A DNA stretch of 62,974 nt, the filler included, from Octopus bimaculoides (lineage: Eukaryota): the NCBI RefSeq assembly GCF_001194135.2. It is 6 parts of 5 records of this genome, joined end to end, with 100 filler letters (N's around TTAATTAATTAA, not from the genome) between each part and the next. Parts side by side here need not be neighbours in the genome. Positions count along the whole stretch, not along the records: positions 34,203 to 51,441 come from NC_069010.1; 5 more parts are not named here. The stretch is one strand, 5' to 3'. The notes beneath the pieces were generated by a model, which saw nothing but the letters and a program-made list of their open reading frames with translations, was not told the DNA's origin and did not search any database. Positions within the stretch are counted from its first letter, which is position 1, and each line of letters opens with the position of its first letter. Position numbers and translations under genes: made by a program. Of the stretch, positions 1 to 62,974 are shown piece after piece.

Positions 1-209
1 GAGCGTGGCCGTTTTCGTGCGGGTGACACGTAAAAGCACCCACTACACTCTCTGAGTGGTTGGCGTTAGGAAGGGCATCCAGCTGTAGAAACTCTGCCAA
101 ATCAGACTGGAGCCTGGTGTTGCCATCCGGTTTCACCAGTCCTCAGTCAAATCGTCCAACCCATGCTAGCATGGAAAGCGGACGTTAAACGATGATGATG
201 ATGATGATG
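1..209 (+). mobile_element. 3' end of RTE-clade LINE family (UTR plus (GAT)n tail)
   Basis: Ends CATGCTAGCATGGAAAGCGGACGTTAAACG(ATG)n. The same sequence is the 3' end of the RT-bearing copy at 3290-4301 and recurs at 31040-31220. Confidence 0.8.
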
Positions 210-225
210 TGTGATTACGAGTGGT

Positions 226-625
226 GGATTATATGATACAGTAGATATGTAGAACTTTCTACAAGAAAAATGTTAAGTCTCTTCCTTCTTTTTATGTGCT
301 GTTATCAGTTTTCAAACTCATAATTAATTAGGTTTAGATTAGTTTTCAAAACACTCTGAAGATGAAGATATCAACTACACCGATACAACGACCTACATCC
401 AGTCCCACACTGAACTCCTGTTCTTATTGAATAACAAGAATCATGTAATTAAGAGGACTGGATCATATGACACAGTAAATATGTAAAACTATCCACAGCA
501 AGAATGTTAAGTCTCTGCCTTAGTATATTTGACTGTCAATTGTCCTTGGTTTAGTTTTTAAAACACTCTAGAGATGGAGATATTAATTTCACTGATAGAA
601 GCTGACTGCAAGAGTAATAAAAGGC
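226..625 (+). repeat. Two diverged tandem copies of a ~234-bp unit, possibly a Penelope-like terminal repeat
   Basis: GGATTATATGATACAGTAGATATGTAGAAC at 226 vs GGATCATATGACACAGTAAATATGTAAAAC at 460. Copy 1 has CTGAAGATG...CACCGATAC (356-386), a decayed hammerhead-like core. Confidence 0.6.
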
Positions 626-835
626 TCATCTGTAGCCCAGATGCATTTGAATCCAGCAATGATAGGGTGCAACTGATGACTGTTGTAAAGAGGCCACTTA
701 TGGTAAACTAACACAGAACATAGCCTTTGCACCCGGACAACAGATTTTCGTTTGTATCTACCATCATGGATGTACCAGGTTACATAACAGATTTGTACAA
801 AAGACTGGAGATGCTTAGGTTTTTTTTATCAAGAA

Positions 836-1058
836 GGAACATTTAGCATTCAAATTAGCGAAATGCTATACTTATTCATTCAAAGTGTTTTGAATTAACG
901 ATGCATCATCTTATAGCTTTCAGATTTTGATGCTGTGACTGTTTATTTTTAGAATGACATTGTAGTGTAGGTGTAAGAGGCCAGATCTGGCCAGTCTGAA
1001 CATAAAACAGGTAGAATATTTTGACCAGATATGGCTGGTTTAAATACTAAAAGTTTAA
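836..1058 (-). mobile_element. Degenerate piggyBac-type MITE
   Basis: Reverse-complement similarity to the TTAA-flanked 220-bp element at 27979-28198; termini eroded. Confidence 0.6.
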
Positions 1059-1199
1059 ACTCACACCAGCTAAATCCAATGGATTAGTAGTTTAGTGAAA
1101 ATTTGTAAAATATTCCAGTGGGACACCATTTGAGTTTCCTGGAATAAATCCTTTATTAAATCCACAGGAGTAGATGGTCTCATTTCACTGTCTCTGTCA

Positions 1200-1429
1200 A
1201 GAACTGGCAGAATCGTTAACACACCAGACAAAATGCTTAGTGACATTTTATCCATTTTTATGTTCTAATTTCAATTTTCACCACAGTCAACTTTGCCTTT
1301 CATATTTTTGGGGTCAATGAAATAAGGTACCAGTTGAGCACTGGCATCGATTTAATAAACTTTCCCCTCCCCAAAATTTCAGGCTTTATGCCTATAGCAG
1401 AAGAAATTATTATTATTATTATTATTATT
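1200..1429 (+). mobile_element. tRNA-derived SINE, family B, (ATT)n tail
   Basis: CTGGCAGAATCGTTA head, GTCAACTTTGCCTTTCAT central block, (ATT)n tail; many copies in the window. Confidence 0.8.
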
Positions 1430-1879
1430 GAGAGAGCAGCATATGCCATCAAAGTGACACTGGGGTAAAATATACAAAGCCCAGTGTACCCATCATGACT
1501 ACCCGTCTAAGGATACACCAGGCAAATGCATTACAACCATAAGTGCGCAACATGGTGATCTCATATCAAGATAAACAGTGCATAAACTTGCAGGTGGGGC
1601 CCAGTTAGAATTTTCTTCAAGTCAAGAAGCCCATCCCACTCAAAAAAGGTCCCTGAATAAGGGTTGTTTAAGGATGTTGAACAAAACACCCATGTTTCCA
1701 GAGGTGAATTATCCAAACCCCAAAGAATTCCTCTCAACACATGATGCTCCCCGACTACTTCTGCTCATGATCAGAGATGCACATATTGTCAGCCACTAAA
1801 GGAAATGCTCAACTGGTTAAGGTCAAACAACTGACAAACAAATCTGCGGTATTAAGCAGAATATTTACTGTAGGCCATC

Positions 1880-1886
<7 letters not shown>
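1430..1886 (-). mobile_element. Non-coding interspersed element X, flanked on both sides by (TAA)n
   Basis: Aligns along its length with 50555-51090; both copies sit between (ATT)n tracts. Strand is inferred from the tail position. Confidence 0.7.
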
Positions 1887-1921
<35 letters not shown>

Positions 1922-1926
1922 CATAT

Positions 1927-2150
1927 AAGGCGGTGAGTTGGCAGAGTTGTTAGCACACCAGGGAAAATATTTCACAGTATTTCATCCATCTTTACATTCT
2001 GAGTTCAAATTCCGCTGAGGTTAACTTTACCTTTCATCATTTTGGGAGTCAATAAAGTAAGTACCAGTTGGGTACTGGGGTCGATGCTATTGACTTGCCC
2101 CTTCCTACAAAATTAATGGCTTTGTGCCGAAATTTGAAACCATTATTAGT
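1927..2150 (+). mobile_element. SINE family B
   Basis: GGCGGTGAGTTGGCAGAGTTGTTAGCAC head, GAGTTCAAATTCC B-box-like motif, same central block. Confidence 0.8.
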
Positions 2151-2196
2151 AGTAGTGGTGGTGGTCGTTGTCGTGGTCGTGGTGTAGTAGTAGTAA

Positions 2197-2560
2197 GGCA
2201 GACGTGCTCGCGGATGACCACATCTCCATTTCAAGGATGTGTGCAAACATGACATGAAGGCCATGAGGATGAATACCAAAACCCGGGAGAACAGGGCAAA
2301 AGACTGTTCCGGCTGGAGACAGACGCTGAGTACCGCCCTGAGGGATGGAGAAGATCAGATACGTCAGACAGCAGAGGACAGACGGAGACGCAGGAAGACC
2401 GAAACACCAACAAACGATGACCAACTGACCAACCACATTTGTGACCGTTGCAGCCATGATTGTCACTCACGCGTTGGCCTTGTCAATCACAAGCGATGAT
2501 GCAACACCAATCTAATCCAAGGCGCAGAGCCATAGTCTTTTGAGACTATCGGATGCCAAT
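2197..2560 (+). mobile_element. RTE/BovB-like LINE 3' end, 5'-truncated
   Basis: Translates as FKDVCKHDMK...WRQTL...RRRRRK...HICDRCSHDCHSRVGLVNHKR, the C-terminal C2H2-like motif of RTE ORFs, then the short UTR CATAGTCTTTTGAGACTATCGGATGCC. Confidence 0.85.
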
Positions 2561-2568
2561 CAGTAGTA

Positions 2569-2773
2569 AGGTGGGAAGCTGACAGAATCGTTAGCACATT
2601 GGACAGAATTTCATCCATCATTTCTGTGTGAGTTCAAATTCTGCTAAGGTTGACTTTGCCTTTCTTCCTTTCAGGGTCAATGACTTAAATACCAGTTGAA
2701 CACTGGAGTTAATGTACTTGACTAGCACCCTCCACCCAAAAATTTCAAGCTTTGTACCTTTCGTAGAAAGGAC

Positions 2774-2812
<39 letters not shown>

Positions 2813-2825
2813 AATTATTATTATT
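2569..2825 (+). mobile_element. SINE family B
   Basis: Same head and core as 1200-1429; (ATT)n tail. Confidence 0.75.
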
Positions 2826-2841
2826 AAATTCTTACCTTTGT

Positions 2842-2910
2842 GAAGTCCTCGACAAATAAATCGAATAAATACAGCGTTTGGGGGTCCAGGGCCTGAAAGA
2901 CCTTGCTTCA
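2842..2910 (+). pseudogene. Decayed LRR-coding segment
   Basis: EVLDK*IE*IQRLGVQGLKDLAS places I7, I10, G17, L18 and L21 at LRR consensus spacing; two stops. Confidence 0.4.
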
Positions 2911-3289
2911 AACACTGCAAAGTCTTGTAGCAAAACATATTATTTCTGATGTGTTGGAGTATCATGTTCTCATCAAACGCAACAATCGAAGTAACATGTT
3001 CGCCCCTAATCCAACAACTGCAAACAGAAAACAAAAACAACAAATGACTCACTGGAAAGATAATAAAAAACAGGTCAAAAGAATATAAATAAATATTATG
3101 TACATACACAAGTGTGGGTTTATATATATATAATCATCATCATCATTTTGTTTGGCTGCACCTGTATTCTTGCGAAGACCTGTTGGGGCAAGCGAAAGCG
3201 AAGTCGTGATGGCACCACCGTTCTAGCGTGATCGTTGCCAGCGTCGCTTTCCTGGCACTTGTGCTGCAGGTTCGCGTTCCTGGCACATC

Positions 3290-4301
3290 ATCATCATCAT
3301 CATCGTCGTTTAACGTCCGCTTTCCATGCTAGCATGAGCTGGACGATTTGACTGAGGACTGGTGGAGCCCGAAGGCTGCACCAGGCTCCAATCTGATCTG
3401 GCAGAGTTTCTACAGCTGGATGCCCTTCCTAACGCCAACCACACCGAGAGTGTAGTGGGTGCTTTTACATGCCACCGGCACGAAGGCCAGTCAGGTGGTA
3501 CTGGCAACGGCCATGCTCAAAATGGTGTGTTTTATGTGCCACCTGCACAGGAGCCAGTCCAGCGGCACTGGCAACGATCTCGCTCGAATGTCTTTTCACG
3601 TGCCATCTGGCACAAGTGCCAGTAAGGCAACGCTGGTAACGATCACGCTCAAATGGTGCTATTTACATGCCACTGGCATGGAAGCCAGACAGCTGCTCTG
3701 GCAATGATCACGCTCGGACAGTGTTGTTAGCGCCCCACTGGCACAGGTGCCAGTCATCAAATTTGGTTCAATTACGATTTCGATTTCACTTGCCCCAACA
3801 CGTCTTCGCAAGCAGAGTTTAGTGTCCAATGAAGGAGAGGTTGGCATGGGTGCCAGTCATCGAATTTGGTTTGATTTCAATTTCGATTTCACTTGCCTCA
3901 ACAGGTGTTTGCAAGCAAAGGTACGAATAAGTGGTCTGGCTACAACCCTGGCAGAGGCCACGGATTATGGTCTCACTTGGCTTGCCGGGTCTTCTCACAC
4001 ACAGCATATTTCCAAAGGTCTCAGTCACTAGTTATTGCCTTGGTAAGGCCTAATGTTCGAAGATTGTGCTTCACCACCTCATCCCAGGTCTTCCTAGGCC
4101 TACCTCTTCCACAGGTTCCCTCAACCGCTAGGGTGTGGCACTTTTTCACGCAGCTATCCTCATCCATTCTTGCCACATGACCATAACAATGCAATCGTCT
4201 CTCTTGCACACCACAACTGATGCTTCTTAGGTTCAACTTTTCTCTCAGGGCACTCACACTCTGTCGAGTATGCAGACATTACACATCCATCGGAGCATAC
4301 T
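3290..4301 (-). mobile_element. RTE-clade LINE, 5'-truncated: ORF end plus long 3' UTR
   Basis: Minus strand MLRWMCN...LREKL...ERRLHCYGHVARMDEDS...GRGRPRKTWDEVVKH...SD*DLWKYAVCEKTRQAK* (natural stop 3973-3975, one internal stop, one frameshift), then UTR and (GAT)n tail. Confidence 0.9.
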
Positions 4302-4747
4302 GAGAAAACCCATAAATGAGATCATAGTTGTGCTTTCAATACCTGCAATGATGATGATGATGATGGTGTGTATGCATGTGACTGTATGCATGCTGTTGAA
4401 TATAATCTTAGGCTAAAAGAAATTGCTATACAGAAATATCCACACCTCTAAGAAAAACGCAAAATCTTAAATGATAGAAAAGCACATATATAAAGGTCAA
4501 ATAGTCCAACAGACACAGACTGCATATTTGCTCTATGCAAGAGATCCACTGAGAAGACCAGGAATCTAAGAGCAAAAGGAAGTTACTCATCACCAATAAT
4601 TCTAAGTCAGCACAAACAACAACTGTTGATGTTAACCTTACTATGTGTAGGGGGAAGAGAGAGAGAGGAAATAAACAAAAAGGTCAAGAGGTGCACTGAA
4701 CAGTTAGGCAACTCCTATATTTAGGGCGTAAATGAGTGTAAGAAACA

Positions 4748-4782
<35 letters not shown>

Positions 4783-4819
4783 GGCAAGGAGACAGAAAGA
4801 GGGGTAAGGGAGAGGGGTT

Positions 4820-4990
4820 GTGTTTAGCTCCAAGGCAATCCTGATTGAACAGACCTATCATCAAAGGCATTCCAGCTATGACTGTCATGTCATATTATAT
4901 ATCTAGGATTCTCTGTGTGTGTGTGTAGTCCTTGATTTAAGGGAAATTTGGCTGCTGTTTCTAGCTGGGAGGGACATCCACATAAAAGCT
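4820..4990 (-). mobile_element. Interspersed repeat family E fragment
   Basis: Shares ACAGACCTATCATCAAAGGCATTCCAGC and TTTGGCTGCTGTTTCTAGC with 7520-7710 (inverted), 22640-23280 and 57600-57680. Confidence 0.6.
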
Positions 4991-5222
4991 TTGTTGCTGG
5001 CGTTCTCTCTCTCTCTCATAGATATATATAACTTAGCGGTTCGGCAAAAAGAGACCGATAGAATAAGTACTNNNNNNNNNNNNNNNNNNNNNNNNNNNNN
5101 NNNNNNNNNNNNNNNNNNNNNNNNNNNNNNNNNNNNNNNNNNNNNNNNNNNNNNNNNNNNNNNNNNNNNNNNNNNNNNNNNNNNNNNNNNNNNNNNNNNN
5201 NNNNNNNNNNNNNNNNNNNNNN

Positions 5223-5276
<54 letters not shown>

Positions 5277-5809
5277 ACAGGTACATGCATATATGTGTGT
5301 TATATACAAACATGTGCCTGCCTACATACACACACACATTTATTTAGACAGACATGCATGTATATATATATGTATGTATACACACAATATAGATAGATAG
5401 ACAGATAAATAAATATATACATACATATATATATATATATATATATGTATATAAAACGTATGTATGCACGTGTGTACAGAGACACATATTCATTCATTCA
5501 AGATGCAAGCCACTAATTCACTTCACATTGCACTATACATAAACATAGCACACTATCTGTCGTTTATATATATATTTAGCAACATAACACATCTTTTAAA
5601 CTATTTATATACCACCACAATGTTTACTAATTCTAATTCTATCTCAGTGCAGCTCACTGTGTCAGTACAAACCACTGATGCAATGGTACAATGTGGAATA
5701 TATTTAGAATGACGAAACTGTGTGGAAAGTGGAAGAAGAAAGGGGGAGGGGAGATTACACAATTACGAAACAATAGATTAGAATATTTACAGGAACAATT
5801 CTCTAGATC

Positions 5810-6050
5810 ATCATCATTTTAATGTCCAATTTTCCAATCTTGCATGAAACAGACGGAATTTGTTGAGGTTAAATTTTCTAAAGCTGGATACCCTTACCTG
5901 TTGTCAACTCTCACCTGTTTCCAAGCAAGGTAACGTTTCCATGTAACCTGACATTGTTTTCCATGGAAGGCTGGAAATGAACGACACTGCTTGTATGACA
6001 GTGACACTCGTTTACTACTACCATCACATGACAATAAGGCAAATGTACAC
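5810..6050 (-). mobile_element. SINE family F (RTE-type tail)
   Basis: Similar to 26130-26380 and 27000-27560; ends in a (GAT)n tail like the RTE LINE. Confidence 0.65.
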
Positions 6051-7269
6051 ACAACTACACACACACACGTATATTCCCTTCCTTTACATCTTCATCTTTC
6101 ACTTTTAACCGTAACCCTAAAACCCTAACCGTAACGGTAACTACAAAAAAGCTTTTGGAAATTTTTTTTTCAGAATCATAATCTCCGTATTTTTCCGCAT
6201 ATTTCGAAAAAAAAAAAAATTCTGAAAAAAGTNNNNNNNNNNNNNNNNNNNNNNNNNNNNNNNNNNNNNNNNNNNNNNNNNNNNNNNNNNNNNNNNNNNN
6301 NNNNNNNNNNNNNNNNNNNNNNNNNNNNNNNNNNNNNNNNNNNNNNNNNNNNNNNNNNNNNNNNNNNNNNNNNNNNNNNNNNNNNNNNNNNNNNNNNNNN
6401 NNNNNNNNNNNNNNNNNNNNNNNNNNNNNNNNNNNNNNNNNNNNNNNNNNNNNNNNNNNNNNNNNNNNNNNNNNNNNNNNNNNNNNNNNNNNNNNNNNNN
6501 NNNNNNNNNNNNNNNNNNNNNNNNNNNNNNNNNNNNNNNNNNNNNNNNNNNNNNNNNNNNNNNNNNNNNNNNNNNNNNNNNNNNNNNNNNNNNNNNNNNN
6601 NNNNNNNNNNNNNNNNNNNNNNNNNNNNNNNNNNNNNNNNNNNNNNNNNNNNNNNNNNNNNNNNNNNNNNNNNNNNTATATATATCCTGTTTGTGTTTCT
6701 ATGAAATTCATAATAAAAGTATCATTCACAAGAATAAATGACCTGTACCGTATTTCTACGAAATGAAGACATCGGTCAAACAGTGCGCCCTCCGATAAAA
6801 ACAAACTTCAGAGAGAGAAAGAGAGTGGGGGAGGGCACGTGTAAAGCGGGCAGGGGAGATAAATCATTTACTCCCACTAAAATCAATTACTTGACCAATT
6901 AAATCCGGATAATTAACTGATATTGACCTGCAGAGATGTGGGTGAGTGGAAGGTGTGGTGTTCATGCTGTAGCATGGAAATGGTTGAGAGAGAGTTTCGA
7001 TGATCACAAATTGACACAAAGGTCGTAGGTTCGTTTCGTCTGTTACGACAGCAACCACTGAACGAACGTTTTACTCGCAGAATATTCGGATTGGAATAAT
7101 TTCTCCGTTTTACAATTACGATGGCTTCTGATTTAGGCACAAAGCCAACAATTCCGACAGGAAAAGGTATGTCGATACCATCGAGCCCAGAACTTGATTT
7201 CGGTGGGATTTGAACTCAAAACGTAAAGACTTCGGAACAGATGCTGCAAAGTTCTTCATCATTTGTTCT

Positions 7270-7500
7270 GGAGGTTTTGCAGAATTGTTAGCGCGTCGGA
7301 AAGAACGCTTGGCATTTTCTCCCCGACGCTTTACTCTCCGTGTTCAAATCCCTCTGAGGTCAACTTTGCTTTTCATCTCTCTAGGGTCGATAAAATAAAG
7401 TACCAGTCAAGTGCTGAGATCGATGTAATCAACCCCACCCTCGTCCTCAAAACTGCTGGCCTTGCGCCTAAACCAGAAGCTATTTTAATTTTATTTAAAA
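7270..7500 (+). mobile_element. SINE family B, with minus-strand family B fragments at 7130-7260
   Basis: TTGCAGAATTGTTAGC head; GTCAACTTTGCTTTTCATC...GGTCGATAAAATAAGTACCAG core. Confidence 0.75.
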
Positions 7501-7519
7501 GATATAGTAGTCGGAGTTA

Positions 7520-7710
7520 ATGCAAGAGTGACTCCTCATGGTTATTCAAAATGCTAGAAACAGCAGCCAAATGACTCGTAAGTCGCCCTTTATCGTCTTA
7601 AATAAGATAAGAACATATTGCATAATATAAACCCTGAAAAGATGAGGTGATCACAGGTAGAATGCTTTTTTTGCCATAGGTCTGCTCGATCAGGGTTGAT
7701 CAACATCAAC
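7520..7710 (+). mobile_element. Interspersed repeat family E
   Basis: GCTAGAAACAGCAGCCAAAT...CATAGGTCTGCTCGATCAGGG; inverse of 4820-4990. Confidence 0.55.
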
Positions 7711-8102
7711 GGAGGACTGTAAAAACGAATGATTTTCTTATATTGGTATAAGGCCACAAATTTATAGAGAAAGACGTATAGCCTCCTATTAGAATTCCAT
7801 TCACATCTAGGATACGTTATAGGAATATAAACTGACACCAGTATGACTCGAACTAAACTCAGACGGGTAATCTTACTGGTACCCCTTGTTTCCCCGACTC
7901 CCGACAGATGAAACGAAATAAAGTTTGCGCGCTATCCTAATCCCGCCAACAGAGATCTTTTTTCTTTCCCCACCCCCAATGAATGACAAACCATTAACCT
8001 CCGCTTAATTAAAAACTCATCTCAGATACATAGACATATAAAGATGTGTCAAGTTGATGGGTTTTCTCCGAAGAAATAACCGGTTTGCCAAGGTTTTCAT
8101 AA

Positions 8103-8174
8103 TCCCTTAAAGAGCAAATAAATGAGTACACCGAACCAGTGCCATTTTGAAGGCATGGGCAAACTAGAAAATTA
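8103..8174 (+). pseudogene. Decayed 72-nt LRR exon
   Basis: 1+69+2 nt frame PLKSK*MSTPNQCHFEGMGKLEN gives L2, M7, F15, G17, M18 and L21; splice sites eroded (cataa acceptor). Confidence 0.4.
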
Positions 8175-8949
8175 ACAATGCAGTTACCGGGGTTCCTCAG
8201 TGGTCAAGAAGCTCAAACCTAATTTATGTATGTTGTGGATCACTGTCAATAAATGAAGGTAGACGCCCCAGTGCATTGCTTTCCCGGGGCCTGTCTGTTA
8301 AAGTTGGCCCTTCACCGAACTCAAGGTTAACCGAAACTATAAATAAATAAACCTAAGATTTTTCATTTAGGTATAGTTGTCTCCAAACTTATAAATTTGG
8401 AGAACAGAAAGACAGACACTGATGCTTTAAGAGAATGTTTTTCCCCCAGAGGTATTATATAACTAATGTGGAATGATTTAAATCGAAACTGAACGGTAAA
8501 TGAAACGGATGGTACTTTCCCATTATCGATAGCCAATTTTTTATATTCTTTTTTTAATTTGCAAAAGCATTAATAAATAAAACTAAAACAATCACTCAAT
8601 TCCTTTCCCTTACCCTTTTTCCATTATATATTCCGAAAGTCCGTCGCCAACTATTTACACCTGTCAGACTAGTTAAATAGCTCATTTACTAATTTCTTTC
8701 TTTTCTTTTATAAACGCACGGCTAGATTATAAAAAATTACTGGAAACACACAACATAAGGTAAGGTATTGCATCAGAATGAATATTAAAATATCCAACTC
8801 TGATGTTATATCCCACCTTATGACACAGGACAAAAATAGTGCAAAGAAAAATAATTCTTTAATCGTGAGTTTACTTTTTATCAATGCAAATGTGCAACCT
8901 TTGCAACCGAATACTGACCCTAGGCAGCATATAACTTAAATATTTATCT

Positions 8950-9186
8950 TTCTACAGTTATGGACCAAGGGTTACCTCAAGGACCTGGTAACGAAATACG
9001 TTAGGTAAAACACTTCTTCTATAGTTATAGACCAAGGGTCCACAGTCTAAGGCCGGCCCCACCCTAAGGACCTGGTAACTAAATACTTTAGCTAAAACAC
9101 CTCTCCTTCTGTAGTTGTAGACCAAGGATTCACAGTCTAAGCATGACCCTTCTTCGAAGACCGGGTAACTAGGGAGTTAAACCTAA
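8950..9186 (+). repeat. Three-copy minisatellite, periods 67 and 90 bp
   Basis: Units start TTCT(A/G)(C/T)AGTT at 8950, 9017 and 9107 and share GACCAAGG, A(A)GACC(T/G)GGTAAC and the TAAAACAC-like unit end. Confidence 0.8.
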
Positions 9187-9595
9187 ATAACGGGTAGAAG
9201 GACCTTACTAAAAGCTACCATATTCTTATAAGGCATTTTAGATGCGAATGGAGTTACAATTAAAGAGATGACGCCGTATCGACATAATAAATATTTGACA
9301 TATAAGAAATGTTTTTAAAGTGGTGCTTCATCGCAATTTTGGACCCATTTATTCTGGGTTTGTTTGTTTTTTCTTCTTTCTTTTGTGGCGTGAGATAACA
9401 TATGATGAAGCGCCAACCACAGTAATTGTCATGCAGTGCAGTATTTAATACCGTGTAATAATATGTTTCAAGTTTAAAAGAGGGGCCCCAAGGAANNNNN
9501 NNNNNNNNNNNNNNNNNNNNNNNNNNNNNNNNNNNNNNNTTAATTAATTAANNNNNNNNNNNNNNNNNNNNNNNNNNNNNNNNNNNNNNNNNNNN

Positions 9596-9697
9596 TACAG
9601 TAACCATAAGTGCATCACAGCAAACCACAGCACATACCCAAGGCGCACAGAGCTGCGCTCGGTAGTGAAGTGAAAGCACGTTATAAAAATAAAACTA

Positions 9698-9758
<61 letters not shown>
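9596..9758 (+). mobile_element. Dong/R4-clade LINE 3' UTR followed by (TAA)n
   Basis: CAG TAA CCATAAG...AGAGCTGCGCTCGGTAGTGAAGTGAAAGCACGTTATAAAAAT matches the UTR behind the endonuclease-like ORF end at 51147-51441; the body lies in the gap. Confidence 0.8.
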
Positions 9759-9762
<4 letters not shown>

Positions 9763-10870
9763 TAATGATAATAACGACAGCAAAAGCAACATCAACAACA
9801 AACTCAGCATCAACAACAATAAGACGAAAGATGAAAGCCACTGAAATGAAAGACGGTGTCTATTGTAAGAGAGGAACCGTGTAATTGGTACAACTGGAAT
9901 GAAAAGCCTTCAATTTCGGTAAAAACGGTAAAAACAGAGAGAGAGGGGGGAGAGAGGGAGAGAGAGAGAGAGAGGGGGGGAGGCTAATATGGTAGAGTTT
10001 GGAACATTCCAGAGAATAGCAGGATTATAGGTAAGCTCTGTNNNNNNNNNNNNNNNNNNNNNNNNNNNNNNNNNNNNNNNNNNNNNNNNNNNNNNNNNNN
10101 NNNNNNNNNNNNNNNNNNNNNNNNNNNNNNNNNNNNNNNNNNNNNNNNNNNNNNNNNNNNNNNNNNNNNNNNNNNNNNNNNNNNNNNNNNNNNNNNNNNN
10201 NNNNNNNNNNNNNNNNNNNNNNNNNNNNNNNNNNNNNNNNNNNNNNNNNNNNNNNNNNNNNNNNNNNNNNNNNNNNNNNNNNNNNNNNNNNNNNNNNNNN
10301 NNNNNNNNNNNNNNNNNNNNNNNNNNNNNNNNNNNNNNNNNNNNNNNNNNNNNNNNNNNNNNNNNNNNNNNNNNNNNNNNNNNNNNNNNNNNNNNNNNNN
10401 NNNNNNNNNNNNNNNNNNNNNNNNNNNNNNNNNNNNNNNNNNNNNNNNNNNNNNNNNNNNNNNNNNNNNNNNNNNNNNNNNNNNNNNNNNNNNNNNNNNN
10501 NNNNNNNNNNNNNNNNNNNNNNNNNNNNNNNNNNNNNNNNNNNNNNNNNNNNNNNNNNNNNNNNNNNNNNNNNNNNNNNNNNNNNNNNNNNNNNNNNNNN
10601 NNNNNNNNNNNNNNNNNNNNNNNNNNNNNNNNNNNNNNNNNNNNNNNNNNNNNNNNNNNNNNNNNNNNNNNNNNNNNNNNNNNNNNNNNNNNNNNNNNNN
10701 NNNNNNNNNNCCCAGAGATCCGATAAAACAACGAGTCACCTGTCGGTCGACATTGACGATCCGCCAACCACTTCATCCAACAACCCGTCAGACTTTAGTT
10801 TCAGCTCTCGCACCGAATCTCCAGAGGGAACAGAAGCCCCGTCCTTCCTTCAACAATCGTTCATTTCAAT

Positions 10871-10906
10871 TTGTCTAACACGTTTCGAATGGTTGTCCTT
10901 CATCAG
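10871..10906 (-). ncRNA. Minimal hammerhead-like motif (Penelope-type)
   Basis: Minus strand CTGATGA-A-GGA-CAACCA-TTC-GAAAC-GT-GTT-AG; core intact, helix I weak. Confidence 0.5.
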
Positions 10907-11228
10907 AATAAAAAAACGGAACATGACGAGAGACGCAAAGAGGTCGAGGAAAAGTAAAACAGTACGTGAAACGGGGGAAATTTCAATAAATTTAAACTAA
11001 CAAAAAAATATTTTTTCAATCATTGGAAACCATAGGGGGAGAATACTGTTTTGTGAGCGGGGATAAGAATGAGAAAGGCGGATGTGTAGATGCACATATC
11101 AGAGATCTTGTGTGTCTGGAAGCAGACATATTGGCGAATGGCGTAGGCGTGTACATTGGTGGGTGTATAAATGTTAGTAGACGAGTTTCGGTGTATAAAA
11201 TTTGATGACGTTGATTAGTGTGGTAAAT

Positions 11229-12790
<1,562 letters not shown>

Positions 12791-13357
12791 CACCAATTGA
12801 CGACAACACTCTCTGTACAGAGTAGTAGTTGTGTAAACAGATCCTCACCAAACTACTGCGGTGTCGTATATCTTGTAACACCGTGGCCGTGAGTTCAATA
12901 CGCGGTCACATCCACTAATACGTGCCTCTACACTCTGGTTCCTGTGCAACAGATATTAACTATCAAGTGCATGATAGAGAGACAGAGAGAGACAGGTAGA
13001 CAGACATTATATTCTATTGTTTGTTGCCATCGTTTTGCAAGAACCTCCATTCCACGTTTATACCATTTGGCTAATTTTGAGGTGAAAAATACTACCTGGA
13101 CCCGTTTTCTGCCTCATCCACATTACTTGAGCTTTCATCCGTGCAGGAAATAAACTAAGGCTCGGAAAAGGTGGCAGCCTGGTGGTGCAAGGTTAGCAGT
13201 ACGACAAGGAGATCGACAGAATAAGTACGAGGTTTTAAAAAAGTGCTGGGGTCGATTTGCTCGACTAAAACTTTTTCAAGGCATTGCACCAGCATGGCCT
13301 TGAAAAAGTTTATTGGATGAAGCAAGTAAAAGTATGTGTTTGTGTGTGTGTGTGTGT

Positions 13358-13388
<31 letters not shown>

Positions 13389-13419
13389 CGCGTGCGTGCG
13401 TATTTATATATGGATGTCC

Positions 13420-14240
13420 AATTTGGAAAAGCGTACAATCAAATATTTAATGTTTAAAATTATACGGAAATGCATGCATTGAAATATATATGGAAGCTCA
13501 ACATAGATACAAATATTCAATGTTAACAAATGCTTTTATAGAATGCACTAACAATATTTACAAAGTGTAGCATCGCTTATTTCAGGAACGTTGCCCTAAT
13601 GTGATTCTTTACAGGTAACTTGTCAATGTCACGACAGAGTTAGCTGTTTACCATTCCAATGTCTTCAAGAACAAATGTCACGAAAGACGCATACCTTAAC
13701 TGACAGAGTATCTTTAATATCACAGTTAGTAACATTTACAACTCCTGGTGTATTTCTAGCTCCAGGAACATTCTTAGATATTTCTTTATACGTAGTTAAT
13801 TAATGCCTTCGCAGAAACGGTCAGATGTCATTCCATGTAAACTAATTATGACATAATAGACACATTCTGCAAATGTCATATTGTCTCGAATTTGAAGCTA
13901 ACAATATTTATGAATTATAATATCGTTGCTATTTTCTGGAACATTCTGATAGTTATATGTATATGTACTCATCTAATATCTTTACAGAAACGGTTAGGTA
14001 CCATTCCTTTGACACCAATTCTAAATGTTATAATTCCCTAAATGTCTCGAATTTGAAGCTAACAATATTTATGAATTATAATATCGTTGCTGTTTTCTGA
14101 AACATTCTTACATTTATATCTATATGTACTCAACTAATATCTTTATAGAAACGGTTAGGTACCATTCCATTGATACCAATTATTAATGGTATAATTTTTT
14201 AAATGTCTAGCTTTCGGAGTTAAACAATATTTATAGATTG
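13420..14240 (+). pseudogene. Decayed intronless multi-LRR coding stretch containing a 161-bp tandem repeat
   Basis: Fragments YNQI, NNIYKV*HRLFQE, HSNVFKN, APGTFLDI, YLYRNG*VPFL*HQF*ML*FPKCL and EFEANNI. Repeat units start at 13882, 14043 and 14204; each is a 72-nt LRR frame plus an 89-nt LRR with insertion. Confidence 0.55.
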
Positions 14241-14605
14241 TAATAATAAGGTCGACTTTGCTTTTTCGTGCTTTTGGGGTCGCTAATATAAGTACAGTTG
14301 AAAGCCGGGGTTGATGTAATCGACTAAGCCGTCTTCCCCAATATACTTTGTGCTTTGTGCCTATATTAGAAAAGATTATCAATATTCTGCCGAGGTCGGC
14401 TTTTCCTGTCATCCTTCTGGGTCGATAAAATAAGTACTTCTTTCAGTTTTCGTCTAACAAATCCACTCACATAACTACTGTTGTTGATCGGCCCGAGGCT
14501 TTAGTAGAAGACTCTTGGCCAAGGTTCCGCGTAGTGGGACTGAACCCGGAACCATGTGGTCGGAAAGCAAGCTTCTTACCGCACAGCCACCACGCCTGCG
14601 CCGAC
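14240..14605. mobile_element. Cluster of SINE B fragments (both strands) plus the 5' half of SINE A (minus)
   Basis: GTCGACTTTGCTTTT cores at ~14250 and ~14395; SINE A head reverse-complemented at 14440-14602. Confidence 0.7.
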
Positions 14606-14712
14606 GTTCATATTTTACCGCTGTTGTCTTAGGTTTTATATGTGAACTGTTCGTAATCCAATACAATATCTCTAGAGAATGTTTACTCCTTCAGATATAA
14701 TTAATGTACTTA

Positions 14713-14916
14713 TCATCGTGTTCGTGCATGTTGTTTCTTTCTCTTCACAAATACCCGGGGTGAGGGTAGTTGGAACGGTTGTAAAGTTAGTGGCCAACAA
14801 ACAATGATAACTACCTTCAGTTTAGCGAGTTCTCTGACATTCGGTAATTCGCAGCCACCCTCTTGTATTGGAATGTACAGTTGTTGCAAGTCAGATTTCC
14901 ACAAGATTCCTACCAT
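14713..14916 (-). mobile_element. Possible old non-LTR retrotransposon ORF fragment
   Basis: LYIPIQEGGCELPNV resembles the post-RT LYLPxxxGGLGLPN motif of L1/Tx1/R2-like ORFs; a single motif only. Confidence 0.3.
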
Positions 14917-15878
14917 TGCAGCCTCTAGTGCCTACATTTGCTATCTATTTACTTATTTATTTATCTATTTATTTATTTATGTATGTTATGCATTAGTGAA
15001 CTTTAACGCCGTTAGATATAGGTCACCACTGCCAACAAGTAATTTATTGGTACGCTGAAGTTCAAGACCGGGCTTATGTTTTAGTCCAGTATTTTAAAAC
15101 TACAAATTATGATGTTGTTGCTGTCTTCCATAAAAACAACCCTAGGTTGTGCGTTCGACGGTGAGGCGACTTTCCGCCTAGGCTTGGACCCCAGAGGGGA
15201 ACCTCTTAGGTGCACCAATGGTCATTCGTGACATACGGAGTCGTAGCGTAGATATATATNNNNNNNNNNNNNNNNNNNNNNNNNNNNNNNNNNNNNNNNN
15301 NNNNNNNNNNNNNNNNNNNNNNNNNNNNNNNNNNNNNNNNNNNNNNNNNNNNNNNNNNNNNNNNNNNNNNNNNNNNNNNNNNNNNNNNNNNNNNNNNNNN
15401 NNNNNNNNNNNNNNNNNNNNNNNNNNNNNNNNNNNNNNNNNNNNNNNNNNNNNNNNNNNNNNNNNNNNNNNNNNNNNNNNNNNNNNNNNNNNNNNNNNNN
15501 NNNNNNNNNNNNNNNNNNNNNNNNNNNNNNNNNNNNNNNNNNNNNNNNNNNNNNNNNNNNNNNNNNNNNNNNNNNNNNNNNNNNNNNNNNNNNNNNNNNN
15601 NNNNNNNNNNNNNNNNNNNNNNNNNNNNNNNNNNNNNNNNNNNNNNNNNNNNNNNNNNNNNNNNNNNNNNNNNNNNNNNNNNNNNNNNNNNNNNNNNNNN
15701 NNNNNNNNNNNNNNNNNNNNNNNNNNNNNNNNNNNNNNNNNNNNNNNNNNNNNNNNNNNNNNNNNNNNNNNNNNNNNNNNNNNNNNNNNNNNNNNNNNNN
15801 NNNNNNNNNNNNNNNNNNNNNNNNNNNNNNNNNNNNNNNNNNNNNNNNNNNNNNNNNNNNNNNNNNNNNNNNNNNNNN

Positions 15879-15911
<33 letters not shown>

Positions 15912-15944
15912 TAGATAGACAGAGAGAGAGAGAGATAGACAGAG

Positions 15945-15987
<43 letters not shown>

Positions 15988-15988
15988 C

Positions 15989-16060
<72 letters not shown>

Positions 16061-16117
16061 GGCTAGACCTTGATGTGTATTGCTTTCTATGACGCAGACA
16101 ATAACAGGTTATTGACA

Positions 16118-16155
16118 CTGAAGACGGCTATATGCGTGACCGAAAGATTAGTCTA
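16118..16155 (+). ncRNA. Degenerate hammerhead-like motif
   Basis: CTGAAGA-C-GGCTA-TATGCG-TGACC-GAAA-GATTAGTCT-A; the helix III region is one base from the palindrome AGACTAGTCT; helix I not found. Confidence 0.4.
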
Positions 16156-16371
16156 CTTAAAGGCTTCTCTTCAAATGGAAAACCTAATAGATCGTATCCA
16201 CTGCAACTAATGACGGACATTGTTACCAACCAGAAACGGTTGAATATATAAACATGCTGGTGGAGTTTCTACATGTATTTAAAACAAACGTAACAACATG
16301 GTGTACCCTCTGTGTGTATGTGAGCTTGTGTGTGAGTGTGTGTGTACATGCATATGAATATATACATATGT

Positions 16372-16430
<59 letters not shown>

Positions 16431-16851
16431 NNNNNNNNNNNNNNNNNNNNNNNNNNNNNNNNNNNNNNNNNNNNTTAATTAATTAANNNNNNNNNNNNNN
16501 NNNNNNNNNNNNNNNNNNNNNNNNNNNNNNACACACTGCAAGAAAAACACACTCACACAACATACACGCACACACACATATTCAAAAACTGCCTGCTCAC
16601 TTTCTACTGACCATCGTCCACAACCACTCCCAAATTATTCTTGCTACTAATTCCTTCCACAACGTTAAGCGACACACACACACACACACACACACTAACA
16701 GCCAAACCACACACACACACATACGCACATACACGTTCTGTTATTACACACACACACACGAATCCGCGCGCACGCACACATACTTACCTCCCTCTCTTGC
16801 ACTCTCCTGTCTTAGAAAGAACTTTTTCTCCACCCTTTCCCNNNNNNNNNN

Positions 16852-16887
<36 letters not shown>

Positions 16888-18179
16888 GTACTTCCTCACT
16901 TGCAGTTTGGATCTGAGAGTTATGGTTTAAAACTCAGCTGGAGCCTTGTTACACATACTTACAAAATCAAAAAAACAGCACAGCATGACTTTTAGAAACT
17001 CATTTTCTTCATGCTCAGAATTGTCGAAACATGGATGAAACTATCCACATTCACTGTCAGGACACTGCATCCTTCAAAAACTCCATGCTTTCCCAAATTT
17101 GCCAACATTACACCAGATGTTCCTACGCACCCTTTCCTTTTTATAAATCTACTGTTCGCTTTTCTGTTTTATGTTTCGCCATGTGTACTGTGCATGAACT
17201 GTTGGCTACCATCGCTGTCATTCTCAACTTATTGTTGCTTTCTGTCACCTCCCTTTTGTCCTTTTGTATTGCACTGAGCCCTGTATAATATGACATCGAA
17301 TAACAGATTACTGTCACGCTCCTCCTTTTTAACATTGCATTTAGAAAACAAATACAGGATACTGCAGAAGAAACTCCCATATTTTACATGGCCATTAGTG
17401 TGGCACTAGTACAGGTATTCAGATAGTGTGTTTCCATTGTTTTACTGTTCTTCTTAGTTACCATCATGATTTGGACTGGTGCATACCGTGTATTTGTAGC
17501 TGAAACATTTTTCAACTTGTAAATTGCGAACGGTTTTTTTGCCGCACAATGTATATATAGAAAGCCATTCTTATTTTAAAATTGCCATCTATGTATCATA
17601 TGAAATGTATATACATCCTTGAAGGGCATGATACTGCGGTTTTGCCTGAGAGTAAATCTCTTCATAGACACGCTGTGTTAAAAATGAAATATATGAGAGC
17701 GAGGCAAATATTGTTGTTGCAGTAATTCATAAGAATAGCAGGCACGTTTTGCCCTATTTGGAATTTGCCAGTGCCGTGCACTCATTTGTCACTTGCTTAG
17801 ACTAAATTTGTGCTTCAATATATAGGAAACGTTGAATAATACATTCACTGGTATTGTAGAAAGGTGGCTGGGCTGTAAAAAACTTGGTGAACATAATTGA
17901 AAGAACATTGAATTAGAACAACATTTACAAGCCCTGAGTAAGGAGAAACACGCCTGTCATTCTCATGAATCACTGCTGCCATGATGTTCGCTTTGCTCTG
18001 ATATATATTATGTTTTTAACATAACATGTATGAAGACATTTTCTCTCAGAGAAAAACCACAGCATCATACCTTTCAATGGTGTATATATATTTGGTATGA
18101 TTGACAGATGGCGAAATCAAATTTAAAGTTGTTTCAACTGCGTTCATTGAATTGCTTACCTCAATCTGCATTGTGTTGG

Positions 18180-18380
18180 GTGATTTCTGATTTAGGATGA
18201 AGGCCAGCAATTTAGATGGAGGGCATTAGCCGATTACATCAACACTTATACTAGACTGCTATCTTATTTTATCGATGCCAGAAGGATGGAGGACAAAGTT
18301 AACCTCGACGGTATTAGAATTCAAAGTGCATAAAATGACAAAACAAATGCTCTGACGATTCTGCCAGCTCATCTCCTTTA
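18180..18380 (-). mobile_element. SINE family B
   Basis: Reverse complement of head (ACGATTCTGCCAGCTC) and core (ATGGAGGACAAAGTTAACCTCG). Confidence 0.7.
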
Positions 18381-18739
18381 AATTGTGTATAATAAAATAA
18401 GATTTTCCAAGCTGTTGAAACATTATTAGTTGAGACAGTTGTACGAGGAAGAACACTGAAGTCTGTTGGGATTTTTGATAAACAAAATTTTATTCTTTAC
18501 GTACAAAAAAAGAAAACTAAAATAAAAAAGAGTTGTCTTTACTATGAATGACAAAACTTCAAGAGAGTTTTTGTTCTTGATGTAGTTGTAGCAGCAGATA
18601 AAGTGTTGTTAGTTGCTTGCTAGCCACTGACTTCTAATGCCTTTGTGTTGTCATCTGACTGTTCGCTGTTTCTGTTGGCCAACTTCTACAGTGTCTGTCA
18701 ATACTCTCTTTGCTGCATCCCAAAGCACTCTAATAGTCA

Positions 18740-18980
18740 CGATGTACTCAATTTATAATGGCTGATAGGCTCCGAAGGAAATGCACCAAAAGAAAAATAT
18801 AATTATAGCTGGAGCCTATTCAACATGAAGTAGTGATTGATCAGATTCTGTTGATCACATGGATAATATTCTAGCAAATCATGACATCGGGCGATTGCTG
18901 AATATTCCTGCTACAGATTTATTAAAGCCTTAAATCTTCAGTGAGTTGGTTGAACATCCCTTTCTGACTTCCTTTAGAAA
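18740..18980 (+). mobile_element. Possible very old LINE AP-endonuclease fragment
   Basis: IIAGAYST*SSD*SDSVDH and FSELVEHP resemble the IIxGDFNxHxxxW and LxQxVxxPT motifs; frameshifted. Confidence 0.3.
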
Positions 18981-19266
18981 GAAGGGATACATGTGATTGT
19001 AGATAGGTGAAATGAACAATAGAGATGCTTTGCCCAATGCAAAAAACTGCAGAAGCTACTGAAAGATGTTACAAGTTCTTCCCTGGCTTCTGACTCAAGA
19101 CATCATAATGTTGGAAACCCACTCGTATCATCAGCAAGTATTTCAGGTTTTAGATACAGGTACATACATGGCTTTGCAACACCTTAGACTTCTGCTATAA
19201 CACTGGGCCAACCAATGTCATGTGAAGGAATAAGCTGATAAACAAAAATTTTATAGAAGCCCATTG

Positions 19267-19328
<62 letters not shown>

Positions 19329-19354
19329 TATGTGTACATATATATGTATATACA

Positions 19355-20051
19355 TAGGGTGACCATAAAGTCACACACCATCCTGCAATATGTGAAATTG
19401 CTAACATTCTCTTTTTTTATCCTTTTTAACAACTACCGATGTTACTCACAAACCAATCCTCAACGGATGGAGGCAGATAATCAACACGGTGGGGGCAAGG
19501 TAATGGTGTGGTGTGGAATTTGACACAATCAAGTAATTGGACTATTTTATTTTGAGAGCTCTGTGGCAGGTGATTTGTATCTTGACATGCTTGGCAACAA
19601 GATGATGCCTCACGTACATTCACTTGAAAGGGAAATCCTGCCTGGTTTCAGCAGGATGGGGCTCTACCCCTTTATGCGTTACGGGTTCATGATTTTCTGA
19701 ATGGCCATTTTCCAGGGAGATGGCTCAGGTATCGTGGGACAATTGAATGGAGACCACAGTCACTTGACGTAACTCCCATGGACTTTTTCATCTGAGATTA
19801 CATTAAATCCCTAGAGTATTCTGAAAAGATTCATGATCAAGGACTCTTCTTCAAAGAATTGTTGAAGCGTGTGAACAAGTCAACGGCAATGAAGAGCTAT
19901 TTGAGAGGGTTCATCACAATTTCAAATTCCATATGAACACCTGTTTAGAGCTACGTGGCCAACACTTTGAACATTTGTAATGGATTACCTACTTCACTGC
20001 TAATAAAGCATACTTGATATCTCCATGGTGCGTGACTTTGTGGCCAACCTG
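19355..20051 (+). mobile_element. Internally deleted Tc1/mariner (DDD-type) transposon relic
   Basis: TIRs TAGGGTGACCATAAAGTCACACACCA and TGGTGCGTGACTTTGTGGCCAACCTG+TA. Transposase remnants VMVWCGI, WFQQDGALP, FPGRW, SLDVTPMDFF, GQHFEHL* with stops and frameshifts. Confidence 0.9.
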
Positions 20052-20069
20052 TATATACATATATATATA

Positions 20070-20400
20070 ATCAGGATCCCATAACTGATGCAGCCAGTTG
20101 TTGGGGTGCCACTCTTTGACAATTACATAGTGAGCCATCACCATTGGTCTCTGTTCTCTGTTTTGCATATCAGGTTCATTGTGCTGTGACCTGTCCAGTC
20201 CTTGATGTTGTCAAACCAGGATTTTCTCTGTTTGCCTTTCTTTCATCCTCCTTCGACTGTGTCCTGAAGAATGGTTTTGTACAGGGAGTTGTGGCAGGAT
20301 AAATGACCATACCAGGTAAGCTTTCATCTTTTTACCTGGATGAGTGGTTCCTAACTGCCAGCATATTTGTTGACTTGCTGCCTGACAAAGCTTTTTGGTA
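20070..20400 (-). mobile_element. RTE-clade LINE 3' fragment (second family)
   Basis: KLTWYGHLSCHNSLYKTILQDTVE...KQRKSWFDNIKDWTG on the minus strand. Confidence 0.8.
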
Positions 20401-20539
20401 TACATATGCATACAGAAATTCTTTTGTATACATATATACAAAAGAATCTCAAAGCAGATGAAGCAATAAATAAAAATAATAGCATGTAAATATTGGGTTT
20501 AAAAAGCCTTTGGATAGATAAAAGCTGAAGGCTGCCTCA

Positions 20540-20770
20540 TTGTGTATGTATGTATGTATGTATGTGTGGTGTCTTTGTGTTTGACACCGCTTAACAACTG
20601 GTGTTGGTTTGTTTACATACCTGTACATTAATGGTTCAGCAAAAGAGTCCAATAGAATAAGTACCAGGCTTTAAAATAAGTAGTAGTTGGTATGTTTGAC
20701 AAAACCATCAAAAGTGGTGCTCCAGCATGGCCGCAGTGCATTGACTGAAACAAATGAAAGATAGAATATG
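20540..20770 (+). mobile_element. SINE family A, 3' half
   Basis: GCTTAACAACTGGTGTTGGTTTGTTTAC...GAATAAGTACCAGGC...GTGCTCCAGCATGGCCGCAGT...GACTGAAACAA. Confidence 0.8.
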
Positions 20771-20824
20771 ATATACATTGATAAATAAATAAATGCAAAA
20801 AAAAGGCATCAGAAGGGGCGATGC

Positions 20825-21013
20825 ATCCCCTGTGCACAGTAAAATTTTTCGGCAAATTAGTGTGGTTTACAATGCATTGCTTAGCCATGATTCTTAATTG
20901 AACAGAATTTTTTATTTTTTAAATATCACCATTATAGGTATTTATACTCTGACGAAATGAAGAAATTAACTCGCAAATAAAGGAAACCTTCAAACCATCA
21001 CTGCACACACACA

Positions 21014-21076
<63 letters not shown>

Positions 21077-21287
21077 ACACAGTTGCATATCTATGTATGT
21101 ATTTATGTATGTTTGAAGATAATCAAAACAAATTGTCATCATTTCAAGCCACTCACCCAATAAGTATTTCTGCCAAAGTTGGTGGAAATCTGTTCAGCCA
21201 TTTTCCAGTAATTTTGCAAACACACAGACAAAGAGGCAAAGACGAGTGATTACAATACTCTGTTTTCACTTACGTGCACAGGGAATT
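20825..21287 (+). mobile_element. HINE/DINE-1-like non-autonomous element (Helentron-associated type)
   Basis: Inverted ends ATCCCCTGTGCACAGTAA and TTACGTGCACAGGGAAT, central (GCAC)n/(CA)n, and an AAGTTGGTGGAAATCTGTTCAGCC...GAGTGATTACAATAC block recalled from such elements. Confidence 0.5.
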
Positions 21288-21341
21288 GAATAAATAAAAA
21301 GCTGAATGGTCAAATGTAGAACACCTTTGCTCAATCAGTGA

Positions 21342-22020
21342 TTATTATTATTATTATTATTATGGCTGTGTTCCAACCTGGGATGCAGCAACAAAGTCCA
21401 TCCGCCACACTTTTAGCTCCATCATCACTACCTTGAGGTCCAGGCCAGTGTCTGCAATCAAGTTGTTGATGTATGTGTGACGATGTTTTCCTCTTCTTGC
21501 ATCTTCTTGGGTTCTACAAGACTAATTTGGATGCTTCCAATTCAGGGTGGTGCATGCAGTGACCAGATAGTCACAGCAGTCTATGCCTGATCTTCTTGCT
21601 AACTTTCGGCAAGTCTTCTTTAAGGAATTTGTTTGTCATATGTTGCTGCCATTTCAAATTTAGTTCCATATGTAGCATCCATTTAGCCCATTTGATAATT
21701 TCTTTGACAGTGTCCATGTTTCACTGCCATATAACAGCACTGATTCAACAGTTGCAATGAATTGCTTGAACAATTTGGAGTTCCAGACCTTGTTTAGTTT
21801 GTGACAGGTAGTCCATGCTTGTGCCTTCCAGATCTGGACGTCTGCTCTCAAAGTGCTCACCCTACCATCTGAGTACTTGAAGTCTTCAGCAACATTCAAT
21901 TTGGAACTACTCAAAGCAAAATAGTTCAGCATCACTTGATTGGTTGAAAGACAGGTATTCAGATTTCTTGACATTTGTGTACAGTCTAATTTTAGCAGCT
22001 GATGTTGATACGATCTTTGA
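21342..22020 (-). mobile_element. RTE-X-like LINE 3' fragment with (TAA)n tail
   Basis: KAQAWTTCHKLNKVW...FIATVESVLLYGSETWTLSKKL...GCY on the minus strand; decayed downstream. Confidence 0.85.
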
Positions 22021-22639
22021 GTTAAACAATGACAACAATCTTAGGTTATCGACCAAAAATAAATAGATAAATAAATAAACAAATAAATAAATAAATTCAG
22101 TTCTTAAAATCTAATGAGGTCCATGTTGAAATAATTATTAAATTTAACAATTTTTTTCCTTTTTACTTTTTAATTGTTTTTTTTTTTTTTTTTNNNNNNN
22201 NNNTTTTTTTTTTTTGTTTTGTTTTTTCCAGTTTACGATAATGTCGAGTTTAAAGAAGTTATTCACGTGCAACTGCCATTCAGCTGAGAAAAAGGAAGGG
22301 TTTGTTCGTAAGAATGGCTTACACTCACCCTTCTCGAAAGACCAGATGATAACTTTAATATTAATATTATACATCACCATTGTTCTCTTTTCGACAATGA
22401 TTCCTGCTGCGAATAAAAACATTCAACTAATCGTCACTCCTGTATCCTTTGCTCATATATTTCTTTTTTAAGAAAACATTCAAAAACAATAATAAAAATT
22501 ACACAGATATGATCCAGCTATTGTATAGAGATTATTTATTTGCTTGTCTGCAAATTCATGTGGTTTACTCACAGCATTTTATTTATTTATTTAGTTAGTT
22601 GTTTACTGTATAAACCTCAGAAAGATTTTCGTTAACAAA

Positions 22640-23280
22640 GGAATGAATCCATGAAAGTCATTGCCAGATAGCACTGAGTTGGTTCTGACCAAATGGATTG
22701 GTGATCAAAGACATTGCAACCATGACCATCCAGCCTTTTTGGATAGGCACAGGCCTGTGTAGTAGGAAGCTTACTTCTCAACTTCATAGGTTCAGGTTCA
22801 GTCCCATTACATGGCACCTTAGACAAGTGTCTTCTATTATAGTCCCAGACTAACCAAAGACTTATGAGTGGATTTGGTAGATAGAAACTGGAAGAATCTT
22901 GTTGTATACATACATACATACATACATACATACATACATACATGTATATATGTATGTGTTTGTGTTTGGCCCCCATCACTGCTTGACAACAGGAAAAACC
23001 AGTGTTGGTTTGTTTGCATCTCATAACTTAGTAATTCAGCAAAAGAGACTGATAGAATATTTACCAAGCATAAAAATAAGTACTGGGGCCAATTTGTTCA
23101 CCTAAACGCTTCACGGCAGTGACCCAGTATGGCTGCTGTCCAATAAATGAAAAAAGTAAAAAAATAAAAGAAAGGATCCAGGATTACATGGTCTAGTATG
23201 TCCTTTTTTAAGACAGTAAGGTGTGATAACAGAATTTGTTTGGTATTTCTAAAGGGTCAAGCAACCAAGTAGAGGCTCTT
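22640..23280. mobile_element. Family E repeat split by a full SINE A copy (22746-23172, +)
   Basis: Family E sequence stops at CATCCAGCCTTTTT and resumes at GGATCCAGGATTACATGG...TTTTTAAGACAGTAAGG after the SINE. Confidence 0.7.
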
Positions 23281-23595
23281 AATGTCAAAAATCTGTTATA
23301 ACACCTGTGTTAACTGTAAATCATAGAAAAACTGAATATATTCTCAAAATAACTGTATTGCTTTATTTTGAAATTAGACACTCAAAGATAGTCACCTTTT
23401 ATATTCCAGCAGCTTAATAAATAATAGGTAATGTGAAACCTAATTAACATTTAATGGGAGGAAATTTCATTTTTTTTTTCTTTTCTCTTGCACAGTAGTT
23501 TTAAATTAGAAAAAGAAAAAAACGAGAAAAATTTCATAAAACCTACATGATGGTCAATATGTATATGTATGTATGTAAGTATGTATATATGCATA

Positions 23596-23926
23596 TACTC
23601 TTTTACTTGTTTCAGTCATTTGACTGCGGCCATGCTGGAGCACCGCATTTAGTCGAGAAAATCGACTCCAGGACTTATTCTTTGTAAGCCTAGTACTTAT
23701 TCTATCGGTCTCTTTTTGCCAAACCGCTAAGTTACGGGAACATAAACACACCAGCATCGGTTGTCAAGCGTTGGTGGGGGGACAAACACACACACACACA
23801 CATACATATATACGACAGGCTTCTTTCAGTTTCCGTCTACCAAATCCACTCACAAGGCTTTGGTCGGCCCGAGGCTATAGTAGTAGACACTTGCCCAAGG
23901 TGCCACACAGTGGGACTGAACCCGGA
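23596..23926 (-). mobile_element. SINE family A, near-consensus, 5'-truncated
   Basis: TTCTTTCAGTTTCCGTCTACCAAATCCACTCACAAGGCTTTGGTCGGCCCGAGG and the rest of the family sequence. Confidence 0.85.
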
Positions 23927-23942
23927 TATGTATATATACATA

Positions 23943-25117
23943 CAAGGTGTCCCTCTAAAAAATGCATACACATTTTAACAGTTAATAACTCAATTTTCAT
24001 TTCTTTTTAGATTTAATCCATTAATAATAATGAAGGGAACCAGACTAAGTTTTGAACGAAGGAAACTTACCTTAAAGTGCTACTGGATGTTTACAAATGT
24101 AGTTGAGGTGTGAAGACAGATTAGGAGAGAGTTTCAAACAGATCCATCTATGAAACTTTTCATCACTCAAATTAGAAATAAATTTGAATCAGTCGGAACT
24201 ATTCAGAATGTCCAGAAGAAACATTCTGAAATACTGCAATCATCAAGAGCCCCACAAAACAAGAAAGGACACAAGAAACATATTGCCTGAGTTCATGAAA
24301 TTCTGTGCTGCAGTTGTGTCATTAGATGGGAATTACAAAATCAGACAACTATTGTATTTTGAAATGCTGTCAATGGAAAAGTTACATTTGAAGAATAATC
24401 TATGCTCTCAATGAAGACGATCTAGAACAAAGAGCAGAGTTTAGCAAGGGATACTTGGCAAGATGTACACTTTCCAACAAAGATTGTTTGGAAGGATGAG
24501 GCTTCATGTAAATGAAATGGTCCAATTAACCACCACAAGTGCACCTACTGGGGTCCTGACAATTCGCATATTATGGAGTAACATCATGTTAATTTACCAG
24601 GAGTTACAATATAATGCAGGTTATCGTCAAAAGGATTCACTGGACCATTTTTAAATGCCAGAACTGTGACTGGTCCAATTTACTTGAAATTGTGACAATC
24701 TATCATGCCATGCAAGATAGGGTACAACCACACTACCTTGATGAGATATTGCCAAACAGGTGGATTGGATGAAGTGGTTCAGTAGAATACCGTCCTTGTT
24801 CACTAGATCTCACACCACTGAACTTTTTTTTTTTATCAGATTACTTAAAAGAAAGTTTATGGTATAAAACCAGCAGTAGTTGATGAATTGAGGACAGCTA
24901 TTGAACAAGAATGTGCACAAGGAATGAATGAAATATTTCTTGATAGTTGCGGTTCCAATGCTTCATGTTGTCAGCAGTGATTGGATAATTATGATCATCA
25001 GTTTGAAAACGAGTTCATAAGAAAATTATATTCTGTCAGAAGATTCTATTAAATTTTGAAAATAAAATTTATTTTAATAAGCACTGACTTTATAAACATT
25101 TTGTGGGGAACAACCCA
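23943..25117 (+). mobile_element. Near full-length decayed Tc1/mariner (DDD-type) transposon
   Basis: TA-flanked weak TIRs. MKGTRLSFERRK...IRNKFESVGTIQN (HTH region), IVWKDEAS, NLPGVTI*C, ILPNRWIG, SLDLTPLNFF; many stops. Confidence 0.8.
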
Positions 25118-25127
25118 TATATATATG

Positions 25128-25162
<35 letters not shown>

Positions 25163-25164
25163 GC

Positions 25165-25269
<105 letters not shown>

Positions 25270-25299
25270 CACACACACACAAAAATGATTGCAGTGTGG

Positions 25300-25895
25300 A
25301 ATGTGTTTATAAGCCATTTAAGAAACACACAAAAACTGTTAGATTCACTTCAACATTTAAGTTTAATTTGCCATAATATTTTGGTCAAGCGTTTTTCGCA
25401 CTCCACGTGCGGAATGCGATTGACAAAAATTCAAACTACGGGCTTAAACAGCACCCACCTTACCTCACCTTCACAGAAAGATTATTAACACAACTTCGAC
25501 TAAAATGTATGACACACTTTACCTTAACTCTATTCTTATACCACTATATGCATCATTAACATTACTATACCCCCTATCTTTTATTCCTGCATCTCTCACA
25601 CCATGAACTTTAATAGACTTCTCAACATTCTGAAGAGATCTGCCAATTAAATTGGCAGATCGAAACAATCGTCAATGTATCATTACAAAACCTCCACATA
25701 ATTAATTAAATCAATGGCTAACTAGCGCAATTGACCTGCTTCTTCATGTGTTTGTTTCTCCATTCTCTACATGATTATAATTATAAACTGTGGTTTACAC
25801 AATAAATTACCTGCCTCTGGATACCTTCTAACAAAGACGGTCCCGACACAAGTAATCTCCAGGAGTGCCTTTGGATTTAATTATCCCCTGGTTGC
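25300..25895 (+). mobile_element. Penelope-like terminal (pLTR-type) fragment next to (TA)n
   Basis: Contains the canonical hammerhead at 25625-25678. The element assignment rests on the known association of such hammerheads with Penelope-like elements; limits approximate. Confidence 0.5.
25625..25678 (+). ncRNA. Type I hammerhead ribozyme (predicted)
   Basis: Helix I ACATT/AATGT; core CTGAAGA (25630-36); 11-bp helix II GATCTGCCAAT/ATTGGCAGATC; GAAA (25662-65); helix III AC/GT with AATC loop; GUC cleavage triplet ending at 25673. Confidence 0.85.
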
Positions 25896-25995
25896 NNNNN
25901 NNNNNNNNNNNNNNNNNNNNNNNNNNNNNNNNNNNNNNNNNNNNNNNNNNNNNNNNNNNNNNNNNNNNNNNNNNNNNNNNNNNNNNNNNNNNNNN

Positions 25996-26034
<39 letters not shown>

Positions 26035-26074
26035 GACACCTTGAAAAGTCTATTCTACGATATCCCAGGGCTAA

Positions 26075-26380
26075 AAAGTTTTGTCAGTGGATTTGGTAAA
26101 TGGAAACTGAAAGAAGTCAATGTGTGTGTGTGAGTGTGTGTGTACGTCCTCCACTTTACATAATATTTGTAAACAAGTGTAACCATCATCCAATCAGTAT
26201 CCTTCACTTCCAATCTTATGTGAAAGCATATGCAGTCATGAGAAAATATTGCATTGCTTGGAAACAGGTGTGTGTCAGTGACAGGAAAGGCATACAGCCA
26301 TAGAAAATCTGCCAGAATTAATTCAGTTTGAAGCAATGTAGCATGGAAAAGTTGACATTAATGCAATGATGATGATGATA
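26075..26380 (+). mobile_element. Composite SINE: family A head segment, (TG)n, family F body, RTE-type tail
   Basis: GTGGATTTGGTAAATGGAAACTGAAAGAAG (family A) runs into the F body, which ends GCATGGAAAAGTTGACATTAATGCAATGATGATG. Confidence 0.65.
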
Positions 26381-26999
26381 TATGAGTGTGTGTGTGTATA
26401 CGACTTATAGAAGTGTCCAGTTAGATTTAACATGTTCATGTACAGTAAAATGTGGAAATACCTTCATTTGTAAATAATTCCCTTGGTAGTGAAATTCTCC
26501 ATATAACCAATGCATATGAAAATACTCAACTCTGGGATATGAATAACATCATCAGATCGTAGTACACATTTCTGCGTCATTACACTTCATCAGTTTTAGC
26601 CACTAAATGCCTAACTTATAGCCTACTAAGAACTGTTTGTCATATATATAAGCAACAAATAATAAATTTACTGGTGTATCCAAAGCTTTAGTAAGAGGCA
26701 AACTCAGCAGCAAAAATTAAAACATGCAGAAAAATCTTCACTGCAGATATTGTCTTGAAAGAGAAATTTTGTTTATGGACGATGTGGATGATATTGTATC
26801 GCAAATAAGAGAAAAGGAATTGTTTTGAAATTAAATAATTTTCAGATGCTGTTACAGACATAATAGATATTAAGTAAGTTGATGAAGGCTGTTTTAATGT
26901 TTAAATACTTAAAGTTTCACTCAATTCCTTCTTCATAGTTGTGGGTTCAAAGAAAAAGACAGCGTCTCAGATATCTTTGTTGTCACCTTCCTCATCATC

Positions 27000-27725
27000 A
27001 TCATCATCATTTTAGCATCAAGTCATCAATGTTTGCATGTGTTGGATAGAATTCATTGAGGCAGATTTTCTACAACTTGCTGGGGCTGCCTACTGGACCC
27101 AAGCAGCGGGAAATTTAGACAGTGTCATGTGACAACTTGCTGGGGCAGCCTGCTGGAGCCTAGCAGCAGGTATAAAAAGGGGAATTTGACAAGACAGTCA
27201 GTCGGACGCTGACACTCGTTGATGCTGCGTCGAAGAGGCCAGGGAATAGAAGAAAGAAGACATGCACCCAACACCAGAGCTGAAGACACCTCCGTAAGGG
27301 GGGGGGGGGGTCCTGCCACGTCAAAACGGTAGAGGAGTAGGGGCTGAAACCGGACGTGGTTCCTCCTGATGATGTCTTGAGCTAACTGGATCCTATTAAG
27401 GAGCTGTTGAGGTAGCAGACCACAAAACATGGTTGAAATTCCCCAAGATACCTTTCTTTTCACCAACCCTGACCTGTTTCTCACTAAGGTAATATTTCCC
27501 CATGACCAAATGTTTTATGGAAGAGTAGAAACAAGACTACCATTATCATCATCATTTAACATCTGTTTTCCATGCTGCCATAAGTTATATATTATAAACT
27601 TCTTTCAGTTTCCATCAGTCAAATCCATTCCAGATGCCTTTGGCCAGCCTTGACGCTTGCTTTATGCAGTGGAACTGAACCTGACATCATGTGATTGGCA
27701 AGCAAACTTCCTAACTATACAACTC
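27000..27725 (-). mobile_element. Family F SINE with A-type head, interrupted by a ~370-bp insertion
   Basis: F sequence breaks at TTTTCTACAAC (27076) and resumes at GATACCTTTC (27447); A-type head reverse-complemented at ~27595-27725. Confidence 0.6.
27078..27446 (+). mobile_element. Unclassified LTR-like or pLTR-like insertion
   Basis: 60-bp internal duplication (27073/27133), TATAAAAAGG at 27171, CTGAAGA, GAAAC and CTGATGA motifs, AAAACA|TGG near the end; no TSD found. Confidence 0.45.
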
Positions 27726-27978
27726 ACCAAACTAACTTATCATGGTAGAATGTATATTCCTGTATGTTTTTATGAGGTTATTTCTTAACTGCTTTCTCAG
27801 CTGTTTATCATAAGTTTTGGAGTGTTTCTTGGAAGCTTTCTAACTGTTACATACATTGATCCAGTAGAAGAAAATGTTCAGAAACGACTGGCTTTATCAG
27901 GAGCCAATATAACATACTGCAACATATGTACTGCATTTGTGTAAGTATTTCAGTTATTATATTAAATACATTCTTTAA

Positions 27979-28198
27979 CCCTTTAGTGTTTAAACCAGCC
28001 ACATCCGGCCCAAATATTTTACATGTTTTATATTTGAACTAGCCATATCTAGCCTCTCACACCTAACCTACATTGACATTCTAAAAATAAATATTCACAT
28101 CATTGAGATTTCAAAGCTATGAAATAATGCATGATTAATTCAAAACAACTTGAGTGAAAAGGCATTACATTTAACAGAGTAATCTGAACATTAAAGGG
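27979..28198 (+). mobile_element. piggyBac-type MITE, 220 bp
   Basis: TTAA|CCCTTTAGTGTTTA...TGAACATTAAAGGG|TTAA: TTAA on both sides, 14-bp TIR with 2 mismatches, CCC/GGG termini. Confidence 0.85.
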
Positions 28199-28384
28199 TT
28201 AATGACAATATCTGTATCTAGAGTGATGGATTTTTTAAAAAGTTAGTTTCCATTGACTCCTTAAAAAAATTCAATATCTTTCATTGGTTTCCATCAATTG
28301 TTGAAAGACTGAAATGGAACAGAATTATATTTGCATGAATATTATTTATGGCTCTTTTTTTAACTTAAATTTTATACTTTCATC

Positions 28385-28660
28385 ACTGTCAACATCATTT
28401 AACATCAGTTATCCATCCTGACATGGGTTGGATGGTTTGATAAGATTTAGTGAACTGCAGCACTGTGCTGAACCCCAAAAGTTAACTTTGGCATGCTTTC
28501 TGTGGCTGGATGCCCTTCCTAACACCAACCACTTTACAATGTGTGCTGGGTGATTTTTTTTCATAATATATTGGCACAAGTAATTATTGCTGGACTGAAA
28601 AAAAAGCACCCAGTACACACTGTAAAGTTGTTGGCATTAGGAAGGGCTCCAACATTGTAG
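28385..28660. mobile_element. Two inverted fragments of the RTE-family 3' UTR
   Basis: GCTGGATGCCCTTCCTAACACCAACCAC (minus copy) and GTTGGCATTAGGAAGGGC (plus copy). Confidence 0.6.
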
Positions 28661-29169
28661 GTGAAACGTAGTTAAATCAACATAATGTATTTAAGTTAGT
28701 GTATTTTTCAATGACAACATCTATATCTACAATGACGGATTTTGTTTTTTTAAAGTATATATTCCATCTTTGATTGGTCTCCATGAGCAATTGAAAGACT
28801 GAAATATGATAGAATTTCATTGGTATGGATGAATTTATAGTATTATCTTTTAAATTTAAATTTCATAATTTACATAAGTATATAAATATATTAATTCCAT
28901 CATTATAGGTGACATGATTTAATCGGTTACATGATTTAAGATAAAGTCATCTTGTATTAAAACACAGAACATAAGAACATGACAAAAACCAAAAAAAAAA
29001 TACTGTATGATAATTGTAAATGATAGTCTACTGCATGCTGATAATTTAAAAAATGGTTAAAGTATAGAAAATAGAGTCGTCCTGTGTTGAAACACAGAAC
29101 ACAAGAATGAAACTAAATACAGTAAGATAACTTTAATACTGTACAACAATGAAATAAATAAATTACATA

Positions 29170-29330
29170 GATGCAAGCATGACCATGTGGTAAGAAGCTT
29201 GCCTTCAAACCACATGGTTCTGGGTTTAGTCCCGCTGCATGGCACCTTGGGCAAATGTCTTCTACAATAGCCTCGAGCTGATTGAAGCCTTGTGAGTGGA
29301 TTTTGTAAACAGAAACTGAAAGAAACCCAT

Positions 29331-29366
<36 letters not shown>

Positions 29367-29590
29367 TGTGAGTGTGTCTGTCTTTGTCTCCTGCCACTGC
29401 TTGACAACTGGTATTGGTGTGTGTATGTGCCCATAGCTTAGCAGTTCAGCAAAAGATAGTGATAGAATAAGCACTAAGCTTTAAAAAAATATAAGTACTG
29501 GGATCAATTCATTCAACTAAAACTTCTTCAAGGTGATGCCCCAGCATGGCCATGGTCAGATGATTGAAACAAGTAAAAAAATGAAAGAAT
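29170..29590 (+). mobile_element. SINE family A, full length
   Basis: tRNA-like head TGTGGTAAGAAGCTTGCC...GGGTTTAGTCCC, central (TG)n, tail GATTGAAACAAGTAAAA. Confidence 0.85.
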
Positions 29591-29703
29591 ACGAAAATGT
29601 TGCAAGGCATTATGTATCACCATTTCTGTTAACTTGTCAATGTTATATACATAAAAATATATCATAACAAACAAAACAATTACAATGTGGAGAAGTTATT
29701 TAA

Positions 29704-29913
29704 CGTTTTAGCCTTCAGATTACTCTGTCAATATACAATGTTTATGTATTCACATTATTTTGAATTAATCTTGATTTATCTCATAGCTGTGAAATTTTGA
29801 TGATGCATTTGTTTATTTTTAGAATGATACTGTAGGGTCAGTGTATGAGGCCGGATCTGGACATAGAAAAAAGGATATTTAGGCTGGATGCAGGCTGTTT
29901 AAATGCTAAAGGG
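29704..29913 (-). mobile_element. piggyBac-type MITE (third copy)
   Basis: TTAA|CGTTTTAGCCTTCAGATTACTCTG...TTTAAATGCTAAAGGG|TTAT; inverse of 27979-28198. Confidence 0.75.
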
Positions 29914-30611
29914 TTATGATATGGACATTATTCTATTATTCTACTGTATTTCAGAGGAGTGCACAAATATCAGTGACCAGGTTGTAAATGATGAGAAAAT
30001 TTTATTAATGTATAATACTGTATAATAACATAATAATATTACAAAATAAAACAAAGGCATGTATAGCTGTATAAGTGTGTTTTAAGAGTCTACCATGAGT
30101 CTTTCTCAATGTAATTATTAGTTACAACTCAGTGCCTTAGATAAAATCATTTACCAAACAAGCAGAAATACAAAATAAATTTAATCCTATTGCCAACTAG
30201 CCTTACTCAAGAGTTATAAGTTCCTGAAGTCGTCGTCATCATCGCTGCCACTGCCGCCGCCGCCACCAAACCCACCACCACCGCCACCACCATTATGTAT
30301 TTTCTTTCTTCTTGATTGTTTCATGTGTCACACAAGATATTCACATTTTGTTATCAACCTTTATATTGCAGCCATTCAGATTCCAGGCATTGTAGTGACT
30401 GCAACAAATGTATATCAGAATTTGACCATCATTGTCCATGGCTAAATAACTGTATAGGGAAAAAGAATATGATGTAAGTTCAAACCTCAGTTATTTGATA
30501 ATAGGGGAAAAACTAGTATAAAATGGTTTCTAGTGTTGTGTGTGTGTGCATGTGTGAGTGTGTGCGCCTGTGAGTGAGTGTGTGTATGTGTGCGTGTGTG
30601 TGTACATATAT

Positions 30612-30826
30612 TTTTTATCTTTTACTTATTTCAGTTATTTGACTGCAGCTATGCTGGGGCACCACCTTGAAGGGTTTTAGTCACACAAATTGACCCCAGA
30701 ACATCTTTTTAAGTCTAGTACTTATTTTATCAGACTCTTTTGCCAAACCACTAAGTTATGGGGACATAAACACACCAACACGGATCATCAAGCAGCAGTG
30801 AGGAAGAAGCACAAACACAAAGACAT

Positions 30827-30859
<33 letters not shown>

Positions 30860-31385
30860 CAAGCGTGATCGTTACCAACGTCGCCTTCCTGGCACTTGTG
30901 CCAGTGGCACATGAAAAGACATTCGAGTGAGTTCGTTGCCAGTGCCGCTGGACTGGCTCCTGTGCAGGTGGCACATAAAATACACCATTTCGAGCATGGC
31001 TGTTGCCAGTACCTCCTGACTAGCCTTCGTGCCGGTGGCACGTAAAAGCACCCACTACACTCTCGGAGTGGTTAGTGTTAGGAAGGGCATCCAGCTGTAG
31101 AAAGTCTGCCAAATCAGATTGAAGCCTGGTGTAGCCATCTGGTTCACTAGTCCTCAGTCAAATCGTCCAACCCTTGCTAGCATGGAAAGCGGATGTTAAA
31201 CGATGACGATGATGATGATGAATGGGCTTCTTTCAGTTTCCATCTACCAAATCCACTCACAAGGCTATGGTGTGCCTGAGGCTATTGTAGAAGACACTTG
31301 CTCAAGGTGCCACACAATGAGACTGAACCTGGAACCATGTGGTTGAGAAGCAAGCTTCTTACCACACAGCCATGCCTGCACCTAT
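30612..31385 (-). mobile_element. SINE A split at its central (TA)n by an RTE 3'-UTR fragment (30858-31220, +)
   Basis: SINE A 3' half at 30612-30857, RTE UTR ending in (GAT)n, then SINE A 5' half at 31222-31385. Confidence 0.8.
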
Positions 31386-31389
31386 ATAC

Positions 31390-32079
31390 ATATCAGCCAT
31401 GTGTGTATAAATGTGAACAAATGTTTTTTTTATTAGAAGCATTGAAATATGTATTGTACAATACAAATAAGAAGATGATACTTTTTCGAATGTATTGTTG
31501 CCATTAGAACAGCAGAAACACAGGGTAAATTACCCTTACAAGGCAGAAAGATTTGTCAACAACCAGCCATGGACTCAAACCCATATCCCTCAAAGACTCA
31601 GGTTGAGTGCTTTATCATTAAGCTAAACTGCCGCTGACAAATTCAACCACCAAATTAGACACTAAATAGTTTAGCTTTATAGAACAACCATGTGTGTGTA
31701 AATGTAAACTAACAAATATTTGTTTTTTTATTAGAAGTTTTGAAATGTATATTGTAAGGGTAATTTACCCAGAATTTCTGCTGTTCTGATGGCAACTCTG
31801 CATTCAAAAAAATATCATCTTCTTATTTGTACTGTACAATATTCATTTCGATGCTTCTAATAAAAAAAAACAAAAATTTGCTTGCTTACATTTATGCATA
31901 CATGGTTGTTCTATAAAGCTAAAACTAATTAGCACTCAGCCTGAGTCTTTGAGAATATGGGTTCGAATCCTACAGCTGACTGTTGACAAACTTTTTCACC
32001 TTGTAAGTAATTTACCCAGTATTTTTGCTGTTCTAACGACAACTCTGCATTTGAAAAAATATCATCGTATTTGTATCAT

Positions 32080-32080
<1 letters not shown>
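31390..32080. repeat. Fold-back cluster of four partial copies of one tRNA-headed element (family G)
   Basis: Minus copies ~31390-31640 and ~31665-31755; plus copies ~31753-31930 and ~31930-32080; B-box GGGTTCGAATCC at 31958. Confidence 0.75.
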
Positions 32081-32123
<43 letters not shown>

Positions 32124-32147
32124 TAGATACTGAGGACAATTCATTTG

Positions 32148-32283
32148 ACTAAAAATTCTTGAAGGCAGTGTTCCAACAAGGCCACAGTCTAATGACTGAA
32201 ACAAGTAAAAGATAAAAGATATATTCTTTTATTCTTTTACTTGTTTCAGTCATTTGACTGCAGCCATGCTGGAGCACCGCCCT

Positions 32284-32331
<48 letters not shown>

Positions 32332-32540
32332 TTTACTTGTTTCAGTCATTTGACTGTGGCCATGCTGGACCACAGCATTTAGTCGAACAAATCAACCCCA
32401 GGACTTATTCTTTGTAAGCCTGGTACTTATTCTATCAGTCTCTTTTGCTGAACTGCTAACTTACGGGGACATAAACACACCAACATCAGTTGTTAAGCAA
32501 TGGTGGTGGTGGGGGACAAACACAGACGCACACAAATACT
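32148..32540. mobile_element. SINE A 3' fragments, tail-to-tail and tandem
   Basis: GACTGAAACAAGTAAAAGAT (+) followed by two minus-strand TTACTTGTTTCAGTCATTTGACTG tails. Confidence 0.75.
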
Positions 32541-32547
32541 ATATATA

Positions 32548-32619
<72 letters not shown>

Positions 32620-32621
<2 letters not shown>

Positions 32622-32880
32622 TTAAAAAAAAACAATAACAAAAAAGTGAGGACGTGATACGGATAGTGTTATTGGACGCTCGGGAAAGGAATGAGAGAGA
32701 GTATGACGTTTCAGGTGGAGCCCTTCGTCGGAAAGACGGAAAGTTCAAAGAATGGAAAAACGGAGGAAGAGAAAAATGGCACCGATGCCCACGAGGTTAC
32801 ATTGTGGAAAGACCGGAAGAGGAGGTGGTGGAGGAAAAGTTCTTTCTAAGACAGGAGAGTGAAAAAGGGAGGTGAATATC
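32620..32880 (-). mobile_element. Penelope-like terminal fragment beside (TA)n with variant hammerhead core
   Basis: Minus 32731-32705: CCGACGA-AGG-GCTCCA-CCT-GAAAC-GTC. Confidence 0.5.
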
Positions 32881-34102
32881 TGTGCGTGCGCGAGAGTCTG
32901 CAAGGGTGTGTGTAATAACAGAATGTGTGTGTGCGTGTGTATGTGTGTGTGTATGTGCGTGGTTTGGTTGTTTATCTGTTAGTGTGTATGTGTGTGTTTG
33001 TGTGTGTGTGTGACGGAGTGGAAGGAATTAGTAGCAGGAATAGTTAGTGGGTGCTTAGGGACAATGGTCAGTGGAAGGTCAGCAGGCAGTTTTTGTGTGT
33101 GTTTGTGTGGGGTTGTAGGTGTTGGATACGTGTGCATGTGTGTGTGTATTTTGTACGTGCGCGTGTGTGTATGTGTATGTTTTTGTGCGTGCGTGTGTGT
33201 TTGTGTATATGTGCGTTGCTGTGTACGTGTGTGTGCGTGCGTTTGCTTCTGTAAGTGCGTGTGTTGTTTATGCCCATGTGTGTGTGATTGTATGCGTCTC
33301 TGTGTGAGTGTGTTGTGTTGGTGAGAGGTGTATGTGTATGTGGGTGTGTGTGTGTGTGTGGATGTGCGTGTGTGTGTGGGATTGTGAGTGTTAGGTACGT
33401 GTGCGTGTGTGTTTATGTGTGTCTGTATGTGTGTGTCCGTGTGCGTGTGTGTATATTTTTTGTGTGTGCATGTATGTGTATATCGTGTATGTTTGCGTGT
33501 GTGTGTGTGTGTGCATGTGTTTGCTTACGTACGTGCGTGCATGTGCGTGTGTCATTTATGCCCCTTGTGTGTGTAGTTGTATGCGTGTTTATGTGAGTGT
33601 GTGAGTATTGTGTATGTGAGAGGTGTGTGTGTGTTTATGTGTGTGTGTGCGTATGTGTGTGAGAGCATAAGGATGTGTGCCAGGTATGTGTGTTATTTTG
33701 TGTGTGCACTCCTGTGTGTGTGTGTGTGTGTGCATATGTATGCGGCTGTGTGTGTACGTGTATGTAGGCGTGCACGTATATATGGGTGTGTGTGTGTAGG
33801 GCTGTGTAAGGTGTGTGTCTCTACCACTGTGCGTGTGTGTGTGTATATATGTGCGTTCGTCTATGTGTGTGTGAGGGCGTGTATGTATGTTTGTCATGTG
33901 TGTGGGCGGTATATATGTAAGGTGTGTGTTAGGTGTATGGGAGGTATGTGTGAATGGGGGTATATATGGGTTATGTGTGCAAGGGTGTGTATGCTTGGGT
34001 GTGTGTGTGTGTGTATGCGCAAGTGTGCGTGTGTATGTGCGTTTGTATAAGTGTGTGGGCGAATCTGAGCATGTAAGTGCATGCATGTGTGTTGTGTGTG
34101 TG
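32880..34102. repeat. Degenerate (GT)n-rich tract
   Basis: About 1.2 kb of imperfect TG repeats. Confidence 0.9.
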
Positions 34103-35256
34103 NNNNNNNNNNNNNNNNNNNNNNNNNNNNNNNNNNNNNNNNNNNNTTAATTAATTAANNNNNNNNNNNNNNNNNNNNNNNNNNNNNNNNNNNNNNNNNN
34201 NNATATATATATATATACATACAAATATAAGTTTATATATATGTGTATATGAATAAAATAAATCTCTGAGTGAGCTATAAACAGTAGCTGCACGACATTG
34301 TGAAGTATATTTGCCACTTAAGGGTGGATGCTACTGTAGCTTGTAGCCAAGGAAAACACCTCCTCCAACTGGCTATTGACACACTTTCTGTGCCCTTACA
34401 GTATTTTCAAAGCGAAGTCATCCTTCCCATCTTCAACCTGACGTGATACACACGGACTCGGGTTTCTGAGTATTGACCCGTCATCAGTGTGTGACAATCA
34501 CCGCTTGTCAATGTGAAGTGCTTCCCAATGCAAATATATATATATCCTTTTTCCAGTGATGAAAAGTCACTGATCTCGGAAAGTGTAAACAAGCAATAAT
34601 AAATCTCTGCTGTTTTCTTGTTGTTGTTCATGTAGTTGCTGTAGTTGTTGTTCTTCTTCCGTTTCCCTCTACTTTTCCCTTTATTTTTTCATCTCCTATT
34701 TCGATTTCTTTTTCTTCTTTTCTTCTTCCTCTCTTTCTTCCTTTTCTTCATCCTCCTTTTATATTAATTTCTCTTCTCTTTTCTATTTCTACTTCTTCCT
34801 AAACTTATTTTCTTTTTCTTCGAATTCTTCTTTTTTCTTATTCTTCATTACTTCTTCATTTTCTTAAATTCTTCTTCTTCTTCATTATTTCTTCATTTTC
34901 TTAAATTCTTCTTCGTTTTCTTCCTCTCCTTGATCCTTTCCTTCTTCTTCATCTTCAACTTCTTTTACTTCTGTTTCTTCTTCTTTTGTTTCGCTATCTT
35001 CTACTCCTTCCTAAACTTATTTTCTTCTTCCCTGAGCACTTTTCTTCTTTTTCTGATTCTTCTCTTTCTTCTTTTTATCTTCTTCTCCTTCTTCTTCTTC
35101 TCCTTTTCCTTTTTCTTCGTTTTCTTCTTTTTCTTGGTTATGTTTTTGTTTATCATGATATCTCTTCTCATCGTTTGTCTCATTTCAAACACAAATTCTT
35201 CAATTTTTATCACAAATATTTTCCGTGAGAAATGTTATCATTCTATACTGTTACAC

Positions 35257-35327
35257 ATGTTTACAGATATAACATTTCGTGTATTGGACAAGGATGCTCC
35301 AAATGGTCTTTCTTGGTTATACATATT
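35257..35327 (+). pseudogene. LRR pseudoexon (71 nt)
   Basis: Follows the same TATCACAAATATTT...CTG intron block as the intact cassettes. Reads YNISCIGQG...NGLSWLYI(L) with indels; both splice sites lost. Confidence 0.5.
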
Positions 35328-36215
35328 TTATGTTTTTTCAGCTTTGTAGTTTCAATATTATGAATATAATTGTTCACCAATGTTTTAATGTCCACTCGTT
35401 TTATCGCCCCTCGCTCTTTTTATCAGTTTATCTCACATTCCTTTCCCCTATTGGCTCAATATCTGTTTGATTGTTTCTAAAGACGAGTACAACTGGGATG
35501 TTAAATATGTCTGCTCTAAATCTTATAAGTGGAAATTTACGCTCATGTATATTTTCGAATCTGCATGTATATGTGACTATAAAATTTGTATTCATAAATG
35601 ATGCCTTTTTCTTTTCTCTGGATTATACTTTTCCGTCTTCTCTTCCTCCGTCTTCTATTCATCTCTAACTTCTTCATTCACTTCAGGTACTTCTGCTAAT
35701 GCAGCAGCTTATAGATGCAGAAGTGTAAAATACAAATATTTAGAATATAGTCACAAATATACTTCTCTTTATAAAAGGTTCCAACTTCCGGCACTCGTAG
35801 TTTAGATCAATTTTCAAGATACGCTTTCACTGAAAATATAGAAATTTGATATCTTCTCATGCACCTTCTTCTTGCAACTTCTTCCTTTTAAATTTATATT
35901 CGCTCTCATCAAAGTTGTGGTTGAGTGTTTTTCAATGTATCAAAGATAGTATGTGGGCGTAACTGCACAGTGCTATTGTATGCACAGTGCAAAATTCTAT
36001 GTGCATGTGTGCGTATCTGACAGCGTGTATCTGTTTTTCTTTTCCAACTTGTTCTCTTTCTCCAAAATACCTTCTCATACTCCGAATTATTAGTTAAATT
36101 TTCTTTAAGTAATTTCTGTTTTCATCTTATTTCTGTTGTTTGTTTTAAATACGTTCTTCTTCTTCTTCTTCTTCTTCTTCTTCTTCTTCTTCTTCTTCTT
36201 CTTCTTCTTCTTCTT

Positions 36216-36272
<57 letters not shown>

Positions 36273-37228
36273 TTACATTTTCTACTTCGGTATCCCATTC
36301 TTTGTAATTCTCATCGTATTCTTCTTTCTCCTTTTCTCCGTCGTCGCCATTCTCCGTTTCCCCAAATGGATTCTTAGGACTCAATATTAACAATCTATGA
36401 TATTTTTTCTCCTGCATCATTATAGTATCAGCAATAGCATCCAAGGATAATTCTAATTACTTACTGTCTTCCCATTTGGCTTTTCTTCCAACTTTATTCT
36501 TCTCTAAGTCATATTGTCTCTTTCTCCATTTCTGTTTGAACATATTTTAGAGTCTTTGAACGTACGTGTGAAGGTATGTGCGTAAAGTCATGTGTAGGTG
36601 TATCAACATCAGCGATAAATATTCTCCGCAAAATTGTATGTGTGTATGTGCATATCACTGTACTATTTATATTCATATTTAATTTTCTTCTCCCCTATTC
36701 TGATTTTCGTTGTTATTGTCCACATCCTCCTTGTACTGTGTTTTTCATTCCTGAATCTTTCGCCTTTTTTACAATTTCCTCTACATCGTTCATTTTCATC
36801 ATCTTGTGTTTCTTCTCCGCTTTTCAAAATTTTCAACTGCTTTTTCTATTTTTTTTGAATGCGTTCTTTTCGCTTCATCACATTTTATTTGCACTTTTAT
36901 AAACCCATACACTCCATAACTTGTTTTCCTTCACCACCTTAGTAATTCCGCTAAAATTCTCCGTGTGCATCGCTTCTGTATTCCATCTTCTGCTCCCACC
37001 TCTTGTCCTCGCCTCCTCCTCTCCTCTTCATACTTCCGCTCTTCCTGTCCTCGCAGCTCCTACATCCCCTCCTCCTCAATCACCTACTCCAAATCGTCCT
37101 CTTCATTAATTTTATCATGCTTTTCTTTCATAGCCCTCGTTCTCTCATCTGATTTTAAAACTCCAAATTTAATGTTTTATCAGACAACACTTCTATATTA
37201 TTTCTTTATAATCTGTTTCATGTAACAG

Positions 37229-37300
37229 AACATTCGAGCATAATAAGATCGAGAAAGTCGAACGTGGAACCTTCCAAGATCTTATCAATTTACAGAAACT
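37229..37300 (+). CDS. 72-nt phase-2 exon encoding one typical extracellular LRR
   Basis: taacag|A ACA TTC GAG CAT AAT AAG ATC...TTA CAG AAA CT|gtaagt = TFEHNKIEKVERGTFQDLINLQK(L); canonical AG/GT, no stop. Confidence 0.85.
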
Positions 37301-37697
37301 GTAAGTTCAATTTCCGTTGATATTTTATTAACGTAATATTACTAGAAATTTCATGTCTTCGCTTTCTTAATCTTTCTTTCTGCACTTCTAAATATATTCT
37401 GCAATTATATCTCCGTTTGTGGGGGTATGAAGACTTGCAGGAATGTGTGAATGAATAAATGTTTTGTGCATGAAAGGATGATTTTCTGCGAACTCGTATA
37501 TCTGTATCTGTGTGTGGTAGGTTAACTTCATACCTCTGTCGGTGTCTGAGTGTCTGCAACAGAAATCATAGTTACTAACAGAAAATCATGTTACTAAAAA
37601 CATTTTTACACGGTTTTCATATCATTCTTTTACCCAAATGAAATACATTTCTCACATGCATACACGCGCGCGCGCGCGAAGATATGCATATATGCAG

Positions 37698-37969
37698 ACA
37701 CGGGTGTTAGTGTAGTAAGAAGTTTGTTACAAACCACATGGTTCAAGACTGAGTGTCACAATGTGGAACCGCTGGCGCATGACGTTTCCTTTTTTCTCGG
37801 GTTAAGCAATTCCTTTTGAGTGGGTTTGATAGATAAAACTGAAAAAAGTCTGCTGTTTGATACATGTTATATACATATATGTGTGTCTTTTGTGTCTTTT
37901 TTGTCCCCAACCACCTCTTAACTAATGGTGCAGTGCTTCCCACGCCGTCACTTAACGCTTCGGCAAAAG
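37698..37969 (+). mobile_element. Diverged SINE A, cut at the Gypsy LTR junction
   Basis: Head through CTTAACGCTTCGGCAAAAG, then abrupt start of LTR sequence. Confidence 0.65.
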
Positions 37970-37971
37970 TT

Positions 37972-39057
37972 TTGAACCCGTACTCTGGTCAGTTGGGGAG
38001 AATGGTATTTCCTTTGTCTTGTCGGTAACCACAGCTATTTTTAGCGTAGCTGCCCCTTTCCGGTCAGCGAAAGTTCAAAAAGGCAGCATAGGAATTTTAC
38101 CGACCGACCCATCTTGGCAGGGGGTAAAGTAGCACTATGAGCTATGGTATTTGGGCTGAATAGGAGAACGGGAATTGGCGGGAAAGCAGTCGGCCGAAGG
38201 AGTTAGCAGAGAACTTTAGCCAGTGGAGTTGTAGCAGCCAGCCAGGGCAGTGGAGTTGTAGCAGCCAGCCGGGGCAGTTGAGTTGTAGCAGCCAGCCGAG
38301 GCAGTCGAGTTGTAGCAGCCAGCCGAAGCAGTTGGGGGATAGCAGTTTGCCCGTGGAGATGGGGCCAGTCGAGTGAGATGAAGTGAAGATGAGAAAGAGA
38401 TAGCCGGTCGTCCGAAGCAATTGTACAGAGATGAAGATGAAGAATAAGTCTGACAGAGAGAAAGATATGGTCAGCAGAAATGTATAGAGTCCCAGAGAGA
38501 GAGAGAGGGACAGAGAGATGGGATACTGGCAGCCAAATGCGATGGCAGTAGTCAGTTGTTTACCTCTTGGATTATAGTGAGTTTTGTNNNNNNNNNNNNN
38601 NNNNNNNNNNNNNNNNNNNNNNNNNNNNNNNNNNNNNNNNNNNNNNNNNNNGATGTGTAACTGAAAAGAGAAAACGAAGAAAAGAAAGAACAGAAAGAAC
38701 TTTCGATGGATTTAATGATTGCGAACCCTTGATTATGTTCACGCAATTTTAGACCATTATATGCTATTGAACTGTTATGTAATGTTTTGGAATGTATTCT
38801 CATGTTTATGTAATGCTTTATTCTCATGTTTTTGATGTTATGTGAAAAGAAAAGGTTACCCAACGCATGGTCTTCGTGTTGTTTCTTCCTCCCCTCCTTT
38901 TTCCTGTGTTGTTCTTCGTTGCGTGCTCCAGCCGGGGCTTTATTATCGGTCAGGTGACCGAGACGAATTTGCTAACTCGCTGAGTGTGAACGTTCGCGCG
39001 CGCGCGAGTCCTTTCTTCGGTGTTAAGGATGTGCTTCGCGTGCGGGCGTTCGTAACA
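37972..39057 (+). mobile_element. 5' LTR of Ty3/Gypsy element, first 58 bp missing
   Basis: 37972-38021 is identical to 41409-41458 of the 3' LTR; ends ...GTAACA just before the PBS. Confidence 0.85.
38220..38333 (+). repeat. 27-bp tandem repeat (4 full copies plus partial) inside the LTR
   Basis: GCAGTGGAGTTGTAGCAGCCAGCCAGG-type units at 38220, 38247, 38274, 38301 and 38328. Confidence 0.9.
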
Positions 39058-39061
39058 AAAT

Positions 39062-39079
39062 TGGTGTCAGAAGTGGGAT
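39062..39079 (+). promoter_or_regulatory. Primer-binding site, tRNA-Leu(CAA)-type
   Basis: TGGTGTCAGAAGTGGGAT, complementary to the ...AUCCCACUUCUGACACCA 3' end of metazoan tRNA-Leu(CAA); 4 nt after the LTR end. Confidence 0.85.
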
Positions 39080-39113
39080 CTTTTGATTTGGTGCAGTGAG
39101 TTTGTTGTTCGTC

Positions 39114-39975
39114 ATGGCTTCGGAGGGTGCGAGTGCGAAGAGTCAGGCTGGGAGGGAGGAAGTATCCCTGTCCTTGATTGTGAGGATGCTGGAAGAGCAG
39201 AGGGAGAGCTTCGCTGAATTCAGGGAAGAGCAACCGCAGATGCGGGAGAGCTTCGCTCAATTCAGGAGGGAACAACAGAGGATGCGGGAGGAGTTCCGCG
39301 GACTGAGTAGTGATGTCGTATGTTGTAAGAAGCAGATCGAAAGGCCCAATGAGAGGACGGAGCGCATTGAGAAGTTTTGTGCTGCCGAGCCTGAGGTCGC
39401 TAAACCTGAAGTGGTTGCTGTTGCTGCATCATCACGTGATACTCCGACGTCTGGATGCGGGTCTCCTGGAGTTGAAAGTAGCGGTGTGGTCCCTGCTAGG
39501 AAGAAGCCACAAGAGGCGTTGGCTAGGGCTCTGGAGTTCGAGTCCTGTATGAAACCGAGCATCNNNNNNNNNNGGCGTTGGCTAGGGCTCTGGAGTTCGA
39601 GTCCTGTATGAAACCGAGCATCGGAAATTTACGAGTAAGTGGATGCTCCGGATTCAAGGCGCGGAGCGTAAAAGTCCGTGAAGTTGAAGGACTTAGTAGG
39701 CGGAATGAGGAGACGAGTGGTGTGTGTTGTTGGCACTGTGGGAAAGGCGGACACAGGCGGCGAGACTGCTACAGTTGGCGGCGAGAGAGGTTTCGAACTG
39801 CAGACCTCAAGTTGAACCCGAGGAAGTGCAGTCTTTCAGAAGGAAGTAAAGTACCTGGGACACCTGAGTTGTGACTGCCCAACAAGAAATAGAGTCGGGA
39901 AACGAAGAGGAGCTGGTGTTGAGGGGCAACCACCAGCCAGACGTTCCAAAGAAGCCCCACACTCGAGACGGCATG
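39114..39975 (+). pseudogene. gag: Gypsy gag, internally deleted and rearranged
   Basis: MASEG... coiled-coil N-terminus, RKKPQE|ALARALEFES junction, zinc knuckle CWHCGKGGHRRRDC (39728-39769), intruding RT-like snippet, GNEEELVLRGNHQP end. Confidence 0.75.
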
Positions 39976-39983
39976 CAGGGTCT

Positions 39984-40230
39984 GTGATTGACAGCCTTAG
40001 AGTGAACGGAAAAGTCAACGGCCGGACGTGTTCTCTAATGATCGATTCGTCCTCGGGACAGACTTTTGTGAGGTCCGATGTGTTGCAGGATCTAGAGTTG
40101 TCAGAGACATCGCAGCAGTTGTGTGGTGTGACCGGACATTGCACTGAGCTGAGAGGGCCAGTTCATGTCCGGATTGATGTTGCCGGATTGGACGTTGTGC
40201 TTCCTGTTTACGTAGTTGAAATGGAGGATT
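39984..40230 (+). pseudogene. Gypsy aspartic protease domain, runs into gap
   Basis: SLRVNGKVNGRTCSLMIDSSSGQTFVR; the D(S/T)G triad reads DSS at 40044. Confidence 0.75.
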
Positions 40231-40882
40231 NNNNNNNNNNNNNNNNNNNNNNNNNNNNNNNNNNNNNNNNNNNNNNNNNNNNNNNNNNNNNNNNNNNNNN
40301 NNNNNNNNNNNNNNNNNNNNNNNNNNNNNNNNNNNNNNNNNNNNNNNNNNNNNNNNNNNNNNNNNNNNNNNNNNNNNNNNNNNNNNNNNNNNNNNNNNNN
40401 NNNNNNNNNNNNNNNNNNNNNNNNNNNNNNNNNNNNNNNNNNNNNNNNNNNNNNNNNNNNNNNNNNNNNNNNNNNNNNNNNNNNNNNNNNNNNNNNNNNN
40501 NNNNNNNNNNNNNNNNNNNNNNNNNNNNNNNNNNNNNNNNNNNNNNNNNNNNNNNNNNNNNNNNNNNNNNNNNNNNNNNNNNNNNNNNNNNNNNNNNNNN
40601 NNNNNNNNNNNNNNNNNNNNNNNNNNNNNNNNNNNNNNNNNNNNNNNNNNNNNNNNNNNNNNNNNNNNNNNNNNNNNNNNNNNNNNNNNNNNNNNNNNNN
40701 NNNNNNNNNNNNNNNNNNNNNNNNNNNNNNNNNNNNNNNNNNNNNNNNNNNNNNNNNNNNNNNNNNNNNNNNNNNNNNNNNNNNNNNNNNNNNNNNNNNN
40801 NNNNNNNNNNNNNNNNNNNNNNNNNNNNNNNNNNNNNNNNNNNNNNNNNNNNNNNNNNNNNNNNNNNNNNNNNNNNNNNNNN

Positions 40883-41266
40883 GAACTGCCCCGGGAAACC
40901 TCCAGCTATGTGAAGTATCTCCAGGAAAGTCTGACTGAGGTACACCAGCAAGTTAGAGAAGCTCTGAAGTTTTCAGGTGAAGTAAGGAAGCGTCGGCACG
41001 ACACCAGGGCTAGTGAAGCCAACTTTAAGGAGGGTGATGAAGTGTGGTCTCATAACCCCAGGCGGAAGAGAGGACAGTCACCGAAGTTGCAGAGTCCATG
41101 GGAAGGGCCTTATACAGTAATGGATCGCCTGTCCGATGTGACATACTGGATTCGAGGAGGCAGGAGAACTTCTCCGAAAATTGTACACGCAAACCGTCTG
41201 TGGAAGTACCATGGTTCTGGACAGTTCAGCTGGAACACACCTGCAGGGGTTGGATCCACTTGCTAA
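40883..41266 (+). pseudogene. Gypsy integrase C-terminal (GPY/F) region
   Basis: FKEGDEVWSHNPRRKRGQSPKLQSPWEGPYTVMDRLSDVTYWI...VHANRLWKY. Confidence 0.9.
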
Positions 41267-41339
41267 AAAAGTCTGAGAAAGAAAAGAATCGATTTAGGAG
41301 TTGAAATGTTGTTTGTTTTTGTCGGGACGACAAAGAACT

Positions 41340-41458
41340 AGGGAAGGGGTTGTGATGCGACCACCGAAAATGCAATTAGCACTATATCCCTATCTCCCGG
41401 GCTGGGTCTTGAACCCGTACTCTGGTCAGTTGGGGAGAATGGTATTTCCTTTGTCTTG
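41340..41458 (+). mobile_element. Polypurine tract and start of 3' LTR
   Basis: AGGGAAGGGG (41340-49), then TGTGATGCG at 41351; the remainder lies in the gap. Confidence 0.85.
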
Positions 41459-42727
41459 NNNNNNNNNNNNNNNNNNNNNNNNNNNNNNNNNNNNNNNNNN
41501 NNNNNNNNNNNNNNNNNNNNNNNNNNNNNNNNNNNNNNNNNNNNNNNNNNNNNNNNNNCTTCTTCTTCTTCTTCTTCTTCTTCTTCTTCTTCTTCCTATT
41601 CTTCTTCTACTTCTGTTTTTTTCTTCTTCTACTCCTACTTCTTCTTATGCTAATTACTTTTCTTCTTCACGTCCACATTCTCGTCATCGTCCTGCTCCTG
41701 CTCCCCTTCTCCTCCTCATTCTTCTTCATCTACTCTTTCTTTTCTTCTTCTTCTTCTTCTTCTTCTTCTTCTTCTTCTTCTTCTTCTTCTTCTTCTATTC
41801 CTATTCTTCTTCTTTTTCTTCTGCTTCCTCTTCCTCTTCTTCTTTTTCTTCTTCTTTTTCTTCTTTTTCTTCCGTTTCTTCTTCTTCTTCTTCTTCTTCT
41901 TCTTCTTCTTCTCCTTCCTCTGCTTCTTCTTCTTCTTCTTCTTCTTCTTCTTCTTCTTCTTCTTCTTCTACTTCTTCTTTTTCTACTTTTTCTTTTTGTT
42001 CTAATTCTTTTTTTGTTCTAATTCTTCCTTTTCTTCTTCTTCTTCTTCTGCTTCTTCTTCATCTTCTTCTTCTCATTCTCCTTCCTCTTATTCTTCATCT
42101 TCTCTTTCTTCTTCTATTTTTTCTTCTTCTTCTTCTTCTTCTTCTTTTCCTATTCTTCTTCTTCTTCTTCTTCATCTGCCTCTTCTTTTTTCTTCTTCTT
42201 TTTCTAGTTTTTCTTTTTGTTCTAATTCTTCTTCTTCTTCTTCTTCTTCCTCTTCCACTTCTTCTTCTCCTTCTTCTTCTTCTACTCCTCCTCCTTCTTC
42301 TTCTTCTACTCCTCCTCCTCCNNNNNNNNNNNNNNNNNNNNNNNNNNNNNNNNNNNNNNNNNNNNNNNNNNNNNNNNNNNNNNNNNNNNNNNNNNNNNNN
42401 NNNNNNNNNNNNNNNNNNNNNNNNNNNNNNNNNNNNNNNNNNNNNNNNNNNNNNNNNNNNNNNNNNNNNNNNNNNNNNNNNNNNNNNNNNNNNNNNNNNN
42501 NNNNNNNNNNNNNNNNNNNNNNNNNNNNNNNNNNNNNNNNNNNNNNNNNNNNNNNNNNNNNNNNNNNNNNNNNNNNNNNNNNNNNNNNNNNNNNNNNNNN
42601 NNNNNNNNNNNNNNNNNNNNNNNNNNNNNNNNNNNNNNNNNNNNNNTTCTTCTTCTTCTTCTTCTTCTCCTTCTTCTTCTACTTCTTCTTTTTCTTCTTC
42701 TTCTTCTCCTTCTTCTGCTTCTTCTTC

Positions 42728-42759
<32 letters not shown>

Positions 42760-42970
42760 CTCCTTCTTCTGCTTCTTTTTTTCTACTCCTATTTCTTCTT
42801 TTTCTTCTTCCTTCTTCTTCTTCTTCTTCTTCTTCTTCTTCTGAATCATTGTTATCTGTCCTTTTTTAATTGTCATCTGTACTTTTTTTAATTGTTATCC
42901 GTCCGATGTTTCATATTGTATCAGAAATATTTGCCATATAATATATTTTACGCTTTCTTTACTGCTATAG

Positions 42971-43042
42971 ATATCTTCACTCCACCAACATTGCAATTAT
43001 CAAACCAGGTGCATTCACGGGGCTTTCGAATTTACAGACACT
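42971..43042 (+). CDS. 72-nt phase-2 LRR exon
   Basis: ctatag|A TAT CTT CAC TCC ACC AAC ATT...TTA CAG ACA CT|gtaagt = YLHSTNIAIIKPGAFTGLSNLQT(L). Confidence 0.85.
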
Positions 43043-43163
43043 GTAAGTCCGTTCAGTTTCTTGATATTACTTTCTGACAATGAATTATTTCTTGTCATTT
43101 TTTAAATTCTTTTTTGTCTTTCATTTTCTCAATAAACTCGATGTTCAATATTTCCTCTTCTTC

Positions 43164-43195
<32 letters not shown>

Positions 43196-44102
43196 CTTCT
43201 TCTTCTTCTTCGCCTCCTTTTCTTTTTCTTCTCCTTCTTCTTTCTTTCATCATGTTCTTCTTCTCCTTCTTCCTCATCTTCTACTTCTTCTCCTATGTCT
43301 TCTTCTCCTATGTCTTCTTCTCCTATGTCTTCTTCCTTTCTTCTTCTTCTTCTTCTTCTTCTTCTTCTTCTTCTTCTTCTTCGATATCTATCCTCTTTTT
43401 CTTCCTGTTAATCTTAAACCACAGTGTTTTATATTGTATCACAAATATTTCCCAAATGATATATGGAATATATGGCCTGAAACAATTTAACTGATGATAT
43501 ATTTCTTGTAAAAAGGTGTATTCTAATTCAACTTTCTTTTGTCAATTAAGCGATATTAAATTAATAATCTCTCTCACCATATTGCCCCACGAGTGTGTGT
43601 GAATATGTGTGAATGTGAGTGTGCGTATCACCTTCCGTCGTTGATATTATGAGTATAAGTGTGCGTATGAGTGCATGTGTATATATTGATCAATGAATCC
43701 ATATATTCTCTGATTTTTCAGCCATGTTATCCCTCTCAATCTTTTCTGCTCTATCTCTGAATTATTTCCTGTTATGTCTTTAACGAAATATTCTGTTTTC
43801 AACGTCTTGAACACCTCGATTTTCAATGTGTCGTCGTCGTCGTCGTCTTCTTCTTCTTCTTCTTCTTCTTCTTCTTCTTCTTCTTCTTCTTTTTCTTCTT
43901 CTTCTTCTTCTTCTTCTTCTTCTTCTTCTTCTTCTTCTTCTTCTTCTTCTTCTTCTTCTCCTCCTTCTCCTTCTTCTTTTTCTCCTTCTTCTTCATTGTT
44001 GTCTGTGCCTTTTTCATTTTGTCATTCTAAAGCCACATTGTTTGATATTGTATCACACATATTTTGCATATAATCTATTTTACTCTTTCTTTACTGCTAT
44101 AG

Positions 44103-44174
44103 AAATCTTGGCTTCAACAACATTGCAACTTTCAAACCAGATACATTCACTGGGCTTTCGAATTTACAGACATT
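44103..44174 (+). CDS. 72-nt phase-2 LRR exon
   Basis: ctatag|A AAT CTT GGC TTC AAC AAC ATT...TTA CAG ACA TT|gtaagt = NLGFNNIATFKPDTFTGLSNLQT(L). Confidence 0.9.
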
Positions 44175-44425
44175 GTAAGTCCGTTCAGATTCTTGATATT
44201 ACTTTCTCACAATGAATTATTTCTTGTCATTTTTTGAATACTTTTTTCTCCTTTCATTTTCTCGATCAACCAGATGTTCAATGTGTCTTTTCTTCTTTTT
44301 CTTCTTCTTCTTCTTCTCCTCCTCCTCATTCTTCTTCTTCTTCTTCTTCTCCTCCTCATTCTTCTTCTTCTTCTTCTTCTTCTCCTTCTTCTTCTCCTTC
44401 TTCTTCTCCCATCCTTCTTCTTCTT

Positions 44426-44456
<31 letters not shown>

Positions 44457-44605
44457 TTATTATTATCTTTATTATTATTTTTTTCTTCTTCTACTCCAAT
44501 GTTATCTGGCGTTTTTTCATCCTGTCATTCTAAGGCCACAATGGTTTATATTGTATCACAAATATTTGCCATATAATATATTTTACGCTTTCTTCACTGC
44601 TATAG

Positions 44606-44677
44606 AGATCTTCACTCCAACAACATTGCAACTATCAAACCAAATACATTCAAGGGTCTTTCGAATTTACAGGAACT
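44606..44677 (+). CDS. 72-nt phase-2 LRR exon
   Basis: ctatag|A GAT CTT CAC TCC AAC AAC ATT...TTA CAG GAA CT|gtaaat = DLHSNNIATIKPNTFKGLSNLQE(L). Confidence 0.9.
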
Positions 44678-44786
44678 GTAAATCCGTTCAGTTTCTTGAT
44701 ATTACTTTCTGACAATGAATAATTTCTCGTCAGTTTTTTGAATACTTTTTCTCTTTCATTTTTACATCAACTCGAAGTTGAATATG

Positions 44787-44817
<31 letters not shown>

Positions 44818-44937
44818 CTTCTTCTTCTTCGTTATCTGTCCTCTTTTTTCTTCCTTTCATTCTAAATTCACAATGTTTGATATTGTATCACAAATATTTT
44901 CCATATAATCTATTTTACTCTATCTTTACTGGTATAG

Positions 44938-45009
44938 ATATCTTTACTCCAACAACATTGCAACTATCAAACCAGCTGTATTCACGGGGCTTTCAGATTT
45001 ACAGACATT
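44938..45009 (+). pseudogene. 72-nt LRR exon with intact frame but destroyed donor
   Basis: gtatag|A TAT CTT TAC TCC AAC AAC ATT...CAG ACA TT|tgaagtcc = YLYSNNIATIKPAVFTGLSDLQT; sister copies have gtaagtcc here. Confidence 0.8.
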
Positions 45010-45436
45010 TGAAGTCCGTTCAGTTTCTTGATATTACTCGCTGACAATAAATTTTTTCTTGTCATTTTTTGGATACTTTTTTGTCTTTTCATTTTCTCGA
45101 TCAACTCGATATATAAGACTTTTTCTTGTTGTTGTTGTTGTTGTTGTTCTTCTTGTTCTCCTTATCCTCTTGCTTCCTCTTCTTCTTCAACTTCTACTTC
45201 TTTTTTTCGTCTTCTTCCTTTTCTTCTTCTTCTTCTTCTTCTTCTTCTTCTTCTTCTTCTTCTTCTTCTTCTTCTTCTTCTTCCTTTTCGTCTCCATTTT
45301 CGACATATATCCCATGTTCTCTCATGTCGTCTATACATGGTCTGCCATATTTGCCGATATTATAAATAGAATTCTGTCTATTATTTTATCATAAATATTT
45401 TCTATTTCATTTCTTTAACTGTATTTACTTCTACAG

Positions 45437-45509
45437 AGCGCTTGACGGTGCTAATATGACAAGGACAACGACTGCGACATAACATTTCCTGCATGAAACC
45501 TTTATGTCT
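45437..45509 (+). pseudogene. LRR-like pseudoexon (73 nt, in-frame stop)
   Basis: ctacag|A GCG CTT GAC GGT GCT AAT ATG...ACA TAA...CT|gtaagc; good splice sites, one base too long. Confidence 0.5.
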
Positions 45510-46430
45510 GTAAGCGTATATGTTTATGTCCTTTTGCATATGAATGACTGGATGTATATGTGACAATATAATTCACATACTTATGTTTTAGCTACACTTT
45601 TGTTTCCCATTCCCTTCTCGATTCTTGTGGTTGTTATCCGTCTATTCTTCCACCGAATTCGTTTCTTCCTAATTTACGTCACTTTATTTATCTAATAGAT
45701 CAAGCTTCGAAGGACAAGTGAAAATAGAAATGTGTAAAATATTGTCAAATATGACTTTCCATACATAAAGCTCACCAGGTTCTCCGCTTCAATCTTTGTC
45801 TTCTTATGTTCTTCGCTATCTCCTCATTTTTGCTGTCCACTAGCTTTTTCCGACATTCTCTTCAGAATTCTTTGTTGATTTTGTTGTTGTTGTTGTTGTT
45901 GTTCTTCTTCTTCTTATCATTATTATTATTATTATTGTTATTATTATTCATCTTTTCCACCTCCTCGAACACTCCTCCTACTCCAGTCCTTCCCTTGTTC
46001 TTCCGCTTCCACTTCTTCCTCTTTCTCTTCTTCTTCAAATGAAAAATATAAATTCTTTTATTCTTTTATTGACACAACTTACTTTAAGTAAATCTCACCA
46101 GTTTACCCTTCCTTCTTCTGTGTTATTTCATTTTCTTCGTTTCTGCTTTCTTTCTGCTGAACACATGCTCTTTCCAATCTTCTCCTCTTCTGAATTGTTT
46201 CTCGTTGCTGTTGTTATTGTAGTTGTTGCTATTGTTGTGGTTGTTGTTGTTCTCCTTCTTCTATTTCTTTCTCTTCTCCTTCTTTCTCTTCTTCTTCTTC
46301 CATTTCTTCCTTCTTCTTCTTCTTTTTCCTCTACTTCCTCTTCTTCGTTTTCTTCTTCTTCGTTATCTATCCTCTTTTTCTTCCTGACATTAATATCATA
46401 TTTAAAACCTTCTCTAGTAACGGTAATATA

Positions 46431-46615
46431 GAAACTGAGAGGAACATAATGAAGAGCATCCAGCAAGTATCCAACTCCATCCACCAAAGTATGAAGGTGA
46501 CTATAGATTATCCCACTAAGCACCCCAACAATAGTCTCCCGGTCCCTGTTACTGATATTCACTTAGAGACTGTGAACAACAATGTTCAGCTCTTCCACTC
46601 CTGTTACATGATTTA
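46431..46615 (+). mobile_element. Penelope-like RT fragment
   Basis: MKSIQQVSNSIHQSMKVTIDYPTKHPNNSLPVPVTDI...QLFHSCYM resembles the PLE RT segment IANSIHPSIQVxxDYPSxxxxxxLPxLD...FYxKP (from recall). Confidence 0.6.
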
Positions 46616-46644
46616 ATTAGTAATTTAGATGTAAGCTACATTTG

Positions 46645-46995
46645 GAGCTGTGGAGGCGCAATGGCCCAGTGTTTAGGGCAGTGCACTCGCGATCATAGGG
46701 TCGCAGTTTCGATTCCCAAACCGGGCATTGTGAGTGTTTATTAAGCGAAAACACCTAAAGCTCCACGAGGCTCCGGCAGGGTATGGCGGCGAACCCTGCT
46801 GTACTCTTCCACCACAACTTTCTCTCACTCTTACTTCCTGTTTCTGTTGTGCCTGTAATTCAAAGGGTCAGCCTTGTCACACTATGTCACGCTGAATATC
46901 CCCTAGAACCACTTGCGCGTTAATTTCACAAGCAGGCTGTTCAGTTGATCGGATCAACTGGAACCCTCAACATCGTAACTGATGGAGTGCCAACA
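46645..46995 (+). mobile_element. tRNA-derived SINE, family C
   Basis: Head GGAGGCGCAATGGCCCAGTGTTTAGGGC (A box) and GTTTCGATTCCC (B box), followed by ~270 bp of non-tRNA body. Confidence 0.8.
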
Positions 46996-47889
46996 CACAT
47001 ACATTTGGAGCTAAAATAATTGGAAATTGGTTCTTTAAAACAGTTATGTCAAAGTATGTGNNNNNNNNNNNNNNNNNNNNNNNNNNNNNNNNNNNNNNNN
47101 NNNNNNNNNNNNNNNNNNNNNNNNNNNNNNNNNNNNNNNNNNNNNNNNNNNNNNNNNNNNNNNNNNNNNNNNNNNNNNNNNNNNNNNNNNNNNNNNNNNN
47201 NNNNNNNNNNNNNNNNNNNNNNNNNNNNNNNNNNNNNNNNNNNNNNNNNNNNNNNNNNNNNNNNNNNNNNNNNNNNNNNNNNNNNNNNNNNNNNNNNNNN
47301 NNNNNNNNNNNNNNNNNNNNNNNNNNNNNNNNNNNNNNNNNNNNNNNNNNNNNNNNNNNNNNNNNNNNNNNNNNNNNNNNNNNNNNNNNNNNNNNNNNNN
47401 NNNNNNNNNNNNNNNNNNNNNNNNNNNNNNNNNNNNNNNNNNNNNNNNNNNNNNNNNNNNNNNNNNNNNNNNNNNNNNNNNNNNNNNNNNNNNNNNNNNN
47501 NNNNNNNNNNNNNNNNNNNNNNNNNNNNNNNNNNNNNNNNNNNNNNNNNNNNNNNNNNNNNNNNNNNNNNNNNNNNNNNNNNNNNNNNNNNNNNNNNNNN
47601 NNNNNNNNNNNNNNNNNNNNNNNNNNNNNNNNNNNNNNNNNNNNNNNNNNNNNNNNNNNNNNNNNNNNNNNNNNNNNNNNNNNNNNNNNNNNNNNNNNNN
47701 NNNNNNNNNNNNNNNNNNNNNNNNNNNNNNNNNNNNNNNNNNNNNNNNNNNNNNNNNNNNNNNNNNNNNNNNNNNNNNNNNNNNTATATATATATATAAA
47801 TTTAAAGAATGGAGTAAACGCATATTATAACTGCATACTTTTATTCCGACATATGTTTCGAAGAATTACAATTTATGCGATCCATAGGA

Positions 47890-48286
47890 ATCGGTGATGT
47901 TAAAAATGTAAACTTTCCCTCAGGGAAATGTATGGGAACCTGCTTAAACGTAAGACATTATAACCGAGTATGAGAACTATAGTTGGATAAGGTTATAACG
48001 TAATTCATTTGAAAAAACCGTTGGAGATTCCTTGTTAAATGTTGTTGGTAATAAATAGCAATGAGTTGATTGAAATTTCAGTGGATCAACATGATTTCCG
48101 AGCATTGTGTTTTATCATCGAAAAGTTTATGTTCAAATATCAGACGATTGGTTTGATCTAGTTTCCGCCATGTTTATAAATACACATAATTAACAGGAGT
48201 CGAGAGAATGGCCTACATACCAACCTACATGCACACATATATATAAAGATTCCTGTGTGTGTATGCGTATGTGCTTACATAAACAT

Positions 48287-48318
<32 letters not shown>

Positions 48319-48774
48319 TGTTATTACTTATTATATCCTTATGACAACGGAGTTATCAGAAGGAATAATATCCACAACAATTCCATTCAGATATTTCTGA
48401 TGATTGCTGCATTTGCCTCTGTATTTCTATCACGAAACTATTTGGTAATTTGGTTATCTAGGGACTATAATATTCTTTCTACGATAAGCACAAGGCCTGC
48501 AATTTTGTGGCTGGGGGCTTGTCGATTACATCCACCTTATTGCTCGGCTGGTACTTAATTCATCGACCCCGAAATGATGAAAGGCAAAGTCGTCCTCGAA
48601 ATTTGGAACTCATAACATGAAAACAGAACACCCTGTAACTATAGAGTCGATTGATACACAGTATTACTATATCGCAAGGTTTTGTGATTTGCCAATCTGA
48701 CAGAAACGGGTTGATTCAATATGTATGATATCCCCATTCTTCTGTGTTAATATATATATGTTTACATATACACG

Positions 48775-48836
<62 letters not shown>

Positions 48837-49130
48837 TATATACATTTGTGTGTGTGGAGATGTAAAGAAAGAACGAGAGGNNNNNNNNNNCACACACACA
48901 CACACATGTATATATACATTTGTGTGTGTGGAGATGTAAAGAAAGAACGAGAGGGAAATTTAACACAATCCTATCCCTATTAAAGCTTAACCACACTGCT
49001 TGGAATGGGGAACATTTTAAGGGAGATAAATAGTAGTAAAACTAACAACGTTTGCGCAGTATTAGAGGTTGGGAGGTATACAAGCAGATCTATTTAAAAA
49101 TTGTATTTATCATAACATGATAGAATTCCA
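47890..49130 (+). pseudogene. Decayed LRR-coding stretches interrupted by repeats
   Basis: RNSFEK; LNVVGNK*Q*VD*NFSGST; QISDDWFDLVS; LEWGTF*G; IQADLFKN; YHNMIEF. Confidence 0.4.
48470..48620 (-). mobile_element. SINE family B
   Basis: GGTACTTAATTCATCGACCCCGAAATGATGAAAGGCAAAGTCG is the reverse complement of the core. Confidence 0.75.
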
Positions 49131-50205
49131 TTACGATGTTGCAAAATTCCTAAAAGGTTCAGAATATTCTCTTCTGAAAATCATTTTCTATAAAGGACGT
49201 GTCAAGGAATAAAATATTTCCAATACCTACAATTTCAGATATATCTACTATAATTTCCAGTCATATTTAGAATGCTTATCCAGCTAAATCTTTCATGTCA
49301 AATATAAGTGGTATTTTGCTCAGCAATATTTCGCAGCTTCGCAATACCTAGCGACTTTCGCCACAACAGTTATGTGACAATACCGTTTGCCAGTTATTGC
49401 TAGTATGTCACTTATATCTTGGAGCTGGTAATCTATGTATTGCAGGTTAGCTACATATAGTAGATTTATCCATATCTTGTATGTCATCTCTTCAAACATA
49501 TCATCTATATCTATCATAGTATGTCATCTGTCCAGTGTATCATCTATATCTTGTATAACCTCTAAGTCTAGTACGCCATTTATATATTGTATATCATCTA
49601 TATATTGTATGCCATCTCTTTCTCCTCTGTCAGCTGTATGTAATCTGTTTGCCCAATACATTTTATCATATCATGTTTGTCTAATGATACAAATTTATAT
49701 CTAGAATATCATCTAAAGATTCTCGAACCACATCCTACCTAATTTTATTTGATATCTGTTATTTCTAATTGTCATTTTCTCATTTCTCCTCTCTAATAAA
49801 TCTACTGTAGTATCTAGTACAGAGTGGTGGGAATGGCTTACATTCATACCCACCTCTCTCTCTCTCTCTCTCTCTCTGTAACTCTAACTTTATTTCTTTC
49901 TACTACCATATTCATGCTTGAATTTGTATGAAGATGTCTATGATTGCATGTGAAGGTGCAATAAGACAAGGGTAAATCTTCCCTTATTCATCTTCCCTCT
50001 CATTTCTACTCAGGCATAAGACTATTGAACTGAGATGTTTTTGGCTTTAGCGATTACCTGATGACCTCCTTATCAGTGGATTATTTGGTCTTGGTCAATA
50101 CACAGCGAATGAGACAGACCCAAAGACATACAGAAATATTAAAATGTATTGAAATGAAAATGAAATAATTATCTTCTATCACATGACTTATAAACTCAAC
50201 GAAGG

Positions 50206-50269
<64 letters not shown>

Positions 50270-50460
50270 GGCACACCGGGCAAAATGCTTACCGATAATT
50301 CGTCTATCTTCACTTTATTATTTCAAATGCCACCGAGGTCGATTTTGTCTTTCGTCCTTTCAGCGTCGCTTAAATAAGTACCAGTTACGCACTGGGGTCG
50401 ATCAAATCGACTTAGTCCCTTCTCCCAAATTTGAGGTCTTGTGCTTCCATTAGAAATGAT
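50270..50460 (+). mobile_element. SINE family B between (ATT)n tracts
   Basis: CACCGGGCAAAATGCTTA...CCGAGGTCGATTTTGTCTTTCGTCCTTTC...AAGTACCAGTT. Confidence 0.8.
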
Positions 50461-50495
50461 TATTATTATCATTATTATTATTATTATCATTATTA

Positions 50496-50554
<59 letters not shown>

Positions 50555-51090
50555 GAGTGAGAGAGCTGTGCATGCCATCAGAGTGACATTGGGGTAAAAT
50601 ATACGAAGCCCAGTATATACCCATAATGACTACCCGTCTGATAAGGGTGCACCAGGCACATGCATCGCAACCATGTGTGCGCGACATGGTGATCTCATAT
50701 CAAGATAAACAGCACATGACCTTGCAGGTGGGGCCCAGTTAGAATTTCTTTGAGGTCGAGTAGCCCATCCCGCTCAAAAGGTCCCTGAATAAGAGTTGTT
50801 TAAGGATGTTGAACGAAACACCCATGTTTCCAGAGGTGAAATATTCAAACCCCAAAGAATCTCTCTCAACACATAGCTATGGTGCTCCCCATAACTTCTG
50901 CTCATGATCAGAGATGCACATATCATCAGCCATCAAGGGAATGCTCAACTGGATATGGTCGAATAACTGACAAGCAAATCTGTGTTATTAAGCAGAATAT
51001 TTACTGTAGCTCATCTTTTATACCAAGACAAAACAATGTACATGATAACACTTCCAATCAATTAAGATCAGAAGCCTGGTACTGCATCAG
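50555..51090 (-). mobile_element. Element X, second and longer copy, between (TAA)n tracts
   Basis: Aligns with 1430-1886 and extends ~70 bp further. Confidence 0.7.
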
Positions 51091-51093
51091 TTA

Positions 51094-51146
<53 letters not shown>

Positions 51147-51441
51147 GTTCATTAATTTTATTTTTATAACGTGCTTTCACTTCACTACCGAGCGCAGCTC
51201 TGTGCGCCTTGGGTACGTGCTGTGGTTTGCTGTGTTGTTCTTATGGTTACTGTATTGAAAATCTTTTGCGTAGGATGTGTGCAGTGCCCAGTAGTGCAAT
51301 TTTCTGTATGTTATATATATTTGTAAGTCCTTGTGTTTTTGTTATGTATTTGTCTGAATATTTTTTTATTATACCTAAGGCACCTACTATGATAGGAATT
51401 GTTTCTGTGTTTAGATTCCACATTCGAGTTACCTCTATTTC
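51147..51441 (-). mobile_element. Dong/R4-clade LINE 3' end: restriction-like endonuclease C-terminus, UTR, (TAA)n
   Basis: Minus 51441-51247: EIEVTRMWNLNTETIPIIVGALGIIKK...IQKIALLGTAHILRKRFSIQ*, open up to the gap; 100-bp UTR, then (TAA)n. Confidence 0.85.
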
Positions 51442-51724
51442 NNNNNNNNNNNNNNNNNNNNNNNNNNNNNNNNNNNNNNNNNNNNTTAATTAATTAANNN
51501 NNNNNNNNNNNNNNNNNNNNNNNNNNNNNNNNNNNNNNNNNCTCCTCCTCCTCATCTTCTTTCTCCTGCCCATTTTCTTCTTACAGTTCATCTTCTTCCT
51601 CCTCATGTTTTCCTTCCTACTTCTCCTCTTCTTCTTCCTCCCCTTCTGTTAACCGTTTCTCTCTAATTAGACGAAGCTTTGAAATATTTTGCAACACATG
51701 AGTCTGGATCGAACCTGCGATTAG

Positions 51725-52460
51725 GTCGAAAGCCTACGCGTTACTGGGTCTCTTTAATCAGAACCGAACTGATGCTCTACAACAAATCTATAACGGCAAT
51801 TACTACAAACTGCGACATCAACACAGCCACCTACTCTATCATAACTCTACGATCACCACCACTTATATTACCGCAACCACCACCACCAACAGCAATATGA
51901 GTCCAGGCGACATGGTGCTTCAAACTAGCCGCTCGACCTGATAGAACTAACAATGAAATCTCCATTAAATCAGGCCCAATGACTGATGGGTTACTAAATA
52001 TATTTTTGGTCTATAAAGAAAAAAAAATATATCATACACACATATACAAAAAAAAAAACATGGCAGTCATGCCTGGGTTACATTTTGAAAATACATTTTG
52101 CTTCGATTTGAACAGAACTGACCTGCGGCTAAATTCAATCTACACAAGAACAAGAACAAAGACAGTAGCAATAAAAGAAACAACATCAAAAATGCCAACA
52201 ACAACAACAGTAGCAACAGCAACATCTACAGTGACTTCAGCAACAGTAATGAGCGCATCTCTACCAGCAAGAAGAACAACACCAGCAACAAATCCTAACT
52301 TTTGCAGAGTTTCAATTACCACAACCGCTATTACAACAATCATTTCAAATAACGATAAACCGTTTGACGTCACATTATTAAGGTGTTAAATAGAAAACAA
52401 CGCGAAAGTTACTTACCGCCATTTCAGAGTCTAAAATTGGCATCTAGATAGTAGAGAAGA
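51725..52460 (+). pseudogene. Decayed LRR-coding stretches
   Basis: LLGLFNQ; ELMLYNKSITAITTN; ENTFCFDL; DLRLNSI; LLRC*IENNAKVTYRHFRV*, where two TAA fall at Leu positions (TTA>TAA). Confidence 0.45.
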
Positions 52461-53830
52461 AAAATGGTATAACATTATTGAAAAGTATTTTAGCCGTGCT
52501 GCTTCAATAAGATTTTATGCTTCAGTGGTAAATATGATGGATGTCTTTTAAGTACGTACACTTACGCACACAGTTTGAATTCGAAGAAAGGCACATACAT
52601 ACGCATAGTTACTCTCACTCTAACAAATACGTGCATCTGCGTGGAGGCATAAGCGGTACACCTACCACACCACACCACACCACACCACACCACACCACAC
52701 CACACCACACCACAGACCACGCACACACTTACACACACACAAGCGCGCATGCATTTATGTACTTACGTTTATATAGACATTCATCTACACGTACATATAT
52801 CAACGTACATTATACAACATGTAGAATGTTAAAATAGATTGATAGATGATGGGTATGTGCTAGTGAAGTATGTATATATACATGTACGTATGTATATATA
52901 TANNNNNNNNNNNNNNNNNNNNNNNNNNNNNNNNNNNNNNNNNNNNNNNNNNNNNNNNNNNNNNNNNNNNNNNNNNNNNNNNNNNNNNNNNNNNNNNNNN
53001 NNNNNNNNNNNNNNNNNNNNNNNNNNNNNNNNNNNNNNNNNNNNNNNNNNNNNNNNNNNNNNNNNNNNNNNNNNNNNNNNNNNNNNNNNNNNNNNNNNNN
53101 NNNNNNNNNNNNNNNNNNNNNNNNNNNNNNNNNNNNNNNNNNNNNNNNNNNNNNNNNNNNNNNNNNNNNNNNNNNNNNNNNNNNNNNNNNNNNNNNNNNN
53201 NNNNNNNNNNNNNNNNNNNNNNNNNNNNNNNNNNNNNNNNNNNNNNNNNNNNNNNNNNNNNNNNNNNNNNNNNNNNNNNNNNNNNNNNNNNNNNNNNNNN
53301 NNNNNNNNNNNNNNNNNNNNNNNNNNNNNNNNNNNNNNNNNNNNNNNNNNNNNNNNNNNNNNNNNNNNNNNNNNNNNNNNNNNNNNNNNNNNNNNNNNNN
53401 NNNNNNNNNNNNNNNNNNNNNNNNNNNNNNNNNNNNNNNNNNNNNNNNNNNNNNNNNNNNNNNNNNNNNNNNNNNNNNNNNNNNNNNNNNNNNNNNNNNN
53501 NNNNNNNNNNNNNNNNNNNNNNNNNNNNNNNNNNNNNNNNNNNNNNNNNNNNNNNNNNNNNNNNNNNNNNNNNNNNNNNNNNNNNNNNNNNNNNNNNNNN
53601 NNNNNNNNNNNNNNNNNNNNNNNNNNNNNNNNNNNNNNNNNNNNNNNNNNNNNNNNNNNNNNNNNNNNNNNNNNNNNNNNNNNNNNNNNNNNNNNNNGAA
53701 GCTGAGGCATCGCTCTAAATATATTCGCAGCTAATTTCGTCTTGTTAAGAAGAGCCTGTCCTCGTGTGACATGCCCAATTTCTTAAATATATAAACGGAG
53801 ATTACAGATGCAGGAAGACGTAAGATGAGA

Positions 53831-53916
<86 letters not shown>

Positions 53917-55609
53917 GATGTTGACAACGGCGACAACAGCGATGATGATAACGATGATGACGATGATGACGATAATATTGGTGGTGATGATATTGATAAT
54001 GATGATGACGACGACGAAAATGTGAATGATGATGGTGACGGATGTCTTCACCGTTTCTGTTGTACCAACAACACAAGCGGCGAGAAATGACTGTGAAAAC
54101 ACCCGGAAGTTGCATCGCATTATAGATCTACGACGGCGAACGAGAGATCTTATTTGATTGTCACGAATATTTTAAAGGAACGGTTATTAGTATGGTTTCA
54201 AGGTAATCTATGGAACACTGTAGAACAAAGAAATGGAATGGTAAAAAACGAAAACATAAGCAAAAATAAAGGAATTGAAATGGTAAAAAAATAAATATAT
54301 AAAAGAATGTATGGAGGTAAGAAATTGCAATCAATAAAAAAGATGTCTAAATTTTTTGAGGAATTTTTCTGAAGATGCCTTCCACAGGCACTGCCAAATC
54401 GACACCACCGCCCTCAATGAATTATGTGCATTGTGAATATGTTTTATCGCGTGTCACAGTGAATGACTATCTGGGCCCCTTCTGAGTTTGCAAAAAACAT
54501 GCAGTATATCGAGGTTTAGAAAATAATGCCGCTATAGATCACGTAGATACCGGTTTGCGGTTCAAACATGACAGGAATTACATAAACTGAACCTGTTGTT
54601 CATTGGATGGTCTAAATGTGCGTGTGTACGTTTTATGTGTGTACGCAGTGAAATGCGTGTATGGGTGTGTGGGATGTGGAGGAGTGGGGAGTGTGTTTAG
54701 ATTCTATGTTGATTTAGGAGATTAAGATTGGCAGTGGGCTGCAGTGGATTGAGTAATTTTCCACTTTTGTACACCTTATATATCGGAATGCTTGAGATTA
54801 ATTTTGATAGTTGAGGGACGTGAGGTTAAGAGAGAAATATATAAAAATAAAATATTGCTGTTTCTCTTCAACTTTACGCAAAAACGCAATTCCGATTATT
54901 AGGAATATACAAAAAAAAAAATAAAATAAAGAAAAGAAGAAAAATAATATAGAATAGAATAAAGGATAACATCTACCTAACATATTTCTGGCTAAAATCT
55001 AAATTTATTTGTTTATTGTAAGGTAAAAGAGATGGAAAACATAAATAAAATTGCTCAAATTGTATCAGAAAAAAGTTGATAAACAACCATTATTGGTTTG
55101 GTTTCGGGTTAATGGCTAAATGCATCAAAATAAGAGGTAACAGTTTGTATAATGAAGACCTGTGCCGAAATTTGAAACTAGTATTTTGTAAAATTAAGGC
55201 GGTTGGTGGACAGAATCGTTGGCAAGGTGTTGAGTTGCATTTCGTCCGTCTTTACATTCGGAGTTCAAATCCCACTGAAGCTAACTTGACCTTTCATTCT
55301 TTCGCAGTCGATGAAATAAGTGCTAGTCAATGTTGTATTCAATTCCTACCTGCTCCCATCGTACTTGCGTATAAGAACGGCGTTAGGACAGTGCTATACT
55401 GAGAGTCTGGCGCGTATGGGGTTCTCTAGCTTTCTTCGGAATACATCCTTTCTAGACTTAAATACCATCCGTCTTGACCGTATTCTGTTTTTGAAATTTC
55501 AGCATCCATATCTCAGCGCATTGTTGTTCTTGGCATCCTCTTGTCTCGGGAAACAATGGAGTTGCGCATAAACTAATCCAGTCTGGTTTTTACATTTCAT
55601 GTCCTCTCG

Positions 55610-55950
55610 TTCTTTTTTTTTTCACTTGTTGGAGCATCGCTTTGAAGTGTTTTATTTTTCGAACAATTCGATTCCAAGTTCTTTGACAAACCGCTAAGTT
55701 ACTCATACGTAAATTCAGCAACATTAGTTGTGAAGCGATGATGGAGGACAAAAGCAAAAATGAAGACACACACACATAGACACACATACGCGCATATGTC
55801 AATACATATACGAGGGGCTTCTTTCAGTTTCCGTCTACCAAATCCACTCACAAGTTTTTGGTCGGCATGACGCTATATTAGAAAACACTCCTTCAAGGTT
55901 CCACGCAGTGGGACTGAACCAGGTACCATGTGGTTGGGATGTAAGGTTCT
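55610..55950 (-). mobile_element. SINE family A (SINE B at 55195-55335, +)
   Basis: Family sequence on the minus strand including GGGACTGAACC. Confidence 0.8.
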
Positions 55951-56449
55951 ATACAACTGTAAATTCCGGAGGCACGTGAAACGAACTTAACACTTCCGGC
56001 TGAAGTGTTAGATTTGTCTGACGCACCTACGAAATTTGAAGCTGCACGGAACCGAAACAAACTATTATTAAACAGTGTATTAAACTCCTACGTAATGCAT
56101 TGAATGTCACTTTCGTTTGTGCATACATATGTCAGTGCCTATCTAAATTCGTTCGCATTCAAGGAAGAAAAAAAAAACCTCAATTCTTTTTAATTCGTCT
56201 TCTGCACTGAGTCAATATTCTCAATTCAGCAACATTTAGATTGCTTAACCTCCGCAGTTAGTAAAACGCTATGTGGTGATCATAATTGTGAGCAGCAATC
56301 CATAGGGCTGAGAATAACTTTCCTCCACAGTTTCATGCTTCTTTCTTCCTTGTTCCAAATATCCAGTCAATCTGGCGCCTGCGTATTTATACAGAAGTGA
56401 TATAACTTATTGAAGATAGAAACTGCAATTCTCAATAGGGTAAAAGGAT

Positions 56450-57300
56450 TTTTTTCTTCTTTTCCTTGTGAGAGGAATTCAAATTCATTAAAAATACGTA
56501 TTCATAAGTTCAGAACTGAAGTAAATTATTACCTCCTGCCACACCGATTTATCTCTGCTTTTAAAATAGAGTAAATTCTTTAAAAAATCTGTGACATGGT
56601 AACTACATTACAGTTGTAGATGATGTGGCTACTGCTAGAAACGTGTTATTTACTATAACATCAGATAGAAATTTCATGGGTAAATTCCCCTCAAATTGCA
56701 TTGCAAAAATGGGTGTTTTGTTACCGAATTGTGCTTGTAAGTGTAGTTGTTCAGACTCAAGGGAGTTCTAAAGGAGAAGGCTTATCATCAGTGGCAGTGT
56801 AATCGTGCCTATCCAGGCAGCGCATCATATTTTCCTAAATTATGTTTTGAATAAGATTGGCAAACACTGAACTCTTCAGTTCCATTCAGCATCCGTTCTT
56901 TGTGCAACATGTGGTCGAGAACATTTTTCATAAACAAAATCCAGCTGGAGGACATAATTTGGAGTTCCTACAATTACAAGTTTTTGCATTCCTATCTTTA
57001 ATTTTAGTCGGATTTTTTAAGGTTGTATCGACTTTGCCGATGTTTAGTTGGGATTTAGATAGACTTATATTTTTTGTTTTATTGACTTGATTTGGATTTA
57101 AATGGGGTACTTTACGTTGATCTAAGATTTTAGTCATTTGAAGTTGGAAGTTATTTCTATATGTGGAGGCGATTATAGATCCCAAATTCGGCATGGTAGA
57201 GTAAGATAATTTTATAGTGTTTATTAAATATGGGGTAATATTTGTGGCGTTTAGGAAAATATAAATTGCTTAATGAACAGTTTTGGTACATTTTTGACTC
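56450..57300 (-). mobile_element. Penelope-like element fragment (RT-to-GIY-YIG linker)
   Basis: YFPKRHKYYPIFNKH, MPNLGSIIAS and KTCNCRNSKLCPPAGFCL are PLE linker-type motifs (CNCR..CPLxGxCL); left limit uncertain. Confidence 0.7.
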
Positions 57301-58159
57301 AGAGAAGTTTGTATATGTTTGTCTTTACATATACGTATATGTCCATAAATATTTTTTAATATTTATATATTTTTCTATTTTATATGTAATTTTATATGCT
57401 TATTTAATATATCAATATATCTTTTTGGATAATTTTTATCTTAATTAAATCCGTATACATATGTGTTCATTATAGCTGTAAAAGTGTTAGTCCTGGGGTG
57501 AATTCGTTGCAGAAAATACCTCCAAAGCAGTACCCTATCCTGGCCGCACTCTACAGACGAAAACTTGGGGAACATAAAAGGAATGAAATATAACAACGCT
57601 TTTTTAAAAGCAACAATGTCTGATCTGAGATGATTTAGCTTGTATTTCTAGTTGGTCAATCGGACATGGAGAGGTACCTATACTTTTCTATTCTTGACGT
57701 GTCACTATATCATTAGTTATTCCGTCGTTGACGACAATGACCGAGGGGATCATCGAGAGAAGGTGGAACATAGTGGACCACTACGTGGTTAAACAATCCA
57801 ACGTCACTATAGCGATCGGCTGGCACGTTTGCGACACAAATGATAGTGAGATGCTAAAAGGAGAATGCTTGACTTTCACGTGTACGCCAACCTCATCGCA
57901 GTAAATTACACTCGCGAGAGTTAAGCCTGTTACTAAATCACTATATTAACTTTCATCTAATAATGTAATAAACACCGAAATGTTGCAATAATATATCTGG
58001 GCAAGCGAAAATAGGGTGTGCGATTAGAAGATTGGCCGCCTATAAAGATACATAACTAGTAATATACAAACAAGTTCATAGATATACCCTATGAAATATA
58101 TGAAGACGAATGAATATATCTCCATAAATATATCTAATAACGTAAGCATCATTTTATTT

Positions 58160-58205
<46 letters not shown>

Positions 58206-58512
58206 CATACATCCATCTATTTATGCATCCACTCCAATCTCTGCATCTATCAAAATATATACTTACACACACACGCCCTCTCTGTCTGTTGACTGGTTGT
58301 CTCTCTCTCTCTTTCACTCTCTCACTCTCTTTCTCTCGCTCTCTCTGTCCATATATATATATATGCACACACACATATATAAATATAAGTTTATAAATGT
58401 ATACATACATATNNNNNNNNNNNNNNNNNNNNNNNNNNNNNNNNNNNNNNNNNNNNTTAATTAATTAANNNNNNNNNNNNNNNNNNNNNNNNNNNNNNNN
58501 NNNNNNNNNNNN

Positions 58513-58545
<33 letters not shown>

Positions 58546-58624
58546 TGGCTGAAGATTAACATCACGCTTTGAAATTTAAAGAACAGAACTAAAGGAATAT
58601 GAATCAAACTGTTTTGATCCATAT

Positions 58625-58840
58625 GTATGTGTGTGTGTGTTTCCCCCACACTGCCACCTGACAACCAGTGTTGGTTTGTTTACATCATAATTTTGCAGTT
58701 CAGTAAAAAAAAAGTCCAATAGAGTCAGTACCAGATTTAATAAAACAAATAAGAATTTAGGTCGATTTGTTAAATTAAACTTTCCAAGATGGTGCCCCAG
58801 CATGGCCACATTCCAATGACTGAAACAAAAAATTATAAAG
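58625..58840 (+). mobile_element. SINE family A, 3' half
   Basis: GACAACCAGTGTTGGTTTGTTTAC...GGTGCCCCAGCATGGCC...TGACTGAAACAAAA. Confidence 0.75.
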
Positions 58841-59094
58841 CCAAAACTCAAAAGACCACAATATTGAAAATAGAAATAATGAAATAAAAAATGTCTATAG
58901 GTAAATCAGAACACAAAGGGGTAAATGTCTTTGATGTTTTCTCTGCAGAGTTTCCAAAAGATGGTAAAAGAATCATCGTAAGATCACAAATTTACCTCAA
59001 ACCTGTCATAAATGCTTGCAATGGGGTATATTCTATCTGCAAAAAATACCTAAGGACATCAGGTGATGGGGTTATGAAAACAAATTTAGATTTT

Positions 59095-59530
59095 TACAGG
59101 GCTGTGTGACAAGAAGCTTGCCACCCAATCACATGGTTCTGGGTTCAGTCCCACTGCATGGCACCTTGGGCTAGTGTCTTCTACTGTAGCCTTGGACTGA
59201 CCAAAGCCTTGTGAGTGGATTTGGTAGACAGAAGCCAGAAGAAGCCCAACGTATATATATATATATATATATATCTGTGTATGTATGTGTGTGTGTCTTT
59301 GAGTCTGTGTTTGTATCCTGCTGCCAGTGCTTGACAACCAGTGTTGGTATGTTTATGTCTCCATAACTGAGCAGTTTGGCAAAAGAGACCAATAGAATAA
59401 GTGCCAGGCTTACAAAAAAAAAAAAAAGACACTAGATACAAGGGTTGAGTCACTCGACTAAAAATTCTTTGGGGCAATGTCCCAGCATCGACGCAGTCTA
59501 ATGACTGAAACATATAAAAAGCGAGAAAAA
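59095..59530 (+). mobile_element. SINE family A, full length
   Basis: Head GCTGTGTGACAAGAAGCTTGCC...GGGTTCAGTCCC; tail TAATGACTGAAAC. Confidence 0.85.
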
Positions 59531-59756
59531 ACAAAAACAAATTTCATTATTAAATTTGAACAAAGCCAACAGCTTTAATTAGTGCTCAGAGTTCTGGCTT
59601 TTTCTGCTTGATGAGACACAACATGTCGAAACAACAGCATCACAATGTGCCAATGAGCCAAGAGTGTTGAACACACTGTCATCATAAAAGTGAGAAGTTA
59701 TTCTTCTATGATGTACACTACAGCAACTAGCATACAGTTCTATATTTAATTGCCCA

Positions 59757-59827
59757 CGGGCATATGGCGTAGTGGTTTAGAGCGCGGGCTACTAACCTCA
59801 AGATTCCAAGTTCGATTCCAGGCAGTG

Positions 59828-59863
<36 letters not shown>

Positions 59864-60005
59864 TTGAAAAATACCTTAGGAATAGGAACCCAGTTTTGGA
59901 ATTTCCCCAAGACACCCGATGAAGGCTGGAGGGTATATCAGCTGAAACGTGTTAACAAGAAACAAGACGAGGACAAATATCTGTCAAATGTAAATAATGT
60001 AAATA
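59757..60005 (+). mobile_element. tRNA-derived SINE, family D, with (AAT)n spacer and hammerhead-like 3' module
   Basis: GGGCATATGGCGTAGTGG (A box), AGTTCGATTCC (B box), then GACAC-CCGATGA-A-GGCTG...CAGCT-GAAAC-GTGTT at 59911-59953. Confidence 0.75.
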
Positions 60006-60184
60006 GCGACTAGCATATTTTGCATCTGAACCTGCTTAGACATGTGAAGAATAAATATGCATATAATTGTTCCAGATCTCCCTGTATGTGGTGCAAAGAA
60101 GGATTTTTTTATAATGATTTTTTTAGATTTTGTATTTGTTTTATCTAAATGTAAACTTTTTTAGTGTATTAAAAAAGTGAAAAA

Positions 60185-61270
60185 ATGATGATGATGATAT
60201 TAGTAGTAGTGGTGATAACGATGATGATAACAAAAGCAACGATAATTATGCTGACAACAATGATGATGATGATAACTATGATTATGATGACAATGAATGA
60301 TGGTGATGATGATGATGATAGTGATGATGGCGATAATGATGAGAACAGTGATGATGATGGGGATAATGAAAATGATGATTATTATGATGACTACAGTGAT
60401 AGTTAGTGGTGATGGTGATGACGATGATAATGAAGATGATTATGATGGTGACGATGATAATGAAGATGATTATGATGGTGACAATGATAACGATGACAGT
60501 GATGATGATGATGATGATGATGACAGTGATGATGATGATGATGATGACAATGATGGGGATGATGATGATGATGATGATGACAATGATGGTGATGACAATG
60601 ATGACAATGATGATTACAGTGATGATGTCTACGATAAATTATTCTTGTAAATTTCGCAATAATTATAGGCCTTCATCACATTCTTCTGTATTTAATGCAA
60701 TAGTGGAAATTGCTGTGTTTCAAGTACAACACTCTAATGAAGAGATGAACGCCACAACAAGCACTGCCACTACTACCACCTCTACCACTTCTACCACCGA
60801 AGCCACCATTATCATCACTACTAGCGCCATCATTACCAACACCAAGACTAGCACCTCTTCAATCATTATCATCACCACCATCAACACTTTAATCACCAAG
60901 ACCACCTTCAGCACTACTGCCGCCACCACCACCACCACCACAACAGCAACATCAACAACCATCAGCAGATACCACCACTACCACTATCACCACCACCATT
61001 ATACCATCATACCATCATCACCATCACCATCACTACCACCACTACCAGTATCACCACCATCACAACCATCAGCAGATACCATCACTACCACTATAACCTC
61101 CAGCACTACTGCCACCACCACCACCACTACCACCACTACCACCACCACCACCACAACAACAACAACAACAACAACAACCATCAGCAGATACCACCACTAT
61201 ATCATCGTCACGACCACCAATACCATCAACTACTACTACCACGTATGTATCCACCCCACCATTACTAACA
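60185..61270. repeat. (GAT)n and (CAC/CAA)n low-complexity tract
   Basis: Simple triplet repeats, with a ~28-bp motif CAACCATCAGCAGATACCA recurring three times. Confidence 0.9.
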
Positions 61271-61554
61271 CCAATACTGTTCTCCTTGAAGATATTATCC
61301 CCCCAATAACTAGTGTGGCAGCACCGTTATCAAATTGCTATAAAATGAAAAGACACACAAGATGAAAGGAAATTACAAGGATCTGCATTGAATGGAGTGT
61401 GAAAGCATTATGGAGCAGTGGTAAAACCTTGGCATGCTGAGGCTGAAAGTTGGGGTTCAATCTCCATAGCATTTCACTAATTTTCCTCTCCTTTATTTTT
61501 TTATTTTACTTCTATTTCTTTAATGATTTCTTTATTTCCTTTTATTTAAAATTT

Positions 61555-62012
61555 TTTTTTATTTGTTTCAGTCATTTGACTGCAGCCATGTTGGAGCACC
61601 ACCTTTGTCGAACAAATCGACCCCAGGACTTATTTTTGTAAACCTAGTATTTATTCTATCAGACTCTTTTGCCGAACTACTAAGTTACAGGGACATAAAC
61701 ACACCAGCATCAGTCGTCAAGCGATGGTGGGGGGACAAACACAGACACACAAACATACACACACACACACACACACACATACACATACATATACAACGGG
61801 CTTCTTTCAGTTTCCATCTACCAAATCCACTCACAAGGCTTTGTTCGGCCCAAGACTATAGTGGAAGACACTTGCCGAAGGTGCCATACTGTGGGACCGA
61901 ACCCAGAACCATGTGGTTGGTAAGCAAGCTACTTACCACACAGTCACTCCTACACCACTCCATTATTATTAAATTTATATATTGGGTAGAAAATTGTAAA
62001 TATACTATTTAT

Positions 62013-62045
<33 letters not shown>

Positions 62046-62330
62046 GAATTACACACATATTCTTTTATTCTTTTAGTTGTTTCAATCATTTGACTGGGCC
62101 CATGCTGGAGCACTGCCTTAAAGAGTTTTAGTTGAAGAAATTGACCCCAAGATTTATTCTTTGTAAGCCTAGTACTTATTCCATTGGATGCTTTTGCTGG
62201 ACTTCTAAGTTACAGGGAGCATAAACACACCAGCATCGGTTGTCAGGTGATGACAGGGATACAAACATGGACATTCACACACACACACACACACACAAAT
62301 ACATACATACGTACATACATACATACATGA
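61555..62330 (-). mobile_element. Two SINE A copies (61555-61955 full, 62055-62330 3' half); another head at 62870-62974
   Basis: Family sequence on the minus strand. Confidence 0.85.
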
Positions 62331-62781
62331 GGATATAATCGTTTATAATAATGTCAGCATCTTAGCATACTGATATTAATATATGATTTACCGTTATGGG
62401 TAAAAAACCCAAAATGGTAGAAATTATCAATTAATAATTAAGAGTACTAACAAGCAGTACTGGCATGCTAAATATAGCAGTCAAAATGACCAAACCACAA
62501 ATTTTCACTTACACACAAAGGTAAAAGCAGGTAAATGAATAAAAATAATCAAAAATTGAAAAAGCCAGACATACCCACATCACCATGATTTTGAACTTGG
62601 AGAAAAGCTCTTAGTTCATTTTCAGTGAGTCTTACTGACCCCAGGATTATAGAGATTATTCATCTCATCAATGTGTACACACACACGCGCGCGCGCGCAT
62701 ACACACATACCTCAACCTACTTTGGTAATAGGTCCGAAGACAAGTAACTTAACTTGAAAAATTATGTAATACAAGATATAA

Positions 62782-62850
<69 letters not shown>

Positions 62851-62974
62851 CATGGCAGATGGAAGATGGAATGTAGTAGAAGACACTTGCCCAAGGTGCC
62901 ACACAGTGGGACTGAATCCAGAACTATGTGGTTGGGAAACAATCTTCTTACCACACAGCCATGACTGCACCTGG

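What the first reader, a model, noticed from the sequence alone, without database searches (positions are those of the whole stretch)
37229..45509. Hidden array of single-LRR 72-nt exon cassettes
Seen: five 72-nt segments bounded by AG and, in four cases, GT. All are 1+69+2 nt. Spliced in order they give Leu at every junction (CTA, CTA, TTA, CTA) and a continuous typical-class LRR solenoid: TFEHNKIEKVERGTFQDLINLQKL YLHSTNIAIIKPGAFTGLSNLQTL NLGFNNIATFKPDTFTGLSNLQTL DLHSNNIATIKPNTFKGLSNLQEL YLYSNNI... Established: one-LRR, phase-2, 72-nt exons occur in RXFP/LGR, Slit, peroxidasin and LGI-type genes, and any one can be added or skipped without a frameshift. Inference: part of an extracellular LRR receptor or secreted protein gene whose other exons lie outside the window or in gaps. 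GRL101/RXFP-like GPCR is one candidate, but I found no LDLa, 7TM or TIR exon here.
Basis: partly seen in the sequence, partly recalled or inferred. Interest (0 to 1): 0.9.

Follow-up and report, generated by a model that had tools for sequence, protein, structure and literature searches.

The report
Octopus receptor gene's LRR exon cassettes
The five 72-base segments are real exons, each coding one leucine-rich repeat, from the tail of a repeat array in an octopus-type adhesion-receptor gene family; the family is already annotated, so this is a correct but fairly ordinary gene fragment.

Summary
Observation confirmed. Five 72-nt (1+69+2, phase-2) single-LRR exons lie on the + strand at 37229, 42971, 44103, 44606 and 44938. 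All follow AG. Four are followed by GTAAGT/GTAAAT; the fifth has TG (dead donor). The joined peptide hits Pfam LRR_8 at E=1e-61.

Exons 2-5 are "class A" exon+intron-flank units, tandemly duplicated and separated by (CTT)n. The same units occur in Octopus sinensis genes built as signal peptide + LRRNT exon followed by 72-nt cassettes. RefSeq lists up to 13 isoforms of these genes in 24-aa steps. O. vulgaris relatives carry a GPS motif and are named adhesion GPCR G6-like.

Window 46385-50120 is colinear (85-93%) with the O. sinensis intron before the LRRCT-like exon. The piece therefore ends just short of that exon.

RNA shows exon 1 spliced at both predicted sites, but to partner exons absent from the piece. 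An exon 2-to-exon 3 junction appears in three runs. Exon 4's donor joins an exon that is not exon 5. No LDLa or LGR/RXFP feature was found. Proximal intron flanks are more conserved than the exons, and variation sits at concave-face codons.

Verdict: new member of a known kind. Interest is modest.

The parts
35174..35388 (+). Probable decayed relic of a class A exon+flank unit (dead cassette) upstream of exon 1.
   Evidence: blastn to the upstream flanks of O. sinensis class A exons gives 66-69% over 230-600 nt. A local alignment to L002 17064-17306 shows the conserved flank motif TATCACAAATATTTTCC and a degenerate, shortened exon. Weak to moderate evidence.
37229..37300 (+). LRR exon 1 (TFEHNKIEKVERGTFQDLINLQK). 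It is a divergent, class-B-like repeat with no flank similarity to exons 2-5.
   Evidence: AG/GTAAGT boundaries. RNA contigs in X46 (467 nt, depth 155) and X10 (591 nt, depth 8.7) match 37229-37303 with 0 mismatches and break exactly at 37229, and 2 raw reads in X44 also lie only on 37229-37303. The partner exons are not in the piece.
37969..41458 (+). LTR retrotransposon inserted in the intron after exon 1. It has gag with a weak CCHC hit, an aspartic protease and an integrase C-terminus. Its 3' LTR is cut by the gap at 41459.
   Evidence: Direct repeat 37969-38021 / 41406-41458 at 98%. Pfam gives Integrase_p58_C at E=1.6e-12; the Asp_protease_2 (1.3e-4) and zf-CCHC (0.029) hits are weak and below their Pfam cutoffs. 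The pol core is missing in gap 40231-40882.
41559..42842 (.). (CTT)n microsatellite of about 250+65 copies, split by gap 42322-42646, lying upstream of unit 2.
   Evidence: Tandem Repeats Finder. The gap flanks are both CTT repeat.
42971..43042 (+). LRR exon 2 (YLHSTNIAIIKPGAFTGLSNLQT), class A. Its unit with conserved flanks spans 42908-43191.
   Evidence: Its last 29 nt are joined to the first 42 nt of exon 3 in 71-nt RNA contigs (X10 depth 25, X11 depth 18.6) and in 2 raw reads of X44. Tandem 72-nt-period near-copies occur in an 877-nt X10 contig.
43152..43464 (+). Class A upstream flank without its exon. Relative to O. sinensis, about 730 bp (exon + downstream flank + repeat) is missing at 43464.
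   Evidence: blastn: window 43152-43464 matches L001 13708-14043, and window 43464-44028 matches L001 14778-15328. The L001 exon lies at 14068-14139.
43464..44028 (+). Conserved intron block that follows class A exons in O. sinensis.
   Evidence: 77.6% to L001 14778-15328 and 78.8% to L001 17440-17739.
44103..44174 (+). LRR exon 3 (NLGFNNIATFKPDTFTGLSNLQT), class A. The unit spans 43977-44317.
   Evidence: The acceptor at 44103 is used in RNA, where 42 nt including the variable codons match exactly.
44606..44677 (+). LRR exon 4 (DLHSNNIATIKPNTFKGLSNLQE), class A. The unit spans 44461-44825.
   Evidence: In RNA runs X46, X10 and X11 only 93-97% matches (paralogues) were seen. In X42 (run kind unknown) its exact last 30 nt are joined to an exon that is not in the piece.
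44938..45009 (+). LRR exon 5 (YLYSNNIATIKPAVFTGLSDLQT), class A, with the donor destroyed (GT to TG at 45010-45011). The unit spans 44810-45154.
   Evidence: Only unspliced low-depth RNA crosses its 3' end: X45 raw reads and an X10 337-nt contig at depth 2.7.
46385..50120 (+). Intron sequence colinear with the O. sinensis intron between the last LRR cassette and the LRRCT-like exon. It places this array at the 3' end of the LRR region.
   Evidence: Six colinear blastn blocks at 85-93% to L002 34106-37338. The L002 LRRCT-like exon lies at 38931-39140.

Best explanation
The segments are LRR cassette exons. Each 72-nt, phase-2 exon encodes one 24-residue 'typical' LRR of the extracellular N-terminal domain of a receptor.

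Exons 2-5 form the 3'-terminal part of the cassette array of a gene from an octopus-lineage family. The family's architecture is signal peptide + LRRNT, a variable number of LRR cassettes, an LRRCT-like cap, a Cys-rich region, then (in full-length O. vulgaris models) HRM, GAIN/GPS and transmembrane helices. That is an adhesion-GPCR-type receptor.

The array grew by tandem duplication of whole exon+intron-flank units of 330-1100 bp, each separated by a (CTT)n microsatellite. Because every cassette is 72 nt and symmetric in phase, cassettes can be gained, lost or skipped without a frameshift. Here one unit has lost its exon (at 43464) and one has lost its donor (exon 5).

Inferred mechanism: the spliceosome includes a variable subset of cassettes, as the O. 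sinensis isoforms indicate. This yields ectodomains of different length whose concave-face residues differ from cassette to cassette.

Shown: the exon structure, the homology and colinearity, use of the exon 1 sites and of the exon 2-to-3 junction in RNA, and the cassette-step isoforms in the relative.

Inferred: that this particular locus continues into GPS/7TM exons; that cassette choice is regulated; and that exon 1 belongs to the same gene.
For: - Pfam LRR_8 E=1e-61 on the joined peptide.
- Canonical acceptors on all five exons and canonical donors on four.
- Units 2-5 share 81-89% identity including about 100-150 nt of intron on each side.
- O. sinensis locus L001 has an SP+LRRNT exon followed by 72-nt LRR exons. 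Its flanks and exons are 76-86% identical to window units.
- L002 has 11 such cassettes, and its 13 RefSeq isoforms (337/361/385/409 aa) differ by which cassettes are included.
- In L002, exons homologous to the post-LRR part of the O. vulgaris 'adhesion GPCR G6-like' proteins continue to the contig end.
- P0116 has GPS PF01825 at E=9e-11, and P0023 has a weak HRM.
- Window 46385-50120 is colinear with L002 34106-37338 at 85-93%.
- RNA: exon 1 is bounded exactly at both predicted sites. The exon 2-to-3 junction is in X10, X11 and X44. 72-nt-period joints occur in longer contigs.
- The exons look selected rather than decaying. Scaffold residues L/N/I/F/L are invariant, while codons 1, 3, 4 and 23 (LRR positions x5, x7, x8, x3 of the concave face) are the most variable. 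dN/dS is 1.98 within the window and about 0.9 overall.
- The proximal intron flank (-50 to -1) is 93% identical between species, against 74% for the exon and pS=0.28.
- Ritschard et al. 2019 (PMC6408891) describe an octopus-specific adhesion-GPCR expansion in which some members have LRRs.
Against: - No SP/LRRNT, LRRCT, GPS or 7TM exon lies in the piece, so the receptor class rests on homology and colinearity only.
- Exon 1 is spliced in RNA to partners absent from the piece. It is separated from exon 2 by five gaps and a retroelement. It may belong to another LRR gene or to a mis-scaffolded contig.
- Exact-match RNA for exon 4 was not found in three RNA runs. Exon 5 is seen only unspliced. Three deep RNA-seq runs give depth 0-3 over exons 4-5.
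- Near-identical paralogous exons exist, so the RNA matches could come from a twin locus.
- The dN/dS estimates rest on 69 nt in 4-10 copies.
- The RefSeq isoforms are computed models, and their read support was not inspected.
Confidence: 0.72

Rival explanations
1. Decaying duplicate. The class A run (exons 2-5) is a non-functional, recently duplicated remnant of an LRR array. The RNA matches would then come from an intact paralogous locus.
For: - Exon 5's donor is destroyed.
- One unit has lost its exon, and there is a relic unit at 35.2 kb.
- No exact RNA match for exon 4 was found in X46, X10 or X11.
- Depth is 0-3, with unspliced reads, in three RNA-seq runs.
- Many near-identical paralogous exons are expressed.
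Against: - All five exons are open, with every scaffold residue intact. Differences concentrate at the concave-face codons rather than being spread evenly.
- Four canonical splice-site pairs are retained.
- The exon 2-to-3 junction, including exon 3's locus-specific variable codons, matches exactly in three runs.
- Colinearity with the functional O. sinensis gene continues downstream.
Confidence: 0.15
2. Secreted or membrane-anchored LRR-only protein. The gene would end after the LRRCT and Cys-rich region and would have no 7TM part, as in the short O. sinensis 'slit homolog-like' models.
For: The O. sinensis RefSeq models of 337-525 aa stop after the Cys-rich region.
Against: - In L002, exons homologous to residues 325-410 of the O. 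vulgaris aGPCR-like protein continue past the end of the RefSeq model, up to the contig end. Those short models are therefore truncated by the assembly.
- The O. vulgaris chromosome-level model P0116 carries a GPS motif.
Confidence: 0.1
3. LGR/RXFP/GRL101-type receptor: LDLa + LRR + rhodopsin-type 7TM.
For: The only support is the shared 72-nt, phase-2, one-LRR-per-exon design. That design also occurs in gonadotropin-receptor genes (PMC11378527).
Against: - No LDLa or 7TM exon lies in the piece.
- The closest homologues, found through the N-terminal exon and through DNA-level intron similarity, carry GPS and weak HRM. Neither LDLa nor 7tm_1 appeared in their Pfam scans.
Confidence: 0.02
4. VLR-like germline cassettes used for somatic gene assembly rather than splicing.
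For: A tandem bank of hypervariable LRR modules with variation at concave-face residues.
Against: Every cassette has a pyrimidine tract, AG and GTAAGT, and the cassettes are joined at exactly those sites in RNA with a 72-nt period. No evidence of DNA-level joined forms was obtained.
Confidence: 0.01

Closest known systems
Octopus sinensis RefSeq gene on VCDQ01004985.1 (XP_036355612-XP_036355623 and XP_029656609, 'slit homolog 1/2-like', 'LRRC4-like') and its paralogue on VCDQ01007574.1 (XP_036354947)
   Same: - The same class A exon+flank unit; the proximal 50 nt upstream are 93% identical.
- The same 72-nt, phase-2 design.
- A colinear terminal intron at 85-93% identity.
- Isoforms that step by 24 aa.
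   Different: - In O. sinensis, class A (NNI[AS]TIKEG) alternates with class B (NKISRIEKEM) and introns are 0.9-3.3 kb.
- The window has a class-A-only run with introns of 260-1060 bp and KP(G/D/N/A) instead of KEG.
- The window also has one exon-less unit and one cassette without a donor.
- The species differs: introns are about 80-90% identical.
Octopus-specific adhesion GPCR expansion ('group 3' of Ritschard et al. 2019, PMC6408891); O. vulgaris 'adhesion GPCR G6-like' CAJ1099246 and CAI9744517
   Same: - The N-terminal SP+LRRNT is 57-66% identical to fragment P0003, which carries LRRs 83% identical to window exons 3 and 4.
- LRR cassettes of the same classes occur.
- A GPS motif is present in the full-length model.
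   Different: The window holds only LRR cassettes, so GPS/7TM could not be shown for this locus. The paper does not describe exon-per-LRR structure or cassette splicing.
Brown-algal LRR-ROCO genes (Zambounis 2012; PMC11378527)
   Same: One LRR per 72-bp, phase-2 exon. Exon duplication and shuffling, alternative splicing of LRR exons, and variable solvent-exposed residues are all reported.
   Different: They are cytoplasmic ROC-COR GTPases in an unrelated lineage. The design arose independently and there is no sequence relationship.
LGR/gonadotropin-receptor, Slit and NLRP3 LRR exon modularity (PMC6642158; PMC11378527)
   Same: In-phase, LRR-sized exons that allow skipping without a frameshift.
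   Different: The domain context differs: rhodopsin-type 7TM, EGF/LamG, or NACHT. There is no DNA or N-terminal homology to this family.

Membership tests
Typical-class extracellular LRR (Pfam LRR_8) | 24-residue repeats with LxxLxLxxNxIxxIxxxxFxxLxxL, scoring above the Pfam gathering threshold | tested here: met
   LRR_8 at E=1.1e-61, 204.9 bits against a cut-off of 27, with 4 stretches.
One-LRR-per-exon, phase-2, 72-nt cassette array | Each repeat is a separate 72-nt exon with AG/GT boundaries and symmetric phase | tested here: met
   Five of five are 72 nt and follow AG; four of five have a GT donor. Shuffle control mean is 0.08.
One-LRR-per-exon, phase-2, 72-nt cassette array | The boundaries are used by the spliceosome | tested here: met
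   Both exon 1 sites are used. The exon 2 donor to exon 3 acceptor junction is seen in X10, X11 and X44. For exon 4 only the donor is seen, in a run of unknown kind. For exon 5 no spliced read was found.
Octopus LRR-adhesion-GPCR-type family (O. sinensis 'slit-like' / O. vulgaris 'ADGRG6-like') | Class A/B exon+flank units homologous at the DNA level | tested here: met
   Window units are 76-86% identical to L001, and the proximal upstream flank is 93% identical to O. sinensis class A units in L001 and L002.
Octopus LRR-adhesion-GPCR-type family (O. sinensis 'slit-like' / O. vulgaris 'ADGRG6-like') | Colinearity with the gene beyond the LRR array | tested here: met
   Window 46385-50120 matches L002 34106-37338 in six ordered blocks at 85-93%.
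Octopus LRR-adhesion-GPCR-type family (O. sinensis 'slit-like' / O. vulgaris 'ADGRG6-like') | Signal peptide + LRRNT first exon | tested here: not met
   tblastn of P0003 and P0004 finds no such exon in the piece. It is expected upstream of the array, outside the piece, so its absence here is not informative.
Octopus LRR-adhesion-GPCR-type family (O. sinensis 'slit-like' / O. vulgaris 'ADGRG6-like') | LRRCT-like cap, Cys-rich region, GAIN/GPS and 7TM exons in the same gene | not testable with these tools
   None is in the piece. By colinearity the LRRCT-like exon is expected roughly 1.3-1.6 kb beyond 51441. GPS was shown only in the O. vulgaris relative.
LGR / RXFP / GRL101 receptors | LDLa module(s) and rhodopsin-type 7TM joined to the LRRs | tested here: not met
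   Neither is in the piece. The nearest full-length relatives have GPS and weak HRM, and neither LDLa nor 7tm_1 appeared in their Pfam scans.
Slit | Four LRRNT-LRR-LRRCT blocks followed by EGF and LamG domains | tested here: not met
   Relatives have a single LRRNT, one LRR run, an LRRCT-like cap and no EGF or LamG hit. The 'slit homolog' names come from automatic annotation.
Lamprey VLR-type assembly cassettes | Cassettes lack splice signals and are joined at the DNA level | tested here: not met
   The cassettes have canonical splice signals and are joined in RNA at those sites. Somatic DNA joints were not examined.

The most novel reading that the evidence does not exclude
The cassette arrays of this octopus-specific LRR-adhesion-receptor family may act as a combinatorial splicing system. 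Different cells would include different subsets of hypervariable LRR cassettes. Intron flanks conserved beyond the synonymous rate would direct cassette choice. The result would be a repertoire of recognition surfaces in arm nerve cord, sucker and skin, comparable in logic to Dscam1 or clustered protocadherins but built from LRRs. Rapid birth and death of cassettes through (CTT)n-mediated unequal exchange would supply new variants.
Probability: 0.2. Interest if true: 0.7.

Novelty: new member of a known kind. Interest (0 to 1): 0.35.

Why it matters
For annotation, it shows that a gap-ridden, microsatellite-rich stretch holds real, spliced exons of a receptor gene. No protein with a close match to them turned up in the protein collections searched.

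It also flags a family whose short-read assemblies and gene models are systematically truncated or collapsed.

Biologically, the pattern suggests that cassette choice is regulated and that the binding surface is under diversifying pressure. The pattern has three parts: conserved intron flanks, variation at concave-face codons, and isoforms that step by one cassette in a relative. This would be worth testing in a lineage-specific neural and sensory receptor expansion. It is so far only suggested, on few sites.

Tried and rejected
- A search for further family exons in the piece (SP/LRRNT, LRRCT, Cys-rich, SEA, HRM, GPS, TM) found none. I used tblastn with P0003, P0004, P0116, P0023, P0021, P0080 and P0082, plus regex scans of all six frames.
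After that, only short repeat-free stretches could be tested, so long-range exon-exon joints could not be examined directly.
- Word-index protein searches were poor for this family: 8 hits, 2 hits and 0 hits. The exhaustive representative search found the family.
- Look-ups of P0021, P0023 and P0116 loci failed because the products are not on record. The chromosome-level gene context in O. vulgaris could therefore not be read.
- DNA read depth was not used to test for collapsed copies. Only about 2 Gb per run is read, under 1x for this genome (own estimate; the genome size was not measured here).
- Rfam found no match in the piece.
- The Ly6/uPAR-like and SEA-like appearance of the Cys-rich region in relatives is my reading of the sequences. 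Pfam did not support it at E<0.01, so it is not claimed.
- The organism is coded by the tools. An octopod other than O. sinensis is inferred from 76-93% DNA identity to O. sinensis loci. Octopus bimaculoides is a guess from the UniParc fragment P0003 and the 2015 DNA runs.

Full report
**1. Observation**

The piece is 34203-51441, 37% GC, with 1885 N. It carries the five reported segments on the + strand at 37229-37300, 42971-43042, 44103-44174, 44606-44677 and 44938-45009.

Each segment is 72 nt and open in the 1+69+2 frame. Each follows a pyrimidine tract and AG. Exons 1-4 are followed by GTAAGT or GTAAAT. Exon 5 is followed by TGAAGT, so it has no usable donor; the next GT would add 4 nt and shift the frame.

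It hits Pfam LRR_8 at E=1.1e-61.

As a chance control I scanned for AG-N72-GT with an open frame and an LRR-like pattern. The scan finds these four plus one poly-Leu microsatellite artefact on the + strand. It finds none on the - strand, and a mean of 0.08 per shuffle.

**2. Gaps**

No gap interrupts an exon. All five gaps named in the finding lie between exon 1 and exon 2.

- Gap 39564-39573 has the same 49 nt on both sides. Outside the finding, gap 48881-48890 has the same 64 nt on both sides. Both are overlap artefacts, so the sequence is continuous there.
- Gap 42322-42646 sits inside (CTT)n.
- Gap 40231-40882 sits inside a retroelement, where the pol core is missing.
- Gap 41459-41558 cuts what looks like the element's 3' LTR.

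None of the last three could be closed. The linkage of the exon 1 contig (34203-38587) to the exon 2-5 contig (42647-47060) therefore rests on scaffolding through a repeat.

**3. Anatomy**

*Duplicated units.* Exons 2-5 are copies of one exon+intron unit. blastn of unit 4 finds the other three at 81-89% over 285-350 nt, including 100-150 nt of intron on each side. The exons themselves are 59-64 of 72 nt identical to each other. Each unit is followed by a (CTT)n/(TCT)n microsatellite. Unit spacing is 1132, 503 and 332 nt. Exon 1 shares no flank with the others and is a different repeat type.

*Retroelement.* Between exon 1 and exon 2 lies an LTR retrotransposon.
- Direct repeat 37969-38021 / 41406-41458 at 98%.
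- ORFs with a clear Integrase_p58_C hit (E=1.6e-12) and weaker, sub-threshold zf-CCHC and Asp_protease_2 hits.

*Lost exon.* Between exons 2 and 3 there is a class A upstream flank that has lost its exon. Window 43152-43464 aligns to O. sinensis L001 13708-14043. Window 43464-44028 aligns to L001 14778-15328. The missing L001 interval contains the 72-nt exon 14068-14139.

*Relic.* A weak relic of another class A unit lies at about 35174-35388.

**4. Relatives**

*First hits.* The first protein search gave two useful hits.
- P0003 is a 116-aa UniParc fragment with signal peptide, LRRNT and two LRRs. Those LRRs are 83% identical to window exons 3 and 4.
- P0004 is Octopus sinensis 'LRRC4-like'.

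*Locus L001.* P0004's locus, L001, has an SP+LRRNT exon followed by three 72-nt single-LRR exons before the contig ends.

*Wider family.* An exhaustive HMMER search with P0003 and a cluster look-up showed that the same N-terminus heads two sets of proteins.
- Several O. sinensis RefSeq genes, named 'slit homolog-like', 'LRRC15-like' and 'chondroadherin-like'. One has 13 listed isoforms of 337/361/385/409 aa. Another has isoforms numbered up to X9 (six listed) of 477/501/525 aa. Both step by exactly 24 aa.
- O. vulgaris proteins named 'adhesion GPCR G6-like'. P0116 has a GPS motif (PF01825, E=9e-11) followed by hydrophobic helices. P0023 has a weak HRM hit.

*Locus L002.* Locus L002 (O. sinensis, 52.7 kb) carries 11 AG-72-GT LRR exons. 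They alternate between class A (NNI[AS]TIKEG.FTGLSNL) and class B (NKISRIEKEMFQGLHNLEK). The 13 isoforms differ by which of the first cassettes are included.

In L002, exons homologous to the post-LRR part of the O. vulgaris proteins run on to the contig end, beyond the RefSeq stop. The 'slit-like' models are therefore the truncated N-terminal part of this receptor type.

*Literature.* Ritschard et al. 2019 (PMC6408891) describe an octopus-specific adhesion-GPCR expansion with these features.
- LRRs in 5 of 22 members.
- Genes co-localised in the genome.
- Signs of positive selection.
- Enrichment in axial nerve cord, suckers and skin.

**5. Position of the window in such a gene**

Window 46385-50120 is colinear with L002 34106-37338, in six ordered blocks at 85-93%. 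That L002 interval is the long intron between the last LRR cassette (31667-31738) and the LRRCT-like exon (38931-39140).

Exons 2-5 are therefore the last cassettes of an array. The piece should stop roughly 1.3-1.6 kb before the LRRCT-like exon. tblastn with five family proteins finds no non-LRR family exon in the piece, and no SP/LRRNT exon.

**6. RNA evidence**

*Exon 1.*
- Contigs in X46 (467 nt, depth 155) and X10 (591 nt, depth 8.7) match 37229-37303 without mismatch and break exactly at 37229. Two raw reads of X44 also lie only on 37229-37303.
- An X11 contig (976 nt) carries 37253-37300 exactly, but nothing from X11 was laid on 37100-37450, so its splice boundaries were not seen.
- Upstream the X10 contig reads ...FHKLTSLEL-L. 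Downstream it reads L-YLNGNDISNIE.
- Neither partner sequence is in the piece, and no database protein shares words with this peptide.
- In X46 an exon-1-like sequence recurs 288 nt later, which implies a four-LRR super-repeat.
- So exon 1 is a real exon with the predicted boundaries, but it is not seen joined to exon 2. It may belong to a different, unannotated LRR gene, to a twin locus, or to a mis-scaffolded contig.

*Exon 2 to exon 3.*
- 71-nt contigs in X10 (depth 25) and X11 (depth 18.6), and two raw reads in X44, have three parts in a row: 27 nt with one mismatch to exon 3's tail, then CT, then 42 nt identical to the start of exon 3.
- That is exactly the last 29 nt of exon 2 joined to the first 42 nt of exon 3.

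*Exon-2-like copies.* An 877-nt X10 contig holds three consecutive 72-nt units that match exon 2's core at 97-100% but differ at the first codons. More exon-2-like cassettes therefore exist than the assembly shows.

*Exon 4.* Only 93-97% matches were found in X46, X10 and X11. In X42 (run kind unknown) its exact last 30 nt are joined to an exon that differs from exon 4 at 4 of 65 positions. That is not exon 5, which has 9 differences.

*Exons 4-5 in deep RNA-seq.* Three raw RNA-seq runs give depth 0-3 with reads running from exon into intron, and no junctions.

**7. Evolutionary pattern**

I compared ten class A units, four from the window and six from O. sinensis.

| Region | Between species | Within window | Within O. 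sinensis |
|---|---|---|---|
| 50 nt upstream of exon | 93% | 90% | 98% |
| Exon | 74% | 85% | 83% |

The between-species synonymous difference is pS=0.28, against 0.07 for the upstream flank.

Amino-acid variation concentrates at codons 1, 3, 4, 13, 14 and 23. The scaffold residues L2, N6, I7, F15, L18 and L21 are invariant or nearly so. Mapped onto LxxLxLxxN, codons 23, 1, 3 and 4 are positions x3, x5, x7 and x8, which form the concave beta-strand face in LRR structures (established knowledge).

Nei-Gojobori dN/dS is 1.98 among the window's four exons and about 0.9 overall. The numbers rest on few sites, so they are suggestive only. They argue against neutral decay. They are consistent with constrained splicing signals around cassettes whose binding residues diversify.

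**8. Comparison with known systems**

One LRR per 72-bp phase-2 exon, with duplication, shuffling and alternative splicing, is documented in several places:
- brown-algal LRR-ROCO genes and gonadotropin receptors (PMC11378527);
- human LRR families such as NLRP3, as 'exonic modularity' (PMC6642158).

The octopus family itself is annotated and its expansion is published. I found no paper in the held library describing cassette-wise splicing or flank conservation in it.

**9. Verdict**

The core interpretation is right: an extracellular LRR receptor gene whose remaining exons lie outside the piece.

Three corrections apply.
- The receptor class is adhesion-GPCR-type, not LGR/RXFP.
- Exon 1 is not shown to belong with exons 2-5.
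- Exon 5 is a dead cassette.

This is a new member of a known kind, of modest interest. The more interesting reading, a regulated combinatorial cassette system, remains untested.

Noticed in passing
window 37969-41458: An LTR retrotransposon on the + strand sits in the intron after exon 1. It has gag with a weak CCHC hit, an aspartic protease and an integrase C-terminal/SH3 region. The pol core is absent in gap 40231-40882, so either the gap length is underestimated or the element is internally deleted.
   Followed up: partly
window 39564-39573 and 48881-48890: Both 10-N gaps are flanked by identical sequence on each side (49 nt and 64 nt). They are overlap artefacts that duplicate sequence, not true gaps.
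   Followed up: yes
window 37229-37300 and RNA runs X10, X11, X46: Exon 1 occurs in transcripts of an LRR gene with a 288-nt (four-LRR) super-repeat. Its neighbouring exons (...FHKLTSLELL / YLNGNDISNIE...) are not in the piece. No protein in the 5.8-billion-sequence collection shares words with this peptide, so the gene appears to be unannotated.
   Followed up: partly
window 42971-43042 and X10 877-nt contig: Transcripts carry three consecutive cassettes identical to exon 2's core but differing in the first codons (for example FLHS and MLES against YLHS). The short-read assembly has probably collapsed or lost near-identical units, possibly in the gaps.
   Followed up: partly
window 41559-42307, 42647-42842, 43152-43382, 43846-43994, 44286-44455, 44788-44830, 45147-45283: Every intron of the class A run carries a (CTT)n/(TCT)n microsatellite, up to about 250 copies. 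This is a plausible substrate for unequal exchange that adds or removes units, and a likely cause of the assembly gaps.
   Followed up: no
window 51295-51441: A 147-nt segment is about 92% identical, on the minus strand, to L001 8677-8822 and L002 5738-5884 upstream of the O. sinensis genes. It is probably an interspersed repeat.
   Followed up: no
window 34314-34457: This segment is 79% identical to L002 38078-38219, which in O. sinensis lies just before the LRRCT-like exon. Here it lies upstream of exon 1, out of colinear order. It is either a repeat or a hint that the first contig is mis-scaffolded.
   Followed up: no
window 38221-38355: A 27-nt tandem repeat of about 4 copies (CAGTGGAGTTGTAGCAGCCAGCCGGGG) lies inside the presumed 5' LTR.
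   Followed up: no
L002 47070-51802 (O. sinensis VCDQ01004985.1): Exons homologous to residues 325-410 of the O. vulgaris adhesion-GPCR-like protein lie beyond the end of RefSeq model XP_036355612 and run to the contig end. The 'slit homolog 1-like' models are therefore truncated and misnamed.
   Followed up: partly
L002 28668-28739 and 31667-31738: Two intact AG-72-GT LRR cassettes in the O. sinensis gene are used by none of the 13 RefSeq isoforms. They may be rarely used or silent cassettes.
   Followed up: no

What the first reader, a model, noticed from the sequence alone, without database searches (positions are those of the whole stretch)
42840..45120. Young LRR cassettes differ mainly at predicted concave-face residues
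Seen: four cassettes share intron flanks and the scaffold (IA.IKP..F.GLS.LQ.L) but vary in the exposed positions of the LxxLxLxxN strand: YLHS, NLGF, DLHS, YLYS, plus T/E before the junction Leu. Positions 13-14 also vary (GA, DT, NT, AV). Established: these strand positions form the ligand-binding face in LRR receptors such as lamprey VLRs. Inference: a diversifying recognition module, possibly used by exon skipping, mutually exclusive splicing or gene conversion. With only four copies, drift is not excluded.
Basis: partly seen in the sequence, partly recalled or inferred. Interest (0 to 1): 0.75.

Follow-up and report, generated by a model that had tools for sequence, protein, structure and literature searches.

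The report
Octopus LRR cassette-exon array, partly decayed
The four repeats are real single-LRR exons from an octopus-specific family of LRR-bearing adhesion receptors whose binding-face residues are hypervariable, but in this locus the signal is weak and several cassettes are broken.

Summary

- Cassette D has a broken donor (TG instead of GT).
- A fifth unit has lost its exon.
- A sixth unit carries an in-frame stop.
- An older cassette lies at 37229.

The array belongs to an octopod family with this layout: signal peptide, LRRNT, n LRR cassettes, LRRCT, Cys-rich domain, HRM, GPS, 7TM (adhesion GPCR).

In an Octopus sinensis relative, the codons at LRR positions 3, 5, 7 and 8 differ by 36-47% between cassettes. 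Their intron flanks differ by only 0.5-8%. The changes fall on codon positions 1-2, not 3, which points to selection for amino-acid change rather than hypermutation.

NCBI lists up to 13 predicted isoforms per gene, differing in 24-residue steps.

A diversifying recognition module with exon skipping is supported for the family and plausible for this locus. VLR-like assembly and mutually exclusive splicing are not supported.

The parts
35159..35386 (+). Decayed remnant of a cassette unit. The flank motif ATCACAAATATTTTCC and a ...DAPNGLSWLY trace are recognisable. The acceptor is TATAA and the frame is broken.
   Evidence: blastn 60-62% identity to units A, C and D; motif scan; sequence
37229..37300 (+). 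Cassette E1. Intact 72-nt phase-2 LRR exon (AG...GTAAGT) encoding TFEHNKIEKVERGTFQDLINLQK. It resembles the family's type II cassettes (NKISRIEKEMFQGLHNLEKL). It is an old copy: its flanks are only about 50-60% identical to the others.
41559..42842 (+). (CTT)n/(TTC)n microsatellite tracts, sense strand only, interrupted by an assembly gap at 42322-42646. They lie upstream of cassette A.
   Evidence: TRF; strand map
42971..43042 (+). Cassette A. LRR exon with acceptor TATAG and donor CT|GTAAGT, encoding YLHSTNIAIIKPGAFTGLSNLQT. It carries T at the family-invariant Asn9 and I at the invariant Thr13.
43152..43382 (+). (TTC)n tract between cassette A and unit X.
43385..43830 (+). Unit X. The cassette flanks are kept (43385-43464 upstream flank, about 43712-43830 downstream flank). 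The acceptor, the exon and the start of the intron are replaced by about 250 nt of unrelated sequence, so this is a dead cassette.
43846..43994 (+). (TCT)n tract upstream of cassette B.
44103..44174 (+). Cassette B. LRR exon with donor TT|GTAAGT, encoding NLGFNNIATFKPDTFTGLSNLQT (F at the family-conserved Ile14).
44286..44455 (+). (TCT)n tract upstream of cassette C.
44606..44677 (+). Cassette C. LRR exon with donor CT|GTAAAT, encoding DLHSNNIATIKPNTFKGLSNLQE.
44788..44830 (+). (CTT)14 tract upstream of cassette D.
44938..45009 (+). Cassette D. The reading frame is open (YLYSNNIATIKPAVFTGLSDLQT) but the donor is TT|TGAAGT, GT replaced by TG. Read-through gives ...LQTFEVRSVS then a stop. It is a probable dead cassette, unless this is an assembly error.
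45147..45283 (+). (TTC)n tract upstream of unit T.
45375..45509 (+). Unit T. The upstream flank (45375-45436) is about 70% identical to the cassette flank, with acceptor CTACAG. The 73-nt body starts at 45437 and reads (L)ALDGANMTRTTTAT, then TAA at 45480-45482. It is a diverged, probably dead cassette. It is not the family's capping exon.

Best explanation
The window holds the middle of the LRR-cassette array of one member of an octopod-specific gene family.

Family layout. Complete members read: signal peptide, LRRNT, a variable number of 24-residue LRRs, capping LRR, LRRCT, Cys-rich domain, HRM, GPS, 7TM. That is an adhesion GPCR with an LRR ectodomain.

Unit structure. Each LRR is one 72-nt phase-2 exon. 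About 60 nt of conserved intron lies on each side, bounded by sense-strand (CTT)n microsatellites.

How the array evolves (shown or inferred).
- Arrays grow and shrink by tandem duplication and decay of this unit (birth and death). This is shown: there are intact, broken and exon-less units in the window and in relatives.
- In the family, the four solvent-facing beta-strand residues (LRR positions 3, 5, 7, 8) are driven apart by selection for amino-acid change. The scaffold residues and introns stay similar through purifying selection, recent duplication or concerted evolution. This is shown in O. sinensis and only suggestive in the window.
- Because every cassette is symmetric in phase, any subset can be spliced together in frame. 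One gene could therefore give ectodomains of different length and binding surface. This is inferred from anatomy and from NCBI's predicted isoforms of relatives. It has not been shown for this locus.

State of this locus. The array is older and partly degenerate. Cassettes E1, A, B and C look usable. D, X, T and the 35.2-kb remnant do not.
For: Anatomy.

The conceptual peptide matches LRR_8 at E = 3e-45.

Homology of exon plus intron to O. sinensis cassettes.
- The same TGCTATAG|72 nt|GTAAGT layout is present.
- The last 60 intron nt are 90% identical across species, against 74% for the exon.

Family architecture.
- P0054, P0163, P0107, P0187 and P0188 carry the N-terminal exon, type I/II cassettes, cap, LRRCT, Cys-rich domain and HRM.
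- P0233 carries LRR, LRRCT, Cys-rich domain, HRM, GPS (E = 1e-13) and 7tm_2 (E = 4e-30) in one model.

Hypervariability.

AlphaFold model of P0163.
- The LRR part has pLDDT above 90, with strands every 24 residues at positions 3-5.
- The best PDB matches are Nogo receptor, LINGO-1, LGR4/5 and hagfish VLR.

Isoforms differ in 24-aa steps.

Window-level tests.
- 8 substitution steps against 2.8 expected at family-defined sites, p = 0.009.
- Proximal introns (10%) are more conserved than distal introns (28-30%), which argues that the core units are, or recently were, under constraint.

(CTT)n arrays occur only on the sense strand and only in the cassette arrays of all six loci: 74 against 0 in L005, all between 10.5 and 33.1 kb.

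Literature: an octopus-specific adhesion GPCR expansion, with LRRs in 5 of 22 members and expression in axial nerve cord, suckers and skin (PMC6408891).
Against: - No N-terminal (LRRNT), cap, LRRCT, Cys-rich, HRM or 7TM exon lies in the 17-kb piece. Membership therefore rests on the cassettes and their introns.
- No predicted protein in the 15-billion-sequence collection contains these cassettes. The best is 76% identity over 42% of the query, P0003.
- In the window, scaffold codons have pN/pS of about 0.8, and three substitutions hit positions invariant or nearly invariant (98-100%) across 62 family cassettes.
- Measured against distal flanks (28-30%), pN at the hypervariable codons (0.39) is barely above neutral.
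- The isoforms are computed models. Five of the 13 for the L005 gene contain hybrid cassettes that are not colinear with the contig.
- O. sinensis contigs break inside these arrays, so some near-identity could be an effect of assembly or polishing.
Confidence: 0.65

Rival explanations
1. This locus is a decaying pseudogene fragment of the family. The differences among A-D are neutral drift at positions that were never constrained, and no product is made.
For: - D has a broken donor, X has lost its exon, T has an in-frame stop, and a remnant lies at 35.2 kb.
- An LTR-retrotransposon fragment lies in the E1-A intron.
- Scaffold pN/pS is about 0.8, and N9T, T13I and I14F hit positions that are invariant or nearly invariant in the family.
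- No annotated protein contains these cassettes.
- There are no terminal exons in the piece.
Against: - A, B, C and E1 keep open frames and usable AG/GT sites.
- The exon and the proximal 60 nt of intron on each side (10-15%) are two to three times more conserved than the distal flanks (28-30%).
- Third positions of the four hypervariable codons are invariant, while 6 of 8 first and second positions vary.
- Annotated O. sinensis genes with many isoforms also contain dead cassettes (L003 13724, L004 15914, L005 11131 and 26247). Dead units therefore do not imply a dead gene.
Confidence: 0.25
2. The variation at the exon edges comes from a local mutational process (hypermutation or patchy gene conversion), not from selection on the protein.
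For: - The variable codons sit at the two ends of each exon, next to the splice sites.
- In L005 type I, synonymous divergence in these codons is also raised (pS 0.31 against 0.16).
Against: - In L005 type II, codon positions 1/2/3 of the hypervariable codons differ by 0.60/0.67/0.08. In the window they differ by 0.54/0.375/0.
- Leu4 and Leu6, interleaved with the variable codons, stay conserved.
- The adjacent splice-site nucleotides are conserved.
Confidence: 0.05
3. VLR-like system: the cassettes are germline donor modules copied somatically into an incomplete receptor gene.
For: The cassettes are LRRs with a variable concave face, and a hagfish VLR is among the structural matches of a relative.
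Against: - Each cassette is a complete 24-residue LRR exon with canonical acceptor and donor, in constant phase, in one orientation, inside ordinary multi-exon genes.
- Relatives are annotated as colinear spliced products.
- No incomplete germline gene is seen.
Confidence: 0.03
4. Dscam-like mutually exclusive splicing: exactly one cassette of the cluster is chosen per transcript through docking-selector RNA pairing.
For: Alternative exons lie in tandem with conserved upstream intron elements. Each upstream flank contains an AT-rich imperfect palindrome.
Against: - Predicted isoforms of relatives contain four to eight cassettes at once, and the number varies.
- The palindromes fold no better than shuffled sequence, z = -0.2 to -1.6.
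- No docking-site candidate was found.
Confidence: 0.03

Closest known systems
Octopus-specific adhesion GPCR expansion ('group 3' of Ritschard et al. 2019, PMC6408891). NCBI models are named 'adhesion G-protein coupled receptor G6-like', 'slit homolog-like' or 'LRRC4/15-like' in O. vulgaris and O. sinensis.
   Same: - The window's cassettes and their introns are homologous to the LRR exons of these genes.
- The family has LRR ectodomains joined to HRM, GPS and 7tm_2.
- The expansion and branch-level positive selection were already reported.
   Different: - The paper found LRRs in only 5 of 22 sequences and no specific selected sites.
- It does not describe the 72-nt cassette arrays, the four hypervariable positions, the 24-aa-step isoforms or the (CTT)n-bounded units.
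- I could not show that the window's gene carries the GPCR part.
Brown-alga LRR-ROCO genes (Ectocarpus, Saccharina): shuffled 72-bp phase-2 LRR exons (PMC11378527; Zambounis 2012 as cited there).
   Same: One LRR per 72-bp phase-2 exon, tandem exon duplication and shuffling, several splice variants with different LRR content, and four positively selected sites on the concave face.
   Different: - This is an unrelated protein family: a cytosolic ROC-COR GTPase against a secreted or membrane ectodomain with LRRNT and LRRCT.
- It is a different kingdom.
- No microsatellite-bounded units are reported there.
- It is an analogue, not a homologue.
Animal extracellular LRR genes with one LRR per exon: glycoprotein-hormone receptors and LGRs, and Slit.
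   Same: - Exons of 72 nt separated by phase-2 introns (LH receptor as cited in PMC11378527; Slit from my own knowledge).
- LGR4/5 are among the best structural matches.
   Different: In those genes the repeats are old, differ throughout and are largely constitutive. There are no near-identical introns and no hypervariable patch.
Lamprey and hagfish variable lymphocyte receptors.
   Same: LRRNT-LRR-LRRCT fold with diversity concentrated on the concave beta-sheet. A hagfish VLR matches with TM 0.82 normalised to the target.
   Different: VLR diversity is made somatically from partial cassettes without splice sites. Here the cassettes are complete germline exons with splice sites.
Dscam1 and clustered protocadherins (isoform diversity of neuronal surface receptors).
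   Same: Tandem arrays of alternative exons that encode recognition surfaces in a nervous-system-expressed receptor family. The expression data come from PMC6408891.
   Different: Those are Ig or cadherin domains chosen by mutually exclusive or promoter-choice mechanisms. Here the number of in-frame cassettes varies by predicted skipping.

Membership tests
Typical 24-residue extracellular LRR (LxxLxLxxNxIxxIxxxxFxGLxx) | Repeat consensus and 24-residue period | tested here: met
   Translations of E1 and A-D. Pfam LRR_8 E = 3e-45 on the conceptual peptide. Cassette A has Thr instead of Asn9.
Typical 24-residue extracellular LRR (LxxLxLxxNxIxxIxxxxFxGLxx) | Solenoid with a beta-strand at LxxLxL, so that x positions 3, 5, 7, 8 face the concave side | tested here: met
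   Tested on relative P0163 only. AlphaFold pLDDT is above 90 in the LRR part, with strands every 24 residues at positions 3-5. PDB matches are Nogo receptor, LGR4/5 and VLR.
Octopod LRR-adhesion GPCR family | Type I/II cassettes as 72-nt phase-2 exons with homologous intron flanks | tested here: met
   Same acceptor/exon/donor layout. Between the window and O. sinensis, intron -60..-1 is 90% identical, +1..+35 is 81%, and the exon is 74%.
Octopod LRR-adhesion GPCR family | N-terminal exon with signal peptide and LRRNT (MFHHVVSYRR...CKICTC...) | tested here: inconclusive
   tblastn found none in 34203-51441. The piece starts only 3 kb upstream of E1 and has gaps. In L005 this exon lies 3.9 kb before the first cassette.
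Octopod LRR-adhesion GPCR family | Capping LRR (YEDGAFLFLP), LRRCT (CGCHLPA) and Cys-rich domain downstream | tested here: inconclusive
   None within 6 kb downstream of the last unit; a 724-nt gap is included in that stretch. Unit T is not homologous to the cap exon.
Octopod LRR-adhesion GPCR family | HRM, GPS and 7tm_2 | not testable with these tools
   Present in relatives (P0233, P0218, P0209). They would lie tens of kb beyond the piece. Only a weak minus-strand KCSPF..W match is seen at 48991-49035.
VLR-type somatic LRR assembly | Donor cassettes are partial LRR modules without splice sites, next to an incomplete germline gene | tested here: not met
   The cassettes are whole LRRs with AG/GT sites in constant phase and one orientation.
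VLR-type somatic LRR assembly | Somatic rearrangement of the locus | not testable with these tools
   Needs germline against somatic DNA.
Dscam-type mutually exclusive exon cluster | Exactly one exon of the cluster per transcript | tested here: not met
   Predicted isoforms of relatives carry 4-8 cassettes, and the number varies. Nothing is known for this locus.
Dscam-type mutually exclusive exon cluster | Docking and selector RNA pairing | tested here: inconclusive
   Only AT-rich palindromes were found, and they do not fold better than shuffles.
Brown-alga ROCO shuffled LRR exons | 72-bp phase-2 LRR exons with concave-site positive selection | tested here: met
   Comparison with PMC11378527.
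Brown-alga ROCO shuffled LRR exons | ROC-COR GTPase domains | tested here: not met
   Relatives have LRRCT, HRM, GPS and 7TM instead.

The most novel reading that the evidence does not exclude
Octopods may have evolved a germline-encoded diversity system in adhesion GPCR ectodomains.
- Arrays of near-identical single-LRR exons would be kept alike by concerted evolution.
- Four binding-face residues per cassette would be held apart by selection.
- Combinatorial in-frame exon skipping would do the rest, perhaps regulated through the conserved proximal introns and the flanking (CUU)n tracts.
- Each gene would then yield dozens of recognition surfaces for cell or ligand recognition in the arm nervous system, suckers and skin.

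This would be an LRR counterpart of Dscam1 or clustered-protocadherin diversity. The window would be one older member of this system.
Probability: 0.2. Interest if true: 0.8.

Novelty: new variant of a known kind. Interest (0 to 1): 0.55.

Why it matters
Octopus genomes are known for expanded neuronal recognition molecules, mainly protocadherins, and for an octopus-specific adhesion GPCR expansion of unknown function.

- The LRR ectodomains of that family are built from cassette exons. The binding-face codons of those cassettes differ by 36-47%, and their introns by 0.5-8%.
- This points to strong selection for diverse ligand or partner recognition.
- It also gives a concrete, testable route to isoform diversity through in-frame skipping of 72-nt exons.
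- It explains why these genes are fragmented and misnamed in current annotations. Contigs break in the arrays, and models end at the TAA inside the GTAAGT donor.
- Long-read work on these loci would therefore be worthwhile.

For this window alone the value is modest. It is an older, partly broken array.

Tried and rejected
1. I tested codons 2, 3, 5, 7, 8 (all three positions) against the intron flanks in the window. There is no enrichment (p = 0.57).
2. Whole flanks as the neutral yardstick. This was abandoned once the proximal 60 nt proved conserved (10%) and the distal parts diverged (28-30%). No clean neutral rate is available in the window.
3. Unit T as the true terminal or capping exon. 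It was rejected because it does not align with the L005 cap exon.
4. Search for LRRNT, cap, LRRCT, Cys-rich, HRM or 7TM exons in the piece. None was found.
5. Palindrome in the upstream flank as a looping or selector element. Folding is not better than shuffles.
6. Cys-rich domain as Ly6/uPAR. By eye it ends in CCxGxLCN. There is no Pfam hit at E <= 1 and the AlphaFold pLDDT is below 50, so this is left open.
7. Structure prediction of the window's spliced peptide.
8. Loci of P0029 and P0054. They are not on record.
9. My first regex scans for cassettes were mis-registered and found nothing. They were replaced by acceptor-motif scans.
10. Literature. I found no description of this cassette hypervariability in octopus.
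Full report
**What the piece is.** Positions 34203-51441 are a draft, AT-rich eukaryotic scaffold with eight internal N gaps. The closest proteins are all from Octopus, so the source is an octopod. The exact species was not determined.

**The observation.** On the + strand there are four 72-nt exons:

| Cassette | Coordinates |
|---|---|
| A | 42971-43042 |
| B | 44103-44174 |
| C | 44606-44677 |
| D | 44938-45009 |

- Each follows ...ACTGCTATAG and is read as 1 nt + 23 codons + 2 nt, so the flanking introns are phase 2 and the split codon is always Leu.
- The units share 82-89% identity over 240-290 nt including the introns.
- The conceptual peptide matches Pfam LRR_8 at E = 3e-45.

- Cassette D has TG where the donor GT should be.
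- Between A and B lies a unit (43385-43830) that keeps both flanks but has lost the acceptor and the exon.
- After D comes a diverged unit. Its upstream flank is still about 70% like the others, but its 73-nt body reads (L)ALDGANMTRTTTAT followed by TAA.
- Upstream there is an intact but much older cassette at 37229-37300 (TFEHNKIEKVERGTFQDLINLQK) and a decayed remnant near 35.2 kb.
- A fragment of an LTR retrotransposon sits in the E1-A intron.
- Every unit is bounded by (CTT)n tracts, always on the sense strand.

**Where the variation lies in the window.** I number the repeat L1-x2-x3-L4-x5-L6-x7-x8-N9-x10-I11...

- Eleven of 24 positions vary: 3, 5, 7, 8 on the beta-strand, plus 9, 13, 14, 17, 18, 20 and 24.
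- Overall pN/pS is about 1.3.
- The five classical concave codons are about twice as divergent as the rest of the exon (24% against 13%). They are not more variable than the introns taken whole (6/15 against 61/197 variable columns, p = 0.57).
- The introns are not uniform. The 60 nt next to the exon on each side differ by about 10%, the exon by 15%, and the more distal flanks by 28-30%. The core of each unit is, or recently was, constrained, and there is no clean neutral yardstick.

**What gene this is.** The best matches were short O. sinensis models named 'LRRC4-like'. They share an N-terminal signal peptide and LRRNT, followed by the same kind of cassettes.

- Their loci show the same TGCTATAG|72 nt|GTAAGT design.
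- All four models stop at contig ends, or by reading into the TAA of the GTAAGT donor.

An exhaustive HMMER search and a third word-indexed search found longer relatives.

- P0054, P0163, P0107, P0187 and P0188 carry the N-terminal exon, alternating type I (NNISTIKEGAFTGLSNLKEL) and type II (NKISRIEKEMFQGLHNLEKL) cassettes, a capping repeat, an LRRCT-like CGCHLPA motif, a Cys-rich domain and an HRM.
- P0233 joins LRR, LRRCT, the Cys-rich domain and HRM to GPS (E = 1e-13) and 7tm_2 (E = 4e-30) in a single model.

This is the octopus-specific adhesion GPCR expansion described by Ritschard et al. 2019. They saw LRRs in 5 of 22 members, expression in axial nerve cord, suckers and skin, and branch-level but no site-level positive selection (PMC6408891).

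The window's type I cassettes are homologous to the O. sinensis ones, introns included. The last 60 intron nucleotides are 90% identical, more than the exon at 74%. None of the family's terminal exons lies in the piece. Membership of the window's gene therefore rests on the cassettes and their introns.

Contig L005 of O. sinensis carries a whole ectodomain region with twelve cassettes. Pairwise divergence within that gene:

| Cassette type | Intron flanks | Codons 2, 3, 5, 7, 8 | Other codons |
|---|---|---|---|
| Type I (6 copies) | 6.3% and 7.7% | 47% | 9% |
| Type II (6 copies) | 4.2% and 0.5% | 36% | 4% |

- Variable columns are 12/15 and 9/15 in these codons, against 36/209 and 13/210 in the flanks (p < 1e-6).
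- Seven type I cassettes from four other contigs give the same picture.
- Across 62 distinct type I and 23 type II cassettes from O. sinensis and O. vulgaris proteins, entropy exceeds 2 bits only at positions 3, 5, 7 and 8, and at 18 in type I. Most other positions, including exposed convex ones, are nearly invariant.
- The decisive detail is codon position. In type II cassettes the hypervariable codons differ by 0.60/0.67/0.08 at positions 1/2/3. Their pN/pS is 3.9, against 0.23 elsewhere. That is what selection for amino-acid change predicts and what local hypermutation does not.
- The near-identical introns then call for very recent duplication or concerted evolution, with selection resisting homogenisation of the four binding-face residues. 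This step is inferred.
- An AlphaFold model of P0163 places a strand at positions 3-5 of every repeat (pLDDT above 90). It matches Nogo receptor, LINGO-1, LGR4/5 and a hagfish VLR.

**Back to the window with family-defined sites.** I took the four codons defined independently in the relatives and used only their amino-acid-determining positions.

- Six of eight columns vary, against 61/197 in the flanks (p = 0.016).
- That is eight substitution steps against 2.8 expected (p = 0.009). None of the four third positions varies.
- This is suggestive. The yardstick includes constrained proximal intron, and against the distal flanks the excess nearly vanishes.
- The other 20 codons have pN/pS of about 0.8. 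Cassettes A and B carry changes at positions that are invariant or nearly invariant (98-100%) in 62 family cassettes (N9T, T13I, I14F).
- So this array looks older and less well kept than its O. sinensis relatives.

**Splicing.** Any subset of 72-nt phase-2 exons stays in frame.

- NCBI lists isoforms X2-X5 of one O. sinensis gene, each with four of five cassettes.
- It lists X1-X13 of the L005 gene, with 409, 385, 361 or 337 residues.
- It lists 525/501/477-residue isoforms of a third gene.
- These are predicted models. Five of the 13 contain hybrid cassettes that do not match the contig, so part of this diversity may be an artefact of aligning reads to near-identical exons.
- No transcript evidence bears on the window's locus.
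- Conserved proximal introns and flanking (CUU)n tracts would suit regulated cassette exons. Whether they act in splicing, or merely promote duplication and break assemblies, is open. In L005 there are 74 sense arrays and none antisense, all within 10.5-33.1 kb, the span of the cassette array.

**Comparison with what is known.**
- The closest analogue in design is the brown-alga ROCO family: 72-bp phase-2 LRR exons, shuffling, splice variants and four selected concave sites (PMC11378527).
- One-LRR-per-exon genes also exist in animals (LH receptor and LGRs as cited there; Slit from my own knowledge), but without hypervariable patches.
- VLR-type somatic assembly and Dscam-type mutual exclusion both fail a defining feature here.
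- I found no paper describing this cassette hypervariability in octopus.

**Verdict.** The window itself is an older, partly degenerate array.

Noticed in passing
window 38650-41270 (+), split by gaps at 39564-39573 and 40231-40882: Fragment of an LTR retrotransposon in the intron between E1 and cassette A. It has a gag-like CCHC knuckle (CWHCGKGGHRRRDC), a weak aspartyl-protease match and an integrase C-terminal domain (PF22938, E = 1.6e-12). GC is 45-54% against about 33% around it.
   Followed up: partly
window 38221-38345: Four copies of a 27-nt tandem repeat (CAGTGGAGTTGTAGCAGCCAGCCGGGG) just upstream of the retroelement fragment. It may be part of the element's terminal region.
   Followed up: no
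window 34706-36217 and 41559-46361; L001-L005: (CTT)n microsatellites occur only on the sense strand and only inside the LRR cassette arrays, in all six loci examined. In L005 there are 74 arrays, all between 10.5 and 33.1 kb, and none elsewhere in 52.7 kb. Assembly gaps and contig ends coincide with them.
   Followed up: partly
window -60..-1 and +1..+35 around each of 42971, 44103, 44606, 44938: The intron sequence next to the cassettes is more conserved than the coding exon. Upstream it is 90% identical to O. sinensis, against 74% for the exon. Within the window it diverges by 10%, against 28-30% further out. This is a pattern typical of regulated alternative exons.
   Followed up: partly
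all cassette donors, e.g. window 43041-43048; L001 16811-16816; L002 15892-15897: The phase-2 donor xT|GTAAGT reads Leu-TAA if it is not spliced. Two O. sinensis gene models (P0004, P0016) end exactly this way, so any intron retention or intronic polyadenylation would give a truncated LRR-only protein.
   Followed up: partly
L003 13724; L004 15914; L005 11131, 26247 and about 35734: Relatives also contain defective cassettes: an AG>AA acceptor plus an in-frame stop, a 3' deletion, a 1-nt homopolymer insertion, an odd donor, and a frameshifted capping exon. Some may be long-read indel errors.
   Followed up: partly
window 48991-49035 (-): Weak minus-strand match (KCSPFQAVW) to the end of the family's HRM domain (KCSPFTGIW), best E = 0.04. 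It could be chance or a relic of a neighbouring family gene in the opposite orientation.
   Followed up: no
window 48770-48954: An (AC)n tract and an exact 74-nt duplication flank a 10-N gap. This is probably a scaffolding artefact.
   Followed up: no
P0054 residues 389-474 and equivalents in P0163, P0107, P0233: A conserved Cys-rich domain lies after the LRRCT (NYSLFQRNLQCQTC...CCVGHLCN). It has no Pfam match and a low-confidence AlphaFold model. The ending resembles Ly6/uPAR three-finger domains by eye only.
   Followed up: partly
window 50206-50554 and 51091-51167: Long (ATT)n/(TTA)n microsatellites lie downstream of the array. Their motif differs from the CTT tracts inside the array.
   Followed up: no
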